A stretch of DNA of 62,032 nucleotides, the filler included. It is 3 parts of 3 records of this genome, joined end to end, with 100 filler letters (N's around TTAATTAATTAA, not from the genome) between each part and the next. Parts side by side here need not be neighbours in the genome. Positions count along the whole stretch, not along the records: positions 31,452 to 54,456 come from DRR378314_2180; 2 more parts are not named here. One strand, given 5' to 3'. Every line of letters begins with the position of its first letter. Within the stretch, counting starts at the first letter, position 1. Below, piece by piece: positions 1 through 62,032 of this stretch. Under the pieces are notes generated by a model that searched no databases, had not been told where the DNA came from, and saw only the letters and a program-made list of their open reading frames with translations. The translations under genes were made by a program, and so were the position numbers.

Positions 1-143
1 GGTGGCTACATGTGTCGATTTCTATGCGTAAATCGATATGGAAACGCAGCGTTCATAGGGATGGTGTTGCGTGTGAATCTCGTTCTACTGTGTGACGCTC
101 TTGAAATGGCTGTCGTGTCTCTCCGCGCCGTGTCGTTGTCCAG

Positions 144-2319
144 GTCTGTGGGCCGTATCTCGCCTCGGCAATTGGAAACGACATGTCTCTCTCGGCCCAA
201 TTCACTCTAGCCGGGTCTCTTACCGGAGTAGTGTTCCTGCTCGTGTTTGTCGTCATGCGTGGCGAACGAGCTGCGAAGGCATGCGAGAGTCCTGTGTCAC
301 TCCCGGGAGAAAAATCGAGCTGGAGGAACATCACCGTGTTCCACTCGCGCCGCACCATGGTCCTGAGCTGCGTGTTCGCGCTGCACATGGCGGCCGTCGA
401 GGGGTATATCAACGTCATCCTCGTTTACTTGGAGCACCGATTCCATTTCGGTGATGTAATAGACTCGCTGTATCTTGGCACAAGTGGCCTCGTGTGCGCG
501 ATTGTCGTGGGAATCATTCTCCGTTTCGTACTCTCCAAGCGGTTCTCGGAAGCTGCGGTGCGTGGACACCGCAACGCCGACCCACTCCTGTCTGCGTCGC
601 GAGCGGCACATGTGCGCCTGTCGTGCTGCGCCGTAAGTGGAAAAGGAGCAGAACACGCACTCTCGATGCAGCATCCATGTTAACGGTGCCGCGTCGCTGT
701 ACTGGAACGTGGGTATACAGTATTGTCCCGAGGATTTGTGTGCACGCGGGGGCACCATTCTGTGCTGCTTACGCTGCCTGCGAATTGCGAGGGCAGGGAA
801 CAACGCTTGGGCCCAATTGCGCTCCCGTGGTTTGCACCTCGTAGGATCGCCATCGCTCATCATGGCATGTGCAGCATTTCTATGCAAATGTGGGACGTAC
901 ATTCGCCCTTTCTCTGTCTCATTCTCGTCCGAGGTCGACCGTCCTTAACCTTTGTATTCTCATCTCCGTCTGTAATGGGGCGTCTGTACACCGCTGCAGC
1001 TTTCGATTGTTGGCGTCTTTGTGTCGGCTGGATTTTTCGTGGCGATTTCAGTCGCACCCACGCGCGCCACAGCTTTTGCGTGTTTGATTGCACTGGGAAT
1101 CGGTGCCCTTGGCGCGCCGCTGTTGCGCACGCGACTTTCGCGCGAATTTGGCGTTGGCGAGCAGGTGTGGACACCGTGTTGCATCTCACCCATCGTGTAG
1201 ACGGCGATCAGTTGCTGCCAAGCGCCTATCCCCAGGCTGTCAGCAGAACTCAACATGCCGAATCTTCCGCCGGCACAATCGCACGTTTGCTTTATCATTT
1301 GAGATTCCAACCGGACTGATTGCCTGCTCCTTGCAAGAAGGCGGGAGTATGCTGCGTTCATGCACGCAGAAGCACAGCATCGTTGCAGCTGCTCTGGCGG
1401 AAGCGCGCGTTTTCTGCGAGGGAAGACCATCTGCAGTACTCACACGTGGCGCGATATTGCCACGATTCCTCGCAGGGGCGCGCGCTGGCGGAATTCGAGG
1501 CTGTTCATATCATTGTCGCGTGTGCCGCTCCTCTGGTATGTCCGCGTGATTGCGTTTGCCGCTGCGGCACGATCGTAGATACCGTTTGCGTACTGATGCA
1601 AAGTGCGAACGATGCATGGCGAAGCCGATGAGGTCGTGAGCGAGCGCGCTGCTTGGCAGTATGCAAGCGCGTGATGCATTCACTGGTTGTAGCATGTAGC
1701 GGATCGCACGTTTGAAATTCGTGTGCGAGCGCAGACCATCGTTAAGATGGTACGCGAGCTCCCGCAATTTCCATGCGACTCTCGGTTCCGCAGTGCAGCG
1801 TTAGGGTTACCGGACTACTCTGCACCAATTTACCCGCCATCAAATTAGCGTGAACCTGCTTTAGATCATCGCAAGCTTGTGCCTTTGTCCTTTGCAAACT
1901 AATGGCTATTGGTTGGCCTCTCGGCTAGCGTTTGTTACATCGTCTGCTCTGCGGCGCGTTGTACTTGGGTGCGCGAGCGCTTTACCCGTTGCTACCTGTA
2001 TTGCTCGATATGCGTCTGCGAAGTCTGCTTTGTGACCCGTGACCGTGCGTCGGATCCGATTTGATCGCCCTTGTAGGCTTTCAATCACTTGTACAATATA
2101 TTTGTGCGACACGGACATGGTGGACGAATATTCTGGGTGGCTGCTGGGTGTAGCTCGGCTGCGGGTCTGTTGCTAGTGGCAATGCAGATCGCTGGGGCGC
2201 GCGCAAGCTCATCACGCGGCGACTACATCCCCATCGCAGCTACCGAATATGCGGCAGAAGCGGTTGAATTCCGAGAGAGTGCAGACTTTACGAAAGCCAA
2301 GGATGCAACAGTTCAGTAG
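144..2319 (+). CDS. Spliced MFS transporter (TetA/MFSD14-like), 5'-partial; internal exons not fully resolved
   Basis: Hydrophobic exons after CAG/TAG acceptors: VCGPYLASAIG...YLEHRFHFGDVIDSLYLGTSGLVCAIVVGIILRFV (from 144), LSIVGVFVSAGFFVAISVA (~1000) and a last exon AFNHLYNIFVRHGHGGRIFWVAAG...TVQ* ending at 2319. Confidence 0.6.
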
Positions 2320-3214
2320 ATTGAACGTGATATCGTTGGATGCGAGCCCAGCGGACCTCCTCGCGCGCTTGTATCGTGGAGATCTGCGCAGGCACGATGT
2401 ACCGCGCTCGCGGCGATCGCTTCCCGCTGCGTGGCCCTCGGCGTGCAAAGCTCTGTGACGAGGAGCGGTAGATGGGCACATAGGTGACCGTCTTTCGACG
2501 GAAATACAAGGGGTTCCTCGCTGTATGCTGCATTCTGCGACCGAAAGCATGTGCGTGGCTCGAGGGACGGATCACTTTCTCAACTCAGTGTTCCAGGGTT
2601 GGCTGTGCAAGGAAGGCCCGCCCTCGGCTTTCTGGCGCTTCATTGCGGCCGACGGACGCGCTCGCGAGTCGCCTGCCTCTGCTTGGACCTGAGAAGCATT
2701 CGTCCGTGCATGCTCGGCTCTCATGATCGCGCTTCTGCCCGGCAGTGCGTCCGAAAATTTGTTCTGCAGCATCTTTGCTGCGCGCTTGTTTGTCACACGC
2801 TACGGCGCTCTGCTGCTCGTAGGCTGCTATTCGTCCTCAGAGCTTTCCGCTAGCGCGTGCGAGGTAGACGCCGGAAATGTACGGGCAGCTCCGGCGGTTC
2901 TTGGAGCGCTGTACGCACGCCGGTGCCTTGTCACAGCTGGACAGGTGTGCGCGTGGGTAGAGCCCAGATCGTGCATGTATCAATGTGACACGGAGTAATG
3001 TTTCATGGATTTGATTAGACGAGCTCGTTTGTGACAGAAAACAAAGCTATTTGGCAATGGCAGGACCAAGTTGCGCAGTTCCGTGCAGCGTCTTGGCCAG
3101 CGCTTGTGCTTGGCGGCAGAGGTCACCTCGCACGTTCGCTGTATCGTCTTCTCCTCTCATTTCGCCTTCCGTCCGCTAACGCTCGGAGCCTCGCAACGCT
3201 GCGGACAAACTGTG

Positions 3215-6200
3215 CTACGAGTGCGTACAAATGGGGCATTTCGGTCCGGAGTTTCTACGCGAGCCACACGTCTGACACTGTGTATACTTTTCTTGCTCGC
3301 CAAAACAAATGTCCATGACCTGGAGGAGATGCAACGAATGACGGTTCGCGACACAGCGGTCCAATGTGCGTGGCATGAGAGAGGAAGTACGCTCGGCCCG
3401 CCAACTTGGCAGCCTAGGATGGCAAATCTTTGTCTGTAGGTCAAAAGACACACTGGTTTTGCTCAGCTCGTGATTAAGTCACATCCAGTCCACCCATATG
3501 GGCGCACGCCGCTCCTGCATATTCTGGGGCTCGGGGGTCACGCAGAATCCCCCTCAGGTCGTCGCCTTACGCTGGAAGTGCTACTGTGTGATGCGTTCGT
3601 GCGACCTGAAGAATTCAGCGACAAGGTTTCATGTGCTTCTGCTCCGTGCTACTGCGTACATCCCAAATGACACATGCGTGCGGCATTGTATCGTTGCTCT
3701 CCGACGCGATTGCATTCCAAACTGCAGCGGTTCCATTGTTTGCGCGGTCGAAAGAGTCGCACTTTTTCATTTGCTCGCGCGCGGTTGCAGCGACACGCTC
3801 ACTATCAATGCGCGTGAGAACCTACGAAAAAAGGCAAGAAAACGAAATATAACACAAGATGTTACGCGCAATTATCAGAACCGAAAAACTTGCACAGCAC
3901 AATGATTCAATGGGTGACTGTCTCCGCCTTTAACAGAAGTTGGAGATTTACGGGAAGCCTGGTGGCTTGGTCCCGCAGCCGACAGAAAATCGGGGCAGAC
4001 GGCAAATCGCTGAATTCGCAGAGCTACAAATGGAGAATATTGGGCCCTGCCAGCCTTCGCACATTGCAGAAGGCGTACGTTGTCCTAACAATTTGTGTAA
4101 CGCTGTATAGTGTAGTGTGGTAATCACCAGTTAACCAGACGCATTTTCTTACTTGGAACAGCTGGTGAGCGTCACCGTAGTTGCGTACTCGCCACGCCTC
4201 CTTGCTCGCCTGTCGGAGAATGCGAAGTCGGTGATCTCTGCGAAGCCCCTTGGCCAACGCCACGCTTTTAAGGGCGATCGCCCACGTTACTACAATCGGG
4301 AGAATGTACATTTGCATGAACCTAACCCTTAGCGTTGGGTGGACCAGTGCGCGCAGGGGCCGTACGCCACTCCTTTGTGACGCAGAAATGTATAGCCAAA
4401 CTTCTGCTCGCTGCGTTGCCTTGACAGTATCACGCCCTGTTTATCGCGACCCCTATCGCGTGAGATGACGTGTTGCAAGCGGCGTCCCTCAAGCTGGGGT
4501 GATATGTGCAACTGCGTCTGGATCGTGCAGATGACGAGAGACGATATCGCTCTGCGAGCGGACACCAACCTTTGCTGTGGAGGTCCGGCAGACCTGGGTT
4601 TCCAGCTTTCTCCCTCCAGTGGAGGGCGGCGAAGAGCTTTCCGTACGAGCAGACGCTCAGGAATAGTTTCTCATTGGCGATCGGATCTGCAAGGTTCAAG
4701 CGCAAGTCAAACGCCCAGAATTTCTGAGTACGAACAGGGAGAGAATAATTTCTGCATTGTAGACCGATTGCTCGCGGCTGCACAACAGCGGTGCCGAGCA
4801 CGTTTCTCTCTCTCTCGCCCATTCTCGACCTATGTCGCATTTTCGAATTGCCTCCGGCTCCTCAGAGACTTTGGGAAGCAAAAATGTAGAAACATGAACA
4901 GCCAGCCGTGGCTGACAGGCACTGTCGTACCCATGTGGGAGACAAGCCTTGCGCGCTCAGCTTCCGCTACTTCAAAGTTTCCATTGTCGAAGATTTCGAG
5001 AACTCTGCCCAGGCTAGGGACAGCTGCGGAACTAGACGGCGTGCGTGTACCAGATTCGCGTCCTGTCAGGCGATCGTGCGCTTCTAGCGAGGTCATTGGA
5101 GCGCACGGGCTCTTGTCCTTTGCGTCGAGACTTGTTGGTCCTCCGTTGGATCCAGAATAAAGGATCGACGGCGGTGCTGTGTTCCCTAAGCCCGCCACTG
5201 AATGATCCGACGCGGTATTATTTGCTATGGTTGTCTCTGGTCGCTCCATCCCCGTCGTTTCTTGCCGCGGAAGTTGCGGTGCCGCTTCTGGGCGCGCAGA
5301 AGCGCAGCGTGAGTCGTCGGAGTCGCTCGAGGAGGAAGAGGACCACCCGCTACCTGTTCGATTTCTCCGTCGCGCCTCCTTTCTACGTCGACGTCGGCGT
5401 TGTGCAGCGTGAGTAAGATCAGAAAGCCCACCAAGTATTGGTATCGTGCCTACTGCCGGTTGAATGCTCGTGGCATCTGATGCACCCCGGGCCTCGGCCG
5501 AACTGGGGAATCCCGCGGATGAAGTGGGAGGAGGCGCAAGTTGGCCTGGAGCAGTAGAAAGGCGGGGGATCACAGGTGAGTGTCTCTTCAAATCTCCGAG
5601 GGCGGAAAGGACAGGAGGATTTTCCGCGTGCTTCCTTTCATCGCGTATAACCACCATGATGCGGCGGCGAGTTTCTTCATCGCTATCATCCGACCATCCT
5701 TCGTCTGCGTTTGCGTCGGGCTGAAATGTGGCCTGGAAGTCAGCGGCTAGGTCTGGTTGTTCGGCGAAGTCCTCGCTACCTCCTTCTGATTCACTATCGC
5801 GCGAGAGACTGTGCGCGTGAAGGACATTGAAGAACGACTGCGTAGACGAAACGTGAAGCATCGCATTGCGCACAGCATCAACCGAGACAGATGCTTGCCG
5901 GAATGACAGGGAAATGCGCCGTTGAGGGTGCCAGTCGGCGTCGTCAGAGTGAGGTGCTGTGGTCGATTCTGTGTGTCGATGAGTGCGATACTTCACGGAA
6001 TGTTCACCAGGTGTGTGGCGCATCTCCTTTCTCGAGCAGTGCGCAGAAGCAGAAGGAGCATGCTGTACGATTGGAGGACGACGAGAAGGCCGGAATGTGT
6101 TGGAGCTGCTGGCGACGGCTATCGCTCGGACCGCTGGATCGATTCGCTTGCCCGGGGGCACAAGATCCTCAAGACTGTTGATGGTAAGATGGCTCGTCTG

Positions 6201-8930
6201 TATCGTGCGGTCGTGAGAGAGCTGCTTCTCCATGAAACCGATCGCACTATAAAGGAGCTTCAAATTTCCATGCTCGACAGCTTGTGCACAGAGGCGAAGC
6301 GCGTTATGTCTCCACCACACGGTGTCGAAGCGATCTTGGGTGTTTGGCTGGTCTTTGCTGCCGAGCACCTCTGTGCCCCGTTTCTCGAGATACGGAAGAA
6401 AATGTGAGACGTGCTCATCAGAAAGTGCTAGACTCAGCAAATGGTCTTTGGCACCACGAGGTAAGCTTTGCATTGCCTCATCCAGGAGGGTTCGGGGTAC
6501 GCTTGCGTGTTGCGATGCGAGGGCCAGTAGGAACTCGGCAGTTCTACCGCTCGGAGTTTCAGGTAGTGGATACCATCCAGAGACGTCAGCAACACGGGTC
6601 GTTGGGAGAGAGATTTGTTGCGCAGCTGCGTCGGCGTAAACGGCGCTTCGTACGTCTATACTTTGAATAGAGACATGAATTTGGGAGTTCCTCGGCGAGT
6701 ATACCAGCAACGTCGCTGTGTTTGGAGTGATAGCTGCCAGTGTTGTGGAGGCGTCGTGCTGTTCCGACGCGAGCTGCGAGGACAGCGCTGCAAACCTCTG
6801 ATACATACCCGAGCGCAACTTGAATAGAACAGAGTCGCTGACAAGAAAGAGTATCCCGCCGCAGATACTGTGAACGCTCTGAATTCTAAGGTGCTTCTGC
6901 TGCTGCTGCTGCGGCAGCAGCACCTCTTCCACCTCGGAGGGGAAGACGCTCCAGATTCTCCGCCCATCACACACTGCTGCGCTTGCCTCGTCACAAGGAC
7001 AAATGGACCATATAGGGCGCGCTGCTGCCGCCTGTAAGCGCGCGAGTAGCTGCAATCCAGATGCACTCTTGTAAATAGCTGCTTGCGTTGCTGTGGCGAC
7101 GAGCCAGAAGCCGGCTGCACTGGCGATGTATGGCGGATCACCGTTTGCTGCGACATCGTCGAGACCATGTGCCCGTGCGCAAGATACGTTGTCCTGCTGC
7201 TCGTCTGCTGATCGCGCTGCCGACGCAATTTCACGCAACTTCCTCTGTAACTCCTCTTCCGTATCTATAAGCGAGCCGCTCGAGGAAAGAGGGACTTCAA
7301 AGAAATATGCGGGCGCTTGCGGGGACCATATGGCGCAGTGTTCTCTGTGGACGACTGCGATACCATTCAGGTGGCCGCGATCGCTGCCATCCTTTCCGGT
7401 TCCCATTGTTACGTACTTTAATGAGTTTCCCTCTCTCGAGAGCAGCACCATTGTGCTGGCTAGCAGCTTGTAGGTGTTTGTGTATGAGATCGAAAGAAAT
7501 CGATACGCGCATATATCGATATCTTCGATTTGTTCGAGAGATGGCAGCGCAATATTGCGTGGCCCGGACAGTGGATCGGCTGGAAGCGACAGCAATAGAG
7601 AAGGTGGCGCCCCGCCAGTCGCTCCGCTGAGGAACTGTGGATGGACAACACAATCTATTCCGTCTACAAGGCACAGTTCTTTATCGGTCTCTACAGTTGT
7701 TGGACATAAACATGGTAATGGAAAGAAGGAGTACGTTGCCTTGGGTGGCCGAACCACAAGCGGATGCCAAGTGAGGCCGAAGGGAACCTGGTGATGGACT
7801 GCGGGGCCTCCTCGCGAATGAGATGCTGGAGAAGATAACGCGGTGTCCAGGTGCACCTGCATACATCCGTCGGACGCACTTTCCCATTGAAATGAATATA
7901 TACCATATCCATCCCAGAATATGACAGCTTCTTCATTGAGAAGTGGAGATGGCAAGGTGTAATGCATGCTCAACAGGGACACTGCGCTCTCTGTCGAACT
8001 CGACGTCACGGACAAGCGCGGAAGCATCTCGTCCTGCACAGCGTCACCCAGTTGTTTTGTACTCGTCCGGTGTTGTCCTTTAGCAACACCTGCCTGTACC
8101 TCGGCTCTCGACGTGGTATTAGCGAGAGATGTATCGAAGCCTGTAAAATGCGGCGGTACACTATCTTCACTGGTGGGTGATGGATCTGTTACTGCAAAGC
8201 AGGAAGGTTGCTTCTCGTGCTTGCTGGTGACGACGATTCCTGCCGCGGTCCCGCTGGGAAGGCAGGATGCGCTCCACGCGAAAACCCCAGAGATTCTAGA
8301 GCCAATGTGCTGGTCGGAAAGTAGACAAGTGCCGTCGTCTGTGCGAAAAATGGAGGCGGATCCGATTTCGTTGCAGGTTATAAGAAGACTGTCGTAGTCT
8401 CCGGCAAACGTCCAGTGCTCAACTTGCTGGTCCACAGAGCGGCTGCGAGTGCCCCCTGCGAGCACCTCAGCCGAGAAAATCGACTGACGGCGCAAGCGAT
8501 TCCGCAAGGGGGGTTCCAGGGTGCTCGATCCTGAGAAAGACATCCGCCGTCGTCCATTGCGAAACTTGTGCGGGGAGCTAGCTGCATCGAGTCGCTCAGG
8601 AGGCGAGCCACTTGCCCCGGGCCGCGCCGACGATGCTGGGGATAGCCCTGGCGCCGACCCTGCAGACCCGCTACTTTCTCGGCGATCCTGCCAGTCTGCA
8701 TCCGATATACGTATATCAGATACTTTCGCGTGATCAAAGGCGGAAAAAATCTTGAAATCAAAGGGAGACGTCTGGACTGCGTACAGCTTACTTTGCCCCC
8801 CGATTGTACGTGCGCCCTGCAAGAGAATTGCATGTTGAAGGAGGATTTGTCGCCAGGGAGCGAGAGATCGTGCACGCGCACAGCGCGTGCGATGAAAAGA
8901 AGACGAAAGAGAAAAGGCAAGGGAGTACAC
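3215..8930 (-). CDS. Large spliced coat-like protein with alpha-COP/TWD40-2 (TTRAY)-type C-terminal domain; 5' exons unresolved
   Basis: A 1366-codon ORF (4830-8930) plus downstream exons 4153-4289 (LRRDHRLRILRQASKEAWRVRNYGDAHQLFQ, then GTAAGA donor) and 3215-3319 (VMDICF...CQTCG...CPIC*). These resemble the helical and Cys-rich tail of COPA/TWD40-2. Confidence 0.5.
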
Positions 8931-11383
8931 GCTGTCATAAGTACTGAACCTGGCTCCATGTCATGCATGTGTATGCGCAAGGTCCCACGGCCACCCGTGC
9001 TGCGCGTGCACGGGGTGGTGTCCGAGGAGTCGAATACAAGGTGGACGGCAGCTTCTCAAGCGAAGGACTTCGAGAAGTATTTTCCGCAGCTTTGCATTTC
9101 GCGCACAAGACAATGAATCGCCTGTACGCAAGAACTTCCGACAAAGTACAGCATCTCGCAGCTGTCTCACTCGAGGCGCAGGTAGGGAAGTATCGCGCTC
9201 GAGGGCCCAGAGTCGAACAGAGCGAAGCTATCTACCATCTGTACTGCAGCAGCTCAGTTGAGGCTCGCTAGCCATGTGATGAACCCCCTTTCCAAACGCA
9301 AACAGCCAGTAGTCGGAAAGCCTCGCGTGTCACAAGTAAAAGCACTCGCTTACAATGACTGTCTCAGTTTATCAACGTATTTTAAAATGCCTGCGTTTTC
9401 TCCGGATCACCCTAGTTTCTTTTGTTGCACTGTTTGCACGCATTCGCACCACGCAGGTGGGTGACGTACCGGGGAGATTGCCAGCTTCGAGCTGTGGCGT
9501 TGAAAACCGCCGTCGGAAAGGTTCACCACTTCCACAGCATTTGATGACAGGAATAAGGAGCAGAGCGAATCTCCGAATGAAAGAGCTTGCGCATGTATGG
9601 ATTTTTCCATGGAGCACGATACATGTGCAATCAGGGAGAGAGTTGGGCAGTGCAGCCATGTTACTGTTGTTGCGCTCTGCAGAGCGACAGCCGAGTTTCA
9701 ACCGAACGGCGCTGCGTGTTAGCCCAACGCAAGGTACATTTTCCTATATTTTCAGCGTATAATGACCAGTACCAAGGGTATGATCATAAAAGCTTGTGCT
9801 TAATTTTGATTTGGCGAGCGTGCCTTTTCTCTTTGCTGCAAACGGGTATGCTGTGCCTGTGGTATTAGTTCAAGAGGCTTGGTTTCCTTCCCTGCGCTGC
9901 TTTGCAGCGAGCAACCATCTGTCCCAAACGCGAGTGCAAAACTCACCGCGTGTATTACTGCAATAGCTTGAAGCTGAGTATGGGGAACAAGTTCTTTGCC
10001 TCGATCTTTGAGGATGAGGCGTGCACATGTTGCCCGTGTCTCCGTGGAATAGACTGCAAGTGAGAGGAGTCAAGCGAGCGCAAGCACGGTGAGCTGTGGG
10101 CGTGCGAGGCGCGTGTCGACGGCACACGGCGCTTCCAAACAGGTGGTGGAAAGTGTGCAAACGCAGTTGGACGTGCACAAGGTGAGAGTGGCAAAGGCGG
10201 CGTTCGGAAAGTAGTTTGTACCTCTCATTGCACTCTGGCAGAGCGCGCTGGTGCGGAAATGGCAACTCTTGGGCCGTAGAGAGGCTACGAATGCTCCCAT
10301 GGCTCCTCACATTTGGTAGCCGGCTCACGAGTTTTGCAGGTTGTTGAGGAAGCACCATGGCACTGGAGCTTGTATACATAGAGCTACGAGGTGAAGTTGC
10401 CCTCAGTGGCAACACGGTAAGCGTGCTACAAGGACGTCTCTCGTTAGAATGGGAGCGTTCCAAACCACGCAACAAGAGATTTTTCCTTCTCTGCGTTGAC
10501 GCTGCATCGCTTGGAAGCGATTATTTCGACGCAAGATTCTATTGGCAGCTCAAGCAACCGCCTTGTCTGAGGCTGGGCGTGACAACGCGCGTCTGTTTGT
10601 ACACCGCGGTATATACATTTGTTTCCTAGGATCCTGCGGCGAGCTGCTTTCGTTCTGTCAACGTAGGACATGTCACTACTTGCGCGGTGTTTCGTCCTCC
10701 ACGCAACCGTGACGAGAGCGCTCTTTGTCGCTTTTGTCGAAATGCACGCATTCACGCCAGCGAATAGAATACTTTGCTATCCTGTTCACATACTTCGAAG
10801 CTCATTCTCGAAGAGCACTGCCACCAAACTTGTTCCTGACAGCGCACAGACGCCGGCAATGGGTCCCGACCCAGACGTGTCACGAATCTGCCACGCGCCA
10901 GCTCGCATCGCGTATACGCACTAGGTGCCGCCGTCGTGCGTGCACAGAATCTAGATAGATACGTGATGCATTTTCACTACGATGATAGAAACAGAGTCTA
11001 GCACAAGAGGTCTCGTGCAGTGATTGGGGCGTATGGAAGAGTAGGTTGGAAATATAGCCGCATCTATGCGCACCGACCCCGAGCGCGCCGCGGCGCATCT
11101 TGCGAGCGAGAGCGCGCGCAGGGTAGGTTTCGCCACCGGGTCTGGACATCCCTCAGTGAGCGAAATGTGGCTGCGGTGGCGAGCGTTTTCCGGTCCTTGG
11201 CGCAGCAGCAGATGGCACGCTTCCCGAAGCGTATGGCCGGGACACTCGATAGCGCCTGATACTGCGTGGAAAAGCATCATGTATTCGTGCGGTATACGCC
11301 GCGGGCGTGTGTTTCGTATCCATTGCTGCTCTGGGGAACGCAAGGCCCCCGCAGAGTGATGCAGATCGCTAAAAGTGCGCGCA

Positions 11384-14300
11384 TTATCCGATGCTACCGC
11401 CGACAATCGTGCCACGGACGACACCACCTGCTACACCAAGCGGAACGGATTTGTAAGCGGCAACGCCATCTTGCCCCACCGCCAGATCCTGTAGCAGTGC
11501 AGCATAGACGTGAAAATTGCAAAGTGAGCAGTTGCACAGGCGAACATGGGTACATGCGCCCAAGAATCACTGCAAGCAACGCCACCTGTGCGTACGTATG
11601 GGGAGCACTTACGCATAGCCGCCAAACGAGGAGGTAGCGAGCAAATAATGATCGCGCGCAGTCGCGGTCAAGCGAGGACGCCCGGCATAGGAGCGCCGAG
11701 TTCTTTCCCATTTCAATGAGACAACTGACACTGACGAAGGGCTCCAATTCTCTTTTTGATGCAGCACCGCTACGTGGACAATCGCGAGAGAGAAACGCAA
11801 CACTCGGTACCTTGCAAACAGGACAACAACTTGTAAGGAGAATACAGCAAGCGCACCGCTTTCGGGATGCGACCCGTGGAAAAGCATTCAGCAAGCACTA
11901 AACATACCGGCTGAACACCTTCGAAAATTTTCTTCTTGGGGGGAAGTTGTGGAAGAGGTTCTCCTTCGTAGCCTTCCATAGTGACTCGGTCACCAGCCTA
12001 CAGGTGAAGAAAATTATCGTGTGCACACGGAGAGCAACTCAGGTTGGAGTACAGGCGGCGTACTGTCGCAGCTGTCTAGCATGCCATACGCCCACTGACA
12101 GAGAGGTTTCTTCGTGGCTGCAGCGAAAATGGACTTCAGCCGCAGACGGTGCCCGACTTTTCGTTTCTACCTGTTCTGCGTGACACAACAGCGGCACATA
12201 TCCATTTGCAAGCGAGCTGCTATATCATACCTTGGCTCCCTCAGGAGGGGCAAGCAGGTCGACTTCCGAATGGTCGCTGTTCTGGCAGCACAGCACCATC
12301 GCGTGCGACTTGATTCCGCGCATATTCGCCGGCTTGAGATTGCACAGGCATACGCACATGCGGTTCTGGAGAGCGCATGTGCCGAATGGAGCAGCGGAAG
12401 CCAAACGCGCGCGCGGTTACCGACGCAACAAGACATAAGACAAGACGCACTGTGAGGGAGCGGGAAATGTTTAGCGCCAAACACCTGGCGATCTGCACAG
12501 AACCGGGCGCGAGCCCACGTGCGGGATTCCGATGGCGACACAGCCGCGACACAGATCGAACTGGCTATCCTATCGCGTTCCACTCATTTCACATGTTTGC
12601 GCGATGTAAAATTCTGTACCAAACACCGCAGCTTGCTATGGCTCAAGGCTGGGTGCGAGGTGCATCCCCCGACTTTGGGTTGTCCATGGACGGGACACAG
12701 ACGAGCGCGTACACAAGCACGTGCTGGACGCTCACGCGTCGCCGCTCCCTTCGAATTAGGCTCTATTGGAGTGGCAAAGTTCATAGGCCAAGTATCTTGG
12801 CATCGTACTGGGCGCTGCATCATCACAACAAGAGGATGTGTATAGAGTGGGATCTGTTTTGCAGCGCAAAGTAGCGGAGGATGGGAAAGTGGCAAAGATA
12901 GTGATGCTGATTCGGCGCGCTGCGGCACATTCGGCGTTCTTTCGGGCCGAACGGACAAGGGCCATACCTGCATTTTCTCTAGTGGCACGAAACGCACGAG
13001 GCCGCTCACCACTGTGCGGGGCTCACTTTCGCCTAAATCGATCTTTTCAACATAGAGCGAATCTGCATCGGGATGTTTTTGACACTTTTTTTTTCAAAAA
13101 CAATCAACATCGCATTTACCCGCAGGGGAGAGGAACGGGGCGTATGGGTCAGCTGGAAAGCGATTGCAATACAGATAGCGGAGCCATGCTCATGCAATAG
13201 TCCAGGTAGAAACTCATCGTCCTGCCAAACGAACAAAAGGATGTAACTCAGGCGGGGGAAGTACATTCATAGGTGCATACGTCACTTCTATACCGCCAAT
13301 GCGCGGCTCGAAGAACCTGTTTCATGGGAGACGGGCCTCGTACCTCGACAATCTTTCCGACGCGAATATCGAGTGCGGCGACTCCGGTGGAAGCCTCAGC
13401 AGCGGCCTGCTTTTCCGGTTCCTGCTGCTTCCGCTTTTCCTTCTTCTCTTTCTTGCCCTTTTTCTCTTTCTTATTTGTTCCGGCGTCAGCTCCCGCGCGC
13501 GAAAACTGAAGGAGCTGCTTGGACGAGAAATGGAGAGGGGCCTCGAGGACAACTCCAGTGTTGGCAGCAAACTGTACGCGTGCAGCGGCGCGAATCGCAC
13601 ATACAAAGTGAAACGAAGAATGATGAGGTCACAAGGGCCAACGGGCTTTTGTAAGTCAGAATATGCCTACGTCACACCGGGTTCACCTCTGCAACTGGGC
13701 GCTACGCGCGTAAACGCGGGGTCGTTGTTTGCTCGGCGCTTTCGAGAAGCGGGTTGGCACTGCGTGAGCCAGGCAGCCCGCGAAAAAGCCGGTATGAACG
13801 GCGCGTGGCGAGCGCGCACACAATTGCGGCCGGGATGGAGGGGTGGCGAGAGGAAACATCGCTGCACACAGAAGTGCGACAGCGTACAAATACATCCTGT
13901 GCGCTATTTCCCCTGCAAGCGCAACGGAGAGGCGTATTACTTCGCTGCACCCTGGCACTGGTCAAGCGTACGTTGACATGCGAGCACCAGCGAGTCGTGT
14001 TGCAAAGCTGCGCCTTCTGCGCGTCCGGCAGCGACTTCATATGTCCAGTTACGTGCGCAGCCAGCGCCACATCTGCGATGGTAAGGCGGTTTCCCGAGAT
14101 AAATGCCTTGATTTTCAACAATTCATTCAGCTCTGCAGCTGCCTCGGCAGGAGATTTCTCGAGCAAGAGAAGCGCAGATGCGATCTGGCGAGGCACACGC
14201 ACACCAGGGAGCGGAAGCACGGACCGCGTGGCGGCGCACGGCGTGAGCGCAACGCATTCGAACTCGCTTTGGTTTCACGGCGCCCTGGGTCCTTCTCTGC

Positions 14301-15209
14301 ATTGGCTGCCACATGCAGCCAGAGCCTCCTATCGTGTCATCACGCAAGGTTGCATTGTTGGCACGCAGTGTCGCTCAGATGCGGAAACCGATTTCGACGG
14401 TATTACGTGCGTTGCGCCGGGGCGGTCGCGCCAGGCACTTCAGTGCATGGCGCCACTCTTCACTTGCGTCTCGCTGGATGCTGCCAGCTGCGAGAACGAA
14501 ACAACAACAAACAAACAAGCAAACAAATAGCGACAACAACACAGCAATCGTCCTTTCCACTTCACCGCAGTGCTTGTGGCTATATGTTTTGGATTGCAAG
14601 TAACCACCGTGGCTACGACGTGCACGCGCGAGCGCGCGCGCAGCGCAACGGATGAAAAAGCACGGCGGGGGGCTGCACCTCGCCAGAGCAGCCTTCGCGG
14701 CCGGTCGTTCTTGGGAGCGCAAGCCCGCGCGTGGCTCGCGCTGGACATTCACTCGAAACTAACAATACAAAACCTCATACTGTACGTCCTCACCTCCTTC
14801 TTTTCGGCCGGTGTTGCTCCAAAAGCCTGCGACACTGCGTCTCCGTGCGCCGCTTGCTCAGCGACGAATGCCTCCGCGACGTCCTGCGGGAACCAGCATA
14901 GCGCAGTTACACAGCAGCGAAAGTTTAGCGTGGAATTTGTTCCCGGAGAAGATGCATCCGGGTTGAAACGCAAGATACGAAATTCTCAGCATAAAAAAAA
15001 CTACACCGATTTCAGTACTCCAATCGCTCAATGCGATTGACAATCGTGGAAATGCGAGGCTCAGCAGCGAGCTCTGGAGCCCCGGCTGACTTTTTGCAGG
15101 CACCGCTGCAATGACGTACCAGTGCAAGAGGTTTGAGGGGAGCACTGCCGAACTCGGCGTCGCCTCCCTGTTGCCGAACAAAGTTCACAACAGCGTCCAC
15201 ATACGTCAT
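11384..15209 (-). CDS. ARC1: Arc1p/AIMP1-like aminoacyl-tRNA synthetase cofactor (GST-like N-domain, Lys-rich linker, EMAPII-like tRNA-binding domain), ~355 aa, 8 exons
   Basis: Exons 15209-15120, 14883-14794, 14184-13972, 13571-13344, 13084-12968, 12365-12231, 11997-11908, 11488-11384, all GT..AG. They splice to [39 protein letters not shown]...|[26 protein letters not shown]...|AGDRV...PKKKIFE. The N-terminal part has [15 protein letters not shown]. Confidence 0.9.
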
Positions 15210-15776
15210 GTTCACAAGATACTGGTCGATTCCGGGCGATCCGTGCCCCGGTGGAAGCTACCACAGTCAGTGCGCAGAAAGTAGGAAAGAACGAAAGAGA
15301 AGCCGAGGGCGACGCAGGGCAGAGCGAACCGGAGACAGCTTGTGTGGCTGCGAGAGGAATCCTCCGTCGGGCCAGCGCTCGAGCACGGCAAGCCCGCTCG
15401 CAAGGGGGGAAGTGGCCCGATCGCAGCTGCGGGCGGCGCGCAGCGTACATGGTTAGGTGTCGAGGGCGAGGTTGCAAATCTCAGCGGTTTCCTTGGTAGG
15501 GGGACCGTGCAAGTCCTCTCTATCTTCCTCTACGCCGCAGTCGTCGCGCTCGTGGTTGCTCGGTGCATCGGAGGGCAAGTGCGGCATTGAGCTCCTCCTT
15601 TTCGCGCGGTTCTCTCTCTTTGCGCAGTCCTTGGCTGCGTCGCGCTGCGTCGCGGTGCGACGGCGACGAGGGCGACCGAGACGCGGAGGGGGAATAGCAA
15701 AGGGTGGCGCCGGAGCACGTTTATGCAATCGCTGGACCCACTCTGAGCGCATTATTACTAGTATTGCGAACTTGCA

Positions 15777-18700
15777 ATGATTGGATTGCGATCTGTTTTC
15801 ACGACAGCGTTGAAGAAGACGCTCGGCAAGTATGTGCGTGACCTGAACGTCGACAAGCTAAACTTGGGTACGCGTGCACGCGGAGCGCGTCTTTCGCAGT
15901 TTTCCTTCTGCATCTTTGCGGTGCGTGGCGCTTGTACGGATCAGCGCAAATTTTTCTGTATTGCATATCATGTCTAGTGATTGACGTGTCCGTACGGGGT
16001 GGCGATTCGGTGCACGGCTAAGCACTGCGCGGCTAGTGAAGTGGAAACTCCATGCCGCGGTGTCACCGCGCTGTCGAATAGCTGCAGCGACACGCGCTCT
16101 GCTGAGCAGCGCGGGTGCGTCGGTGTCCCACGCAACACCAGCGTCCCCTGGCGACTGCGGGAACGCAGCCAGGGAAGACCTGTGCGGATTGAATATTATA
16201 CACTATCTCTTTATGATACATCTCGCTAGAGCGACACCGCACGTTGCCGCACCGGAAACGCTCGCGGCATCGCGTAGGCGGCGCCGCTGAGCGTAGTTGA
16301 GCGCCGCGTGCTTTGAGCTTTCGCGCGCTCCGCACTCCTGCTGCGCACTCGTGCCGCTGCTTTGCACCGGGCCACACTGGGTACGGCAAGCGCGCCAAGA
16401 CGTTGGCCCAGGTGGGGCTTGCAGCAGTAAAATTACACGAGTCTTTCACAAGAAATTTTATACGCTTGGAGTGAAATTCTTATCGGTGTGCTGGGCATTT
16501 TGCACGTGTTGCACGCGAATCGCATATTGGGTGTACGCCGGGGCGTTGTCGCAGGTGTGACTGGCGGAAACATTGTGCTCGAGAACCTAGAAGTAGAGGA
16601 GGATGCGGTCAATGCGGTGCTGGCCGACCTTCCTTTCCGATGCCGACGAGGCTTCATTGGAAAGCTCATGATTCAGGTGCGAGTGTGAGAGACCCTGGGA
16701 TTCCATCATCGGGCGGCTTCGTATGTGCGGGGGTTGGTGGGACACAGGGCTACGTTGACAACGCCTACTCTGCGCGCGCGCGAAAGGCCTCGGCAGACAG
16801 GCGTTGCCGTTGCCGTTTTGTTGATGCTGCGCGTACGCGAGGGGCTCTGTATTGGTAGAGTTCCGAGCGTATGCAGGCAAAGAAATCAACGTACCTGTAT
16901 ATTACTACATGCGCGAAGAGGCGTCGGATCTGTGGGTGGACGTCGCGTTGTTTTCCCCAAGGCCCGTCTGGCTGCTGCGCCGTGCCCTGGAGCAGCAGGT
17001 TCGCCGCTCTGGCTTTCTTGTTCGTCAGATGTGTCCCGCTTGACCTGCTTTCTTCTCTGACTATTTTACTTTTTGCGCCACCTTTCGTCCCATGACTTGT
17101 TCTTTTTAGAAAACGTTATATATATACGTCGTTTGTTCGTCATGAGTGCGATTCTCTTATGACGTATCCAGCAAGCAGTTTGTATCCGCGCGACGATACG
17201 CTCAGCGCGAGCGGGCTTGCCCTGTTGCTCCCTTTCGTCGCGCTCGTGCTCGTTCGTCTGCTTCCAGCGGCTTTGCCTTTGTCCGGCCCTTTTTTATTAT
17301 TATCTTTTTGCCGCGCGGAATCTCCTATCCTAGGCTGACTACTGAACGTTCGCTGTATCCTCAACTTCCGCAGGTTTCATGGCTCTCCTTACTCTCGAGT
17401 CCCATCGAAATCCGAATAGAGAATCTCTTTCTCCTGTTTTCCCCGCTGTTTCCTGGCGAGACAGACACAGAGTCTCTGTGGAGCATCCGGCGCCAGAATG
17501 TCGCTGAAGACATCGAGGCTGCGGAGCGGCGTATTTTGCAGAAACTGGAGCAGAGTGCCCGCGAGGCAGCAGCAGAGACGGGCATGCTAGCGCGGCTGAT
17601 TACGCGTATCACCGAAAACCTGGTGGTGCACGTGCGGAATGTGCACGCACGTCTCGAGATGGACCCTGTGAGCCTTGGCTATTCGAGCGCTCCGCCGTTT
17701 GCGCTCGGCATTTGCCTCGAGGGGATCTCGATGCTCTCTGCCTCGCCGTCGTGGGAAGTAGCCGAGTGTGCCGATCCGGGTGAAGTGCTGTACAAATTGC
17801 TCGAGGTGCGCGAAGCAAGCGTGTACTGGGATACACACGATGCTGGGTTTGAAGTGGAAGTGCGGCGGCGGCGCGAAAAGCACTACGGGACTGCGGCGGT
17901 GGACACGTCGCGTTTCGAGCGGCAGCTGCTCGCGACGCTAATGGAAGCCAGCGTGTACGACTCGTCGCATGTCACGCATAGGCGGCACGAATACGTGGTG
18001 CAGCCTGTATCCACTGTGGTTCGTGTCCAATTTTGCAAAAAGATTCCACGTGATGAACAGATGACTCGTCTTTCGATGAGTATTTCGATCGATGAGCTAC
18101 GTGTGGCGATGTCGGACGCCCAGTACCAGGATATGCAGCGCCTGCTGTCGCTCATGGTGCAACAGTCGCGGCAGCAGCAGTACAGCGACATTCGCCCTTC
18201 GGAAGATGTATGCTCCAACCCGCGCGCGTGGTGGCGTTTTGCCGTGGAGGCCATTGTGAAGAACGTTTCGCATCTGGAGACAATGTCGATTGACAAGGTT
18301 TTGAGACGTCATCGCGAGAGCATCGAGTATATCAATCTGTTTCGGAAAATGCTGCGGTACGAGCGGCGCGCTCTTGCGGGCTCTGCGTTCTCTGCGGCAG
18401 AGAAGCGCCGTTTTGACGAGCTCGAGTGCGTGCGGTTCTCGATTTCTGATGCGGTTCTTTTCCGACGCTTTGCTCGCAAGCTCGAGAGCCCAAGCGAGAA
18501 AAGCGCTGTGCTCACATCGCTCTGGGAAGATGCGAAATCCGAAACAAGCGAATCGCAGTCCTGGGGCAGCTGGCTGCGGTCGTGGACGCCATGGGCAGCA
18601 TCGCAGCCCGAGGACAGCGACCTTGCTTCCTCACCGCAGCAGAGCAGGTCCAGCCGCGCTGCTAGCGCTAGCTCCAAAGAAGCAAGCGCCGCGCGACACA

Positions 18701-21700
18701 TGTCCGGCACTCCGTTGAAGCTGAACATGATGGGCAAGAGTATCGAGCTGTCCGAGGAAGAGCGGAACGCGCTGATGAAAGAGGCGTTGGACGACGTTGC
18801 TAGTGGGCATGTAGCGCCCGGCGGCCCGAAAAGCGGCGATACGAGTCGCAATCGTAGCGACGGCGCATCTGCTGCTGAAGTGGAGGATGCGATGAGTTTT
18901 GAAGTAGTTCTCAGTCTCGCGCAGGGGTCGTTTGAGCTGCGCAGCGGCAGCGGTCTGCACGCGTCCGACGTTCTCGTGCTTGCGTACCGCAGCTTCAACG
19001 TGATTGCCGTGTCGAACGCCAAAGAATTCGGTCTTTCTGTCTCCATAGCGTCGCTTGTTGCTCGGGACGGCCTCGTGCGGCAAAGCGTGTACCCTGTCAT
19101 CCTTGCGCCGGTGAGCATGTTTGCCAACGGCGCCGGCGAGCGTGGCGGAGACGATTTCCGAGAGGAAAGTAACGCGTCATTAGCCACCGTCGGGCGCTCC
19201 TCGTCGTCGGCGAACAGTAGCAGCGCTGTCGCGTCTGCCGGGGAGTGCAGTGATGTATTTGCGCTCACTATCGAGCAGCAGCGCGGCGCAGATCGCGAGA
19301 CTGCTGTATCAATGCGAATTCAGCCTGTATATCTCGTCGTGAACACTCGGGTGCTCGCGCGCGCTGCGGCGTGCTTTACCGAGGTTCCGGACGCGCAGAT
19401 GGAAACGCTCGAGGAGCTCGTGCACGCTGAGCTTGGCGTTGTGGCGCGGCTCGGGTCCGAGGCTATTGCGGACGCTGTGCAAGCGCGCGGCGCTCTCATC
19501 GTTAATCTTAGTATAGGTGCGCCGCGCGTGATCATTCCCGAGGACGCGTCGCGCGGATACGGCGCAGTGCTGGCGATTGACTTCGGTATGTTGTCGGTGA
19601 GCACCGCCACGTCGGAGTACTCTACTGCGGAGATTTCTGACAAAATTCGCGACGGCGAGGAGCTCTCCGATGAGATGCTGTATGACCGCTTCAGTTTCCG
19701 TGCCGCGGACTTCCGCATTCGCTGCGTCGAAGACGTGATGAATGATGCATCGTGCGATTTGCACGAATGCTGGCGGCTGATCGAGGCGCATGCGCTGGCT
19801 GACAATGGCGCCAATGACGAAATCGTCGGACGGTTTGAATTGCGCGGTACCTTGGAGCGCGCAGTCGTGTCTGCGCCGGGGCGCGCGGCGCTTCGTGTCG
19901 GCGTTGTAATTCCTGCCCTCGACGTGCACTATTCACCGGTGAAGGATGCGCTCTTGATGCGGCTGCTGGCCGCCGCTGCACTACCGTTTGCGGAGGTTGC
20001 GCAGCAGCGCGAGAATCGTGGCAACGGTAGTGCGCACCAGCTTGGCTCGTCCCCGCACGCGAAGTCTGTCCAGCCTGACAGCGGGGAGGAGCTCGCAAGC
20101 GATGATGCGGACAGCGGCGCGACGTCCGACAGCGGCGCCGAGTCGGTCGACGGGCGTGAAGGTGGTGGTGATGCTGTGGAAATCGACCTTGCGATCCACT
20201 CGCTAAACTTGGCTCTCGATTGTGTCGACGCAGAGGGTCTGGACGAAGCGCCTCTTGTGGAACTCGAAGTGGTGGGGATCGTGGTGGCGGCGCATACGGC
20301 GCCGGGGTCGCTCGAGGCAACGGGAGCGCTAGAGTGCGCCGCCGTGCACGATCGGCGGCGAGTTGCGCCGTCTACGCCTCGTCCTGGGGCTCGACGCGGT
20401 AGAGAATCTGCGGTGCACGCTCCTCCGGTGCTGTCGTGTGCGTGGGGTCGCGAAGCTCCGCGTCCGTTTCTTGCGTTCTCGGCGCGCACCGTTGCGCCAG
20501 ATGGAGGTGTCGAGGCGGAAGTCGACGTGCGTAGTGTAGAAGTAGATGTTGATGCGCACGCGGTAGCGGCGGTGCTGGAGACGCTGGGACGCCTCGGAGC
20601 CGACAGAAACGCGCGCTGGGAGGACGATGAGGAAGGCGATGCGCTGGCTGATGATTTTCTCACCCATAGTGCTCAAACGCACTCTCTCGATGGCGCGGCT
20701 ACAGGCGCTGGCGCAGGCGCTGGCGCCGACGACGTGCGAAAGGGCCTCATTCCTTCGCACGATGTAGCTTCCGACCGGCGCGCCCTGCGCGCCGTCGAGT
20801 CTGTCTCTATGCAGCGCGGGTCGTCCAGCACGCAAGGCGGTGGTCTACGGCAGTTGCAGCGCGGCTCCTCACAGCACCTGCGGCAGAGTGTATCCGCTAT
20901 TATCGCTGCCGCTGCTGCTCGCGGTGCGCTCACGAGTGGTGGGGGAGGCGATGCGGCGCCTGGGGAGCACACGCCTGGCGGCGTGCCGGCGCATTTTCAC
21001 ATTGCGGAACACAGGCGGAAAATGAGTCTCTCCGCTGGTGGCGGCAGTGCGAACCTTGCCACCATGATTGCGCAGCTGCGAGCCGCTTCCTCGCAATCAT
21101 CGATACCTGCGCCTGCGAATGCGAAGGATGAAAAGGAAGGTGGATTCGTACGCGCAATCATGCACCCCTCTGAGGGCGTGCAGACTTCCGGTCGCCAGGA
21201 GCCGAATGCTGACCACAGCGCGCTTGATGCGAATCAGCACAGAACGGGCAATCCTGCGGCAGGCAAGGATGCGATTGGATCTGCGCATGCAGGCGGCATT
21301 ATTGGTAGCGATGCTCAATCGACCGTATCGTCCTCAAGCGCAAGCACCTCCACGGGCGCTGCTGTTCCGTTGCGTCTTCGCGTTATGGCAGAAGGCTTTG
21401 GTGTTGCGCTCCGTATCGGCGAGGCGCGCATTGCGAGTGCTCGCATTGCTGAAATTCATGCCACACTTCGGACAACTCCGGAGGGAGACTCGCGCGTTTT
21501 GTGCTCGGTGCGCGATGTGTGTGTCGAGGACGCCACCGTCACGTCACGGGCGCTGGGGTCCACCGACATCACACGCGTGCTGGGCGCGGCTCGTCGGAGC
21601 GGCGCAGCTGCATTCGAAATCGCTGCCGCATCTTTCTCTCCTACGACCACGGCGCGTCTTGGATATGGGAGCTCGTTGTCTGTTAGCGGGGACGATGTAG

Positions 21701-24700
21701 GCGTTGTGCTTCGCATGGGATTTGTTGCGGATGTGAATGCGTTTCTCGCAACTGCTCTGCCGGCAGGCAGCAGCGGCGCGTCCAGTACCGGTGCTACAGA
21801 TGATGTTCCTTCCGCGCGCGCTGCAGCGACTGCAGAACCACTTGCTGCTCCCTCACGGCTCAGCGTCGAATTGCGCGGTATCAGTATCATAATGCCTGTG
21901 TCGCTCACGGATGAGCGGTGCATCCGGTGTGAACTGGACACTGTGCGTGTCAATAATGATGCACTTGTATTTCCGTGCCCCGGCTCGCTCTCGAGTTTCG
22001 GCTCAGGCACCGCAGCGCACGGCGATATGTGCCAGTCGCTGTTGAATGCGTCGACTTTGGCACTTGCTGGTGATGCGGCGTCCGGTGCAACGAGCGATGA
22101 TGACTTTTTCAGCGCGAGCGAAGACGAGGAAGATGGTGGCGCGGCGGGCGCTGGCGCTGGCGACGACGAAGTCGACGATGACGACGATGACGACGAGGAT
22201 GCGCTGTTCAGCGCGTCGAGTGGATCTGATGGCGATGAAGACGATGTCGCCTTTAGTTATCGGGCTAATGCGACCGAGTGGGATAATAATGACCGCTTTC
22301 AGGCTACGTGTGTCGAAGTGTTGTCATTGCGCATGTGGAGCACCTTCGCAGAGCTTGCGCGCGCCCCAGCGGAGTCTTGTGGCAGTCCGCTTGCGTCGCT
22401 GCATTTGCATGTGTACGTGCAGCAAGTCGAAACGGACTGCGGCGTTGCTGCAGCAACGGGGATGACGGAGACGGACGCAGCGGATGTGGCTGATTTCAGA
22501 TTTGCAGCGTCGGTTGCGCGTGTTCTTGTCATTGCGCCTCTGCCGATTCGACTGCAGGTAGAGCAAAGCTCCGTCGCCGCGCTGCAGGCGTTGGCAGCCG
22601 GCAACCTTTCTGACAGCGGGACAGTTGCGAGTTCAGTGGGCCCCGCTAGTTTTGGTTCCGGTGACGGCCCCTCATCATCTGTGCAAGCAGGGGAACACGG
22701 CCCGGGGAATCAGAGGGACGAGGCGCTTGCGCCGCTGGTGCAGACTGTCGTACGGTTTGCAACGCCCGACGTGACGGTTGGCTTCGCTACTCTCGCGACG
22801 CCAGAAGGCAAAGTGCTCGATGCCCCAAACGACGAGTCGATGGCGGAGGCCGCGAGTGGATATGGCGACGGCGTCGGCGCGCGGACGCCTGCCGCCGCTG
22901 ATCAGTCGCGCGAGCGGCTGCTCGGGACTGTCCGCCTTGGCGCACCGCGTGTAACGCTATGCACAGGACCGGACGGCAACTTTGCTGCGCTGCGCGTAGG
23001 AGCCCTGGGCGTGCATTGCGCCAACGTTGCGGGCTTCGAGCGCGGTGCAACCGGCACATCGCACGAGGGGCGAGGTCTCGGCGCTCCTTTGCTACAATGC
23101 ACGGGTGATGACGGAATCGATCTGGCAGCTTCTGTATTCCTGCCAACCGCGTCACCCGGGGCACCTGGCCAGTCGGCCGTCATTGTTGCTCGGTTATCGA
23201 ATCCGCGCATTGTGGTTGACGTTGAGGCGTTCAGCCAGCTCGCGGGTGTTTTTGCTGGACCCCCAAGTGGCTGCGATGCAGGTGGCGAGCGAAGTATGGG
23301 CGAGAGCGAAGGAGAGCCGGGCCGAGTTGCTGTGGTCAAAGATCTTGGCAGCGGTTTCCATCCCGGAGCAACGAGTGGCAAGCCTCCGACGCGTGGCAGT
23401 CGCGAGGAATCGCCGCGAGCAGCGGGCGGCGGTACGCGCACTGCACCGGGTCCTCCCGAGAGCACCATCGAGTTGCGTGTTGCGATTCCCGGTCTGCAGC
23501 TCGTGGCCCCTGCTGCCGTGCCTGTTGGTGGGGCTGTATCATTATCTCTCGATATCGAAGCCGAGTACGCAGCAGCAAGCAGCGGCCGTCAGATTGCGGT
23601 GGCGAAGCTGCGACAGGTAGAGGCAGCTGCTTGTGCAGGCGCGGCGCTCGGTGCGGATGCGCGCGCGCTGCTGTGGCCGTTCACGGTGAGCGTGGAATTC
23701 AAGGCCGGTATGACAGGGGGCGAACTCGACCTGCCAGATGGCAGCTCGGCGATCCTGTTGGAGGTCGATACCATCAATGGCGAATTAACGGGGCGTGATG
23801 TTCGATTGCTCACGAGCGTTGCCGAGCGTATGTCTGCGGAGGTTGCCGCCCTATCGCCTGTGGATTCCACAGACGGAAGCGCCCGCCTTGTGCCGGTCGA
23901 GCCGGCTAGCGACGGCACGAGCGCGTCCAACGCGGCACCGCATAGCGAGAGCTACGCGTCAGCTGTCGTGCATGAAATCGATCTTCGCATATTGGACGAC
24001 ACTGCTGTTATGCTGCTCCCTGTGCTACGGGTAGTCAGCAGCGATATCAGCGTGCTTGCGCTTACCAGTACGATTTCGAGTGCGTCGCTGCGCAGCGCAG
24101 ACGGGCAAGGGACACCGCAAGGAGGCGACGGCGGATCGCCAGGGAGCCTGTGCGCACGAACGGACGTGGAGGCTGCGCTCACATTGCGCGTCGAGTACTA
24201 CAACCGCACTGTGATGGCTTACGAGCCGGCGATCGAGCCATGGAGCTGCCGAATGGAGCTCCGCCAGGTGACGCCCTTGGTTAGCCATTCGGCAGGCGAG
24301 CGGCGGGCCAACACAGGTGTAGCCGCCGCACCGCTAGTACCGGCCAAGGACCTGCAGTCGACGTCGGCGTCAGCTACTCCGGCAGGCGCCAACGCCGCGC
24401 GGGCAGGTGGGCGAGAAGAGGGCACCGGAAGCGTTGTAGTGCAGAGCGAAATGTCTGTCGCCCTGACGGGCGTTGACCTGTTGAACGTGAATGTAACGCC
24501 GTCACTGTGTCGCAACGTGTCGCGGCTGGTTGATATTTTTGCCGAGAACGGAACGGCGGACTCGCGCGTGGCACCGTCGGCGCCGTTTTCTATTCGCAAC
24601 ATGACGGGCGGCGACGTAGTTGTTGCGGCGGACGAGTTCCGGTCCGAGCGTATCCCGCACGGTGATGTGCGTGCGATCGTCATTGATGATGACGAGGTTC

Positions 24701-27700
24701 TTACGTCGCGTTCTCTTGTGCTTGGCGATACCGAGGCAGAGCGCTCAGCCGACAAGCTGGTGCGCATTTCGGTTGGCTGCAATGAAGGCCCGTGTGCGAG
24801 CGTTCCCGTCCAGCTCGGCACCATGGCCGCTTTCAGCCTTGAAGGCGGAGATGCTGGCCACTCCGGCCCGCCTCCTGTCCTCGTAGTCGATGCCGAAGTG
24901 CGCGGCGATGCGCGCACTTTGACGTTGCGATCGTCGATCGTTGTTGACAACGATACGTGTGGAGATGTGCAGATCATGGCGTACACTTCTGGGAGTGATG
25001 AAAAGTTTAGCGCGCGCCTGGCCCCTGGCAGTTCTGTACCGCTGCCACTGCGCTTGGCTGCCGATGCGCTTCTGCTTGTCCGGCCTGCAGGAACGTCGCA
25101 CGCGTGGTCGCCCGAGGTGCGCGTTGGGTCGCTTGGCAGGCCGGGCGCCGCTGTCGTGTGCCTTGCCGCTGCCGTGCACGGCGACGGTAGCGTAGCCGAT
25201 GGCGTGCTACCCCCACTGGCGTCGCCCATGACGACGGCAGGGCTGTCGAAGCCGGACCCCGGTGTCGGCCGGTGGCGGTGGTGGCCGGCGAGGCGGAGCC
25301 AGAGCGGGAACGGCCCAGTACACCCCGACGAACGCGCGCCTGAGCGCTCGGCAGCGGCTCAGCCGGCGGACACGGGGCGGTCTGTAGTAGACGGCGACAA
25401 GTACGCGCCAAGTACTGTTGGTAAACCTGGTCAAGGGCGTGGTGCGCATGCGAATACATCCAGTGCGGCGCGCGATGGCGGCGCTCCGTCTCTGTCGCGC
25501 AGTGGGTCGGTGCGCCGGTCTCTCGCGCTCGACACGGCACGGTCGTCGAGCGCATCGGCATCGTTCCGCTCGCGCACGTCTGCGGCCAGCACGGCTTCGC
25601 GCAGGAGCTACGCAATGGCGCTGGGCGTACACGCAAACGAGATGCGTGTTTTCGGACAGCGTTGCGGAGCGCGAACTCCTGCGCAGGCGCTGCACGATGC
25701 TTCGTTCCCGCTCTCCGACAGCGGTTCGGCAAGTGCGTCGGCGTCGGCGTCGGTGTCGGGGGCAACTCCGTCGATCCCCGAGGGAGCTGCGCAGGCCGCC
25801 GGCGTCCCGGTCCGGCACGCGCGCCTGCGCGCGCGCAATCTCCGAGTGTCGTTGCGTCCGCTCGTACGCGTGCGTAATATCGCGCCTGTGACACTGCACT
25901 TGAGTTTTGGCGACGAGCGCGAGCGGGAAGTGGAAGCAGATGTTGTAGTGGCGGGGGGCGAATCGGCAGACGTGGCGCTTGCTGCCGCGCCCGCTGGGCG
26001 GCATGTGGTAGTGCAAGTCCGACGCGAGGGCTGGCCGTGGTCGCGGCGCGCGCGCGTTTCTCCAAAGACGCGCGGCGTGACGCTCACCGACCCGCTTGGA
26101 CAGCGCATCCGCCTGTCCTTGCGCATTGAAGAGTTGTCCGGCGGAGCGCTCGATATCACTGCGTACTTTGCGTTTGTTGTGTACAATGTGACCGGGCTGA
26201 ATTTGAAGTATGCGGAAGTCGATGTGGTCGGCGGGCGCACTCGGATGCGTACGCAGGACGCACGGCTCGACGCGCGAACACTGAGCGGCGTTCGTGAGCT
26301 TTTCCTTCGGCAGAATGAGCTGCAGCGCATTCCCAATATGATGTTCTCGACGTCGCAGCTGCTGCCGTTGCGTGCACGAGCCGCCGTTCGCGTCGCTGAC
26401 GTGAAAACAACGTGGACAGATGCATTCAGCGTTGAGTCGGTCGGCTCGGTTGGTCATGTGCACGTTCGTGAGCACCACAGCATGCTTGATCGCTTTGTGA
26501 ACCGGCATCGCCTTCGCCGCTTCGATTTTGGTGTACAGGTGCAGACGCCGACTGGCGTGGGCGGCGATATAGGCGGCACGAGCTCGTCGATAGCTAACAC
26601 AGCTGCTGCCGCGCAGTGTCCACGCGAGAGCGGGCTTGGACTTGTGCACGAGATAGTCGTGGCACCGCGCTATGTGATTGTGAATGCTTCTTCCTGCGGC
26701 CTTGTGGTTAAGGACGCGTATGCCCCTGACTCGAATAGCGCCGGTCGTGCTGCTGCTGAAGTGCTGGCACCGCATGCGTGCGTGCCGATGTATTGGGCCG
26801 ACCACCGGCATCCGGGATATGTGCAGATTGCGCTCGCAGATCAGGACTCGCAATGGTCCCCGCCAGTTCGCATTGAAGCGGTAGGGACGCGGTTTGCGCG
26901 GGTGCCACTTCTCGGCGGAGAAGCGAGTAGTCACGATAGGGGCGCGCCGCCGCACACCTCCGAAGGATCTCCGTTGTATCATGGCGACGAAATCGTTCCG
27001 AGCTGGCAGGACGCGAGTGCCTTTGTAAGCCTGACGATCACGCTGCGCGGCGCCTCGCTCTTTGTCGCGGTTCGCGAGGTGGAGACGACTCCGTACCGGG
27101 TCGAAAATCACACAGGAGTGCCCGTCTTTGTGCAGCAACGTGGCGTGGAAAACGCGGCTGCTGTCGGCGCGCTTCCTTTCGACAGTGCTCCGTTTGTATG
27201 GGACGACGAAGACAAGAAGCACGAGGTGGTTGTGTCGATGCGAAAGGGTCCGTTTGCCGCCGAGGCACCGCCGCCGGCACGCGCTGGCCATTCTGCAGAT
27301 GCGCGGCCGGACGAAGAGACCCCAGACCAGGTCGACGAGCCACGGATGTCATCTTCGTCCGGGGACTATGTTGATGCGTCGATCATGTTTGATCGCGTTG
27401 GCGAGTGCAAGGAGCTCGAGGGGTCGCTAGCCGGTCCTGTTCGTGTTCTTGTTGTCCTAGATGGCGCCACCAAGGTTCTCGTTGTGGCACCGCTCGCGAG
27501 TGCTGGTATCCCGGAGCTGCTGCCGCGATCTGGTGCGACTGCGGCGCGCCACGCCGACCGCAGTTCCACTGTTGCATCGGATGAGAGTGTTCCGGGTACT
27601 GCTGTACTGTCTGCGGCTGCGCAGAGTGCGGCGGCTGTTGCCGTGGACAGCATGACGCGGATCGTGCTAGCGCTGCCGCGTCTCGGAGTCTCGCTGGTAA

Positions 27701-30700
27701 CGGCGCGCCCACGAGAACTCTTGTACATAACTCTCTCCGGCATTGAGATCAGCGGGGCGATTTGCTCGCAGAAGGACACGGAAATCGATCTGAGCGTTGG
27801 CGATCTGCAAATTGATCATCAATCGTACAGCGCGCATTTTCCCGTCGTCCTTCATGCTCCGCCCAGCGAACGGCGGCTTGCAGACGACAAGGCTGACGGG
27901 CAGGCGGGGTCGCCCGGATCAGCTTCCCGGGATCTCGTGGAAACGCTCCCTGTGTTTTTTGCACATGTGTCTCTCTCAAACAAACGCGCGGATGTGGACC
28001 GGTTTGAACGTCTTGTCCTTGTTCTGCAGCCTCTGCATGTCCAGCTCGAAGAGCAGCTGTTATACAATATCGCTGAATTTGCTACAGATGTCGCGCTTGC
28101 CTTTGGAGACAATGACGCAACAAGTGAACCAGACGATATGGGTGCAGGGCGCAACGCGGACCTGGACAAGGCGCGGAGTCCGCGTCAGGGCAAAGATGTG
28201 CCAAATGCGAGCTCGCACAAGAGCCGCGCTGCCGCTGAAGACGGAGCCGCGTCTGCGCTCGAGAGTGTGCTCGCGAGTGTTTCTGCTGCAGGGAAGTCGC
28301 GCCTCGTGTACTTTCGCAAACTCGAAATTCATCCTGTCAAAGTCTGGGTGTCGTTTGCTGCGTCTGCTCTTTTGCGTGATGATGAAAGTGGCGACAGTGA
28401 CGAGGGCGACGATGACGATGCTGGCGGTAGCGAAGGCGAGGATCGTGATCACAGCGCAGGAGAGGATCGCGAGACGGTACGCGACGATGGCGGCGCGCGT
28501 AGTGACGGCGGCCGGGTTCCACGGTGGCGGCGTGCATTTGCTCGGTGGAAGCCAGATCATCGGGCTGGCGCGGATCCTGAACCGCGTGCAAGTCCGTCGA
28601 GGAGCGACACCGATCTTGAGGATGTCACGCGGTTTCCCGAGGGGTCACAGGCCGGGTCCGTCGGCGAAGGGCATTCGAGCCGTGCGAGCCAATCGTCTTC
28701 AGCATCGGATCGCGCCAGCGGTGCCGGCGCGTTCTCGGAACCGCTATCGGCGCCCTCCAGCAGCGCGGGCGATGGGGTCGCGCGCGGAACTCGACGACGC
28801 GACAAGGGCCGTCGGCGTTCTCGTCGCTCTCGTCGTCGACGTCGGCGTCGTGCGTCAAACGCTGCCTCTGCGGGGCGCGTCGGGGGAGGATCGGCACTCA
28901 CGACGGGGGCGTCGTTGTTCGTGTCGCGGTTTGTGCGATCTGTGGGGCTGACCCTGGCGTCCATTGACCGTGCGCCGATTCGCCTGAAGTCTCTGTCCAT
29001 TGACCACGTGTTTGAGACGCACGCGCAGCTAGCGGAGAGAATCTCGCAGCATTACCAGATGCAAGTTGTTTTCGAAGTGTACAAGATCCTTGGGTCTGCT
29101 GACATTCTTGGCAATCCGGTGAACCTGGTCTCGTCGCTTGGTACAGGAGTGACGTCGCTCTTTTACGAGCCCGCGCTTGCAATGCGCGAGTCGGCATCGC
29201 TGTCCAGTGTTGGGCGCGGTATTGCACGCGGTGCATTGTCGGCGGTGAAGCACTCGCTTGCTGGAGCACTGAACACTGCATCAAAACTGACGGGAACCGT
29301 CAGTGGCGGGCTGGCGAATCTCGGCTTCGATGACGACTATGTCCGCCGGCGCAGGGTGATGTTGTCTCGCACGCGTGCCGCTGGCGGGCCGACTTCCGGC
29401 GGCGCGAATCCACGCGCAGCACACGCAGATCAAGGGCGCAGAGCGACGGGCGGTTCCGACCGCGATAGGGGGCTGACACACACGCTTGAGGCCACTACGA
29501 GCGTTGGGCGCTCGATCGGTGCTGGCGCGATGCATCTTGGACGCGGGATTCTCGATGGTGTCGCCGGAGTTTTGACCAAGCCGATCGAGGGCGCCGGGCG
29601 CGACGGATTTGGCGGTTTCCTCAAGGGCATTGGCAAGGGAATCATTGGCGTTGCTGTGAAACCGGTGACGAGCGTGCTGGACTTTGCTTCACACACGACA
29701 GACTCCCTGCGCCACTACACGGAGACACTGGACGGCAGTGGCGGCGACGATCTCACGAATGTGCGGCGCGTGCGCGCCCCGCGGCTCTTCGGCGGCAGCG
29801 GGAACATTTTGGTACCTTATGCAGAAACAGAGTCGGAGGGGCAATTTCTCTTGTATAGTATCGATGGCGGGCAGTATGCGCGGGAACGTGTGCTTGCGCA
29901 TCTAACGGTACCGCCGTCCTCTGTGCTTGTGACTGCGCGGCGCATTCTGTGCGTGAAGCTGCGCACACTCGCACAGCGGTGGATGGTGCCAGTGCGTGAG
30001 ATTCACGCAATCGAGATTGAGCCGGAGAGCACGTCGAACGATCGAAAAGATGTAGTACATGTTGTGTACGAACGCGAAGAAGACAAGGCGAGGAAGCGCG
30101 CTGTACATGGCAAGGGCAGACACCACAATCTAAAGCGGCGCTCGTTTGCGCTTCCACCGTCGGGGACGGCGGAAGGAACACGAATTCGCAACGCAGTCTC
30201 CCAAATCAAAGCCCTCATTGCTGAGCGGCGGAACGGCGCCGTGCCCTTGCTTGTCGGGGCAGGTGCGGCGCGGCGGGTGCAGCGCGGCGGAAGTAGCGTC
30301 GCTGAAGAAGATGCTGCGATCGGGGCTTCGCTCGGCGGGGTGGGGAGCGCTGCATCTGTGATCAACGACAGTGCCAGTGATATTAGCAGCGTAGCGGGTG
30401 TTGAACAGCGCATTCCGGGGGATACTGCGCGCGCGGCCGACGTTGGCAACGTGTCGCAGCCGAGCGGCGATGAGCGCGCGCCGGAGCGACAAACCGGCGC
30501 GGCAGCTGTGGCGCCGGGCGTGCGCGACCTGCAGAGGTCCGTGTCGTTTGCCGGAATCGATGTCGGAAACGAAAGCGACGGCGATGATCGAGACCGCAGT
30601 TTCAAGACGTCTGCAAGTGAGCGCGAGGGTGGCGAGGCTGGCGCTTCCGTGACGGGGCCGGGTAGCGCCTCGGAGGCGTCGACGTCTGGAACAGGGCCGA

Positions 30701-30780
30701 TTGGGGGCAAGGGCCGCCGCCGGCGCGCAGGACGCTTGTTCACACCGATCGAAGATACGATTGTGCGAAAGCACAAGTAG
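15777..30780 (+). CDS. VPS13: VPS13-family bridge-like lipid transfer protein, ~4539 aa, 3 exons
   Basis: Exons 15777-15867, 16555-16676 and 17374-30780 join in frame into a chorein N-terminus (LKKTLGKYVRDLNVDKLNL-G-VTGGNIVLENL...GFIGKLMIQ-VSWLSLLSSPIEIRIENLFLL). Later motifs: NPRAWWRFA, VAPRYVIVN, PYRVENHT, RELLYITL, LQIDHQ, GFLKGIGKGIIGVAVKP. Confidence 0.95.
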
Positions 30781-31351
30781 GGAGCGCGGCACTGCGTCGG
30801 TTTCATCTTTAGGGGAGTATCACGCGAGATATCGATTGCCGTGTGACGACCTTTTTGTTGTTGGTTTACGCAATGAGTGTGTCACGTACGCTTTGTAAGC
30901 GGCGGCGCCTGCGAGGTGCAACGGAAGCGGCGAAACAAGTCATCGTTGCTCGTCGATATCGGAGATGCGAACGCGCAGGATAGGCGCCGTTGCCAAGGAA
31001 GGAGCTGAGCTGCCCGTCGTTCCCTCGCGTCATTTCGGGTATTCGTCTCCATTCACAGGGATCTGTGTTTCCGAAGCGGGCGTGTAATATGTAACTGTAC
31101 ATTGCTTCTCTTCTGAACATCGGCATCGGGCAATTTCTTCCATCTGCTTGCCGGCACTGTGCTCGGTGCCTCCGAGCGGGGGCGGCACCCCGGGGGCTTC
31201 TGGCAGTCCCGTAGGCTGCTTCACCGCGAGTGTCTGCCGCTGTAGATGAATACTTGCTCAAGACTTTGTCAGTGATGCTGTCAAGAACGTGTGTCATATT
31301 TCAATCAGGTGATGACGACTTGTCTCACCGACCTTTCTGTAATATATGAGT

Positions 31352-31451
31352 NNNNNNNNNNNNNNNNNNNNNNNNNNNNNNNNNNNNNNNNNNNNTTAAT
31401 TAATTAANNNNNNNNNNNNNNNNNNNNNNNNNNNNNNNNNNNNNNNNNNNN
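31352..31451. other. Artificial contig spacer
   Basis: 44 N + TTAATTAATTAA (stops in all six frames) + 44 N. Confidence 0.98.
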
Positions 31452-31457
31452 GTCAGC

Positions 31458-31638
31458 ATGCCGCGCTTCAAGGCTTATAACCACGATCAGAATGCCATGG
31501 GGGATCAACTACCAAGACCAGCTCCCGTCAAGCATCTTTGAACACGCTATATCTGATCGAGCACAAGCTCGACTTGTCCGCTTTCCATCTCCCAGTACCG
31601 TAACGACCGGACGGCTGGCCTACGATCCGGCCATTCTT
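31458..31638 (+). pseudogene. IS1182-family transposase N-terminal remnant, frameshifted and truncated
   Basis: MPRFKAYNHDQNAM..INYQDQL..FEHA..LIEHKLDLS..TGRLAYDPAIL spread over different frames. Confidence 0.75.
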
Positions 31639-31686
31639 ATGTATTTCGAGCGTTGGCCTGCAAAACCAGAAATTAGGTGATTAAAT

Positions 31687-32001
31687 ATGAAGCCAAAACT
31701 TTCCGGAGGCCTAGTGCATGAATTGCCCGTTGATTTGGCCGTAGCATTAACTGAAAAAGGCCTCATTAATACTTGGGAAGCCTTATCGGCAATTGGCCGT
31801 AATGAGTTTATTTGTTGGGTTGAAGACGCCAAACAAGAGAAAACTAGAGTAAAACGGATAGCTCGAGCTATTGAAGAGCTTCTAGAAGGAAAAAAAAGAC
31901 CTTGTTGCTGGGTAGGGTGTATACATCGCACTGACAAGAAACCTAGTAAATGGCAACAGGATGTTTTGATAGATAAAAAGAAAAAACCAGTAGCAAAATG
32001 A
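31687..32001 (+). CDS. YdeI/OmpD-associated family protein (gene cassette)
   Basis: RNEFICWVEDAKQEKTRVKRIARA motif; an attC follows the stop. Confidence 0.85.
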   Translation: MKPKLSGGLVHELPVDLAVALTEKGLINTWEALSAIGRNEFICWVEDAKQEKTRVKRIARAIEELLEGKKRPCCWVGCIHRTDKKPSKWQQDVLIDKKKKPVAK

Positions 32002-32008
32002 AACTAAT

Positions 32009-32125
32009 GCATAACAAATTGCTCCATTTGATTCAGCGGTCTACGCTCCTTTTTATGCATTCACAATGTTCACTGTTGCACAAAAAATCGCTACAACCGT
32101 TGCGTAAATGAGCAAGGCGTTATCG
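32009..32125 (+). mobile_element. Integron attC site, apparently intact
   Basis: GCATAAC...GTTATCG outer cores. The inner box TTGCTCCATTT pairs with AAATGAGCAA, leaving one extrahelical base. Confidence 0.85.
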
Positions 32126-32146
32126 AGAAGGTGGAGGTATACACCA

Positions 32147-32512
32147 ATGCAATCAGACGTAGTTAATTTGTCCGAAAAATTCAGTAAGTTTGCTGAATAC
32201 TGGTCGCCACGCGTTGTCGCGGAGATGAACGACTATCAGATCAAGCTGGCAAAGTTTCAGGGGGATTTTGTTTGGCATGATCATAAAGATACGGACGAGG
32301 TTTTTTTGGTAGTCAAAGGAGCAATGGGCATTGAACTCCGAGATGGTACTGTTCATCTATCAGAAGGAGAGATATATGTTGTTCCCAGGGGTGTGGAGCA
32401 TCGGCCCTTCGCTGAAGATGAATGCCATGTCCTCCTTATTGAGCCTCAAGGCGTGGTCAATACAGGGGACTCCGGCGGCGAGCTTCGGGCGGAAAATGAT
32501 GTGTGGATATAG
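32147..32512 (+). CDS. Cupin domain protein (cassette)
   Basis: [46 protein letters not shown] before ATG 32147. Confidence 0.9.
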
Positions 32513-32527
32513 CGATAGGCTATCTTT

Positions 32528-32580
32528 CGCTAACAATGCTAAGCACGGAGATGTATTTTTCGTTCCGGCTTCATCTCTCT
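32528..32580 (+). mobile_element. attC left-half remnant
   Basis: CGCTAACAATGCTAAGCACGG. TCGCTAAC is near-complementary to the cassette's 5' core GTTATCGA; the right half is missing. Confidence 0.6.
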
Positions 32581-32680
32581 TAAGGTGGACCCTCAAACGT
32601 CTGAATTCCAATATTATGACGATTCAGGCAGATAACTCGCTGAGTAAATAAATTAGGATGATAGGCGGTGGAGGCGGCTC

Positions 32681-32710
32681 GAAATGGGGTTTTCTACCGT
32701 CTCGTTAAAC
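32681..32710 (+). mobile_element. IS-like terminal repeat abutting a cassette core site (copy 1)
   Basis: GAAATGGGGTTTTCTACCGTCTC|GTTAAAC, similar to 39975-40002. Confidence 0.55.
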
Positions 32711-32736
32711 GATAAAATATACTGTATAGGCGTGAA

Positions 32737-33510
32737 ATGGATTATTTGAGCATAAATAAAGAGGCGTGGGACAAAAGAACCAAAGTACACGTTGAATCGT
32801 CGTTCTACGATATTGAGTCATTCAAAAATGGTAAATGCTCGTTAAACCCAGTAGAGCTGAAACAGGTTGGAAATGTAGAGGGGAAATCTTTATTACATCT
32901 ACAGTGTCATTTTGGTCAAGATACCCTGTCTTGGGCTCGTTTAGGTGCAGAGGTCACGGGTGTTGATTTGTCTGCTGATGCAATCGAACAGGCAAACTTA
33001 CTGAAGCAGTCTTTAGGCTTAAAAGCAAATTTTATCGAAAGTGACGTTGTTCAATTTGGTCGTGAAAACACACAGAAATTTGATATCGTATTTACTTCAT
33101 ACGGAGTTTTGTGCTGGCTATCCAATTTGGCGGATTGGGCACAAACAGTCGCTAAATCATTAAAAACTGGTGGCGAATTTCATCTGATTGAGTTTCATGC
33201 TTTTTGCGACTTGTTGTCAGGTTACTCGTACTTCTCTCGCGGTGCCCCTGATGTTGAAGAGGAAGGTACTTATACCGAAAACTGCGATGGCACTAAATCA
33301 ACTGTGGTGACTTGGTCCCATTCAATGAGTGAGGTTATAAGCGCTTTAATTGGTGCAGGGTTAGCTATAGAGTCTTTCTCTGAGCATCCCTATAGCCCTT
33401 ATAATTGCTTTGATGGTTTAGAGTTGGTGCCAGACTTAGGGTATCAAATGTTATATAAGGGACAACAGGTTCCATTGTTGTACGCAATTAAAGCACGAAA
33501 AATCGCCTAA
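32737..33510 (+). CDS. Class I SAM-dependent methyltransferase (cassette)
   Basis: LLHLQCHFGQDTLSWARLGAEVTGVDLS; the stop codon lies inside GCCTAAC. Confidence 0.9.
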   Translation: MDYLSINKEAWDKRTKVHVESSFYDIESFKNGKCSLNPVELKQVGNVEGKSLLHLQCHFGQDTLSWARLGAEVTGVDLSADAIEQANLLKQSLGLKANFIESDVVQFGRENTQKFDIVFTSYGVLCWLSNLADWAQTVAKSLKTGGEFHLIEFHAFCDLLSGYSYFSRGAPDVEEEGTYTENCDGTKSTVVTWSHSMSEVISALIGAGLAIESFSEHPYSPYNCFDGLELVPDLGYQMLYKGQQVPLLYAIKARKIA

Positions 33511-33631
33511 CATGCTGCTCGAAAGCTATTATGTGATTTTCTCGGTTTAGTGTGTACCTTGGGCTAGTTCAGGCGAGGCGAAAAAATCCAGCATACAAGA
33601 AGTAGAAGAAGACACTGTTTGACGGGCATCA

Positions 33632-33661
33632 TTGATGCTTACGTGAACACGTAAGCATCAA
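33632..33661. terminator. Perfect 14-bp inverted repeat between convergent genes
   Basis: TTGATGCTTACGTG-AA-CACGTAAGCATCAA. Confidence 0.55.
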
Positions 33662-33714
33662 CCAAGTAATGCTAAGCGTTGTCTAACCGTTACTCAGGGA
33701 AATGATTAGGGCGC

Positions 33715-34257
33715 TCAGTTATTGCCCCGCTTCAGCGCCTCTGCGTCGATTTCCAGGAAAGCCTGCTCGGAAGACTCATGTTGCCCAGTCGACTCAAAAG
33801 TCTTCAATAGTGACCACTCATAAAGTGGGGCGCCGGGGTGTTGGCTGGATTGTTGGATACCGTAAACCTCAAACGTAAAAGGCCCAGGCCCAAACAAATC
33901 CCTATTCTCAGTATGCTTTTTGGCGACCACTAGAAAAACGCCATTATCGGACTCGAAAAGGCGGTTGTCCCGAATCGTTATGGCGCCGGAGAAAATACGA
34001 TGATCTAGCCAAGTGAATGTATCTCGATTGGCTGCTGGTATAATGCTGAGCTCGCCGTTAGGCATGCGAATGAAGAAGGTCAGCGAATTATTACTATATG
34101 ACATGTTTCTGTCATATATCGAGGCAATGACATAATCCTCCATACCGTTTCTGTTGAGATCAATACGGTTTACGCCATCGGTTAACTCAAGCTGAGAAAA
34201 CGCCATGGCATTAGTGCTAAAAAAGTAAACCAGCAGGAAGAATAGGTGCTTACTCAT
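33715..34257 (-). CDS. carG: CarG-like (carbapenem self-resistance family) exported protein
   Basis: Signal peptide, then LTDGVNRIDLNRNGMEDYV...YDRNMS; 180 aa; overlaps the end of the carF-like gene. Confidence 0.65.
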   Translation of the reverse strand: MSKHLFFLLVYFFSTNAMAFSQLELTDGVNRIDLNRNGMEDYVIASIYDRNMSYSNNSLTFFIRMPNGELSIIPAANRDTFTWLDHRIFSGAITIRDNRLFESDNGVFLVVAKKHTENRDLFGPGPFTFEVYGIQQSSQHPGAPLYEWSLLKTFESTGQHESSEQAFLEIDAEALKRGNN

Positions 34258-35116
34258 CGACCGCTCTTATTAACCGGAAACCGATATCGGGCATTCCAAA
34301 CCCCGGAGAATGTACATCACAACCTGATAGCACGTTAGTGACAGCCTGTTGATAGCTGCCACCACAAAAATAATACATGGGGATTCCCTGAGCGTAATGG
34401 TTTCTTTCATCAATCCACTCCGCCGCGTTACCGCTCATATCGTAAAGATCCAAAGCATTGGGAAGCTTAGAGCCAACGGGCAGCGTACCCAATATGGTGC
34501 CATCTTCAGAGGGGAAGTTGGCGACTGCTTCTGGTTGTGGACTGCCTGAATGAGGGTAGCCATAGGAACCGTCTGCAATACCTTCATAGCCACCTCTAGC
34601 CGCGACTTGCCATGCAACCATATCAGGTAAACGGTACCCCGATGCTTTAGGCGCCCTTAGTATGTCGGAGCTATCATCGATTTCCGGTATGGCTTTAAGC
34701 GGCGCCCCCTCGGTGTCTAAGTAGTAGGGAGTCAGCCCTTGGTATTCACTTAGGGCATTGGCAAACAAAATGGTATCCCACCAGGTGACATTAACGGCAG
34801 GGTGCTGGCCGCTACTCTGGTTGTCTGACCGACAGCCGTCAATTGTGGCGCCATCACAGGCGTCGCCCAATGAATAACCATGTTGGAAGGCCCAGGATTG
34901 CACTTCCTGATAGAGCCGATACGGCACTTCCGTTTTCATGATCAAGAATGACGGGGTAGAAAGATTGGCATTGCCAGCATAATCTTGGTCGCCAAAAAAT
35001 GTGCCGACGTAAAAGCTGCCGCCCTCTACTTTAGCTTCGTCTGGCAAATGAAAACTACTCTGCGCAAACACAGGTGTACAAAAAAGAAAACACAAAATCC
35101 CGGTGACATTTTTCAA
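34250..35116 (-). CDS. carF: CarF-like FGE-sulfatase (SUMF1) domain exported protein
   Basis: Signal peptide; TEVPYRLY, HPAVNVTWWDTILFANALS, GYRLP, PNALDLYDMSGNAAEW, DIGFRL. Confidence 0.7.
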   Translation of the reverse strand: MKNVTGILCFLFCTPVFAQSSFHLPDEAKVEGGSFYVGTFFGDQDYAGNANLSTPSFLIMKTEVPYRLYQEVQSWAFQHGYSLGDACDGATIDGCRSDNQSSGQHPAVNVTWWDTILFANALSEYQGLTPYYLDTEGAPLKAIPEIDDSSDILRAPKASGYRLPDMVAWQVAARGGYEGIADGSYGYPHSGSPQPEAVANFPSEDGTILGTLPVGSKLPNALDLYDMSGNAAEWIDERNHYAQGIPMYYFCGGSYQQAVTNVLSGCDVHSPGFGMPDIGFRLIRAVDE

Positions 35117-35499
35117 AATCTAAAACCTTAGGTCTACTAGTGCCTAATTATTTTTTGGGAAATATAAATTTTTCGATTTTACGTTACGCTTATTGTAGTT
35201 AATAATCTGCTTTAAAAGCTATCGCTAATTCATAGCAGAAGCAGACCTTTCGTCGCATTGCGGACTAGTCTTTGGGGAAGCAGAAAAAGGTATCTCTGAC
35301 CAAGGCCTCGCTACTGAGCAGAACAGCGACCGACCTGACATTATCGATGGCGTTGACAACAATTGATGCGGAGAATGCCGCCGACGCAGCCTATGCAGGC
35401 GTTCGCACCGTTACCTTCAAAGTAAAATCGGTCAAGGAAAATAAGTAGCAAGGCGTTACTTATCTTGGTTGGAGCAGTTAAAGATGCAGGAGTAAAGCA

Positions 35500-36222
35500 G
35501 TGGAAACATATAAGCCTATACAGGTTCTCAAACCTGTTGCCAAAGATATTTGGATTGTGGATGGGCCACTCATAAAGTTTAAAGGGGTAAGCTTTCCTAC
35601 TAGGATGACGATTGTTCGGTTATCTTCTGGGGCATTATTTATACATTCTCCGGTCGAGCTTACTCAGTACTTGAAAGAAGAAGTTGAAAAGCTAGGAGAA
35701 GTTAAACATCTTGTGTCTCCCAACAGAATTCACTACTGGTGGATTGGTGAATGGAAAGCACTATATCCAAACGCAATATCATGGGCATCTCCTGGTTCTC
35801 GTGACGCCGCGCGGAAAGCTGGTTGGGAATTTGATAAGGATCTTTCAGATGAGCCAGAAAACGAATGGCGAGGGGATATAGAGCAGTTGATCGTTAAAGG
35901 GAGTAGGATTTTAGAAGAGGTCGTCTTTTACCATAAAGGCTCTAATACGCTTATCCTTGCTGATTTAATCGAGAATTTTGAGGCTCAAATGGAAAAATCA
36001 CTGATTATAAGGATGTTCATGTGGCTTGCTGGTAATTTGGATCCTGACGGCAAGCTTCCAATTGATTTGCGAATGGCATATTTAGGACGCCATAAGCAAT
36101 TAAAAAAGGCGATTGATAAAATTCTGGAATGGAGTCCTGATAAGGTAATCATTGCCCATGGCCGTTGGTATGAAGCGAATGGCGTTGCCGAATTAAAGCG
36201 TGCTTTTCGATGGGTGAAATAA
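35500..36222 (+). CDS. DUF4336 family (metallo-hydrolase-like) protein (cassette)
   Basis: FPTRMTIVRL, FIHSP, VSPNRIHY, LILADLIENF, IIAHG. It is preceded by AGCAAGGCGTTA (35448-35458 region), the same as the right end of the intact attC. Confidence 0.85.
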   Translation: METYKPIQVLKPVAKDIWIVDGPLIKFKGVSFPTRMTIVRLSSGALFIHSPVELTQYLKEEVEKLGEVKHLVSPNRIHYWWIGEWKALYPNAISWASPGSRDAARKAGWEFDKDLSDEPENEWRGDIEQLIVKGSRILEEVVFYHKGSNTLILADLIENFEAQMEKSLIIRMFMWLAGNLDPDGKLPIDLRMAYLGRHKQLKKAIDKILEWSPDKVIIAHGRWYEANGVAELKRAFRWVK

Positions 36223-36233
36223 TCAATAGCCAA

Positions 36234-36287
36234 AGATGATAAGTCAAGGCTGCCGGAGGCTTCGCGCCGCAGCTTGGGGCATTAGCA
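36234..36287 (+). mobile_element. Decayed attC
   Basis: CAAGGCTGCCGG-...-GCTTCGC-...-CCGCAGCTTG stem with an extra base; both cores are mutated (ATGAT; GGGCATTAGC). Confidence 0.7.
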
Positions 36288-36311
36288 GTCAGCAGTAAAA
36301 AGGAACTTTCA

Positions 36312-36434
36312 ATAGACTTAAAGTATCGTTCAGCTAAATCTGAAGATCTGGAGAGTCTTGTAGCTTTGCTTATAAATGACCTGCTTAGTAGTCAAAGAGA
36401 AGACTCAGCGATTTCTTTGGGAAGGCGATTCTGA
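36312..36434 (+). pseudogene. Truncated GNAT acetyltransferase N-terminus
   Basis: (ATA)DLKYRSAKSEDLESLVALLINDLLSSQRED...*, downstream of an AGGA RBS. Confidence 0.55.
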
Positions 36435-36835
36435 TGACTGATCATGTTGGTTCTTGTCTGTGTGGCACCGTGAGATTTAAGGTAGAAGGCGAGTTTGACA
36501 GCTTTTACCTGTGTCATTGTCAGCACTGTCAAAAAGATACAGGTTCGGCTCATGCGGCAAATCTATTCTCAAGTTCAGCTAAATTGATCTGGCAGTCAGG
36601 TACAGATGCTGTGACTTGCTTTGCGCTTCCAGGCTCTCGTCATAATAAGAGTTTTTGTAAGTTGTGTGGTTCAGCATTACCGAATACTCAGATCGCGGGT
36701 TTGCTCGTTGTTCCTGCTGGGTGTTTGGACACTGAAATCACTATGTTGCCAACTGCACACATCTTTTTATCTAGCAAAGCTGCTTGGGATGGGGAGTTGG
36801 GGGAGGTGCTAAAGTTTGAGGGGCTGCCAGATTGA
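36434..36835 (+). CDS. GFA (glutathione-dependent formaldehyde-activating/CENP-V) family protein
   Basis: GSCLCG, CHCQHCQK, FCKLCGS. Confidence 0.92.
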   Translation: MTDHVGSCLCGTVRFKVEGEFDSFYLCHCQHCQKDTGSAHAANLFSSSAKLIWQSGTDAVTCFALPGSRHNKSFCKLCGSALPNTQIAGLLVVPAGCLDTEITMLPTAHIFLSSKAAWDGELGEVLKFEGLPD

Positions 36836-36844
36836 GCGACCATC

Positions 36845-36913
36845 ACGTAATCAGCGGCTGCTGCGGATACACCTATGCTGCGTTTTGTCATGCCGTAGAG
36901 CCAAGCATTAAGT
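36845..36913 (+). mobile_element. Decayed attC
   Basis: ACGTAAT..GGCTGCTGCGG...CCGTAGAGCC..GCATTAAGT; stem with an extra base, mutated cores. Confidence 0.7.
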
Positions 36914-36925
36914 CCAGGAATTACT

Positions 36926-37543
36926 ATGAGTTTAGTCGAAATATTAACTCTGTTTACAGTGATGTCAGCTTTAGCGCTAGTCCCCAGTACTAGTGTCGCC
37001 TTGGTCGTTGCTCGCGCTTCTTCTGCCGGATTCTCGAACGGCTGTGCCGTTGCGGCGGGTATTGTAGTCGGTGATCTTATCTTTGTATTGCTAGCTGTTT
37101 TAGGGATGACGGCGCTGGCAGACGTTGTGGGCAGCTTTTTCTTGATACTGAGATATTTGGCAGGCGCGTATTTGATCTGGTTTGGTATAAGTCTCATGAG
37201 ATCGAAAGCTCCATTGCAGGTGGAGCATTCCGGCCGGTCAGCATCGAAATTATCAGCAAGCTTTTTCTCTGGTCTACTCCTCACCCTCGGTGATGTAAAA
37301 GCTATATTTTTCTACGCGAGCTTATTCCCTACTTTTGTTGATTTGGCCACTATCCGGACATTGGATATCGCAGCAATTGCGATGATAACCATAGTCGCCG
37401 TTGGTGGTGTCAAATTAGGCTATGCATATTTCGCGGGGGCCGTTGCGTCAATTGGCATTAATCATAGAGCAGAACGAGCAGTTAAAGTGACGGCTGGTGG
37501 TTTAATGGTTGGAGCCGGATCGTATCTGATAGCAAAGGCTTAA
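36926..37543 (+). CDS. LysE family translocator (cassette)
   Basis: Hydrophobic; LRYLAGAYLIWFG, GLLLTLGDVKAIFFY. Confidence 0.9.
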   Translation: MSLVEILTLFTVMSALALVPSTSVALVVARASSAGFSNGCAVAAGIVVGDLIFVLLAVLGMTALADVVGSFFLILRYLAGAYLIWFGISLMRSKAPLQVEHSGRSASKLSASFFSGLLLTLGDVKAIFFYASLFPTFVDLATIRTLDIAAIAMITIVAVGGVKLGYAYFAGAVASIGINHRAERAVKVTAGGLMVGAGSYLIAKA

Positions 37544-37651
37544 GAAAGGCGCCAGCTGTAGCTGGCGCCATACCGTCTTTTGGCCCCATCAAACATGATC
37601 AACTTTGTGGGTGATTCAATCTGCTTCTACGCGTATCAGAAGTTGAAAAAC

Positions 37652-37692
37652 ACATAACAAGCAAAGGCAGGCGGATACTTCGGGCGTTATTA
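37652..37692 (+). mobile_element. Internally deleted attC
   Basis: ACATAACAAGCAAAGGCAGGCGGA joined almost directly to CTTCGGGCGTTAT. Confidence 0.65.
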
Positions 37693-37776
37693 TTTGCCCC
37701 TTAACCCTCGAGGAGGTAGGGCTATAAACACTTCAAAGCTAGATATCTCGTTACGACTAGGCTGATGCCTTCCTGC

Positions 37777-37806
37777 TTGACATATGCGTTGGTAAGGTTC
37801 TAAAGT
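37777..37806 (+). promoter_or_regulatory. Sigma70-like promoter of the MATE operon
   Basis: TTGACA-18 bp-TAAAGT. Confidence 0.6.
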
Positions 37807-37811
37807 CTGCG

Positions 37812-37952
37812 GCTAAAGGTATCGGGCACCTGCCGCCTGCAGACGCAAGTCACGGTGAAGCCCGACGGTACGAACATACTCACTCTCGAAGCATTTCGTA
37901 GGTGGGCAATGCAGGCCCCCATCAAGAACGAAATGCCTCATTTGAGGAGTGA
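37812..37952 (+). ncRNA. Candidate structured cis-regulatory leader RNA
   Basis: Pairings TCGGGC/GCCCGA, GAC-GCAA-GTC, GCCTGCA/TGCAGGC, GCATTTCGT/ACGAAATGC, and CCTC/GAGG over the SD. Confidence 0.55.
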
Positions 37953-39353
37953 ATGATGTCGTCCCGACACTCACCTGACAATCGTTTTTTGATTGCCCCC
38001 ATAGGGCGAACCTTCTTCGCCAATGCATTTCCAATGATGCTCGTCATGACAATGAACGGGCTGCTGAATGTTGTCGACGCCACTTTCTTAGGGCACTTCG
38101 TCGGCACCAATGCCTTAGCTGCCGTCAGCATCGTCTTTCCGGCCTTTATGATCACCGTTGCCCTGTCGACTCTTGTCAGCGGTGGTATGTCGAGTCTTCT
38201 GGCCCGTCACCTGGGCGCGGACGCAAGAGATCAGGCTGCGGCAGTCTTTACTCGAGCACATGGGTTGGCACTCTGTATCTCACTCACTCTGATCGTGATC
38301 TTCCTGGTAGGGGGGCGTGCCGCCGTTGGCTACTTGACGGATGGGCAGAACGGCATCACTGGGATGGCCCACTCTTATCTATCGATCATGATCTATGCGA
38401 CGCCGTTACAGTTCCTGCTTGGGCTGCATGCGGATGCATTGCGCAATGAGGGCCGGGCGGGGTTCATTGCGCTAATGTCGATTGGGGTGACGCTTGCTAA
38501 TATTGCATTGAACTATGTGCTGATCGTTATTCTTGACCTCGGCGTCGCCGGGTCAGCTTGGGGCACGGTGCTAGCCCAGGGCCTGGGCTTAGGGCTATTG
38601 ATTGGCCTGCGCCTGCGTGGAGACGGATTACTGCCGCTTTCATCGCTCGGCAGATACCGCTGGTCTGGGGACTGGCGCCCTATACTAGCCCTTGGGGCGC
38701 CTCTCAGTCTCAGCTTCATCGGTATCGCGCTTGTCTCGGCGACTCTGATCGCAACCCTGCGACTGACAGCAGAGGCTGGCTATGCCGACACTATCGCGGC
38801 CTACGGGATCGTCACTCGGATCTTCAGTTTCAGCTTCTTGCCCTTGATGGCTATCGCGCTCGCAACCCAGAGTGTCGTCGGGAACAATGTCGGCGCGGGG
38901 CTCTTCCTTCGGTCGGATGCTGTACTGCGACTCGCACTCGGCACAGCACTGTTTTATTGCGTTGCAGTTGAGATCATTCTGCTCGGCAGCAGCCACTATA
39001 TTGGGGCGGGCTTTGTCCGGGACCCAGTCGTAGTGGCCCAAGTGGGAGCGATCCTGCGTCCTATGATGTATTTTTACTTCGTCGTTGGTCCGCTTCTAGT
39101 ACTAGCGCTCTATTTTCAAGCGGTGGGGCAGCCGGGGCGCGCAGCGATTCTGACGTTAACCAAACCTTTCTTGCTGAGCCCGGCACTGATTGTTGCGCTT
39201 GGGTTCATCAAAGACGCCGAGGCGATTTGGTTCGCGTTCCCAATTGCCGATGGCCTCATGGCTAGTCTGGCAATTGTAATCGTGACTGCCAGCCTGAAAC
39301 GGCATACCACCGGCTCCGGATTTGGGCTGGCAATACAGGGAGAGCCAACATGA
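37953..39353 (+). CDS. MATE family efflux transporter
   Basis: GLLNVVDATFLGHFVGTNALAAVS, LRNEG, NIALNYVLI..LGVAGSAWGT, GNNVGAG. Confidence 0.95.
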   Translation: MMSSRHSPDNRFLIAPIGRTFFANAFPMMLVMTMNGLLNVVDATFLGHFVGTNALAAVSIVFPAFMITVALSTLVSGGMSSLLARHLGADARDQAAAVFTRAHGLALCISLTLIVIFLVGGRAAVGYLTDGQNGITGMAHSYLSIMIYATPLQFLLGLHADALRNEGRAGFIALMSIGVTLANIALNYVLIVILDLGVAGSAWGTVLAQGLGLGLLIGLRLRGDGLLPLSSLGRYRWSGDWRPILALGAPLSLSFIGIALVSATLIATLRLTAEAGYADTIAAYGIVTRIFSFSFLPLMAIALATQSVVGNNVGAGLFLRSDAVLRLALGTALFYCVAVEIILLGSSHYIGAGFVRDPVVVAQVGAILRPMMYFYFVVGPLLVLALYFQAVGQPGRAAILTLTKPFLLSPALIVALGFIKDAEAIWFAFPIADGLMASLAIVIVTASLKRHTTGSGFGLAIQGEPT

Positions 39354-39784
39354 GCCTGCAAACACTCGCGGAAGCCAAGGCGCAGGCAAAATCGCTGCGC
39401 CAAGCGCTTGCCGCTGCAGGAACACAGATTAGCCACGCTCAATCGCTGGAGCTCATCGCCCAGCAAAACGGGGTGCGGGACTGGAACACGCTCTATGCCC
39501 GGCTTTCAGGTGCCGAACCAACGCCCTTCAATATCCATGATGAGGTTCGTGGCCAGTACCTGGGGCAAAATTTTAGCGGCCGGATTGTTGCGATATCTAA
39601 GGTAGGAAAAAGCTATAGGCTTTCGATACAGCTGGACCAGCCGATCGATACCGTCCAATTTGCGAGCTTCTCCAACATGCGCCGTCGTATTAGGGGCGTC
39701 ATTGATCAAGAAGGTCGGTCACCACAAAAGACGTCGGATGGCACGCCGCAATTAATCGTCGAGCCTCTCGTGCGCCGCAGGTAA
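39350..39784 (+). CDS. Glyoxalase_8 ('glyoxalase superfamily') helical-domain protein, translationally coupled to the MATE gene
   Basis: AKAQAKSLRQAL...ISHAQSLELIAQQNGVRDWNTL; ATGA overlap with the MATE stop. Confidence 0.8.
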   Translation: MSLQTLAEAKAQAKSLRQALAAAGTQISHAQSLELIAQQNGVRDWNTLYARLSGAEPTPFNIHDEVRGQYLGQNFSGRIVAISKVGKSYRLSIQLDQPIDTVQFASFSNMRRRIRGVIDQEGRSPQKTSDGTPQLIVEPLVRRR

Positions 39785-39974
39785 ATAGCGCCGGCACTTC
39801 AACCAGGTAATGTGGGCGGGAGTTGCGAACCGTCCACACCTCTACCTAGGTATATTTGAGCGCACGCTACACTATCTGTTCGAATACAAGTTAGGCTTAT
39901 CGGTTTTCCATCCGAAGTGTCGCTATGACCGTTCCCCAAAATCTACCAATTTCGAAGGTGGTAGATAGGACCCG

Positions 39975-40002
39975 GAAATGGATTTTCTACAGCCTGTTAA
40001 GC
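39975..40002 (+). mobile_element. IS-like terminal repeat abutting a cassette core site (copy 2)
   Basis: GAAATGGATTTTCTACAGCCT|GTTAAGC. Confidence 0.55.
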
Positions 40003-40039
40003 CTCTATAATGACAGCATTTAGACAGTAAGGAAGTCGA

Positions 40040-40663
40040 ATGAAAAAGATGTTTTTAACTTCATCTTTCGTAGATGTTGCCGATCTATTTGTGAAATTTA
40101 CCAGCGCAAAATGTGTAGGAAAAACGGTTACGTTCATTCCTACTGCAAGCCTAGTCGAAGAGGTCAATTTTTATGTGGCCGCAGGCAGAGATGCACTCGA
40201 GAAGTGTGGACTAATTATTGATGAACTTGAGATTTCAACTGCTCCAAGTGAGGAGATAAACAGCAAGCTTCAAAAAAATGACTATATCTATGTCACTGGT
40301 GGAAATACTTTCTTTTTACTTCAAGAGTTGAAAAGAACTGGTGCAGATAAAATCATAAAGAAGCAAATAAGTTCAGGGAAAATGTATATCGGAGAGTCTG
40401 CAGGCTCTATCGTTATGTCACCTAACATCGAGTATGTGAAAGACATGGACGATTTCACGGCGGCACCTAATGTAGTCTCTTTTTCATCATTAAATATGGT
40501 TGATTTTTATCCGGTACCACACCATACCAACGCTCCTTTCAAGCAAGTCGTTGAAAGCATAATCACTAGCTATGATGAAAAAATAGACCTTTGCCCAATT
40601 AGTAATACGCAAGCAATTATCATCAATGGCGATGAGTTTGACGTCTGGAAGGTCGAAACTTAA
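40040..40663 (+). CDS. Peptidase S51 (peptidase E-like, type 1 glutamine amidotransferase-like) protein (cassette)
   Basis: FIPTAS, YVTGGNTFFLL, YIGESAGS, PVPH; the stop lies inside ACTTAAC. Confidence 0.9.
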   Translation: MKKMFLTSSFVDVADLFVKFTSAKCVGKTVTFIPTASLVEEVNFYVAAGRDALEKCGLIIDELEISTAPSEEINSKLQKNDYIYVTGGNTFFLLQELKRTGADKIIKKQISSGKMYIGESAGSIVMSPNIEYVKDMDDFTAAPNVVSFSSLNMVDFYPVPHHTNAPFKQVVESIITSYDEKIDLCPISNTQAIIINGDEFDVWKVET

Positions 40664-40751
40664 CCAGACACAGCAGTTCGCGGACTATGGTTACGAGGTA
40701 CTCATTCCCCGCGCCGCTAAGCTTATTATAGAAGAACAAGGAGGTCGTAAA

Positions 40752-41225
40752 TTGCCTGTCCGTAAAGCTAGGGAAGCTGATCTGAAAGCCATTTTCCAGC
40801 TTTCTAATGAGATCAATAGCATTCACTATTCGCATATGCCGCATGACTTTGCGAAGCCAGATGGAAGTAATCGTGATGAGCCATATTGGCGGGGATTCAT
40901 GAATGTGGGTGACTCTGCGGTTTTCGTGACGGAGGACAATGGCGTATTAACAGGCGTCGTGGCTGTGTCGGTATCAACTTCAACGCCATACCCATTTCTG
41001 ACTTCTCGGCCCCGTGGGCACGTAGCCACAATAGTAGTGGCCGAAAGCCATCGTGGAAGGGGGCTAGGCCGCGAGCTTATGTCTGCTGCTGAAACTTATG
41101 CAAAAGAGAAAGGTGCTGAGGATATCAAGCTAGAGGTAATGGAGTTCAATGCGGACGCTTTAAATTTCTATAGAGAATTGGGCTATGGAAACTTTTCGTT
41201 CCGCCTTTCAAAGCCTTTGCCCTGA
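40752..41225 (+). CDS. GNAT acetyltransferase
   Basis: TTG start after AGGAGG; HRGRGLGRELM, FNADALNFYRELGY. Confidence 0.88.
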   Translation: MPVRKAREADLKAIFQLSNEINSIHYSHMPHDFAKPDGSNRDEPYWRGFMNVGDSAVFVTEDNGVLTGVVAVSVSTSTPYPFLTSRPRGHVATIVVAESHRGRGLGRELMSAAETYAKEKGAEDIKLEVMEFNADALNFYRELGYGNFSFRLSKPLP

Positions 41226-41279
41226 CAAGCGCAGTAATGGCGGCGGCAGTTCCTTGGGGTTTATATTTTGGAGTAGTTC

Positions 41280-41621
41280 GTGCCACATTGCATTGTTGAG
41301 CATTCCGCATCACTGGACGGTGAGTTGATATTACCATTGGTATTTTCAGGTGCCATGACGTCAGCGCTATTTGAGGCAGATGGTAGTGATATAAAAGTCA
41401 GATCAATCGCTTACCAAAGCTACCTGACGGGGCAGGCAACGTCTGAGTTTGTGCATGTGGTGTTAAAAATTCTGTCAGGTAGAACCCCTGCCCAAAAGCA
41501 AATGCTTTCAAGATCGGTATTAGCGCAATTGCAAACACTTGAGCTTCCACGTTGCTCGTTAACCGTCGAGGTTGTGGATATTGAGCGTGCCAGTTATTCA
41601 AAGTGGGTGAGTGAGTCATAG
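41280..41621 (+). CDS. 5-carboxymethyl-2-hydroxymuconate isomerase family (tautomerase fold)
   Basis: N-terminal MPHCIVEHS, DIKVR, ILSGRT. Confidence 0.88.
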   Translation: MPHCIVEHSASLDGELILPLVFSGAMTSALFEADGSDIKVRSIAYQSYLTGQATSEFVHVVLKILSGRTPAQKQMLSRSVLAQLQTLELPRCSLTVEVVDIERASYSKWVSES

Positions 41622-41693
41622 CAAGGTTAGGTATGCGCGGCCTGCGGCCATTGTAATGCTCACAAGTTCGCCTATCTGAAATGGGCGTTAATC
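41616..41693 (+). mobile_element. Decayed attC
   Basis: TCATAGCAAGG...GCGGCCTGCGGCC...GGGCGTTAATC. Confidence 0.55.
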
Positions 41694-41709
41694 AGAATTA
41701 GAGAGTCAG

Positions 41710-42075
41710 ATGAGCACCAAGGAATATCTCGTTGTTAGTTCACATGAAAGTGAGTTTCCTAATCCAATCACTTTCAGAAAAGGTGATCCTCTTGTTGTTG
41801 GCGAGGAGTATGAGGGAGCCGAAGAGTGGGATAACTGGTTTTTGTGCAGTTCTCCCGGGCAGGAACTAGGCTGGGTGCCGGGGCAAGTTATTGAGCGACT
41901 GGAAGGTTCAGAGGGGCGTGCAAGTGATGACTACACCGCCAGAGAGCTTAATGTGCTGATGGGTGAGCGACTAACTGGCGCAAGAATTTTGAATGGATGG
42001 CTATGGTGTGAAAAATCTACCAGCAAAGAATCAGGGTGGGTTCCATTAGAGAACCTGAAAGAGGTTGAAGAGTAG
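41710..42075 (+). CDS. Tandem SH3-like domain protein
   Basis: Two repeats ending WF/WLWC...GWVP. Confidence 0.8.
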   Translation: MSTKEYLVVSSHESEFPNPITFRKGDPLVVGEEYEGAEEWDNWFLCSSPGQELGWVPGQVIERLEGSEGRASDDYTARELNVLMGERLTGARILNGWLWCEKSTSKESGWVPLENLKEVEE

Positions 42076-42243
42076 TCGCGGTGCTGGCAATGCCACCAAT
42101 TTGCCGCCGGACGCTTGTTCCTTGCATCGTTTATGATGGTAGCCCAGTCGCAGGCTTTAGGGTGCGGCTATAAGCGTCACTACCATGCATATGTCTTCAG
42201 GCTGACGTTGAGTAGCAGGTGGAAGCTGATATAGAGGAGGTCA

Positions 42244-43152
42244 TCACGAGACTTTATTTCCATCTGAATCAAGATCCACAATTGCTAATCTTAGGTGTTC
42301 CAAAAATACTCTCACTTTTTCCAGTGGGTATTTTTTTCCCGAGTAGAACGCATATAACACGAGATCTTCTGGCTGGCAGTTAAGGCCAATCTTGATAAGC
42401 GATCCATTTTCTATATCTGCTTGGCATGCATGAGTGGGTAAAATAGCAAAGCCAAGTCCCTTCAGCGCGGCAGCTTTAGCCATGTAGCCACTGTTGACCT
42501 TATAGCTGGATTGCACCTGAATGGTCTGGTTATGCTTGAATCGCCAGGGCATGCCTTGTAGGACAGACAGGCTGGTAATGCAGGGCGCTTTGCTCAGTTC
42601 ATCCAGTGAGCCCGGCAATCGGTGATGCTCAAGAAGCCGCGGTGCGGCAACTACGCAACTCGGCCAGCGTTGGATTTCTTTAGCGACCCAGCCAGAATCC
42701 TCCAATGGCCCTCTACCGAAGCGTAACACCAGGTCGAACCCTTCTAACAAACCTTTTGAAGGGTTTAATTGGGTGTCACAACTTAGTTGTATTTGAGGGT
42801 GCTGGAGGCAGAAATTTGCGGTGATTTCGGCCAGAAAGGGGAGGTCAGGCATGATGATCTTAAGGTGGCCGGATAGGGCGTCACCGTGCAGTGAGGCTTC
42901 TTCTAGTGCGTCGTTCATTGCTCGTGTGAGCGGCGTGATGGCCTGATAAAGTTGCTTGCCTGCAGCGGTTGGTATCATCTTGCGGGTGGTACGTTCCAAT
43001 AGTCGCAAGCTAAGTTGTTGCTCCAATAACGCGACATGGCGGCTGACATTGGATGTTGGCAATTGAAGCTGCTCCGCTGCACGCTTAAAGCTCAGCTGTT
43101 CATATACCGCCTGAAAGCTCAGTAGCCATTGAAGCTCGATTTTTTCAATCAT
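42244..43152 (-). CDS. LysR family regulator
   Basis: SFKRAAEQLQLPTSNVSRHVALLEQQL..LLERTTR. Confidence 0.93.
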   Translation of the reverse strand: MIEKIELQWLLSFQAVYEQLSFKRAAEQLQLPTSNVSRHVALLEQQLSLRLLERTTRKMIPTAAGKQLYQAITPLTRAMNDALEEASLHGDALSGHLKIIMPDLPFLAEITANFCLQHPQIQLSCDTQLNPSKGLLEGFDLVLRFGRGPLEDSGWVAKEIQRWPSCVVAAPRLLEHHRLPGSLDELSKAPCITSLSVLQGMPWRFKHNQTIQVQSSYKVNSGYMAKAAALKGLGFAILPTHACQADIENGSLIKIGLNCQPEDLVLYAFYSGKKYPLEKVRVFLEHLRLAIVDLDSDGNKVS

Positions 43153-43256
43153 AGATTCTCTCATAAAATGGGATTAATAACGCAATAATAGCGTGTTTAT
43201 CCCTGAGAGTGGCTTTGTGACAATCTCTACCGGATTTAACTATTGAGGTAGGGTCG

Positions 43257-44375
43257 ATGAAAAACACTAATCGTATTGCCATTGTTGGTGCAGGGGTTGC
43301 TGGAATAGCGCTGGCAATACTCGCCACACAACAAGGCTATCAAGTGAGCGTGTATGAGCGTGACAGTAAGGTCTCGTCCATTGGTGCTGGCGTGACTTTA
43401 TGGCCAAATGCAATTTTTGTTCTGCAACAGATGGGGGTGGAAAAAGAGCCAAAACACCTGGGTGGTGCTCCCCGTTTAATGCGTCAGTTTGATCAATTTG
43501 GCGTTTGGCAGGGTGAGCTTGATATTGAGGAAGTGAACCTGCGGAGTGGCTTCTCCAGTATAACAATATTGCGCCGTGATCTTATGGGCATACTGGCCAA
43601 GAGGTTGGATGATTTGGGGGTAAAAATACACCTTGGTTGCCCAATGACGGCGCAGGATATTGACCGATTAAAGCAAGAGTTTGACGTGGTGGTAGGAGCC
43701 GATGGGAGAATGAATTCGGTGGTGCGTCACACGCTATATGCCGAAAAGGTGAGCCCCCGTTATCAAGGATTCATTAATATCATTGGTATCAGTCAGTTGA
43801 ATGAAGGTGTTTTAGATAACGCCATCCATGATTTTCGTGGCTTGGGTGAGCGGTTTGGAATTGTCCCTATGAATAATGGGCTATGTTTCTGGGCTGGCGC
43901 ATGGAATGCCGATATTGATAAACAACGGCCCTTATCTGCTTGGTATGATGAGCTGCATCAGCGTTTTCGCTGCTGGCCTGACCCGGTACGCAACGTGCTG
44001 AAATTCTATGATGCAGCATCGCTCAATCGCATTTTTGTTCATGATCTTGATCCCCTGCCTTATTGGCATCAAGACAATGTTGTCATTATTGGAGATGCGG
44101 CCCATGCGTCTTTACCAACATCTGGGCAGGGAGCATGTCAAGCGCTGGAAGATGCGTGGCATCTTGTCAGGCTTTTGGGAGAGCAAGGTGAGTTGGAAAG
44201 TGTTCTGACAAGTTTTTATCAGCAGCGAATCGTTAAGACATCCTCAGCTCAAACCGTTGGAAGACAGGTAGCCGAGAGGATTTTTGGAACACAACTTGAG
44301 TCTCAGCCAGCGACTTTAGGCATTTCTGCTGAGCAATTAAGCCTGTTATGGATGCAGGGATTAGAAACGCAGTAG
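43257..44375 (+). CDS. FAD-dependent monooxygenase
   Basis: IVGAGVAG, VVGADG, IIGDAAHASLPTSGQGACQALEDA. Confidence 0.93.
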   Translation: MKNTNRIAIVGAGVAGIALAILATQQGYQVSVYERDSKVSSIGAGVTLWPNAIFVLQQMGVEKEPKHLGGAPRLMRQFDQFGVWQGELDIEEVNLRSGFSSITILRRDLMGILAKRLDDLGVKIHLGCPMTAQDIDRLKQEFDVVVGADGRMNSVVRHTLYAEKVSPRYQGFINIIGISQLNEGVLDNAIHDFRGLGERFGIVPMNNGLCFWAGAWNADIDKQRPLSAWYDELHQRFRCWPDPVRNVLKFYDAASLNRIFVHDLDPLPYWHQDNVVIIGDAAHASLPTSGQGACQALEDAWHLVRLLGEQGELESVLTSFYQQRIVKTSSAQTVGRQVAERIFGTQLESQPATLGISAEQLSLLWMQGLETQ

Positions 44376-44396
44376 GCGTAGTTAAAGGAGTAAGAA

Positions 44397-44897
44397 ATGA
44401 GTTCTTATGGAACGTTAATATTTTTCTGCGGAAAGGTGGGCGCTGGAAAAAGCACGCTGTCTGCCAGCATTGCGCGTGAGCGCGGCGCCGTGCTGCTTTC
44501 AGAGGATGACTGGTTATCTGCTCTTTTTCCTGGCGAAATCAACGATTTCAACGACTACATCAGCTACTCGTCACGCCTTAAGCCATTGCTTAGGGAACAC
44601 GTTGAGCAAATACTTTTGGCAGGCACCACTGTGGTTCTAGATTTCCCCGGCAATACCAGGAAGCAAAGGGCATGGTTTAAGGATATCTACTCGCCACGCG
44701 GGATACCCCACGAACTGTACTATGTGATGGCAGAAGACGAGGTTTGTCTAAAACAGCTGAAACAGCGCCAACGGGAGCAGCCTGAGCGGGCGAGCTTCGA
44801 TACCGAGGAGGTTTTCAGGATGGTAACGGGCTACTTTGAGCCTCCCGAAGAATCAGAGGGATTCAATGTCCAGGTTGTCGAGCGGGCGTTGACATAA
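44397..44897 (+). CDS. P-loop kinase (AAA_33-like)
   Basis: CGKVGAGKST, VVLDF; the stop lies inside ACATAAC. Confidence 0.85.
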   Translation: MSSYGTLIFFCGKVGAGKSTLSASIARERGAVLLSEDDWLSALFPGEINDFNDYISYSSRLKPLLREHVEQILLAGTTVVLDFPGNTRKQRAWFKDIYSPRGIPHELYYVMAEDEVCLKQLKQRQREQPERASFDTEEVFRMVTGYFEPPEESEGFNVQVVERALT

Positions 44898-45048
44898 CGT
44901 CCGTGCTGTTTATCTAGATGCGTTTGGTGCCGTTTTATCTGCATTCGTGGGCCGACGTCCCTCCTTGGTTGAATTAGCTGAATACAACCTGAATATAGTC
45001 CAGTTAATTATCTGCCCCAGATTACGCTTTAGCGTAAGAAAGGTAGGC

Positions 45049-45806
45049 TTAACTTACCAACATGCGTAATGGTATCCACAGACCCATGGCGATCATTACC
45101 AGATTTTCGGTTAACGATACAAAGCCCAGCGGCACATTACTGTTTCCGCCTACGCAGGCACACTTCAGCTCCCGCTTGTCGATATACACGGCTTTAAACA
45201 CAGAGACGGCACCTACCGTACCAACAAAGAGGGCAAGCGGCGCGGCGAACCAGGTTAATGCCCCGGCCAGCATAAGCAGGCCAGCTAGTGTTTCGGCATA
45301 GGGTAAACGTAGCTGTAGGGCACATAGCGCTGAGCCAGCAAATCGTAGTTCAAAAACATATTGCTGAAACTTTCGACATCCTGCAGTTTTTGTAGGCCAA
45401 GTAGCACCATAGCGGTAGCCACTGCATATTCCGGCATGCGCGCTGTGAGAAACGAACCCTGGACGGCCCAGCTAATCGATAGACCTATTAGTAGAGCGAC
45501 GGCAAAAATCGCCAGCACGGGCCGATAAGTCTTTTCTTTTGAATTGGAAACGTTCAAACCTAAGTGTTTGCGTAGTTCTTCATAGCCTCCAATGCGGCTA
45601 TCACCGATGTATACCTGGGGCGTGGTGTCGACGTTTTCTTGAGCCTTGAGCGCGTCTATCTGATCACGGGAGGTTAACGTATGATCGTCAACCTCAAAGC
45701 CTTTACGCTTGAGTAGATCAACCGTTTTCAAACCGAACGGGCACATATGCTCGGCGGTTTTCATCCGGTAAACCCGTGCAGAGGTAGTAGGTGTTGACCT
45801 TGGCAT
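45049..45806 (-). pseudogene. Glutaredoxin-MauE/DoxX fusion, frameshifted near 45300
   Basis: CPFG Grx domain and membrane domain; YVYP/YAETLAGLLMLAG is split by one missing base; C-terminal CACVGG..VPLGFVSLTEN. Confidence 0.8.
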
Positions 45807-46046
45807 TGTGCCTCCTTTGTTAAAAACATGGTGTTAATTAAAAGCATAGAACCTTTGTGCCGCACACAGGCAAGAGTTGTTGTCACTGCTTTCTTATACG
45901 GTATTAATCTGAAACGAGTCTGAACCCAGCGGGCAGAATATGATCCATAGCAACTTTTTTTCATTTTTCAATAGGTTACAAGGCTTTACCTTGAGGCAGC
46001 GGATGTTCTTCCCAATCCAGCGGTGCAGATAGACAGTGCGCAAGGG

Positions 46047-46077
46047 TTGAAGCTTTAGTTGCTAGAGGTTTTATAGT
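46047..46077 (+). promoter_or_regulatory. MerR-type metal-responsive promoter/operator
   Basis: TTGAAG-19 bp-TATAGT with dyad CTTTAG-TTG-CTAGAG. Confidence 0.8.
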
Positions 46078-46110
46078 ACCGAGAACAGATAGTTCTAGAG
46101 AGAGTAGCCG

Positions 46111-47025
46111 ATGGGACATTATCATGATCATTCCCACATTGATCCTGCCTCTGGCGACCGGCGTGTCAGCATTTCCATATGGGCCAATGGACTCTTAACC
46201 ATCGCTCAAATTGTCGGTGGCGTTATGGCGGGAAGCCTATCTCTGATCGCGGATGCATTACATAACTTATCTGACATGGCAGCGCTAGTTATTGCCTTTG
46301 CCGCTCGTAAAATCGCCAGGCGGCCCGCCGATGCGTACATGACCTTTGGCTATGGCCGCATCGAGATAGTGGCAGCACTCATCAACTACACCACCCTCAT
46401 TATTGTCGGCGTCTATCTGATTTACGAAGGCGCTATGCGGATGATCGATCCTCCTGAGATAGAGGGATGGACGATCGTGATTATTGGTGGCGTCGCGCTT
46501 GTCGTTGATGCTCTTACCGCCGTGCTCACTTGGTCAATGCAAAAAGAGAGTGTCAATATCCGCGCTCTTTTTCTGCATAACTTATCGGATGCGTTTGCTT
46601 CCATCGCCGTGATTATCGGAGGTTCGCTTATTTTGCTGTATGACATGCGCTGGGTAGACCCCGCGATCACCATAGGAATTGCGCTATATATTCTTTACCT
46701 CGCTTTCTCTGAAATTGGTGGTCCTATCCGTACGCTAATGCTGGGTTCTCCCCCGAACATTGACGGGCAGGCTGTCGTTGAAGCGGTGCAAGATATCGAC
46801 GGAGTCCAGGATATTCACCACGTGCATCTATGGCAGATGCAGGAAAATACAGTAGCCCTTGACTGCCACGTGGTTCTGACAGAAGCCGGTTGGCAGCAGC
46901 TTGAATCCGTCAAAGCAGAGATCAAGGAGGAGTTGAAAACGCGCTTCAGTATTGCTCATTCCAGCCTAGAGTTTGAGCATAGCGACCACGCGCATCAAAA
47001 TGCCAATCTATATGGGCATGAGTGA
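46111..47025 (+). CDS. czcD: CDF family cation efflux transporter
   Basis: SLIADALHNLSD, TFGYGRIE, FLHNLSD, IHHVHLW; His-rich termini. Confidence 0.92.
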   Translation: MGHYHDHSHIDPASGDRRVSISIWANGLLTIAQIVGGVMAGSLSLIADALHNLSDMAALVIAFAARKIARRPADAYMTFGYGRIEIVAALINYTTLIIVGVYLIYEGAMRMIDPPEIEGWTIVIIGGVALVVDALTAVLTWSMQKESVNIRALFLHNLSDAFASIAVIIGGSLILLYDMRWVDPAITIGIALYILYLAFSEIGGPIRTLMLGSPPNIDGQAVVEAVQDIDGVQDIHHVHLWQMQENTVALDCHVVLTEAGWQQLESVKAEIKEELKTRFSIAHSSLEFEHSDHAHQNANLYGHE

Positions 47026-47136
47026 TAGACCGAGGCTGGCTCTGGGCTCAAGTTGGTAGCGGGCGGCCTACTCCCAGCGTAATTGGCTTATTTTTCAACT
47101 TGGCTTTCCACCCCATTGCTAAAAAAGAGAGAAAAA

Positions 47137-47814
47137 ATGTTCAAGAAAGCGTCTTTTATCTTGGCCAGCACGTTAATGCTGGCCACTGCCATCGTCGCTG
47201 TATCGAAACCTGCGCTCTTAGACATACAAGCTCAGGCAGCAAATGAGAGCGGCGCCCAGGCCGACAACTCCTTGGTGCGTTCACATTCCCCCATCTTGGG
47301 GCGAGAAGATGCGCCGGTGACGATTGTGGAGTTCTTCGATCCAGCTTGTGAAGCCTGCCGTGCTTTCTATCCCCTGACAAAAAGCATTCTGGAGACCTAC
47401 CCAGAAAAAGTGCGACTTATCGTGCGCTACACCCCTTTCCATGGCGACGTATCGGACAAGGCCATTCGGGTATTAGAAGCCGCCCGTCGGCAGGGCGTCT
47501 TTGAGCCGGTACTGGAGAGGCTGCTAGCTCACCAGGACCAATGGGCTTCGCATGGCAGCTTTGATGAATCTGCTATCCTCGATATCGCTAGCCAAGCGGG
47601 CCTTGATCGAGCGACTGCGGAAAAACAATTGACCTCTGCTGAGGTGCAGGCGGTAATTGATCAAGACATGGCGGATGTCAGAGCTAATCAGATTCGCCAA
47701 ACACCAACCTTTTTTGTCAATGACCAACCTTTAGACCCCTTTGGTATGCAAGAGCTGATTGATGCCGTTGAGAGTGAAGTAGCTGAAAATTCTGAGAAAG
47801 AGGGTGGTCAGTGA
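47137..47814 (+). CDS. DsbA family thiol-disulfide oxidoreductase
   Basis: IVEFFDPACEACRAFYP, QTPTFFVN. Confidence 0.9.
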   Translation: MFKKASFILASTLMLATAIVAVSKPALLDIQAQAANESGAQADNSLVRSHSPILGREDAPVTIVEFFDPACEACRAFYPLTKSILETYPEKVRLIVRYTPFHGDVSDKAIRVLEAARRQGVFEPVLERLLAHQDQWASHGSFDESAILDIASQAGLDRATAEKQLTSAEVQAVIDQDMADVRANQIRQTPTFFVNDQPLDPFGMQELIDAVESEVAENSEKEGGQ

Positions 47815-48797
47815 TGCAGCGCTGGTATTTACTAAGCTTGGTGGGGTTTTACCCCTTGCTAGTGGAAGCTAATTGGCAAGCGCATCTTTCATTGCCACCG
47901 TCTAAACATAGTCTTGTCAGTTTACAAAAGGCTAGCGAGCAAGAAGGCCTTTTACCGCTTGATAGCGTTGATACCCTGACCTTTGGTCGTGATGTGATCA
48001 TTGATACCACCCTCTACGAGGCTTTAGCAGCAGAAGATGTCCCTACGCGATTCGCCAGTAAATTAGAAATACTGCTCAGCGAGTTTATCGCAGCGCCGCT
48101 GGAGCTTTCAGGCAACGAACGTATTCAATTAGTGTGGGAGGAAGATCGACGCCAGGACGGCGCCCGTGTTGGGCCACCACGCCTCAATTATGCTGCTCTT
48201 CCTGACCAGACAGAGCCCTTAGAGGTTATCTGGCCAGAAACCCCAAAGGGTGATGTTGCTCTTTTCAAAAGCAATACCCTACTAGGCACGTTGCGGTTAC
48301 CCGTGCTTAGTGCTCGCTTAACCTCTCGCTTTGGCAATCGACGACATCCTGTGTATGGAGGAGTCCGCCCTCACAATGGAATTGATTTGGCTGCACCAGC
48401 GGGGACGCCAGTTATCGCCATCGCACCTGGGCGCGTATCCTTTATGGGTCGCCAGGGGGGATATGGGCAGGTGGTTGAGGTGGAGCACGACACAGGGGTC
48501 GTTAGTCGCTATACACACCTTAGCCGATTCTCCTCCCAGTTAGTGGTTGGGGATTTAATCAACGCGGGAGAGCTGCTTGGAGAGGTAGGTGCCTCTGGGG
48601 TCACCACTGGCCCCAACCTGCATTATGAAGTGAGGATCAATAACCAACCTGTTGATCCCCTTGGCCAAGGTCAACGCATCATGCTAGGCGAACAACTGAC
48701 TCAAAGTGAATATCAAACATCACTTTACGAGGCAAGAAATCGCTTGGAACAAGCTATCGGTACGGCGTCTATGTATGACTCGATCTCGTATAACTAG
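47811..48797 (+). CDS. M23 family metallopeptidase
   Basis: HNGIDLAAP, SRYTHL, TGPNLHYEV. Confidence 0.9.
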   Translation: MMQRWYLLSLVGFYPLLVEANWQAHLSLPPSKHSLVSLQKASEQEGLLPLDSVDTLTFGRDVIIDTTLYEALAAEDVPTRFASKLEILLSEFIAAPLELSGNERIQLVWEEDRRQDGARVGPPRLNYAALPDQTEPLEVIWPETPKGDVALFKSNTLLGTLRLPVLSARLTSRFGNRRHPVYGGVRPHNGIDLAAPAGTPVIAIAPGRVSFMGRQGGYGQVVEVEHDTGVVSRYTHLSRFSSQLVVGDLINAGELLGEVGASGVTTGPNLHYEVRINNQPVDPLGQGQRIMLGEQLTQSEYQTSLYEARNRLEQAIGTASMYDSISYN

Positions 48798-48916
48798 TTA
48801 TAACCATCTGTGCTTAGCAACGTTGTATGGACTGTAAGTAATGTGAACGTGCGCTTGCTTCGTTTTGGAACCCGAGCCGTGTAATCACTCATCTATTGCA
48901 ACACAGGTAAGTAGGT

Positions 48917-49086
48917 GTGGAAGAGGTTTCTCTTGCCACCATGCGGTGTTTGGTAAGCCTTGTGGCAGGCTTGATGACGGCTGTTGGTGTGCTCCACGTC
49001 TTGTTTACCTAAGCACCAAATCTTGGTGCTAGCGATTTAGCCTTGGGACCGCCGCTGGTGTCATGCTAGCGGCTTATTTCTTCTTG
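48917..49086 (+). pseudogene. ZIP (ZupT/GufA-like) metal transporter remnant
   Basis: SLVAGLMTAVGVLHVLF* followed by out-of-frame DLALG/AAGVMLAAYFF. Confidence 0.65.
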
Positions 49087-49108
49087 GGCGTGGGGCGTAG
49101 CGTTAGTT

Positions 49109-49567
49109 CTAACTCAAGTCGTTAGCACCTCCATGCGAGTTTTCAGTGATACAGAGCTGATGATCACTGATGACCTCAATGATTCGGCAGCTTTCCACTT
49201 TGCCACCGGCACACTGCGTGACCATTCGTTGAAGCTCCTCACGCAGTGCGGACAGTCGCTGAAGGCGGGATTCCACTTTCTTTAGGTGATGTGTGGCGAT
49301 GGCATCGACTTCTTGGCAAGGCATCTCAGGTTGATCTGACATGGCCAAAAGCTCTCGCACTGATTCCACCGAAAAGCCAAAGTCTCGGGCATGACGAATG
49401 AAGGTCAAACGCCGCACCGCGTCGTCTCCATAGCGGCGCTGCCCCCCGTTGGTTCGTGTCGCATCGCGCAGTAGCCCAATACGCTCGTAATAACGAACTG
49501 TTTCAGGTTTGCAATCGGTTCGTCGTGCTAGCTCACCAATGCTGATACTTTGGCCGATCATCGACAT
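49109..49567 (-). CDS. MerR family heavy-metal regulator (CadR/ZntR-like)
   Basis: IGELARRTDCKPETVRYYERIGLL; Cys at PCQEVD and C-x7-C. Confidence 0.92.
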   Translation of the reverse strand: MSMIGQSISIGELARRTDCKPETVRYYERIGLLRDATRTNGGQRRYGDDAVRRLTFIRHARDFGFSVESVRELLAMSDQPEMPCQEVDAIATHHLKKVESRLQRLSALREELQRMVTQCAGGKVESCRIIEVISDHQLCITENSHGGANDLS

Positions 49568-49588
49568 GGTAAAACTCCTTATGCAGGG

Positions 49589-49619
49589 CTGAAGCTATAG
49601 TTGCTATAAGGTTTGCACT
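49589..49619 (+). promoter_or_regulatory. Second MerR-type operator, degenerate promoter
   Basis: CTGAAGCTATAGTTGCTATAAGGTTT, a near copy of 46047-46071. Confidence 0.7.
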
Positions 49620-49639
49620 TCAAAACCATCGCTCATTGG

Positions 49640-49815
49640 GAGGAGCGGCACCACGATCATGGTGGCCCCTCGCAACAGGCCATTGAGGGCACTCCTAGCG
49701 AACTAGGCTATCAAGAGATTTCCCATGATGGCCAAGCACGCGCAGCTGGTTTTTTGTCCCCTTGGCGGCAAACCGCTAAAAAGCGCTTGGTCATTATCAC
49801 AGGAAATCTACTGAA
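49640..49815 (+). pseudogene. Heavy-metal P-type ATPase (CadA/ZntA-like) remnant
   Basis: AIEG..SELGYQ...PWRQTAKKRLVIITG, directly behind the operator. Confidence 0.5.
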
Positions 49816-49929
49816 GGTATCGCCGACAACCCGGTTTTTAACAACGTGGCTGTGCCAGCCAAGAGCAAGCTATAGGAAGTTGAGCTGGTGCAATTTTAAG
49901 CTTGGCAATTGTCAGCATGGGAACGGTTC

Positions 49930-50532
49930 CTACTCCGCTATGATCGAAATGTGGTTCGGGTGAGACGCTACCCGATCAAGCCATCGGCAAACGTTGGGAT
50001 AATTCGCCAGTGTGAACCCACCATCTTCCGCTACATGGGTATAAGCGAAGAGGGCAATATCCGCGATGGTGTAGCGACCTGCGGCGAACCAGTCCTGTCG
50101 TGCCAAGTGATCATCCATCACCGCTAGCGCTTCGCGCCCGAGTGCTTGCTTACCCGCGAGCTGTGCTTGGCGTTCATCGTTCAGACCAAGGTGAGTCAGC
50201 CAGAAGCGCGGTGTGGCGATGTTGGGTTCGTGACTGTACTGTTCAAAGTTCATCCAGCGCAGGGTCTGGGCCTGATCCCAGTGATCTTCCGGCCAATAAT
50301 CACTCTCTTGGGCTAGATAGAAGAGAATGGCGTTCGACTCGCTGAGAAAGCGGCCGTCGTCGAGCTCCAGTACCGGAATCTTGCCAGCGGGGTTCTTCTG
50401 TAAGAATGCCGGGGTTCGCGTTTCTCCATGCACGATATCGTAATGACGATAGTCATAGGGTCTATCCAGCAAATTCAGTAATAGGCGCACTTTGTAGCCG
50501 TTGCCGGAGGGTAGGTAGTCGTGCAAGATCAT
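49930..50532 (-). CDS. Glutathione S-transferase family protein
   Basis: SGNGYKVRL, NPAGKIPVL, LSESNAILFYLA, YTIADIAL. Confidence 0.93.
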   Translation of the reverse strand: MILHDYLPSGNGYKVRLLLNLLDRPYDYRHYDIVHGETRTPAFLQKNPAGKIPVLELDDGRFLSESNAILFYLAQESDYWPEDHWDQAQTLRWMNFEQYSHEPNIATPRFWLTHLGLNDERQAQLAGKQALGREALAVMDDHLARQDWFAAGRYTIADIALFAYTHVAEDGGFTLANYPNVCRWLDRVASHPNHISIIAE

Positions 50533-50682
50533 CGTCGTCTCCTGTGATTTGAACGCGAGGGTGGCCGGTCTGGAATGCACACCCAAGCCGCGGAGGACAG
50601 TGTTTCGCTTTCCGCGAAGTTCGACAAACGAATAGTACTAATATCAGCCATCAGTGGGGCTGATGGATAGAGGCCTCGTTAA

Positions 50683-51579
50683 ATGGATATGGATCTCCTG
50701 CGCACCTATATTGCCGTGGTTGATACCGGCAGCCTTACCCGTGCCGCGCGTCAGGTGCACCGAACCCAGGCCGCGCTCAGTATGCAGATGAAGCGGCTGG
50801 AAGAGCAGGCCGGCTGCAGCTTGTTCTTTAAAGAAGGTCGCAATCTAGAGCTCACCAACGAAGGCAAACGTCTTGTCAGCTACGCTCGCCGATTGCTGGC
50901 AATGCATGATGAGGCGCTAGTTCAACTGAGATCGAGCGCCGCTTTACCGACGTTGCGTATTGGCAGCCCAGATGACTACGCCCAGAGCCTGCTACCTTTG
51001 TTGGTAGATACCATTCATGACCAACATCCTAGTGTTCAACTGCAGCTAATCTGCGCGCCTACCATCACGTTGCGAAACCAGCTGGATGAGGGAGCGCTGG
51101 ACTTAGCTATCCTGACGCGAGCGGCCAATAGTGATGAGGGCCATGTGCTGATGCTTGATAAGGGAGTCTGGATACAGCACCCGGAATTTGACTGGCAGCA
51201 GCACGAAGCGTTGCCTTTGGCTCTGTATGAAGCCGACTGCAAATTTCACAGCTCGGCTCTGGATGGCCTAAACAAAACACGCCGCGCTTACCGCATTAAG
51301 GCGCTCAGCGCCAATACCGGAGCTTTGATGGGGCTGGTTCGGCAGGGCAAGGCCATCACGGCGGCGGCGACGGCTTCCTTGCCGAGTGATTTGGTCGAAG
51401 TCGATGCCGCTCATGAAATGCCGGCATTGCCTAGTATTGATATTGTGCTAGTCAGCTCTTCCTCTGGGCATCCCTTGGTGTCGGTGAGTTGGGCGGGTGA
51501 TTTGGCAAAAGCACTGTCGCTTAGGCTTCACGACGCACAGAAAATAACCGAGGTCTGTCGCTATGAACGTTCAGTTTAG
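50683..51579 (+). CDS. LysR family regulator
   Basis: SLTRAARQVHRTQAALSMQMKRLEE. Confidence 0.93.
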   Translation: MDMDLLRTYIAVVDTGSLTRAARQVHRTQAALSMQMKRLEEQAGCSLFFKEGRNLELTNEGKRLVSYARRLLAMHDEALVQLRSSAALPTLRIGSPDDYAQSLLPLLVDTIHDQHPSVQLQLICAPTITLRNQLDEGALDLAILTRAANSDEGHVLMLDKGVWIQHPEFDWQQHEALPLALYEADCKFHSSALDGLNKTRRAYRIKALSANTGALMGLVRQGKAITAAATASLPSDLVEVDAAHEMPALPSIDIVLVSSSSGHPLVSVSWAGDLAKALSLRLHDAQKITEVCRYERSV

Positions 51580-51668
51580 GCGTGGTAATAACATCGCCAC
51601 AGTGACCGGACGGGTGTACATGGCAATGGTGATTTTTGATCAGGTTGATAGTGCAAGGGATAGTGACG

Positions 51669-52208
51669 ATGGATGAAGCAGAGTCCCTTAACAGGGCGAT
51701 TAATGAGGAAGTGGTAATCTTCCCATCTGATGCTAACTGGCAACGAATGTTCGAGGAGGAGCGATTGCGTCTCTTTGATTTGTTTCCAGATGATTTTTTG
51801 GCGATCGAACACGTTGGGAGTACAGCCGTACCGGGGCTTTCTGCCAAACCAGTTATCGATATCTTGGCTGGCGTGGACTCGATGTCACGTGCTGACAAAT
51901 TAATGGAACCGTTGTGCCGCGCAGGCTATGGAACATCAATGGCGTTCAACGCTTCGCTAGTTGGTCGGCGTTGGCTTATGCGGTGGGCCGAGGGGCGTAG
52001 GACGCATCACCTACACCTCATGGTCTACGGTAGCCGTGAATGGGATCAGCGCTTGGCATTTCGAAACATACTGCGTACCAATGCTGAGCTAGCCCAACTG
52101 TATGAGAAGAATAAGCGGTTATGGGCGGCAGAATTTAAGTCAGATAGAGAAGCCTATACGGCTGCCAAAGCGAGTTTTATCCTGGAGGCACTGAAAAGTG
52201 CAATATAG
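51669..52208 (+). CDS. GrpB family protein
   Basis: IEHVGSTAVPGLSAKPVIDI, RTHHLH, YTAAK. Confidence 0.9.
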   Translation: MDEAESLNRAINEEVVIFPSDANWQRMFEEERLRLFDLFPDDFLAIEHVGSTAVPGLSAKPVIDILAGVDSMSRADKLMEPLCRAGYGTSMAFNASLVGRRWLMRWAEGRRTHHLHLMVYGSREWDQRLAFRNILRTNAELAQLYEKNKRLWAAEFKSDREAYTAAKASFILEALKSAI

Positions 52209-52235
52209 GAAGTGCAATATAGATAGCTTAGGTGT

Positions 52236-52289
52236 GATAACCGCTTTACGTTGCGGCTTGTAAAGCTGCACGTGTTGGCGGCGTCATGC
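52236..52289 (+). mobile_element. Decayed attC (right part)
   Basis: GCTTTAC..GTAAAGC stem and CGTGTTGGCGGCGTCATGC (core GTT mutated to GTC). Confidence 0.6.
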
Positions 52290-52305
52290 AAAAAAGGAGG
52301 CATGA

Positions 52306-52872
52306 ATGCCAGAAGGGTTGTTTTTCCCAGTGATCGAAACCGAACGGCTAACACTGCAGCCATTAGCAGCCGCTGATTCAGAAAGCCTGCTAGACATATT
52401 TTCTTCCCCTGAAGTGATGAAATATTGGAATACGGCACCTTGGTCAGATATTCAGGACGCTTTGGATTTTATTAATGTCAGCAACGACTCGATGCTGCGT
52501 GAAGAGTCACTAGTGCTTGGGATATATCTAAAGTCAACACGTGATCTGGTGGGTAAGTGCATGCTCTTTAGTTATGACAAAGAGTCTAAGCGTGCTGAGG
52601 TCGGCTTTGGCTTAGGCCAGCGCTATTGGGGAAAAGGCTATATCCATGAGGCGGGTGTAGCCTTGATACAGTATGGTTTTAATGCACTGGGGCTTCGTCG
52701 TATTGAAGCTGAAATTGACCCAGATAATCACGCCTCAGCGAAAGCGCTCGAGAAGCTTGGCTTTACTCTAGAAGGGTTGCTTCGGCAGCGATGGGAAGTG
52801 AATGGTGTTGTCTCTGATTCCGCGTTGTATGGAAGGCTGATAAGTGACCCGTCGTCAACCTCCCGCGATTAA
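52306..52872 (+). CDS. GNAT (RimJ/RimL-like) acetyltransferase
   Basis: IETERLTL, YWGKGY, NHASAKALEKLGFTLEG. Confidence 0.9.
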   Translation: MPEGLFFPVIETERLTLQPLAAADSESLLDIFSSPEVMKYWNTAPWSDIQDALDFINVSNDSMLREESLVLGIYLKSTRDLVGKCMLFSYDKESKRAEVGFGLGQRYWGKGYIHEAGVALIQYGFNALGLRRIEAEIDPDNHASAKALEKLGFTLEGLLRQRWEVNGVVSDSALYGRLISDPSSTSRD

Positions 52873-52945
52873 TCTACCTTCCAGGCCCTGTATATGGCGA
52901 GCAGCATGCCTCTACCCTTATGATCGATTATATGACGTTTAAAGG

Positions 52946-53842
52946 ATGATAAAAGTGGTTTGTAAACAACAAGTTTCGCGCTGGGTTATGTCGATTTGCT
53001 TAATAGCGGTTCCTTCAGTATTGATGGCCCAGGATGATAAGTTGCTTACAGAGGTTGAGCGTATAGAGGAACAGTTGGATGCACGCGTTGGTTTTGCAGC
53101 CTATGACCTGGAAACTGGGCAGCGCTGGGAATACAACGCAGACCAGCTGTTCGCGATGTCCAGCACCTTTAAAACCTTAGCGTGTGCATCGCTGCTGCAG
53201 CGTGTGGATGAAGGAAGTGAGCAACTCGAAAGACGAGTGAAAGTATCTGCTTCTGACATTGTCACCTATTCGCCCGTTACCGAAGCGTATGCGGATAACC
53301 GGGAAATATCGCTGTTTGAACTCTGCGAAGCGACGATGACAACCAGCGATAACACCGCAGCTAACCTGATCTTACAGGCGATTGGTGGACCGCAGGCCGT
53401 GACGGCGTTTGTAAGAGAACTGGGTGATAGTGTCACGCGTTTGGACCGCTGGGAGACAGAATTAAACGAGGCTGCACCACAGGATGAGCGTGATACCTCC
53501 ACGCCCAATGCAATGGTGAGTAACCTTGAGAAGCTGGTAGTGGGAAACGCGCTATCGCCCCAGTCGAAAAACCAACTGCTTGAATGGTTGGTTAATAATG
53601 AAGTGGCTGATGGCTTGTTTAGGTCACAAATGCCTGATGAGTGGGTAATTGGAGATCGAACGGGAGCCGGTGGTTTTGGTTCAAGATCGATTACCGCTGT
53701 TATATGGCCGCCTGAGCGCGAGCCTACCATCGTGGCGTTTTATATCACCGAAACTGACGCATCCTTTGAAGAACGAAATAGCGCAATAGCTGAATTGGGC
53801 AGTGTGATCCGAGAGGTTGTGGAGACGGATAGCGCTTTGTAA
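52946..53842 (+). CDS. bla: Class A beta-lactamase, RTG/CARB-like
   Basis: STFK, SDN, RWETELN, and DRTG in place of KTG; signal peptide. Confidence 0.93.
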   Translation: MIKVVCKQQVSRWVMSICLIAVPSVLMAQDDKLLTEVERIEEQLDARVGFAAYDLETGQRWEYNADQLFAMSSTFKTLACASLLQRVDEGSEQLERRVKVSASDIVTYSPVTEAYADNREISLFELCEATMTTSDNTAANLILQAIGGPQAVTAFVRELGDSVTRLDRWETELNEAAPQDERDTSTPNAMVSNLEKLVVGNALSPQSKNQLLEWLVNNEVADGLFRSQMPDEWVIGDRTGAGGFGSRSITAVIWPPEREPTIVAFYITETDASFEERNSAIAELGSVIREVVETDSAL

Positions 53843-53913
53843 TTGTTCAGGCATCGCTTCGCGGGTGATTGATAGGCCCGCGTATCGCTTTCCCGCAACA
53901 CTGGTGCGTGCGG

Positions 53914-54456
53914 CTAGTTGAGAGTGGCGTGGCGGGTGCTTTCCAGTTCTTCAATCATTTTTTTAGCGGCATTGGAAAGCGTACGACTGGTGTGGACGAG
54001 ATAGCCCAACGGGCGCTGGATGGGGGCGGTGTCTACATTGAGCTCGATGAGTTCGCTATCGATCATGTTTTCAGGTAGCAGGCTCCAGCCAAGGCCCACG
54101 CTGCACATCATTTTCAGCGTTTCTAAATAGTTGGTCGCCATGCTGACGGGAAGCTGTAGGCCCACTTCGGCAAAACGTTGGCCAATCAAGGTGCGGGTAA
54201 AGGTTTTGGCACCTGGCAGCACGCAATTGAATTCACATAATTCAGTCAAGCTGAGTGGGTTGTTGGTGTGGCGGGTACGCTGTGCCAGTGGGTGGTCGGT
54301 GGCACAGACAAAACACAGTCGGTCGCGCCATAGCTCTACCACGTGAAGCTGCTCAACGGGGTGGGGGGCGAGAGTGACTATTGCCATCTCCAGCGTGCCA
54401 TCGACCACGCCTTGGTAGGCTAGCTCTGAGTCCAGAAAGTGCAGGTCTAACGCCAC
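53914..54456 (-). CDS. LysR family regulator, C-terminal part (contig edge)
   Basis: TNYLETLKMMCSVGLGWSLLP substrate-binding domain. Confidence 0.85.
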   Translation of the reverse strand: MALDLHFLDSELAYQGVVDGTLEMAIVTLAPHPVEQLHVVELWRDRLCFVCATDHPLAQRTRHTNNPLSLTELCEFNCVLPGAKTFTRTLIGQRFAEVGLQLPVSMATNYLETLKMMCSVGLGWSLLPENMIDSELIELNVDTAPIQRPLGYLVHTSRTLSNAAKKMIEELESTRHATLN

Positions 54457-54556
54457 NNNNNNNNNNNNNNNNNNNNNNNNNNNNNNNNNNNNNNNNNNNN
54501 TTAATTAATTAANNNNNNNNNNNNNNNNNNNNNNNNNNNNNNNNNNNNNNNNNNNN
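54457..54556. other. Artificial contig spacer
   Basis: 44 N + TTAATTAATTAA + 44 N. Confidence 0.98.
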
Positions 54557-55270
54557 ATCCTTGCGCATCCAGTCAACGGCGAAGCCATGTTCGAAATTTC
54601 CCTCGACCATCGTCTTCCAGCGATTGTCCATCTGCCAGCTTTGCGCCGCGCCGCCGCTGATTGCCGCGATCACTTTCTCCGCGTCCAGCCCTGCCTGCTC
54701 GGCAAAGTGCAGCCCTTCGGAGAGGCCCTGCACAATGCCCGCAATACAGATCTGGTTCACAGACTTGGCGAGTTGGCCCGCGCCGCTCTCACCGATCAGC
54801 GTCATGCTCTTGCCATAGGCCGCCATGACGGGCTCGGCAGATTTGAACGCCTTCTCCTCACCGCCGCACATGATGGTCAGCTTGCCATTTATGGCCCCGG
54901 CCTCGCCGCCGCTGATCGGTGCATCCAGGAAGCGCGCGCCCTTCACCCGGCAGCGCTCGTCCAGCTCCCGCGCCAGTCCGGCAGAGGCGGTGGTGTGGTC
55001 CACGACGATCATGCCCGCGCCAAGGCTCGGCTCCAGCTGGTCGAACACGTCGCGCACGTCCGGATCATCTCCCAGGCACAGGAACACGAACTCCGCGCCG
55101 AACGCGGCATCCGCCGGGCTCTTCGCCACCTCGCCCTTGTGCTGGGCCGCCCAGTCACCACGCTTGGCCTCGCTCCGGTTCCAGACGGTCACCTGATGGC
55201 CCTTGGCGGCCAGATGGCCAGCCATGTGAAACCCCATGACCCCAAGGCCAAGAAACGCTGTTTTCGCCAT
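54557..55270 (-). CDS. 3-hydroxyisobutyrate dehydrogenase-family oxidoreductase, 3'-partial
   Basis: FLGLGVMG, FLDAPISGG, GAGQLAKSVNQ. Confidence 0.93.
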
Positions 55271-55402
55271 GACTGATCCTCCGTGACTGTCGTCTGACAA
55301 CTAGATTGAATTTGACGCAAATCCCACCCTTTGTTCTCAACCGACATAAACCAAGCTTTGGTAGAACCGCCATTCCTGACAGAATGATGGGAACTGAAGC
55401 GC

Positions 55403-56095
55403 ATGGCGATTGCCACCACCACCTCGCAACGCTTTCCGGGCAGAAGGCCCGCCGCGCCTCGGCGCAAGATGGGCACGTGGAAGATGGCGTATGCCGACTT
55501 CCTGACAGCGCTCGTGGCCTTTTTCCTGGTCATGTGGCTCGTCAGTGGTGTGTCACCAGACTCTCGCACAGCGATCGCGGATTTCTTCACGGGTGAAGAC
55601 ACCACCGCAACGCAATCGAGCACGCTGGTCGATCTGCGCCCTTCGGAATCCGCCCGTGCGTTTCATGCCCTGAAATCCAACCCGGCATTGAGCGCCGCTG
55701 GCACGAGCCTGATCCTGACCCAGGAGGCAAACGGCATCCGTATCGATCTGGTCGATGGCGACGCGCGCCCTCTCTTTGACAGTGAAAGCGGCAACCTGAC
55801 CGATTCAGGTGAGGCGCTCACACGCGATCTTGGCGTCGCCCTCGGGGGCATGCCAGGCGCGATCACGATTGAGGGCCACACCGATGCCTTTCCGAGCCTG
55901 ATTCCGAATCGGAGCAATTGGGATATCTCTTCCGAACGCGCCAACGCAGCGAGACGGGTGCTCTCAAATGCCGGCATATCCCCCGAACGTGTACGCGCTG
56001 TAACAGGATTGGCGGATACCCAACCGCTTAAACCGGGTGAGCCGCACTTGTCAGTCAATCGCCGGATAAGCATATTGCTTAATCTTGACGGCTAG
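55403..56095 (+). CDS. motB: Flagellar motor protein MotB
   Basis: WKMAYADFLTALVAFF, IEGHTDA, NWDISSERA, NRRI. Confidence 0.92.
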   Translation: MAIATTTSQRFPGRRPAAPRRKMGTWKMAYADFLTALVAFFLVMWLVSGVSPDSRTAIADFFTGEDTTATQSSTLVDLRPSESARAFHALKSNPALSAAGTSLILTQEANGIRIDLVDGDARPLFDSESGNLTDSGEALTRDLGVALGGMPGAITIEGHTDAFPSLIPNRSNWDISSERANAARRVLSNAGISPERVRAVTGLADTQPLKPGEPHLSVNRRISILLNLDG

Positions 56096-56139
56096 TCCCT
56101 GCGGACCGGGCCAAAGCACACTCAAGACCCGGAGCCGCA

Positions 56140-57984
56140 ATGCTATCTGAGCTGGTCCAAACCTGGCCGATGTGGGCGAGCCTCGCCGTCGTGTGTGCGG
56201 CCATCACCTTCTACATGCTCGACCGCTGGTCGATGGAATTTGTCTCCGTTTGCGTGATCGCGGCCCTCCTGCTCGTCTTTGCCATTCCGGGGGCGAGCGA
56301 TGTGGACGGCAACGCGATCAGCGCCTCTGATCTGTTGTCGGGCTTCGGAAACCCGGCCCTCATCACAATCATGGCGCTGCTTGTCGTTGGCCAGGGCCTG
56401 TTTCAGACCGGCGCGCTGGAAGGCCCCACCAAAGCCCTGCTTGCGGGATATGACAAGCGACCCGTCACGACGCTGATACTGGCCTTTCTCGCCGTATTCG
56501 TGACCAGCGCCTTTGTGAACAATACCCCCATTGTCATCATGTTCCTGCCCGTGATGACCGCCATCGCCATGCGCATGAACGCGCCGCAATCGCGCCTGAT
56601 GATGCCGCTCAGCTTCGCATCGATCTTTGCGGGCATGACGACCCTGATCGGCACCTCGACCAATTTGCTGGCTGCAGAATCCTATGACCGGATCACAGGC
56701 GAACAACTCGGCTTCTTTGACCAGACCCCAATGGGGCTGATCCTCGCCGCGGCGGGCCTACTCTATATTCTGATCTTCTCCAAATTCATGCTGCCCAACC
56801 GCCGGGGCCTGTCTGACGACATTGTCCAGCCCTCCGGCAAGCAATTCGTGGCGCAGATCGAAGTCACACAAGGACATTTCCTGCTCGGCAAGAAACCCAT
56901 TGCGGGCATGTTCACAGACTTGCCGGACATGACTGTGCGCATGATCCAGCGCGGCGAGCGCGCCTTCCTGCCGCCTTATGAAGATATCAGCCTGCAAGTG
57001 GGCGATCTGGTGATTATCGCCGCCACCCGCGCGGCGCTTCAGAATGTGCTCGCTCGCCAACCGGACTTCCTGCAGCAGGTTTGGCAGGCCTCCGGAGCGG
57101 ACCTTGAAGAATCGCCCCGCCCCGGAACGCTGGCCCTGACTGAAGCGGTGATCGCACCCGGCTCCCGCATGGTTGGCCGAACGGTTGAGATGCTCGGCTT
57201 CCGCCGCCTGACGCGGGCCGTGACACTCGGCATCCAGCGCCGCAGCCGCATGATCCGCACCAAGCTGGGCGAGATCCGCCTCGAATCCGGCGACACGCTG
57301 CTCCTGTGTGGACCGGTTGATGCGTTCCGGGAATTGCGCTCCAGCCGCGACCTCATCCTGCTTGAATGGTCCCAGACCGAAATCCCGCTAACGACCAAGG
57401 CCCTCGCCGCGCGGGTCATATCCATCGCCATGGTCATTGCGGCCGCTACGAGCCTTCTCTCCATCCTGCATGCGTCGGTTCTCGCGGGTGTCGGAATGCT
57501 GATCGCGGGCTGCCTGAACACGCGTCAGGCCAGCCGGGCGCTGGATCTGCGTATCTTCCTTGTGATCGGCGCAGCGCTTGCGATGGGTATGGCGCTGGAG
57601 AAAACGGGCGCAGCGGGCGAAATTGCCCATGCCGTGGTCAATATCGCTTCGCCATATGGCACGCTGGCGGTCCTCTCTGCGATCTTCCTGGCCGTTGCCT
57701 TGTTGACCAATCTGCTCAGCAATGCCGCGACGGCCATCCTGTTCTCGCCCATCGCCCTGTCTGCGGCGGCGGAGCTGAAGGTGGAAGATCCGCTGCCCTT
57801 CCTCTTGGCGGTGATCTATGGCGCAAATTGCTGTTTCGCGACGCCGATTGCTTACCAGACCAACATGCTGGTCATGGGCCCGGGACACTACAAATTCGGG
57901 GATTTCATGAAGTTCGGCGGCCCGCTCGTTATCCTGCTTTGGGCCGTGTTTACGATATTCGCCCCTTGGCGGTTCGATTTGTGA
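56140..57984 (+). CDS. SLC13/TrkA-C domain permease
   Basis: SAFVNNTP, TLIGTSTNL, TPIAYQTN. Confidence 0.92.
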   Translation: MLSELVQTWPMWASLAVVCAAITFYMLDRWSMEFVSVCVIAALLLVFAIPGASDVDGNAISASDLLSGFGNPALITIMALLVVGQGLFQTGALEGPTKALLAGYDKRPVTTLILAFLAVFVTSAFVNNTPIVIMFLPVMTAIAMRMNAPQSRLMMPLSFASIFAGMTTLIGTSTNLLAAESYDRITGEQLGFFDQTPMGLILAAAGLLYILIFSKFMLPNRRGLSDDIVQPSGKQFVAQIEVTQGHFLLGKKPIAGMFTDLPDMTVRMIQRGERAFLPPYEDISLQVGDLVIIAATRAALQNVLARQPDFLQQVWQASGADLEESPRPGTLALTEAVIAPGSRMVGRTVEMLGFRRLTRAVTLGIQRRSRMIRTKLGEIRLESGDTLLLCGPVDAFRELRSSRDLILLEWSQTEIPLTTKALAARVISIAMVIAAATSLLSILHASVLAGVGMLIAGCLNTRQASRALDLRIFLVIGAALAMGMALEKTGAAGEIAHAVVNIASPYGTLAVLSAIFLAVALLTNLLSNAATAILFSPIALSAAAELKVEDPLPFLLAVIYGANCCFATPIAYQTNMLVMGPGHYKFGDFMKFGGPLVILLWAVFTIFAPWRFDL

Positions 57985-58000
57985 GTGTATCGTCTGCGGC

Positions 58001-58759
58001 ATGAAGTTCACCGACTCCCAGATCCTGCCGCCTGGTCTTGAGCGTTCGCTGCGTTTCTATGTGACGAATCTCAGCCCGTGCCCGTACCTGCCGGGCAAGC
58101 AGGAACGCAAGGCGTTTACCAATCTGGCCATCGGGGAAGCGGATCTGGTGCACAATTCGCTGAGCCAGGCAGGCTTCCGGCGCAGCCAGAGCATCGCCTA
58201 TCGCCCGGCCTGCCCACGCTGCAATGCCTGCCGCAGTGTGCGCGTCGCCACGCGGGATTTTGAACTATCACGAAATGATCGCCGCGCCCTGAACCGGAAT
58301 GACTCGATCATCCGCCGCCCGGTTAAGGCCCAGCCGAGCCGCGAGCAATATCGCCTGCTGAAATCCTATCTGCGCTCCCGCCATAACGGCGCCGGCATGT
58401 CGGACATGTCCTATCGCGACTATAGCGCGATGGTTGGCGGCAGCCCGGTCCAGAGCCTGATCTTCGAGTATCGCGACGGACCGGACGAGGATTCGCCGCT
58501 GGTCGCTGCCTCGATCACGGACATTCTCCGCGACGGCTTCTCGATGGTCTATACCTTCTTCGATCCCCACCTCAGCGCCCGGGGTCTCGGGCACTACCTC
58601 ATCCTTGATCACATTCTTCATGCCCAGGACCTCGGCCTGCCGCATGTCTATTTGGGGTATTGGGTCAAAGGTAGTCAGAAAATGGACTACAAACGTCGCT
58701 ACAAACCGCTAGAAGTGCTCGATGGCGACGTCTGGCGACCACTGGGCGACGACGAGTGA
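58001..58759 (+). CDS. ate: Bacterial arginyl/leucyl-tRNA-protein transferase (Ate/Bpt)
   Basis: PCPYLPG, GFRRSQSIAYRPACPRCNAC, YLGYWV..SQKMDYK. Confidence 0.92.
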   Translation: MKFTDSQILPPGLERSLRFYVTNLSPCPYLPGKQERKAFTNLAIGEADLVHNSLSQAGFRRSQSIAYRPACPRCNACRSVRVATRDFELSRNDRRALNRNDSIIRRPVKAQPSREQYRLLKSYLRSRHNGAGMSDMSYRDYSAMVGGSPVQSLIFEYRDGPDEDSPLVAASITDILRDGFSMVYTFFDPHLSARGLGHYLILDHILHAQDLGLPHVYLGYWVKGSQKMDYKRRYKPLEVLDGDVWRPLGDDE

Positions 58760-58815
58760 CACAATATCGCCTTTGATCCGGAGGGGAGATCGGGAAAAGG
58801 CAGGGGGAGGACTGG

Positions 58816-59925
58816 ATGATCCATAGACGCAACCTGCTGGGTGCAGGTGCCCTCGGCCTTGCCGGGGCGGCCGCTGCTTTCGCCAATCCGGAAAAGGCTG
58901 CAGACCTTGCTGCCCCGGCCATTGCGCGCAATCGTCGCCGCTTCAACATGGTCACCACCTGGCCCAAAGGCCTGCCCGGTCTTGGCGAAGCCGCCGAGCG
59001 CGTGGCCGAGCGTATCCAGCAAATGTCAGATGGGCTGATGGAGGTGAAAGTCTTCGCGGCCGGCGAATTGGTGCCACCTTTCGAATCCTTCGACGCCGTG
59101 TCGAATGGCTCTGCGGACATGTATCATGGCGCGGAATACTACTGGACCGCCAAGTCCAGCGCCTATCCCTTCTTCACCGCCGTGCCCTTCGGCATGACGG
59201 CGCAAGAACTGATGGGGTGGATCGACTTTGGCGGCGGACAGGAACTCTGGGACGAACTCTCGGCACAATTCGGCGTCAAATCGATACAGGCAGCGAACAC
59301 CGGTCACCAGATGGGCGGCTGGTTCCGCAAGGAGATCAACAGTCTGGACGATCTTGTCGGCCTGAAAATGCGCATTCCCGGCCAGGGTGGCGATGTGCTG
59401 CGCGCCCTGGGCGGATCGTCCATCGCTTTGCCCGGCGGGGAAATCTATCAATCCCTCCAGACCGGCGCGATCGACGCCACCGAATGGGTCGGCCCGTGGA
59501 ATGACTACTATCTCGGCTTCTATCGGGAAGCGCCTTTCTACTATGGCCCCGGCTTCCATGAGCCCGGCGCCAGCCTCGCGGTCGGCATGAACCTCCGCGT
59601 CTGGGAAGATCTCACTCCCGGCGAGCAGGCCATCATCAAGGCGGCCTGCGAGAGCGTGAACCACACCTCCCTCGGCGAATTCACCTACCAGAATGCGGTG
59701 CACCTGGACCTGCTGACCCGTGAACACGGCGTACGGATGCGCAGTTTCCCGGATGAAGTTGTCAGCCGCATGGCTGAGGCGGCATGGGATGTGCGCGCGG
59801 ACTCCGGGCGCGACGGAATCGAGAAGCGCATCTATGAGAGCTTCGAGGCCAGCCTGAAGCTGATGCGCGGCTGGGCCGATGTGTCCGAAGGGCCGTACTA
59901 CGCCGCCCGCAATTCGAACAAATAG
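58816..59925 (+). CDS. dctP: TRAP transporter substrate-binding protein with Tat signal
   Basis: RRNLL signal; GNT-like ANTGHQMGGWF, LKMRIPG, IDATEWVGP. Confidence 0.92.
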   Translation: MIHRRNLLGAGALGLAGAAAAFANPEKAADLAAPAIARNRRRFNMVTTWPKGLPGLGEAAERVAERIQQMSDGLMEVKVFAAGELVPPFESFDAVSNGSADMYHGAEYYWTAKSSAYPFFTAVPFGMTAQELMGWIDFGGGQELWDELSAQFGVKSIQAANTGHQMGGWFRKEINSLDDLVGLKMRIPGQGGDVLRALGGSSIALPGGEIYQSLQTGAIDATEWVGPWNDYYLGFYREAPFYYGPGFHEPGASLAVGMNLRVWEDLTPGEQAIIKAACESVNHTSLGEFTYQNAVHLDLLTREHGVRMRSFPDEVVSRMAEAAWDVRADSGRDGIEKRIYESFEASLKLMRGWADVSEGPYYAARNSNK

Positions 59926-59979
59926 GCTGGGGGCACGCAGAGCATGTCACCGGATATTTTCCTGTCAGTGGGAGGTGCC

Positions 59980-60609
59980 ATGAAATGGCTGGGCCTTGCC
60001 CTGTCGCCTTTGCTCGCACTGCCACTGCTCCTGCTGATCTGGCCTGAGCCGATTGAGCGCGCGGCCAAATGGTTGATTTCGCGCATAGACGCGATCTCTG
60101 GCTGGGCGCTGGGCGGCGCGATCGCCAGCGCCATCATACTGGTCGGCTCGCAATTGCTGGTCGTGCTGCTGCGCTACGCTTTCGGCCTTTCTTTCACCTG
60201 GCTGAACGAGATTGTCGTCTATGCCTTTGCGGCCATGTTCATGCTGGGCTCTGCCTCAGCCCTGAGAGACGACGCACATGTGCGCGTTGATATTCTTCGC
60301 CCACGTTTCGGCACGCGGGGGCGAAACTGGGTCGAGTTGGCTGGCATTTACCTCTTCCTTTTCCCGATCTGCATCCGGTTGCTGGCGATGACCGAGCAGG
60401 GCCTCGCCCGCAGCTGGGCGCTGTTCGAAGGTTCACGCGAGTCCGATGGCCTGCCCCTGCTCTTCCTGTTCAAGACGCTGCTTCCAGCCTTCGCCATGCT
60501 GATGGTCACGCAGGGATTGTCCGAAGCTTTGAAAGCCGCCCTGCGCCTGACTGGCAAGCTCGAGGATGCCCCCGACGAAGCCCCGCATGGAGGCATCCAT
60601 GGAGCTTGA
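59980..60609 (+). CDS. dctQ: TRAP transporter small permease
   Basis: VVLLRYAF, DAHVRVDIL. Confidence 0.9.
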   Translation: MKWLGLALSPLLALPLLLLIWPEPIERAAKWLISRIDAISGWALGGAIASAIILVGSQLLVVLLRYAFGLSFTWLNEIVVYAFAAMFMLGSASALRDDAHVRVDILRPRFGTRGRNWVELAGIYLFLFPICIRLLAMTEQGLARSWALFEGSRESDGLPLLFLFKTLLPAFAMLMVTQGLSEALKAALRLTGKLEDAPDEAPHGGIHGA

Positions 60610-62032
60610 AGTCATCCTTGCCATCTCGATGTTCGTCTGCGCTGTACTGGCGCTGCTCGCGGGCTATCAGGTTGCGCTCACGCTCGGTGGTGTCGCATTG
60701 CTTTTCGCCCTCGTCGGCATCGGCATCGGCGTGTTCGACGAAGCCTTTCTCCGTAACCTGCCCAGTCGCATCCTCGGTGGCTCGATCATGCAGAACCAGA
60801 CGCTGATCGCCGTTCCGCTCTTCGTGCTCATGGGCGTGATCCTTGAACGGTCCCGCGTGGCGGAAGACTTGCTGCACATTGCCAGCAGGCTGCTCGGCAA
60901 GGTGCGCGGCGGGCTTGGCTATGCCGTCGTTCTGGTCGGCGCACTGCTGGCCGCCTCAACAGGCATCGTGGGCGCGACGGTCATCACCATGACACTGATC
61001 GCCCTGCCGACCATGATCCGGCAGGGCTATGATCCGCGCCTTGCAACCGGCACGATCGCCGCCTCTGGCACGCTTGGCCAGATCATCCCGCCCTCCATCG
61101 TACTGATCCTGCTCGCCGACGCCATCTCGAACGCCGCCAGCCAGGCAAGCCAGGCAACAGGGGCCGCAGGCTCCTTCGTCGTATCCGTGGGTGATTTGTT
61201 TGCCGGCGCGCTGATCCCCGGCCTTCTGCTGGTCGGCCTCTATCTCGGCTGGATTGCTCTGACGGCCATCCGCAAGCCGCATCGTTGCCCACCGGTTCAG
61301 GACGATGACAGCCCGCCCCTGACGGCCAGGGAGGTCGCGTTCGGCCTCGGCGCGCCCTTGCTGCTTATCATCGCTGTGCTGGGGGCAATCCTTGGCGGCG
61401 TCGCCCCACCGACAGAAGCAGCCGCCATCGGCGTTGCCGGCGCCATCCTGCTTGCTGGCCTGCGCCTTGCCGATGATAAGCATGAACAGCGCGTGTCATG
61501 GCTGCTGATAGCGGGCCTCGCCAACGTGGTGACCATCATCGTGTTGCGCAACATGTTCGACCTGCGCACCGGCGTCGCGGAGATTGGTCTCGCAAACGAA
61601 TTCGGCATCGTGCTTACGATCCTGGCGTCTATCGTGTTCTTCGCCGGTGTCGCCGCGGGTCTCATCGTGTTGCGACGGGTTCGCCAATTGTTGCCGGCAC
61701 TCAAAAGCGCGACGCAGATCACCAGCATGGTGTTCCTGATCCTGATCGGGGCCTCGCTGTTCAGCCTCGTCTTCCGCGGTTATGGCGGCGACGACATCGT
61801 GGCCGATGTGCTGCACGCCATGCCCGGCGGCAAATGGGGTGCACTGGTCATGACCATGCTGGTCATGTTCGTGCTCGGCTTCTTCCTGGACTTCATCGAG
61901 ATCGTTTTCGTGGTCGTGCCGTTGGTCGCTCCGCCGCTGATCATTCTCGGCTTTGACCCGGTCTGGCTGGCCATCCTGATGGCGCTCAATCTTCAGACCA
62001 GTTTCCTGACGCCGCCCTTCGGCTTTGCCTTG
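60599..62032 (+). CDS. dctM: TRAP transporter large permease, runs off the window end
   Basis: ATG at 60599; AVPLFVLMG, ASGTLGQIIPPS, NLQTSFLTPPFG. Confidence 0.92.
   Translation, partial: MELEVILAISMFVCAVLALLAGYQVALTLGGVALLFALVGIGIGVFDEAFLRNLPSRILGGSIMQNQTLIAVPLFVLMGVILERSRVAEDLLHIASRLLGKVRGGLGYAVVLVGALLAASTGIVGATVITMTLIALPTMIRQGYDPRLATGTIAASGTLGQIIPPSIVLILLADAISNAASQASQATGAAGSFVVSVGDLFAGALIPGLLLVGLYLGWIALTAIRKPHRCPPVQDDDSPPLTAREVAFGLGAPLLLIIAVLGAILGGVAPPTEAAAIGVAGAILLAGLRLADDKHEQRVSWLLIAGLANVVTIIVLRNMFDLRTGVAEIGLANEFGIVLTILASIVFFAGVAAGLIVLRRVRQLLPALKSATQITSMVFLILIGASLFSLVFRGYGGDDIVADVLHAMPGGKWGALVMTMLVMFVLGFFLDFIEIVFVVVPLVAPPLIILGFDPVWLAILMALNLQTSFLTPPFGFAL

Follow-up and report, generated by a model that had tools for sequence, protein, structure and literature searches.

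The two motifs that abut gene cassettes in the stretch of DNA analysed here (62,032 nt, linkers included; hereafter the window) are, with a probability that we put at close to nine in ten, the right terminal inverted repeats (IRR) of dead IS1182-like insertion sequences (IS) specific for integron attC sites. Both motifs were read in the window together with the core that follows them, i.e., GAAATGGGGTTTTCTACCGTCTC followed by GTTAAAC (32681-32710; copy 1) and GAAATGGATTTTCTACAGCCT followed by GTTAAGC (39975-40002; copy 2), as the initial annotation had reported. Its reading of each GTT as the core of the next cassette also held: inverse core partners are present at 33502-33511 (ATCGCCTAAC) and 40655-40664 (GAAACTTAAC), complementary to the cassette cores downstream of copy 1 and copy 2, respectively. 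Aligned with each other within the window, the two motifs presented a score of 27 (200 shuffles: 16.8 +/- 2.1, maximum 23), which is only moderate evidence for a similarity beyond chance.

The window is composed of three contigs joined by linkers, and the cassette array (contig start, 31453) therefore begins at a contig break. That this is a real cassette array is indicated by the complete attC of the OmdA cassette, with R'' (GCATAAC) at 32009, L boxes TTGCTC/GAGCAA, and R' (GTTATCG) at 32119. The following features were identified:

31352-31451, no strand: contig joint, with a TTAATTAATTAA linker between two N runs
31453-31637, plus strand: IS remnant 1, from the element 5' region (approximately positions 58-267 of the full element)
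32009-32125, plus strand: complete attC of the OmdA cassette (by-eye reading; OmdA Pfam match)
32528-32564, plus strand: truncated 5' part of the cupin cassette attC (by eye and shared words; weak)
32565-32703, plus strand: IS tail 1, corresponding to the final 139 nt of the element, with IRR at 32686-32703
32704-33511, plus strand: methyltransferase cassette (core GTTAAAC, 32704-32710; ORF, 32737-33510; inverse core GCCTAAC, 33505-33511)
39797-39836, plus strand: probable 5' part of the MATE/glyoxalase cassette attC (by eye and shared words; weak)
39837-39918, plus strand: IS remnant 2, internal fragment of the element 5' region (transposase N-terminal codons)
39957-39995, plus strand: IS tail 2, with the IRR lacking its final C (originally annotated motif, 39975-39995)
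39996-40664, plus strand: Peptidase S51 cassette (core GTTAAGC, 39996-40002; ORF, 40040-40663; inverse core ACTTAAC, 40658-40664)
54457-54556: second N/TTAATTAATTAA linker joint

The window thus contains only dead remnants, and the IRR of each adjoins the next cassette. The transposase remnant originally noticed before the first cassette is real; IS remnant 1 carries approximately 60 codons of the transposase N-terminus distributed among three frames (i.e., it is frameshifted), is cut on the left by the contig start and ends abruptly on the right at 31637/31641. At the DNA level it is 70-75% identical to six full elements, and its identity to a Halomonadaceae element in L126 is 86%. In copy 1, the transposase gene has been deleted along with the left end; the IS-derived tail of this copy is 139 nt long (32565-32703), as compared to the 23 nt (32681-32703) first recognised, and is 77-81% identical to the element 3' ends in L122, L124, and L126 and to a 280-bp miniature in G004. 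In other genomes, 32 of 42 alignments confined to the tail end at window position 32707. Upstream of this tail, the cupin attC retains R'' (CGCTAAC at 32528) and an attC-internal word (TTCGTTCC) and lacks the 3' half and the R' core; downstream, the methyltransferase cassette presents pairing of GTTAAACGAT with ATCGCCTAAC at all but two positions. The probable attC piece upstream of copy 2 includes an R''-like CTTCAAC at 39797 as well as AACCAGGT and CCGTCCAC, both also found in reference attC sites. A transposase fragment located just upstream of copy 2 (39837-39918) had been overlooked; it aligned with 31533-31589 with a local score of 41 (shuffles, 16.8 +/- 2.0) and with the L126 element at 74% identity (E 7e-9), while a Pfam search with a 59-aa frame near copy 2 gave no match. 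IS tail 2 is 77-89% identical to the final 25-40 nt of the six full elements, and the structure of copy 2 was also found in G004 (= L025). Neither window copy has a left repeat, and these copies are hence not miniature elements.

The initial annotation had likened the motif to an IS1182-type terminus, an assignment borne out by intact elements in which the motif forms an inverted pair around a DDE transposase gene. The live element is approximately 1.8 kb long, with terminal inverted repeats of 16-18 bp (GAGGCTGTAGAAAAAC...) and one gene encoding a 523-aa DDE transposase. L016, a contig of 1830 bp, represents the whole element, with repeats at both ends, the 523-aa ORF, and flanks GTT...GTTA; its coverage is given as 329.8, as compared to 57-111 for three larger contigs from the same assembly. 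Full copies ranged from 1793 to 2293 bp (five at 1793-1839 bp, with a single long ORF and a repeat at each end, and one at 2293 bp). The transposase presented Pfam matches above the cut-offs to DUF772 (PF05598, 56.4 bits), DDE_Tnp_1_6 (PF13751, 93.3 bits), and DDE_Tnp_1 (PF01609, 45.5 bits). Its best NCBIfam match was IS1182 (NF033551; E 9.5e-80; profile positions 27-487 of 488), with a score of 268.8 bits, just under the curated cut-off of 270; the NCBI name for the protein is simply "transposase". Members of the IS1182 family (e.g., IS1182 and ISKpn6) are about 1.3-1.95 kb long, a range that fits the length of the element, as do its single ORF and terminal repeats. We also identified non-coding miniature derivatives of 163, 167, 280, and 388 bp, which retain both repeats and present GTT flanks like those of the parent.

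The initial annotation had raised the possibility that GTTA belongs to the inverted repeat of the IS itself. GTT was found to lie outside the repeat, as a direct repeat on each side of the element, in 26 of 28 junctions of one set and in 28 of 30 of another (each set from separate genomes), and 86 of 106 distinct junctions across all loci examined have GTT (AAC when read from the opposite strand) outside the repeat. A 167-bp miniature within an Rhs-like gene is flanked by GTT...GTT, while the corresponding position in three paralogs that lack the insertion carries one GTT, indicating that GTT is a 3-bp target duplication. Among right flanks (n = 47), GTT is followed by A in 42, R in 32, R in 33, and Y in 38, which corresponds to the cassette core GTTRRRY; among left flanks (n = 34), position -1 is C in 33 and position -2 is G in 26. 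The flanks are therefore not TAAC-[IS]-GTTR, as had been expected, but attC-CGTT-[IS]-GTTRRRY, with a left flank ending in (G)CGTT.

Insertions are concentrated at one attC position and in one orientation, and the proposed insertion at the cassette crossover triplet was thus supported, with GTT flanks and attC 3' ends on the left; far from being unrelated to cassettes, the great majority of the insertion sites are cassette junctions. The left flank is an attC 3' end (...CGTT) at approximately 28 of the 32 distinct junctions, and an inverse core (..TAAC) was identified by eye 50-130 nt away in 28 of 32. These attC calls are based on our own structured R/L-box score, inspection, and position beside intI, rather than on a curated model (IntegronFinder). 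The 32 left flanks presented a mean R/L-box score of 5.86, as compared to 2.71 (sd 1.94) for 500 random AAC sites (Mann-Whitney p 9.5e-14), and 17 of them reached the control 95th percentile. Neither a plain arm-complementarity score nor best-hairpin energy separated the flanks from controls, and MAFFT plus RNAalifold gave no consensus structure for them; MFE z-scores of 15 flanks were all negative but modest (-0.07 to -4.06), with four of the 15 beating all 200 shuffles. In M. nauticus (G001), the cassettes beside an intact intI end in canonical attC sites, and three tandem copies of the element, with a single GTT between units, are located at the GTT of the third attC; no other copies are present in this complete genome. 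The left end of the element points toward intI in both integrons in which this could be read (G001 and G005), and the transposase is oriented in the cassette direction. The idea that insertion replaces the attC did not survive these comparisons, as intact insertions leave the attC whole on the left; loss of attC is confined to the decayed window copies and was caused by later deletions.

Four of the 32 left flanks do not resemble attC (one is a coding gene), and the specificity is thus strong but not absolute. These exceptions, along with the identical GTT duplication around the miniature in the Rhs-like gene and the fact that C-GTT-A are the only invariant bases of the site, could suggest a preference for the short word CGTT(A) alone, with the location at attC sites a by-product of word-rich, insertion-tolerant arrays and of purging elsewhere. 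We consider this improbable, even though it survives best among the alternatives: by simple arithmetic, CGTTA is expected several thousand times per 4-Mb genome, yet attC 3' ends make up some 28 of the 32 distinct left flanks, at the exact R' triplet and in one orientation, and all three M. nauticus copies are in one attC. Selection for harmless sites would not fix position and orientation within an attC.

Less probable still is that the integron integrase, and not their own transposase, mobilises these units, with the IS acting as a gene cassette or being captured at GTT secondary sites. Such movement would explain the GTT on both sides, GTT being the IntI crossover triplet, as well as the cassette orientation of the units and the cassette-like row of three units with single GTTs between them in G001. 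However, the element 3' ends (165 nt plus GTT; six elements and the two window copies) presented attC scores of 0-6 (random mean 2.71, 95th percentile 6.0), i.e., the 3' end is not attC-like, and the unit lacks the attC of its own that characterises a gene cassette. Furthermore, the element is bounded by perfect terminal inverted repeats and encodes a DDE transposase, and its miniatures retain just the two repeats; the flanks are direct rather than inverted repeats, with the 3-bp duplication also present at a non-attC site; and the element also occurs in genomes lacking an intI match (G003 and G004; 25 of 132 repeat-positive genomes). A third explanation, that the motif is a conserved recombination-site arm (a host-specific attC 3' arm or an attI piece from attI x attC exchange), would account for its exact abutment on the GTT core but is hardly credible given that the identical 16-18 nt occur as an inverted pair approximately 1.8 kb apart around a transposase gene, that the motif is not complementary by eye to the upstream inverse-core region in the window, that other attC sites in the same arrays lack it, and that the window array yielded no repeat family of this type.

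The element family is common in marine and salt-loving bacteria, with full copies and miniatures present in Marinobacter, Halomonas/Vreelandella, Pseudomonas, and Halopseudomonas. The repeat core (17 nt, up to one mismatch) was found in 132 of 263 genomes of one family and 103 of 342 genomes of a second family, as compared to 7 and 5 hits, respectively, for the reversed pattern used as a control. A pattern spanning both window copies gave 38 matches among genome contigs, against approximately 9 expected by chance (arithmetic assuming equal base frequencies), and 20 of these 38 are directly followed by GTT. Co-occurrence of the repeat with an intI match (107/25/67/64) presented an odds ratio of 4.1 (Fisher p 3e-7, not corrected for phylogeny); the 25 repeat-positive genomes with no intI match are in keeping with integrase-less arrays such as those of G003 and G004.

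No description of an attC-targeting IS1182-like element was found in the literature searched. Within this literature, IS1182 members are not known to have specificity for attC or GTT. The present element resembles the IS1182 family in its single DDE transposase (DUF772, DDE_Tnp_1_6), terminal inverted repeats, and length of approximately 1.8 kb, and differs in a profile score just under the curated cut-off. The founding papers on the IS1111-attC group are reportedly those of Tetu and Holmes (2008) and Post and Hall (2009). According to PMC3001079 and PMC11187229, this group (ISPa21, ISPst6, ISKpn4; IS110/IS1111 family) inserts site-specifically and in one orientation into attC; the latter source describes a DEDD transposase with the target chosen via a seekRNA (PMC11187229), and the former places the insertion close to the 5' end of attC, with the element antisense to the cassettes (PMC3001079). 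While our element is likewise site-specific for attC and inserted in a single orientation, it encodes an IS1182/IS5-type DDE transposase, is bounded by terminal inverted repeats, duplicates 3 bp of its target, and is located at the 3' R' core GTT in sense orientation. Membership in the IS1111-attC group was rejected on the basis of the DDE rather than DEDD transposase, the 3' R' core insertion, and the cassette-direction transposase. Group IIC-attC introns (e.g., S.ma.I2) are described in PMC3001079 as mobile elements specialised on attC in cassette arrays, and as retroelements whose insertion into the bottom strand places them against the direction of cassette transcription, some with an outward promoter; the present element, by contrast, is a DNA transposon in sense orientation. 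Scanning both window tails for consensus promoters gave no match. IS1202-family elements related to ISAjo2, which have terminal inverted repeats and a transposase, are reported (PMC10132070) to target dif/pdif sites at a fixed distance and orientation from the tyrosine recombinase (XerC/D) site; unlike these, our element belongs to another IS family, uses another recombination site, and is located on the crossover triplet itself.

The GTT of the attC R' core is the triplet at which IntI exchanges strands. The attC-specific IS proposed here inserts at this GTT with a 3-bp duplication, invariably placing its left end on the attC and its right end on the next cassette, in the layout attC...CGTT-[IS]-GTTRRRY-next cassette with the transposase reading with the cassettes. 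The DDE transposase itself may recognise the attC 3' end, i.e., CGTT plus something structural, because CGTTA alone is far too common for the observed specificity. Two such insertions in the window later underwent deletions that removed the left end, the bulk of the transposase gene, and the adjoining 3' half of the attC upstream. The upstream cassette was thereby left without a recombination site, and only the right end of the IS persists, fused to the GTT of the next cassette. Nothing in the present results shows relocation of cassettes without IntI, as had been envisaged.

More tentatively, and at considerably lower probability than the main reading, this IS1182-like DDE lineage may be a specialised integron parasite that targets and duplicates the crossover triplet. 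Since the duplication keeps GTT at both new junctions and the left junction reads GTTGAGG, near the core consensus, the upstream attC would remain usable, and the IS with the next cassette could form an IntI-mobile composite; given the sense orientation and short leader, the integron promoter Pc would transcribe the transposase. On decay, the element would remove halves of attC sites, join cassettes and fix them in place, and may give rise to integrase-less arrays; the lineage would then represent a third independent class of attC-targeting elements, distinct from the others in mechanism.

Two kinds of attC-homing elements were previously known, i.e., the IS1111-attC group (RNA-guided DEDD recombinases) and group IIC-attC introns. 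If the proposed reading is true, a DDE transposon at the other end of attC and in the other orientation means that attC was colonised independently at least three times, and provides a protein-only system in which to study recognition of a structured recombination site by a classical transposase. In annotation, cassette boundaries can be recognised simply by the 16-18 nt end beside GTT. Because of its position on the strand-exchange triplet and its commonness, the element likely shapes cassette arrays in marine and halophilic Gammaproteobacteria, with likely effects that include interrupted operon-like transcription, tandem IS blocks, and removal of attC on decay, which would fix cassettes in place.

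The two IS-like ends that the initial annotation had placed directly against cassette GTT sites (32681–32703, copy 1; 39975–39995, copy 2) were recovered in both copies, together with the GTT cores and the complementary inverse cores (i.e., R'', ending in TAAC), and comparison with full-length elements identified the motif as an IS terminus, as had been proposed; it represents the right terminal inverted repeat plus approximately 5 subterminal bases of an IS1182-like element. Within the window, motif-to-motif similarity was only moderately above chance (score 27 vs. 16.8 ± 2.1). A pattern covering both motif copies matched 38 stretches in one-genome-per-species contigs, 20 of which were directly followed by GTT. 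One contig of 1830 bp (L016) contained the whole element; according to its title, its coverage is 329.8, compared with 57–111 for three longer contigs from that assembly. This element carries GAGACTGTAGAAAAACCC as an inverted repeat at its left and right ends and a 523-aa ORF with the N-terminus MPRFKPYNYDQ, and is flanked by GTT on the left and GTTA on the right. Other full copies measured 1793–2293 bp; copies with internal deletions (581, 757, and 1517 bp) and gene-less derivatives with both repeats (163, 167, 280, and 388 bp) were also identified. The transposase contains the Pfam domains DUF772, DDE_Tnp_1_6, and DDE_Tnp_1, and its top NCBIfam model is IS1182 (268.8 bits, E = 9.5e-80), which just missed the cut-off of 270; the NCBI name for this protein is only "transposase".

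The flanking GTT, which reads AAC when viewed on the opposite strand, was found to lie outside the IS repeat. A 167-bp miniature copy (L076; G005:C2:2155–2321) within an Rhs-like repeat gene of a comparison genome is flanked by GTT...GTT, whereas a single GTT occurs in three uninterrupted paralogs of this site (...CACGTTGCC...). This identifies GTT as a duplicated 3-bp target rather than IS-internal sequence; the duplication would be 4 bp (CGTT) were the final C assigned to the target. In two further sets, to which each genome contributed a single locus, GTT was present outside the repeat at 26/28 and 28/30 junctions, the exceptions being two junctions with GAC and two apparent chance matches inside a gene; with all loci pooled, the triplet was found in 86 of 106 distinct junctions. 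Right flanks (n = 47), on the side of the next cassette, presented the pattern GTT-A(42)-R(32)-R(33)-Y(38), and left flanks (n = 34), on the attC side, presented C at position −1 (33 flanks) and G at position −2 (26 flanks).

In the complete genome of M. nauticus (G001), intI is followed by the attI region and three cassettes, each with a canonical terminal attC. The third of these attC sites is occupied, at its GTT, by three full-length elements (G001:C1:2925009–2930496; L073, also L003 and L020) in head-to-tail arrangement, with a single GTT between copies; these are the sole copies in this genome, and the adjacent intI is intact. A similar junction, consisting of an IS end, GTT, and a miniature element, was observed in another genome (L007; G003:C41). 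The M. nauticus transposase points away from intI (i.e., in the cassette direction), a miniature copy near the integrase of G005 has the same orientation, and at many junctions a same-strand start codon lies downstream of the right-hand GTT.

Left flanks of other copies represent the same kinds of attC, and 15 of 15 aligned flanks, which had been selected for GTT, end in CGTT. By eye, an inverse core was found 50–130 nt away in 28 of 32 distinct left flanks; the four flanks without one include L076, the only clear non-attC insertion seen. A structured attC score of our own (AAC, a 4–7 nt spacer, and a bulged stem) had a mean of 5.86 for the 32 distinct left flanks vs. 2.71 for 500 random AAC sites (Mann-Whitney p = 9.5e-14), and 17 of the 32 flanks reached the 95th percentile of the control or exceeded it; attC assignments here are based on this score, inspection, and position next to intI, and are not IntegronFinder calls. 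Individual folding z-scores of the flanks were modest, neither an anchored arm score nor the best constrained hairpin energy discriminated attC flanks, and strict arm complementarity scans for attC in the window yielded nothing useful. As no consensus structure emerged from aligning 15 flanks, an attC covariance model was abandoned.

Contig joints in the window (31352–31451 and 54457–54556) are N runs around the all-frame stop linker TTAATTAATTAA; the window is a pseudomolecule of three contigs, and the order and orientation of its pieces thus carry no evidence. The middle contig (31453–54456) has a G+C content of 42–57%, below that of its neighbours (~60%), and contains, from ~31640 to ~42100, short genes of unrelated functions on one strand, with Pfam matches to OmdA, cupin, methyltransferase, DUF4336, GFA, LysE, MatE and glyoxalase, peptidase S51, GNAT, tautomerase, and SH3. 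This gene run is an integron-type cassette array, in which we identified the following features:

31453–31637: third remnant, IS 5' region at the contig start, frameshifted
32009–32125: textbook attC separating the OmdA gene from the cupin gene (R'' GCATAAC, starting at 32009; L boxes TTGCTC and GAGCAA; R' GTTATCG, starting at 32119)
32528–32564: copy 1 attC stub, ~37 nt from the inverse core of the cupin cassette's attC, the rest of which is gone
32565–32703: copy 1 IS tail, 139 nt up to the right end of the element, directly after the stub and followed by GTTAAAC and the methyltransferase cassette
39797–39836: copy 2 attC-like stretch, ~40 nt, after the glyoxalase gene
39837–39918: copy 2 fragment of the IS 5' region, 82 nt
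39957–39995: copy 2 IS tail, the last ~40 nt with the final C absent, followed by GTTAAGC and the S51 cassette

The left repeat is absent from all three window remnants, and all three are dead. The stretch 39789–39836 had been considered as transposase codons, a reading that was dropped, and is now read as the probable 5' part of an attC; the 59-aa frame that precedes copy 2 had no Pfam match. Both decayed copies keep a similar length of upstream attC (~37–40 nt from the inverse core) fused to IS-internal sequence, which may be a coincidence or may reflect a deletion mechanism tied to the attC hairpin. No sigma-70-like site that could serve as an outward promoter from the retained tails was found in 32500–32800 or 39780–40080. 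Among Halomonadaceae genomes with a match, the copy 1 tail was matched, alone or also, in 28 of 29, and 32 of 42 tail-only alignments end at window position 32707, i.e., the element end plus GTTA.

The array is shared, at 92–97% identity but with differences of whole cassettes, by the two genomes nearest to the window, G004 (Vreelandella venusta NBRC 102221) and G572. The left boundary of the OmdA cassette (31641) is the same in all three strains (G004:C7:59075; G572:C1:1919063), the sequence upstream of it differs among them, with the IS remnant there only in the window, and the common sequence begins with GTATTTC, not GTT. The methyltransferase cassette was sought elsewhere to place its 5' boundary; no match was found in the family of comparison genome G002, and two homologs in the family of G004 (G504 and G503) are gene-only, with alignments that begin only at the start codon and thus do not place this boundary. 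Two Halomonadaceae genomes examined (G003 and G004) both have cassette arrays plus copies of the element, and neither presented an integron integrase above the family cut-off; these arrays and, given its closeness to G004, the window array may be integrase-less. Rfam at gathering thresholds gave no matches across the whole window, including a ~400-nt structured-looking leader that precedes a MatE efflux and Glyoxalase_8 pair (37700–39784; G+C 49–57% vs. 42–49% in adjacent cassettes). A 4544-aa ORF (17146–30780) on the G+C-rich first contig is unrelated to the IS finding.

The 17-nt repeat core (≤1 mismatch) was found in 132 of 263 genomes in the family of G002, a set that contains both Marinobacter genomes, and in 103 of 342 genomes in the family of G004, with seven and five matches, respectively, for the reversed pattern. 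Repeat presence was associated with an intI match in the 263-genome set (counts 107/25/67/64; odds ratio 4.1, p = 3e-7, uncorrected for relatedness). Four distant matches in other phyla or classes (L001, L015, L034, and L035) share the repeat core with outside triplets AAC, AAT, and AAA, and may represent either relatives with a different target specificity or coincidental matches. Against the plasmid collection PLSDB, blastn of the remnant at 31453–31637 gave no match, blastn of the copy 2 tail gave just five chance-level matches (E = 5), and tblastn of the transposase gave three weak matches (41–47% identity); judging from these searches, the element family appears not to be represented among those plasmids.

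No description of an IS1182-type element targeting attC was found in the full-text literature searched; its novelty is probable, not certain, because ISfinder, Tetu and Holmes 2008, and Post and Hall 2009 were outside the search. As described in PMC3001079, IS1111-attC elements and group IIC-attC introns home to attC and insert near its 5' end in antisense orientation; IS1111 elements encode DEDD enzymes guided by seekRNA, according to PMC11187229. The element reported here also homes to attC; however, it is a DDE transposon that inserts at the 3' core in sense orientation, makes a 3-bp duplication, and has miniature derivatives, and we infer that the site is recognized by its DDE transposase.
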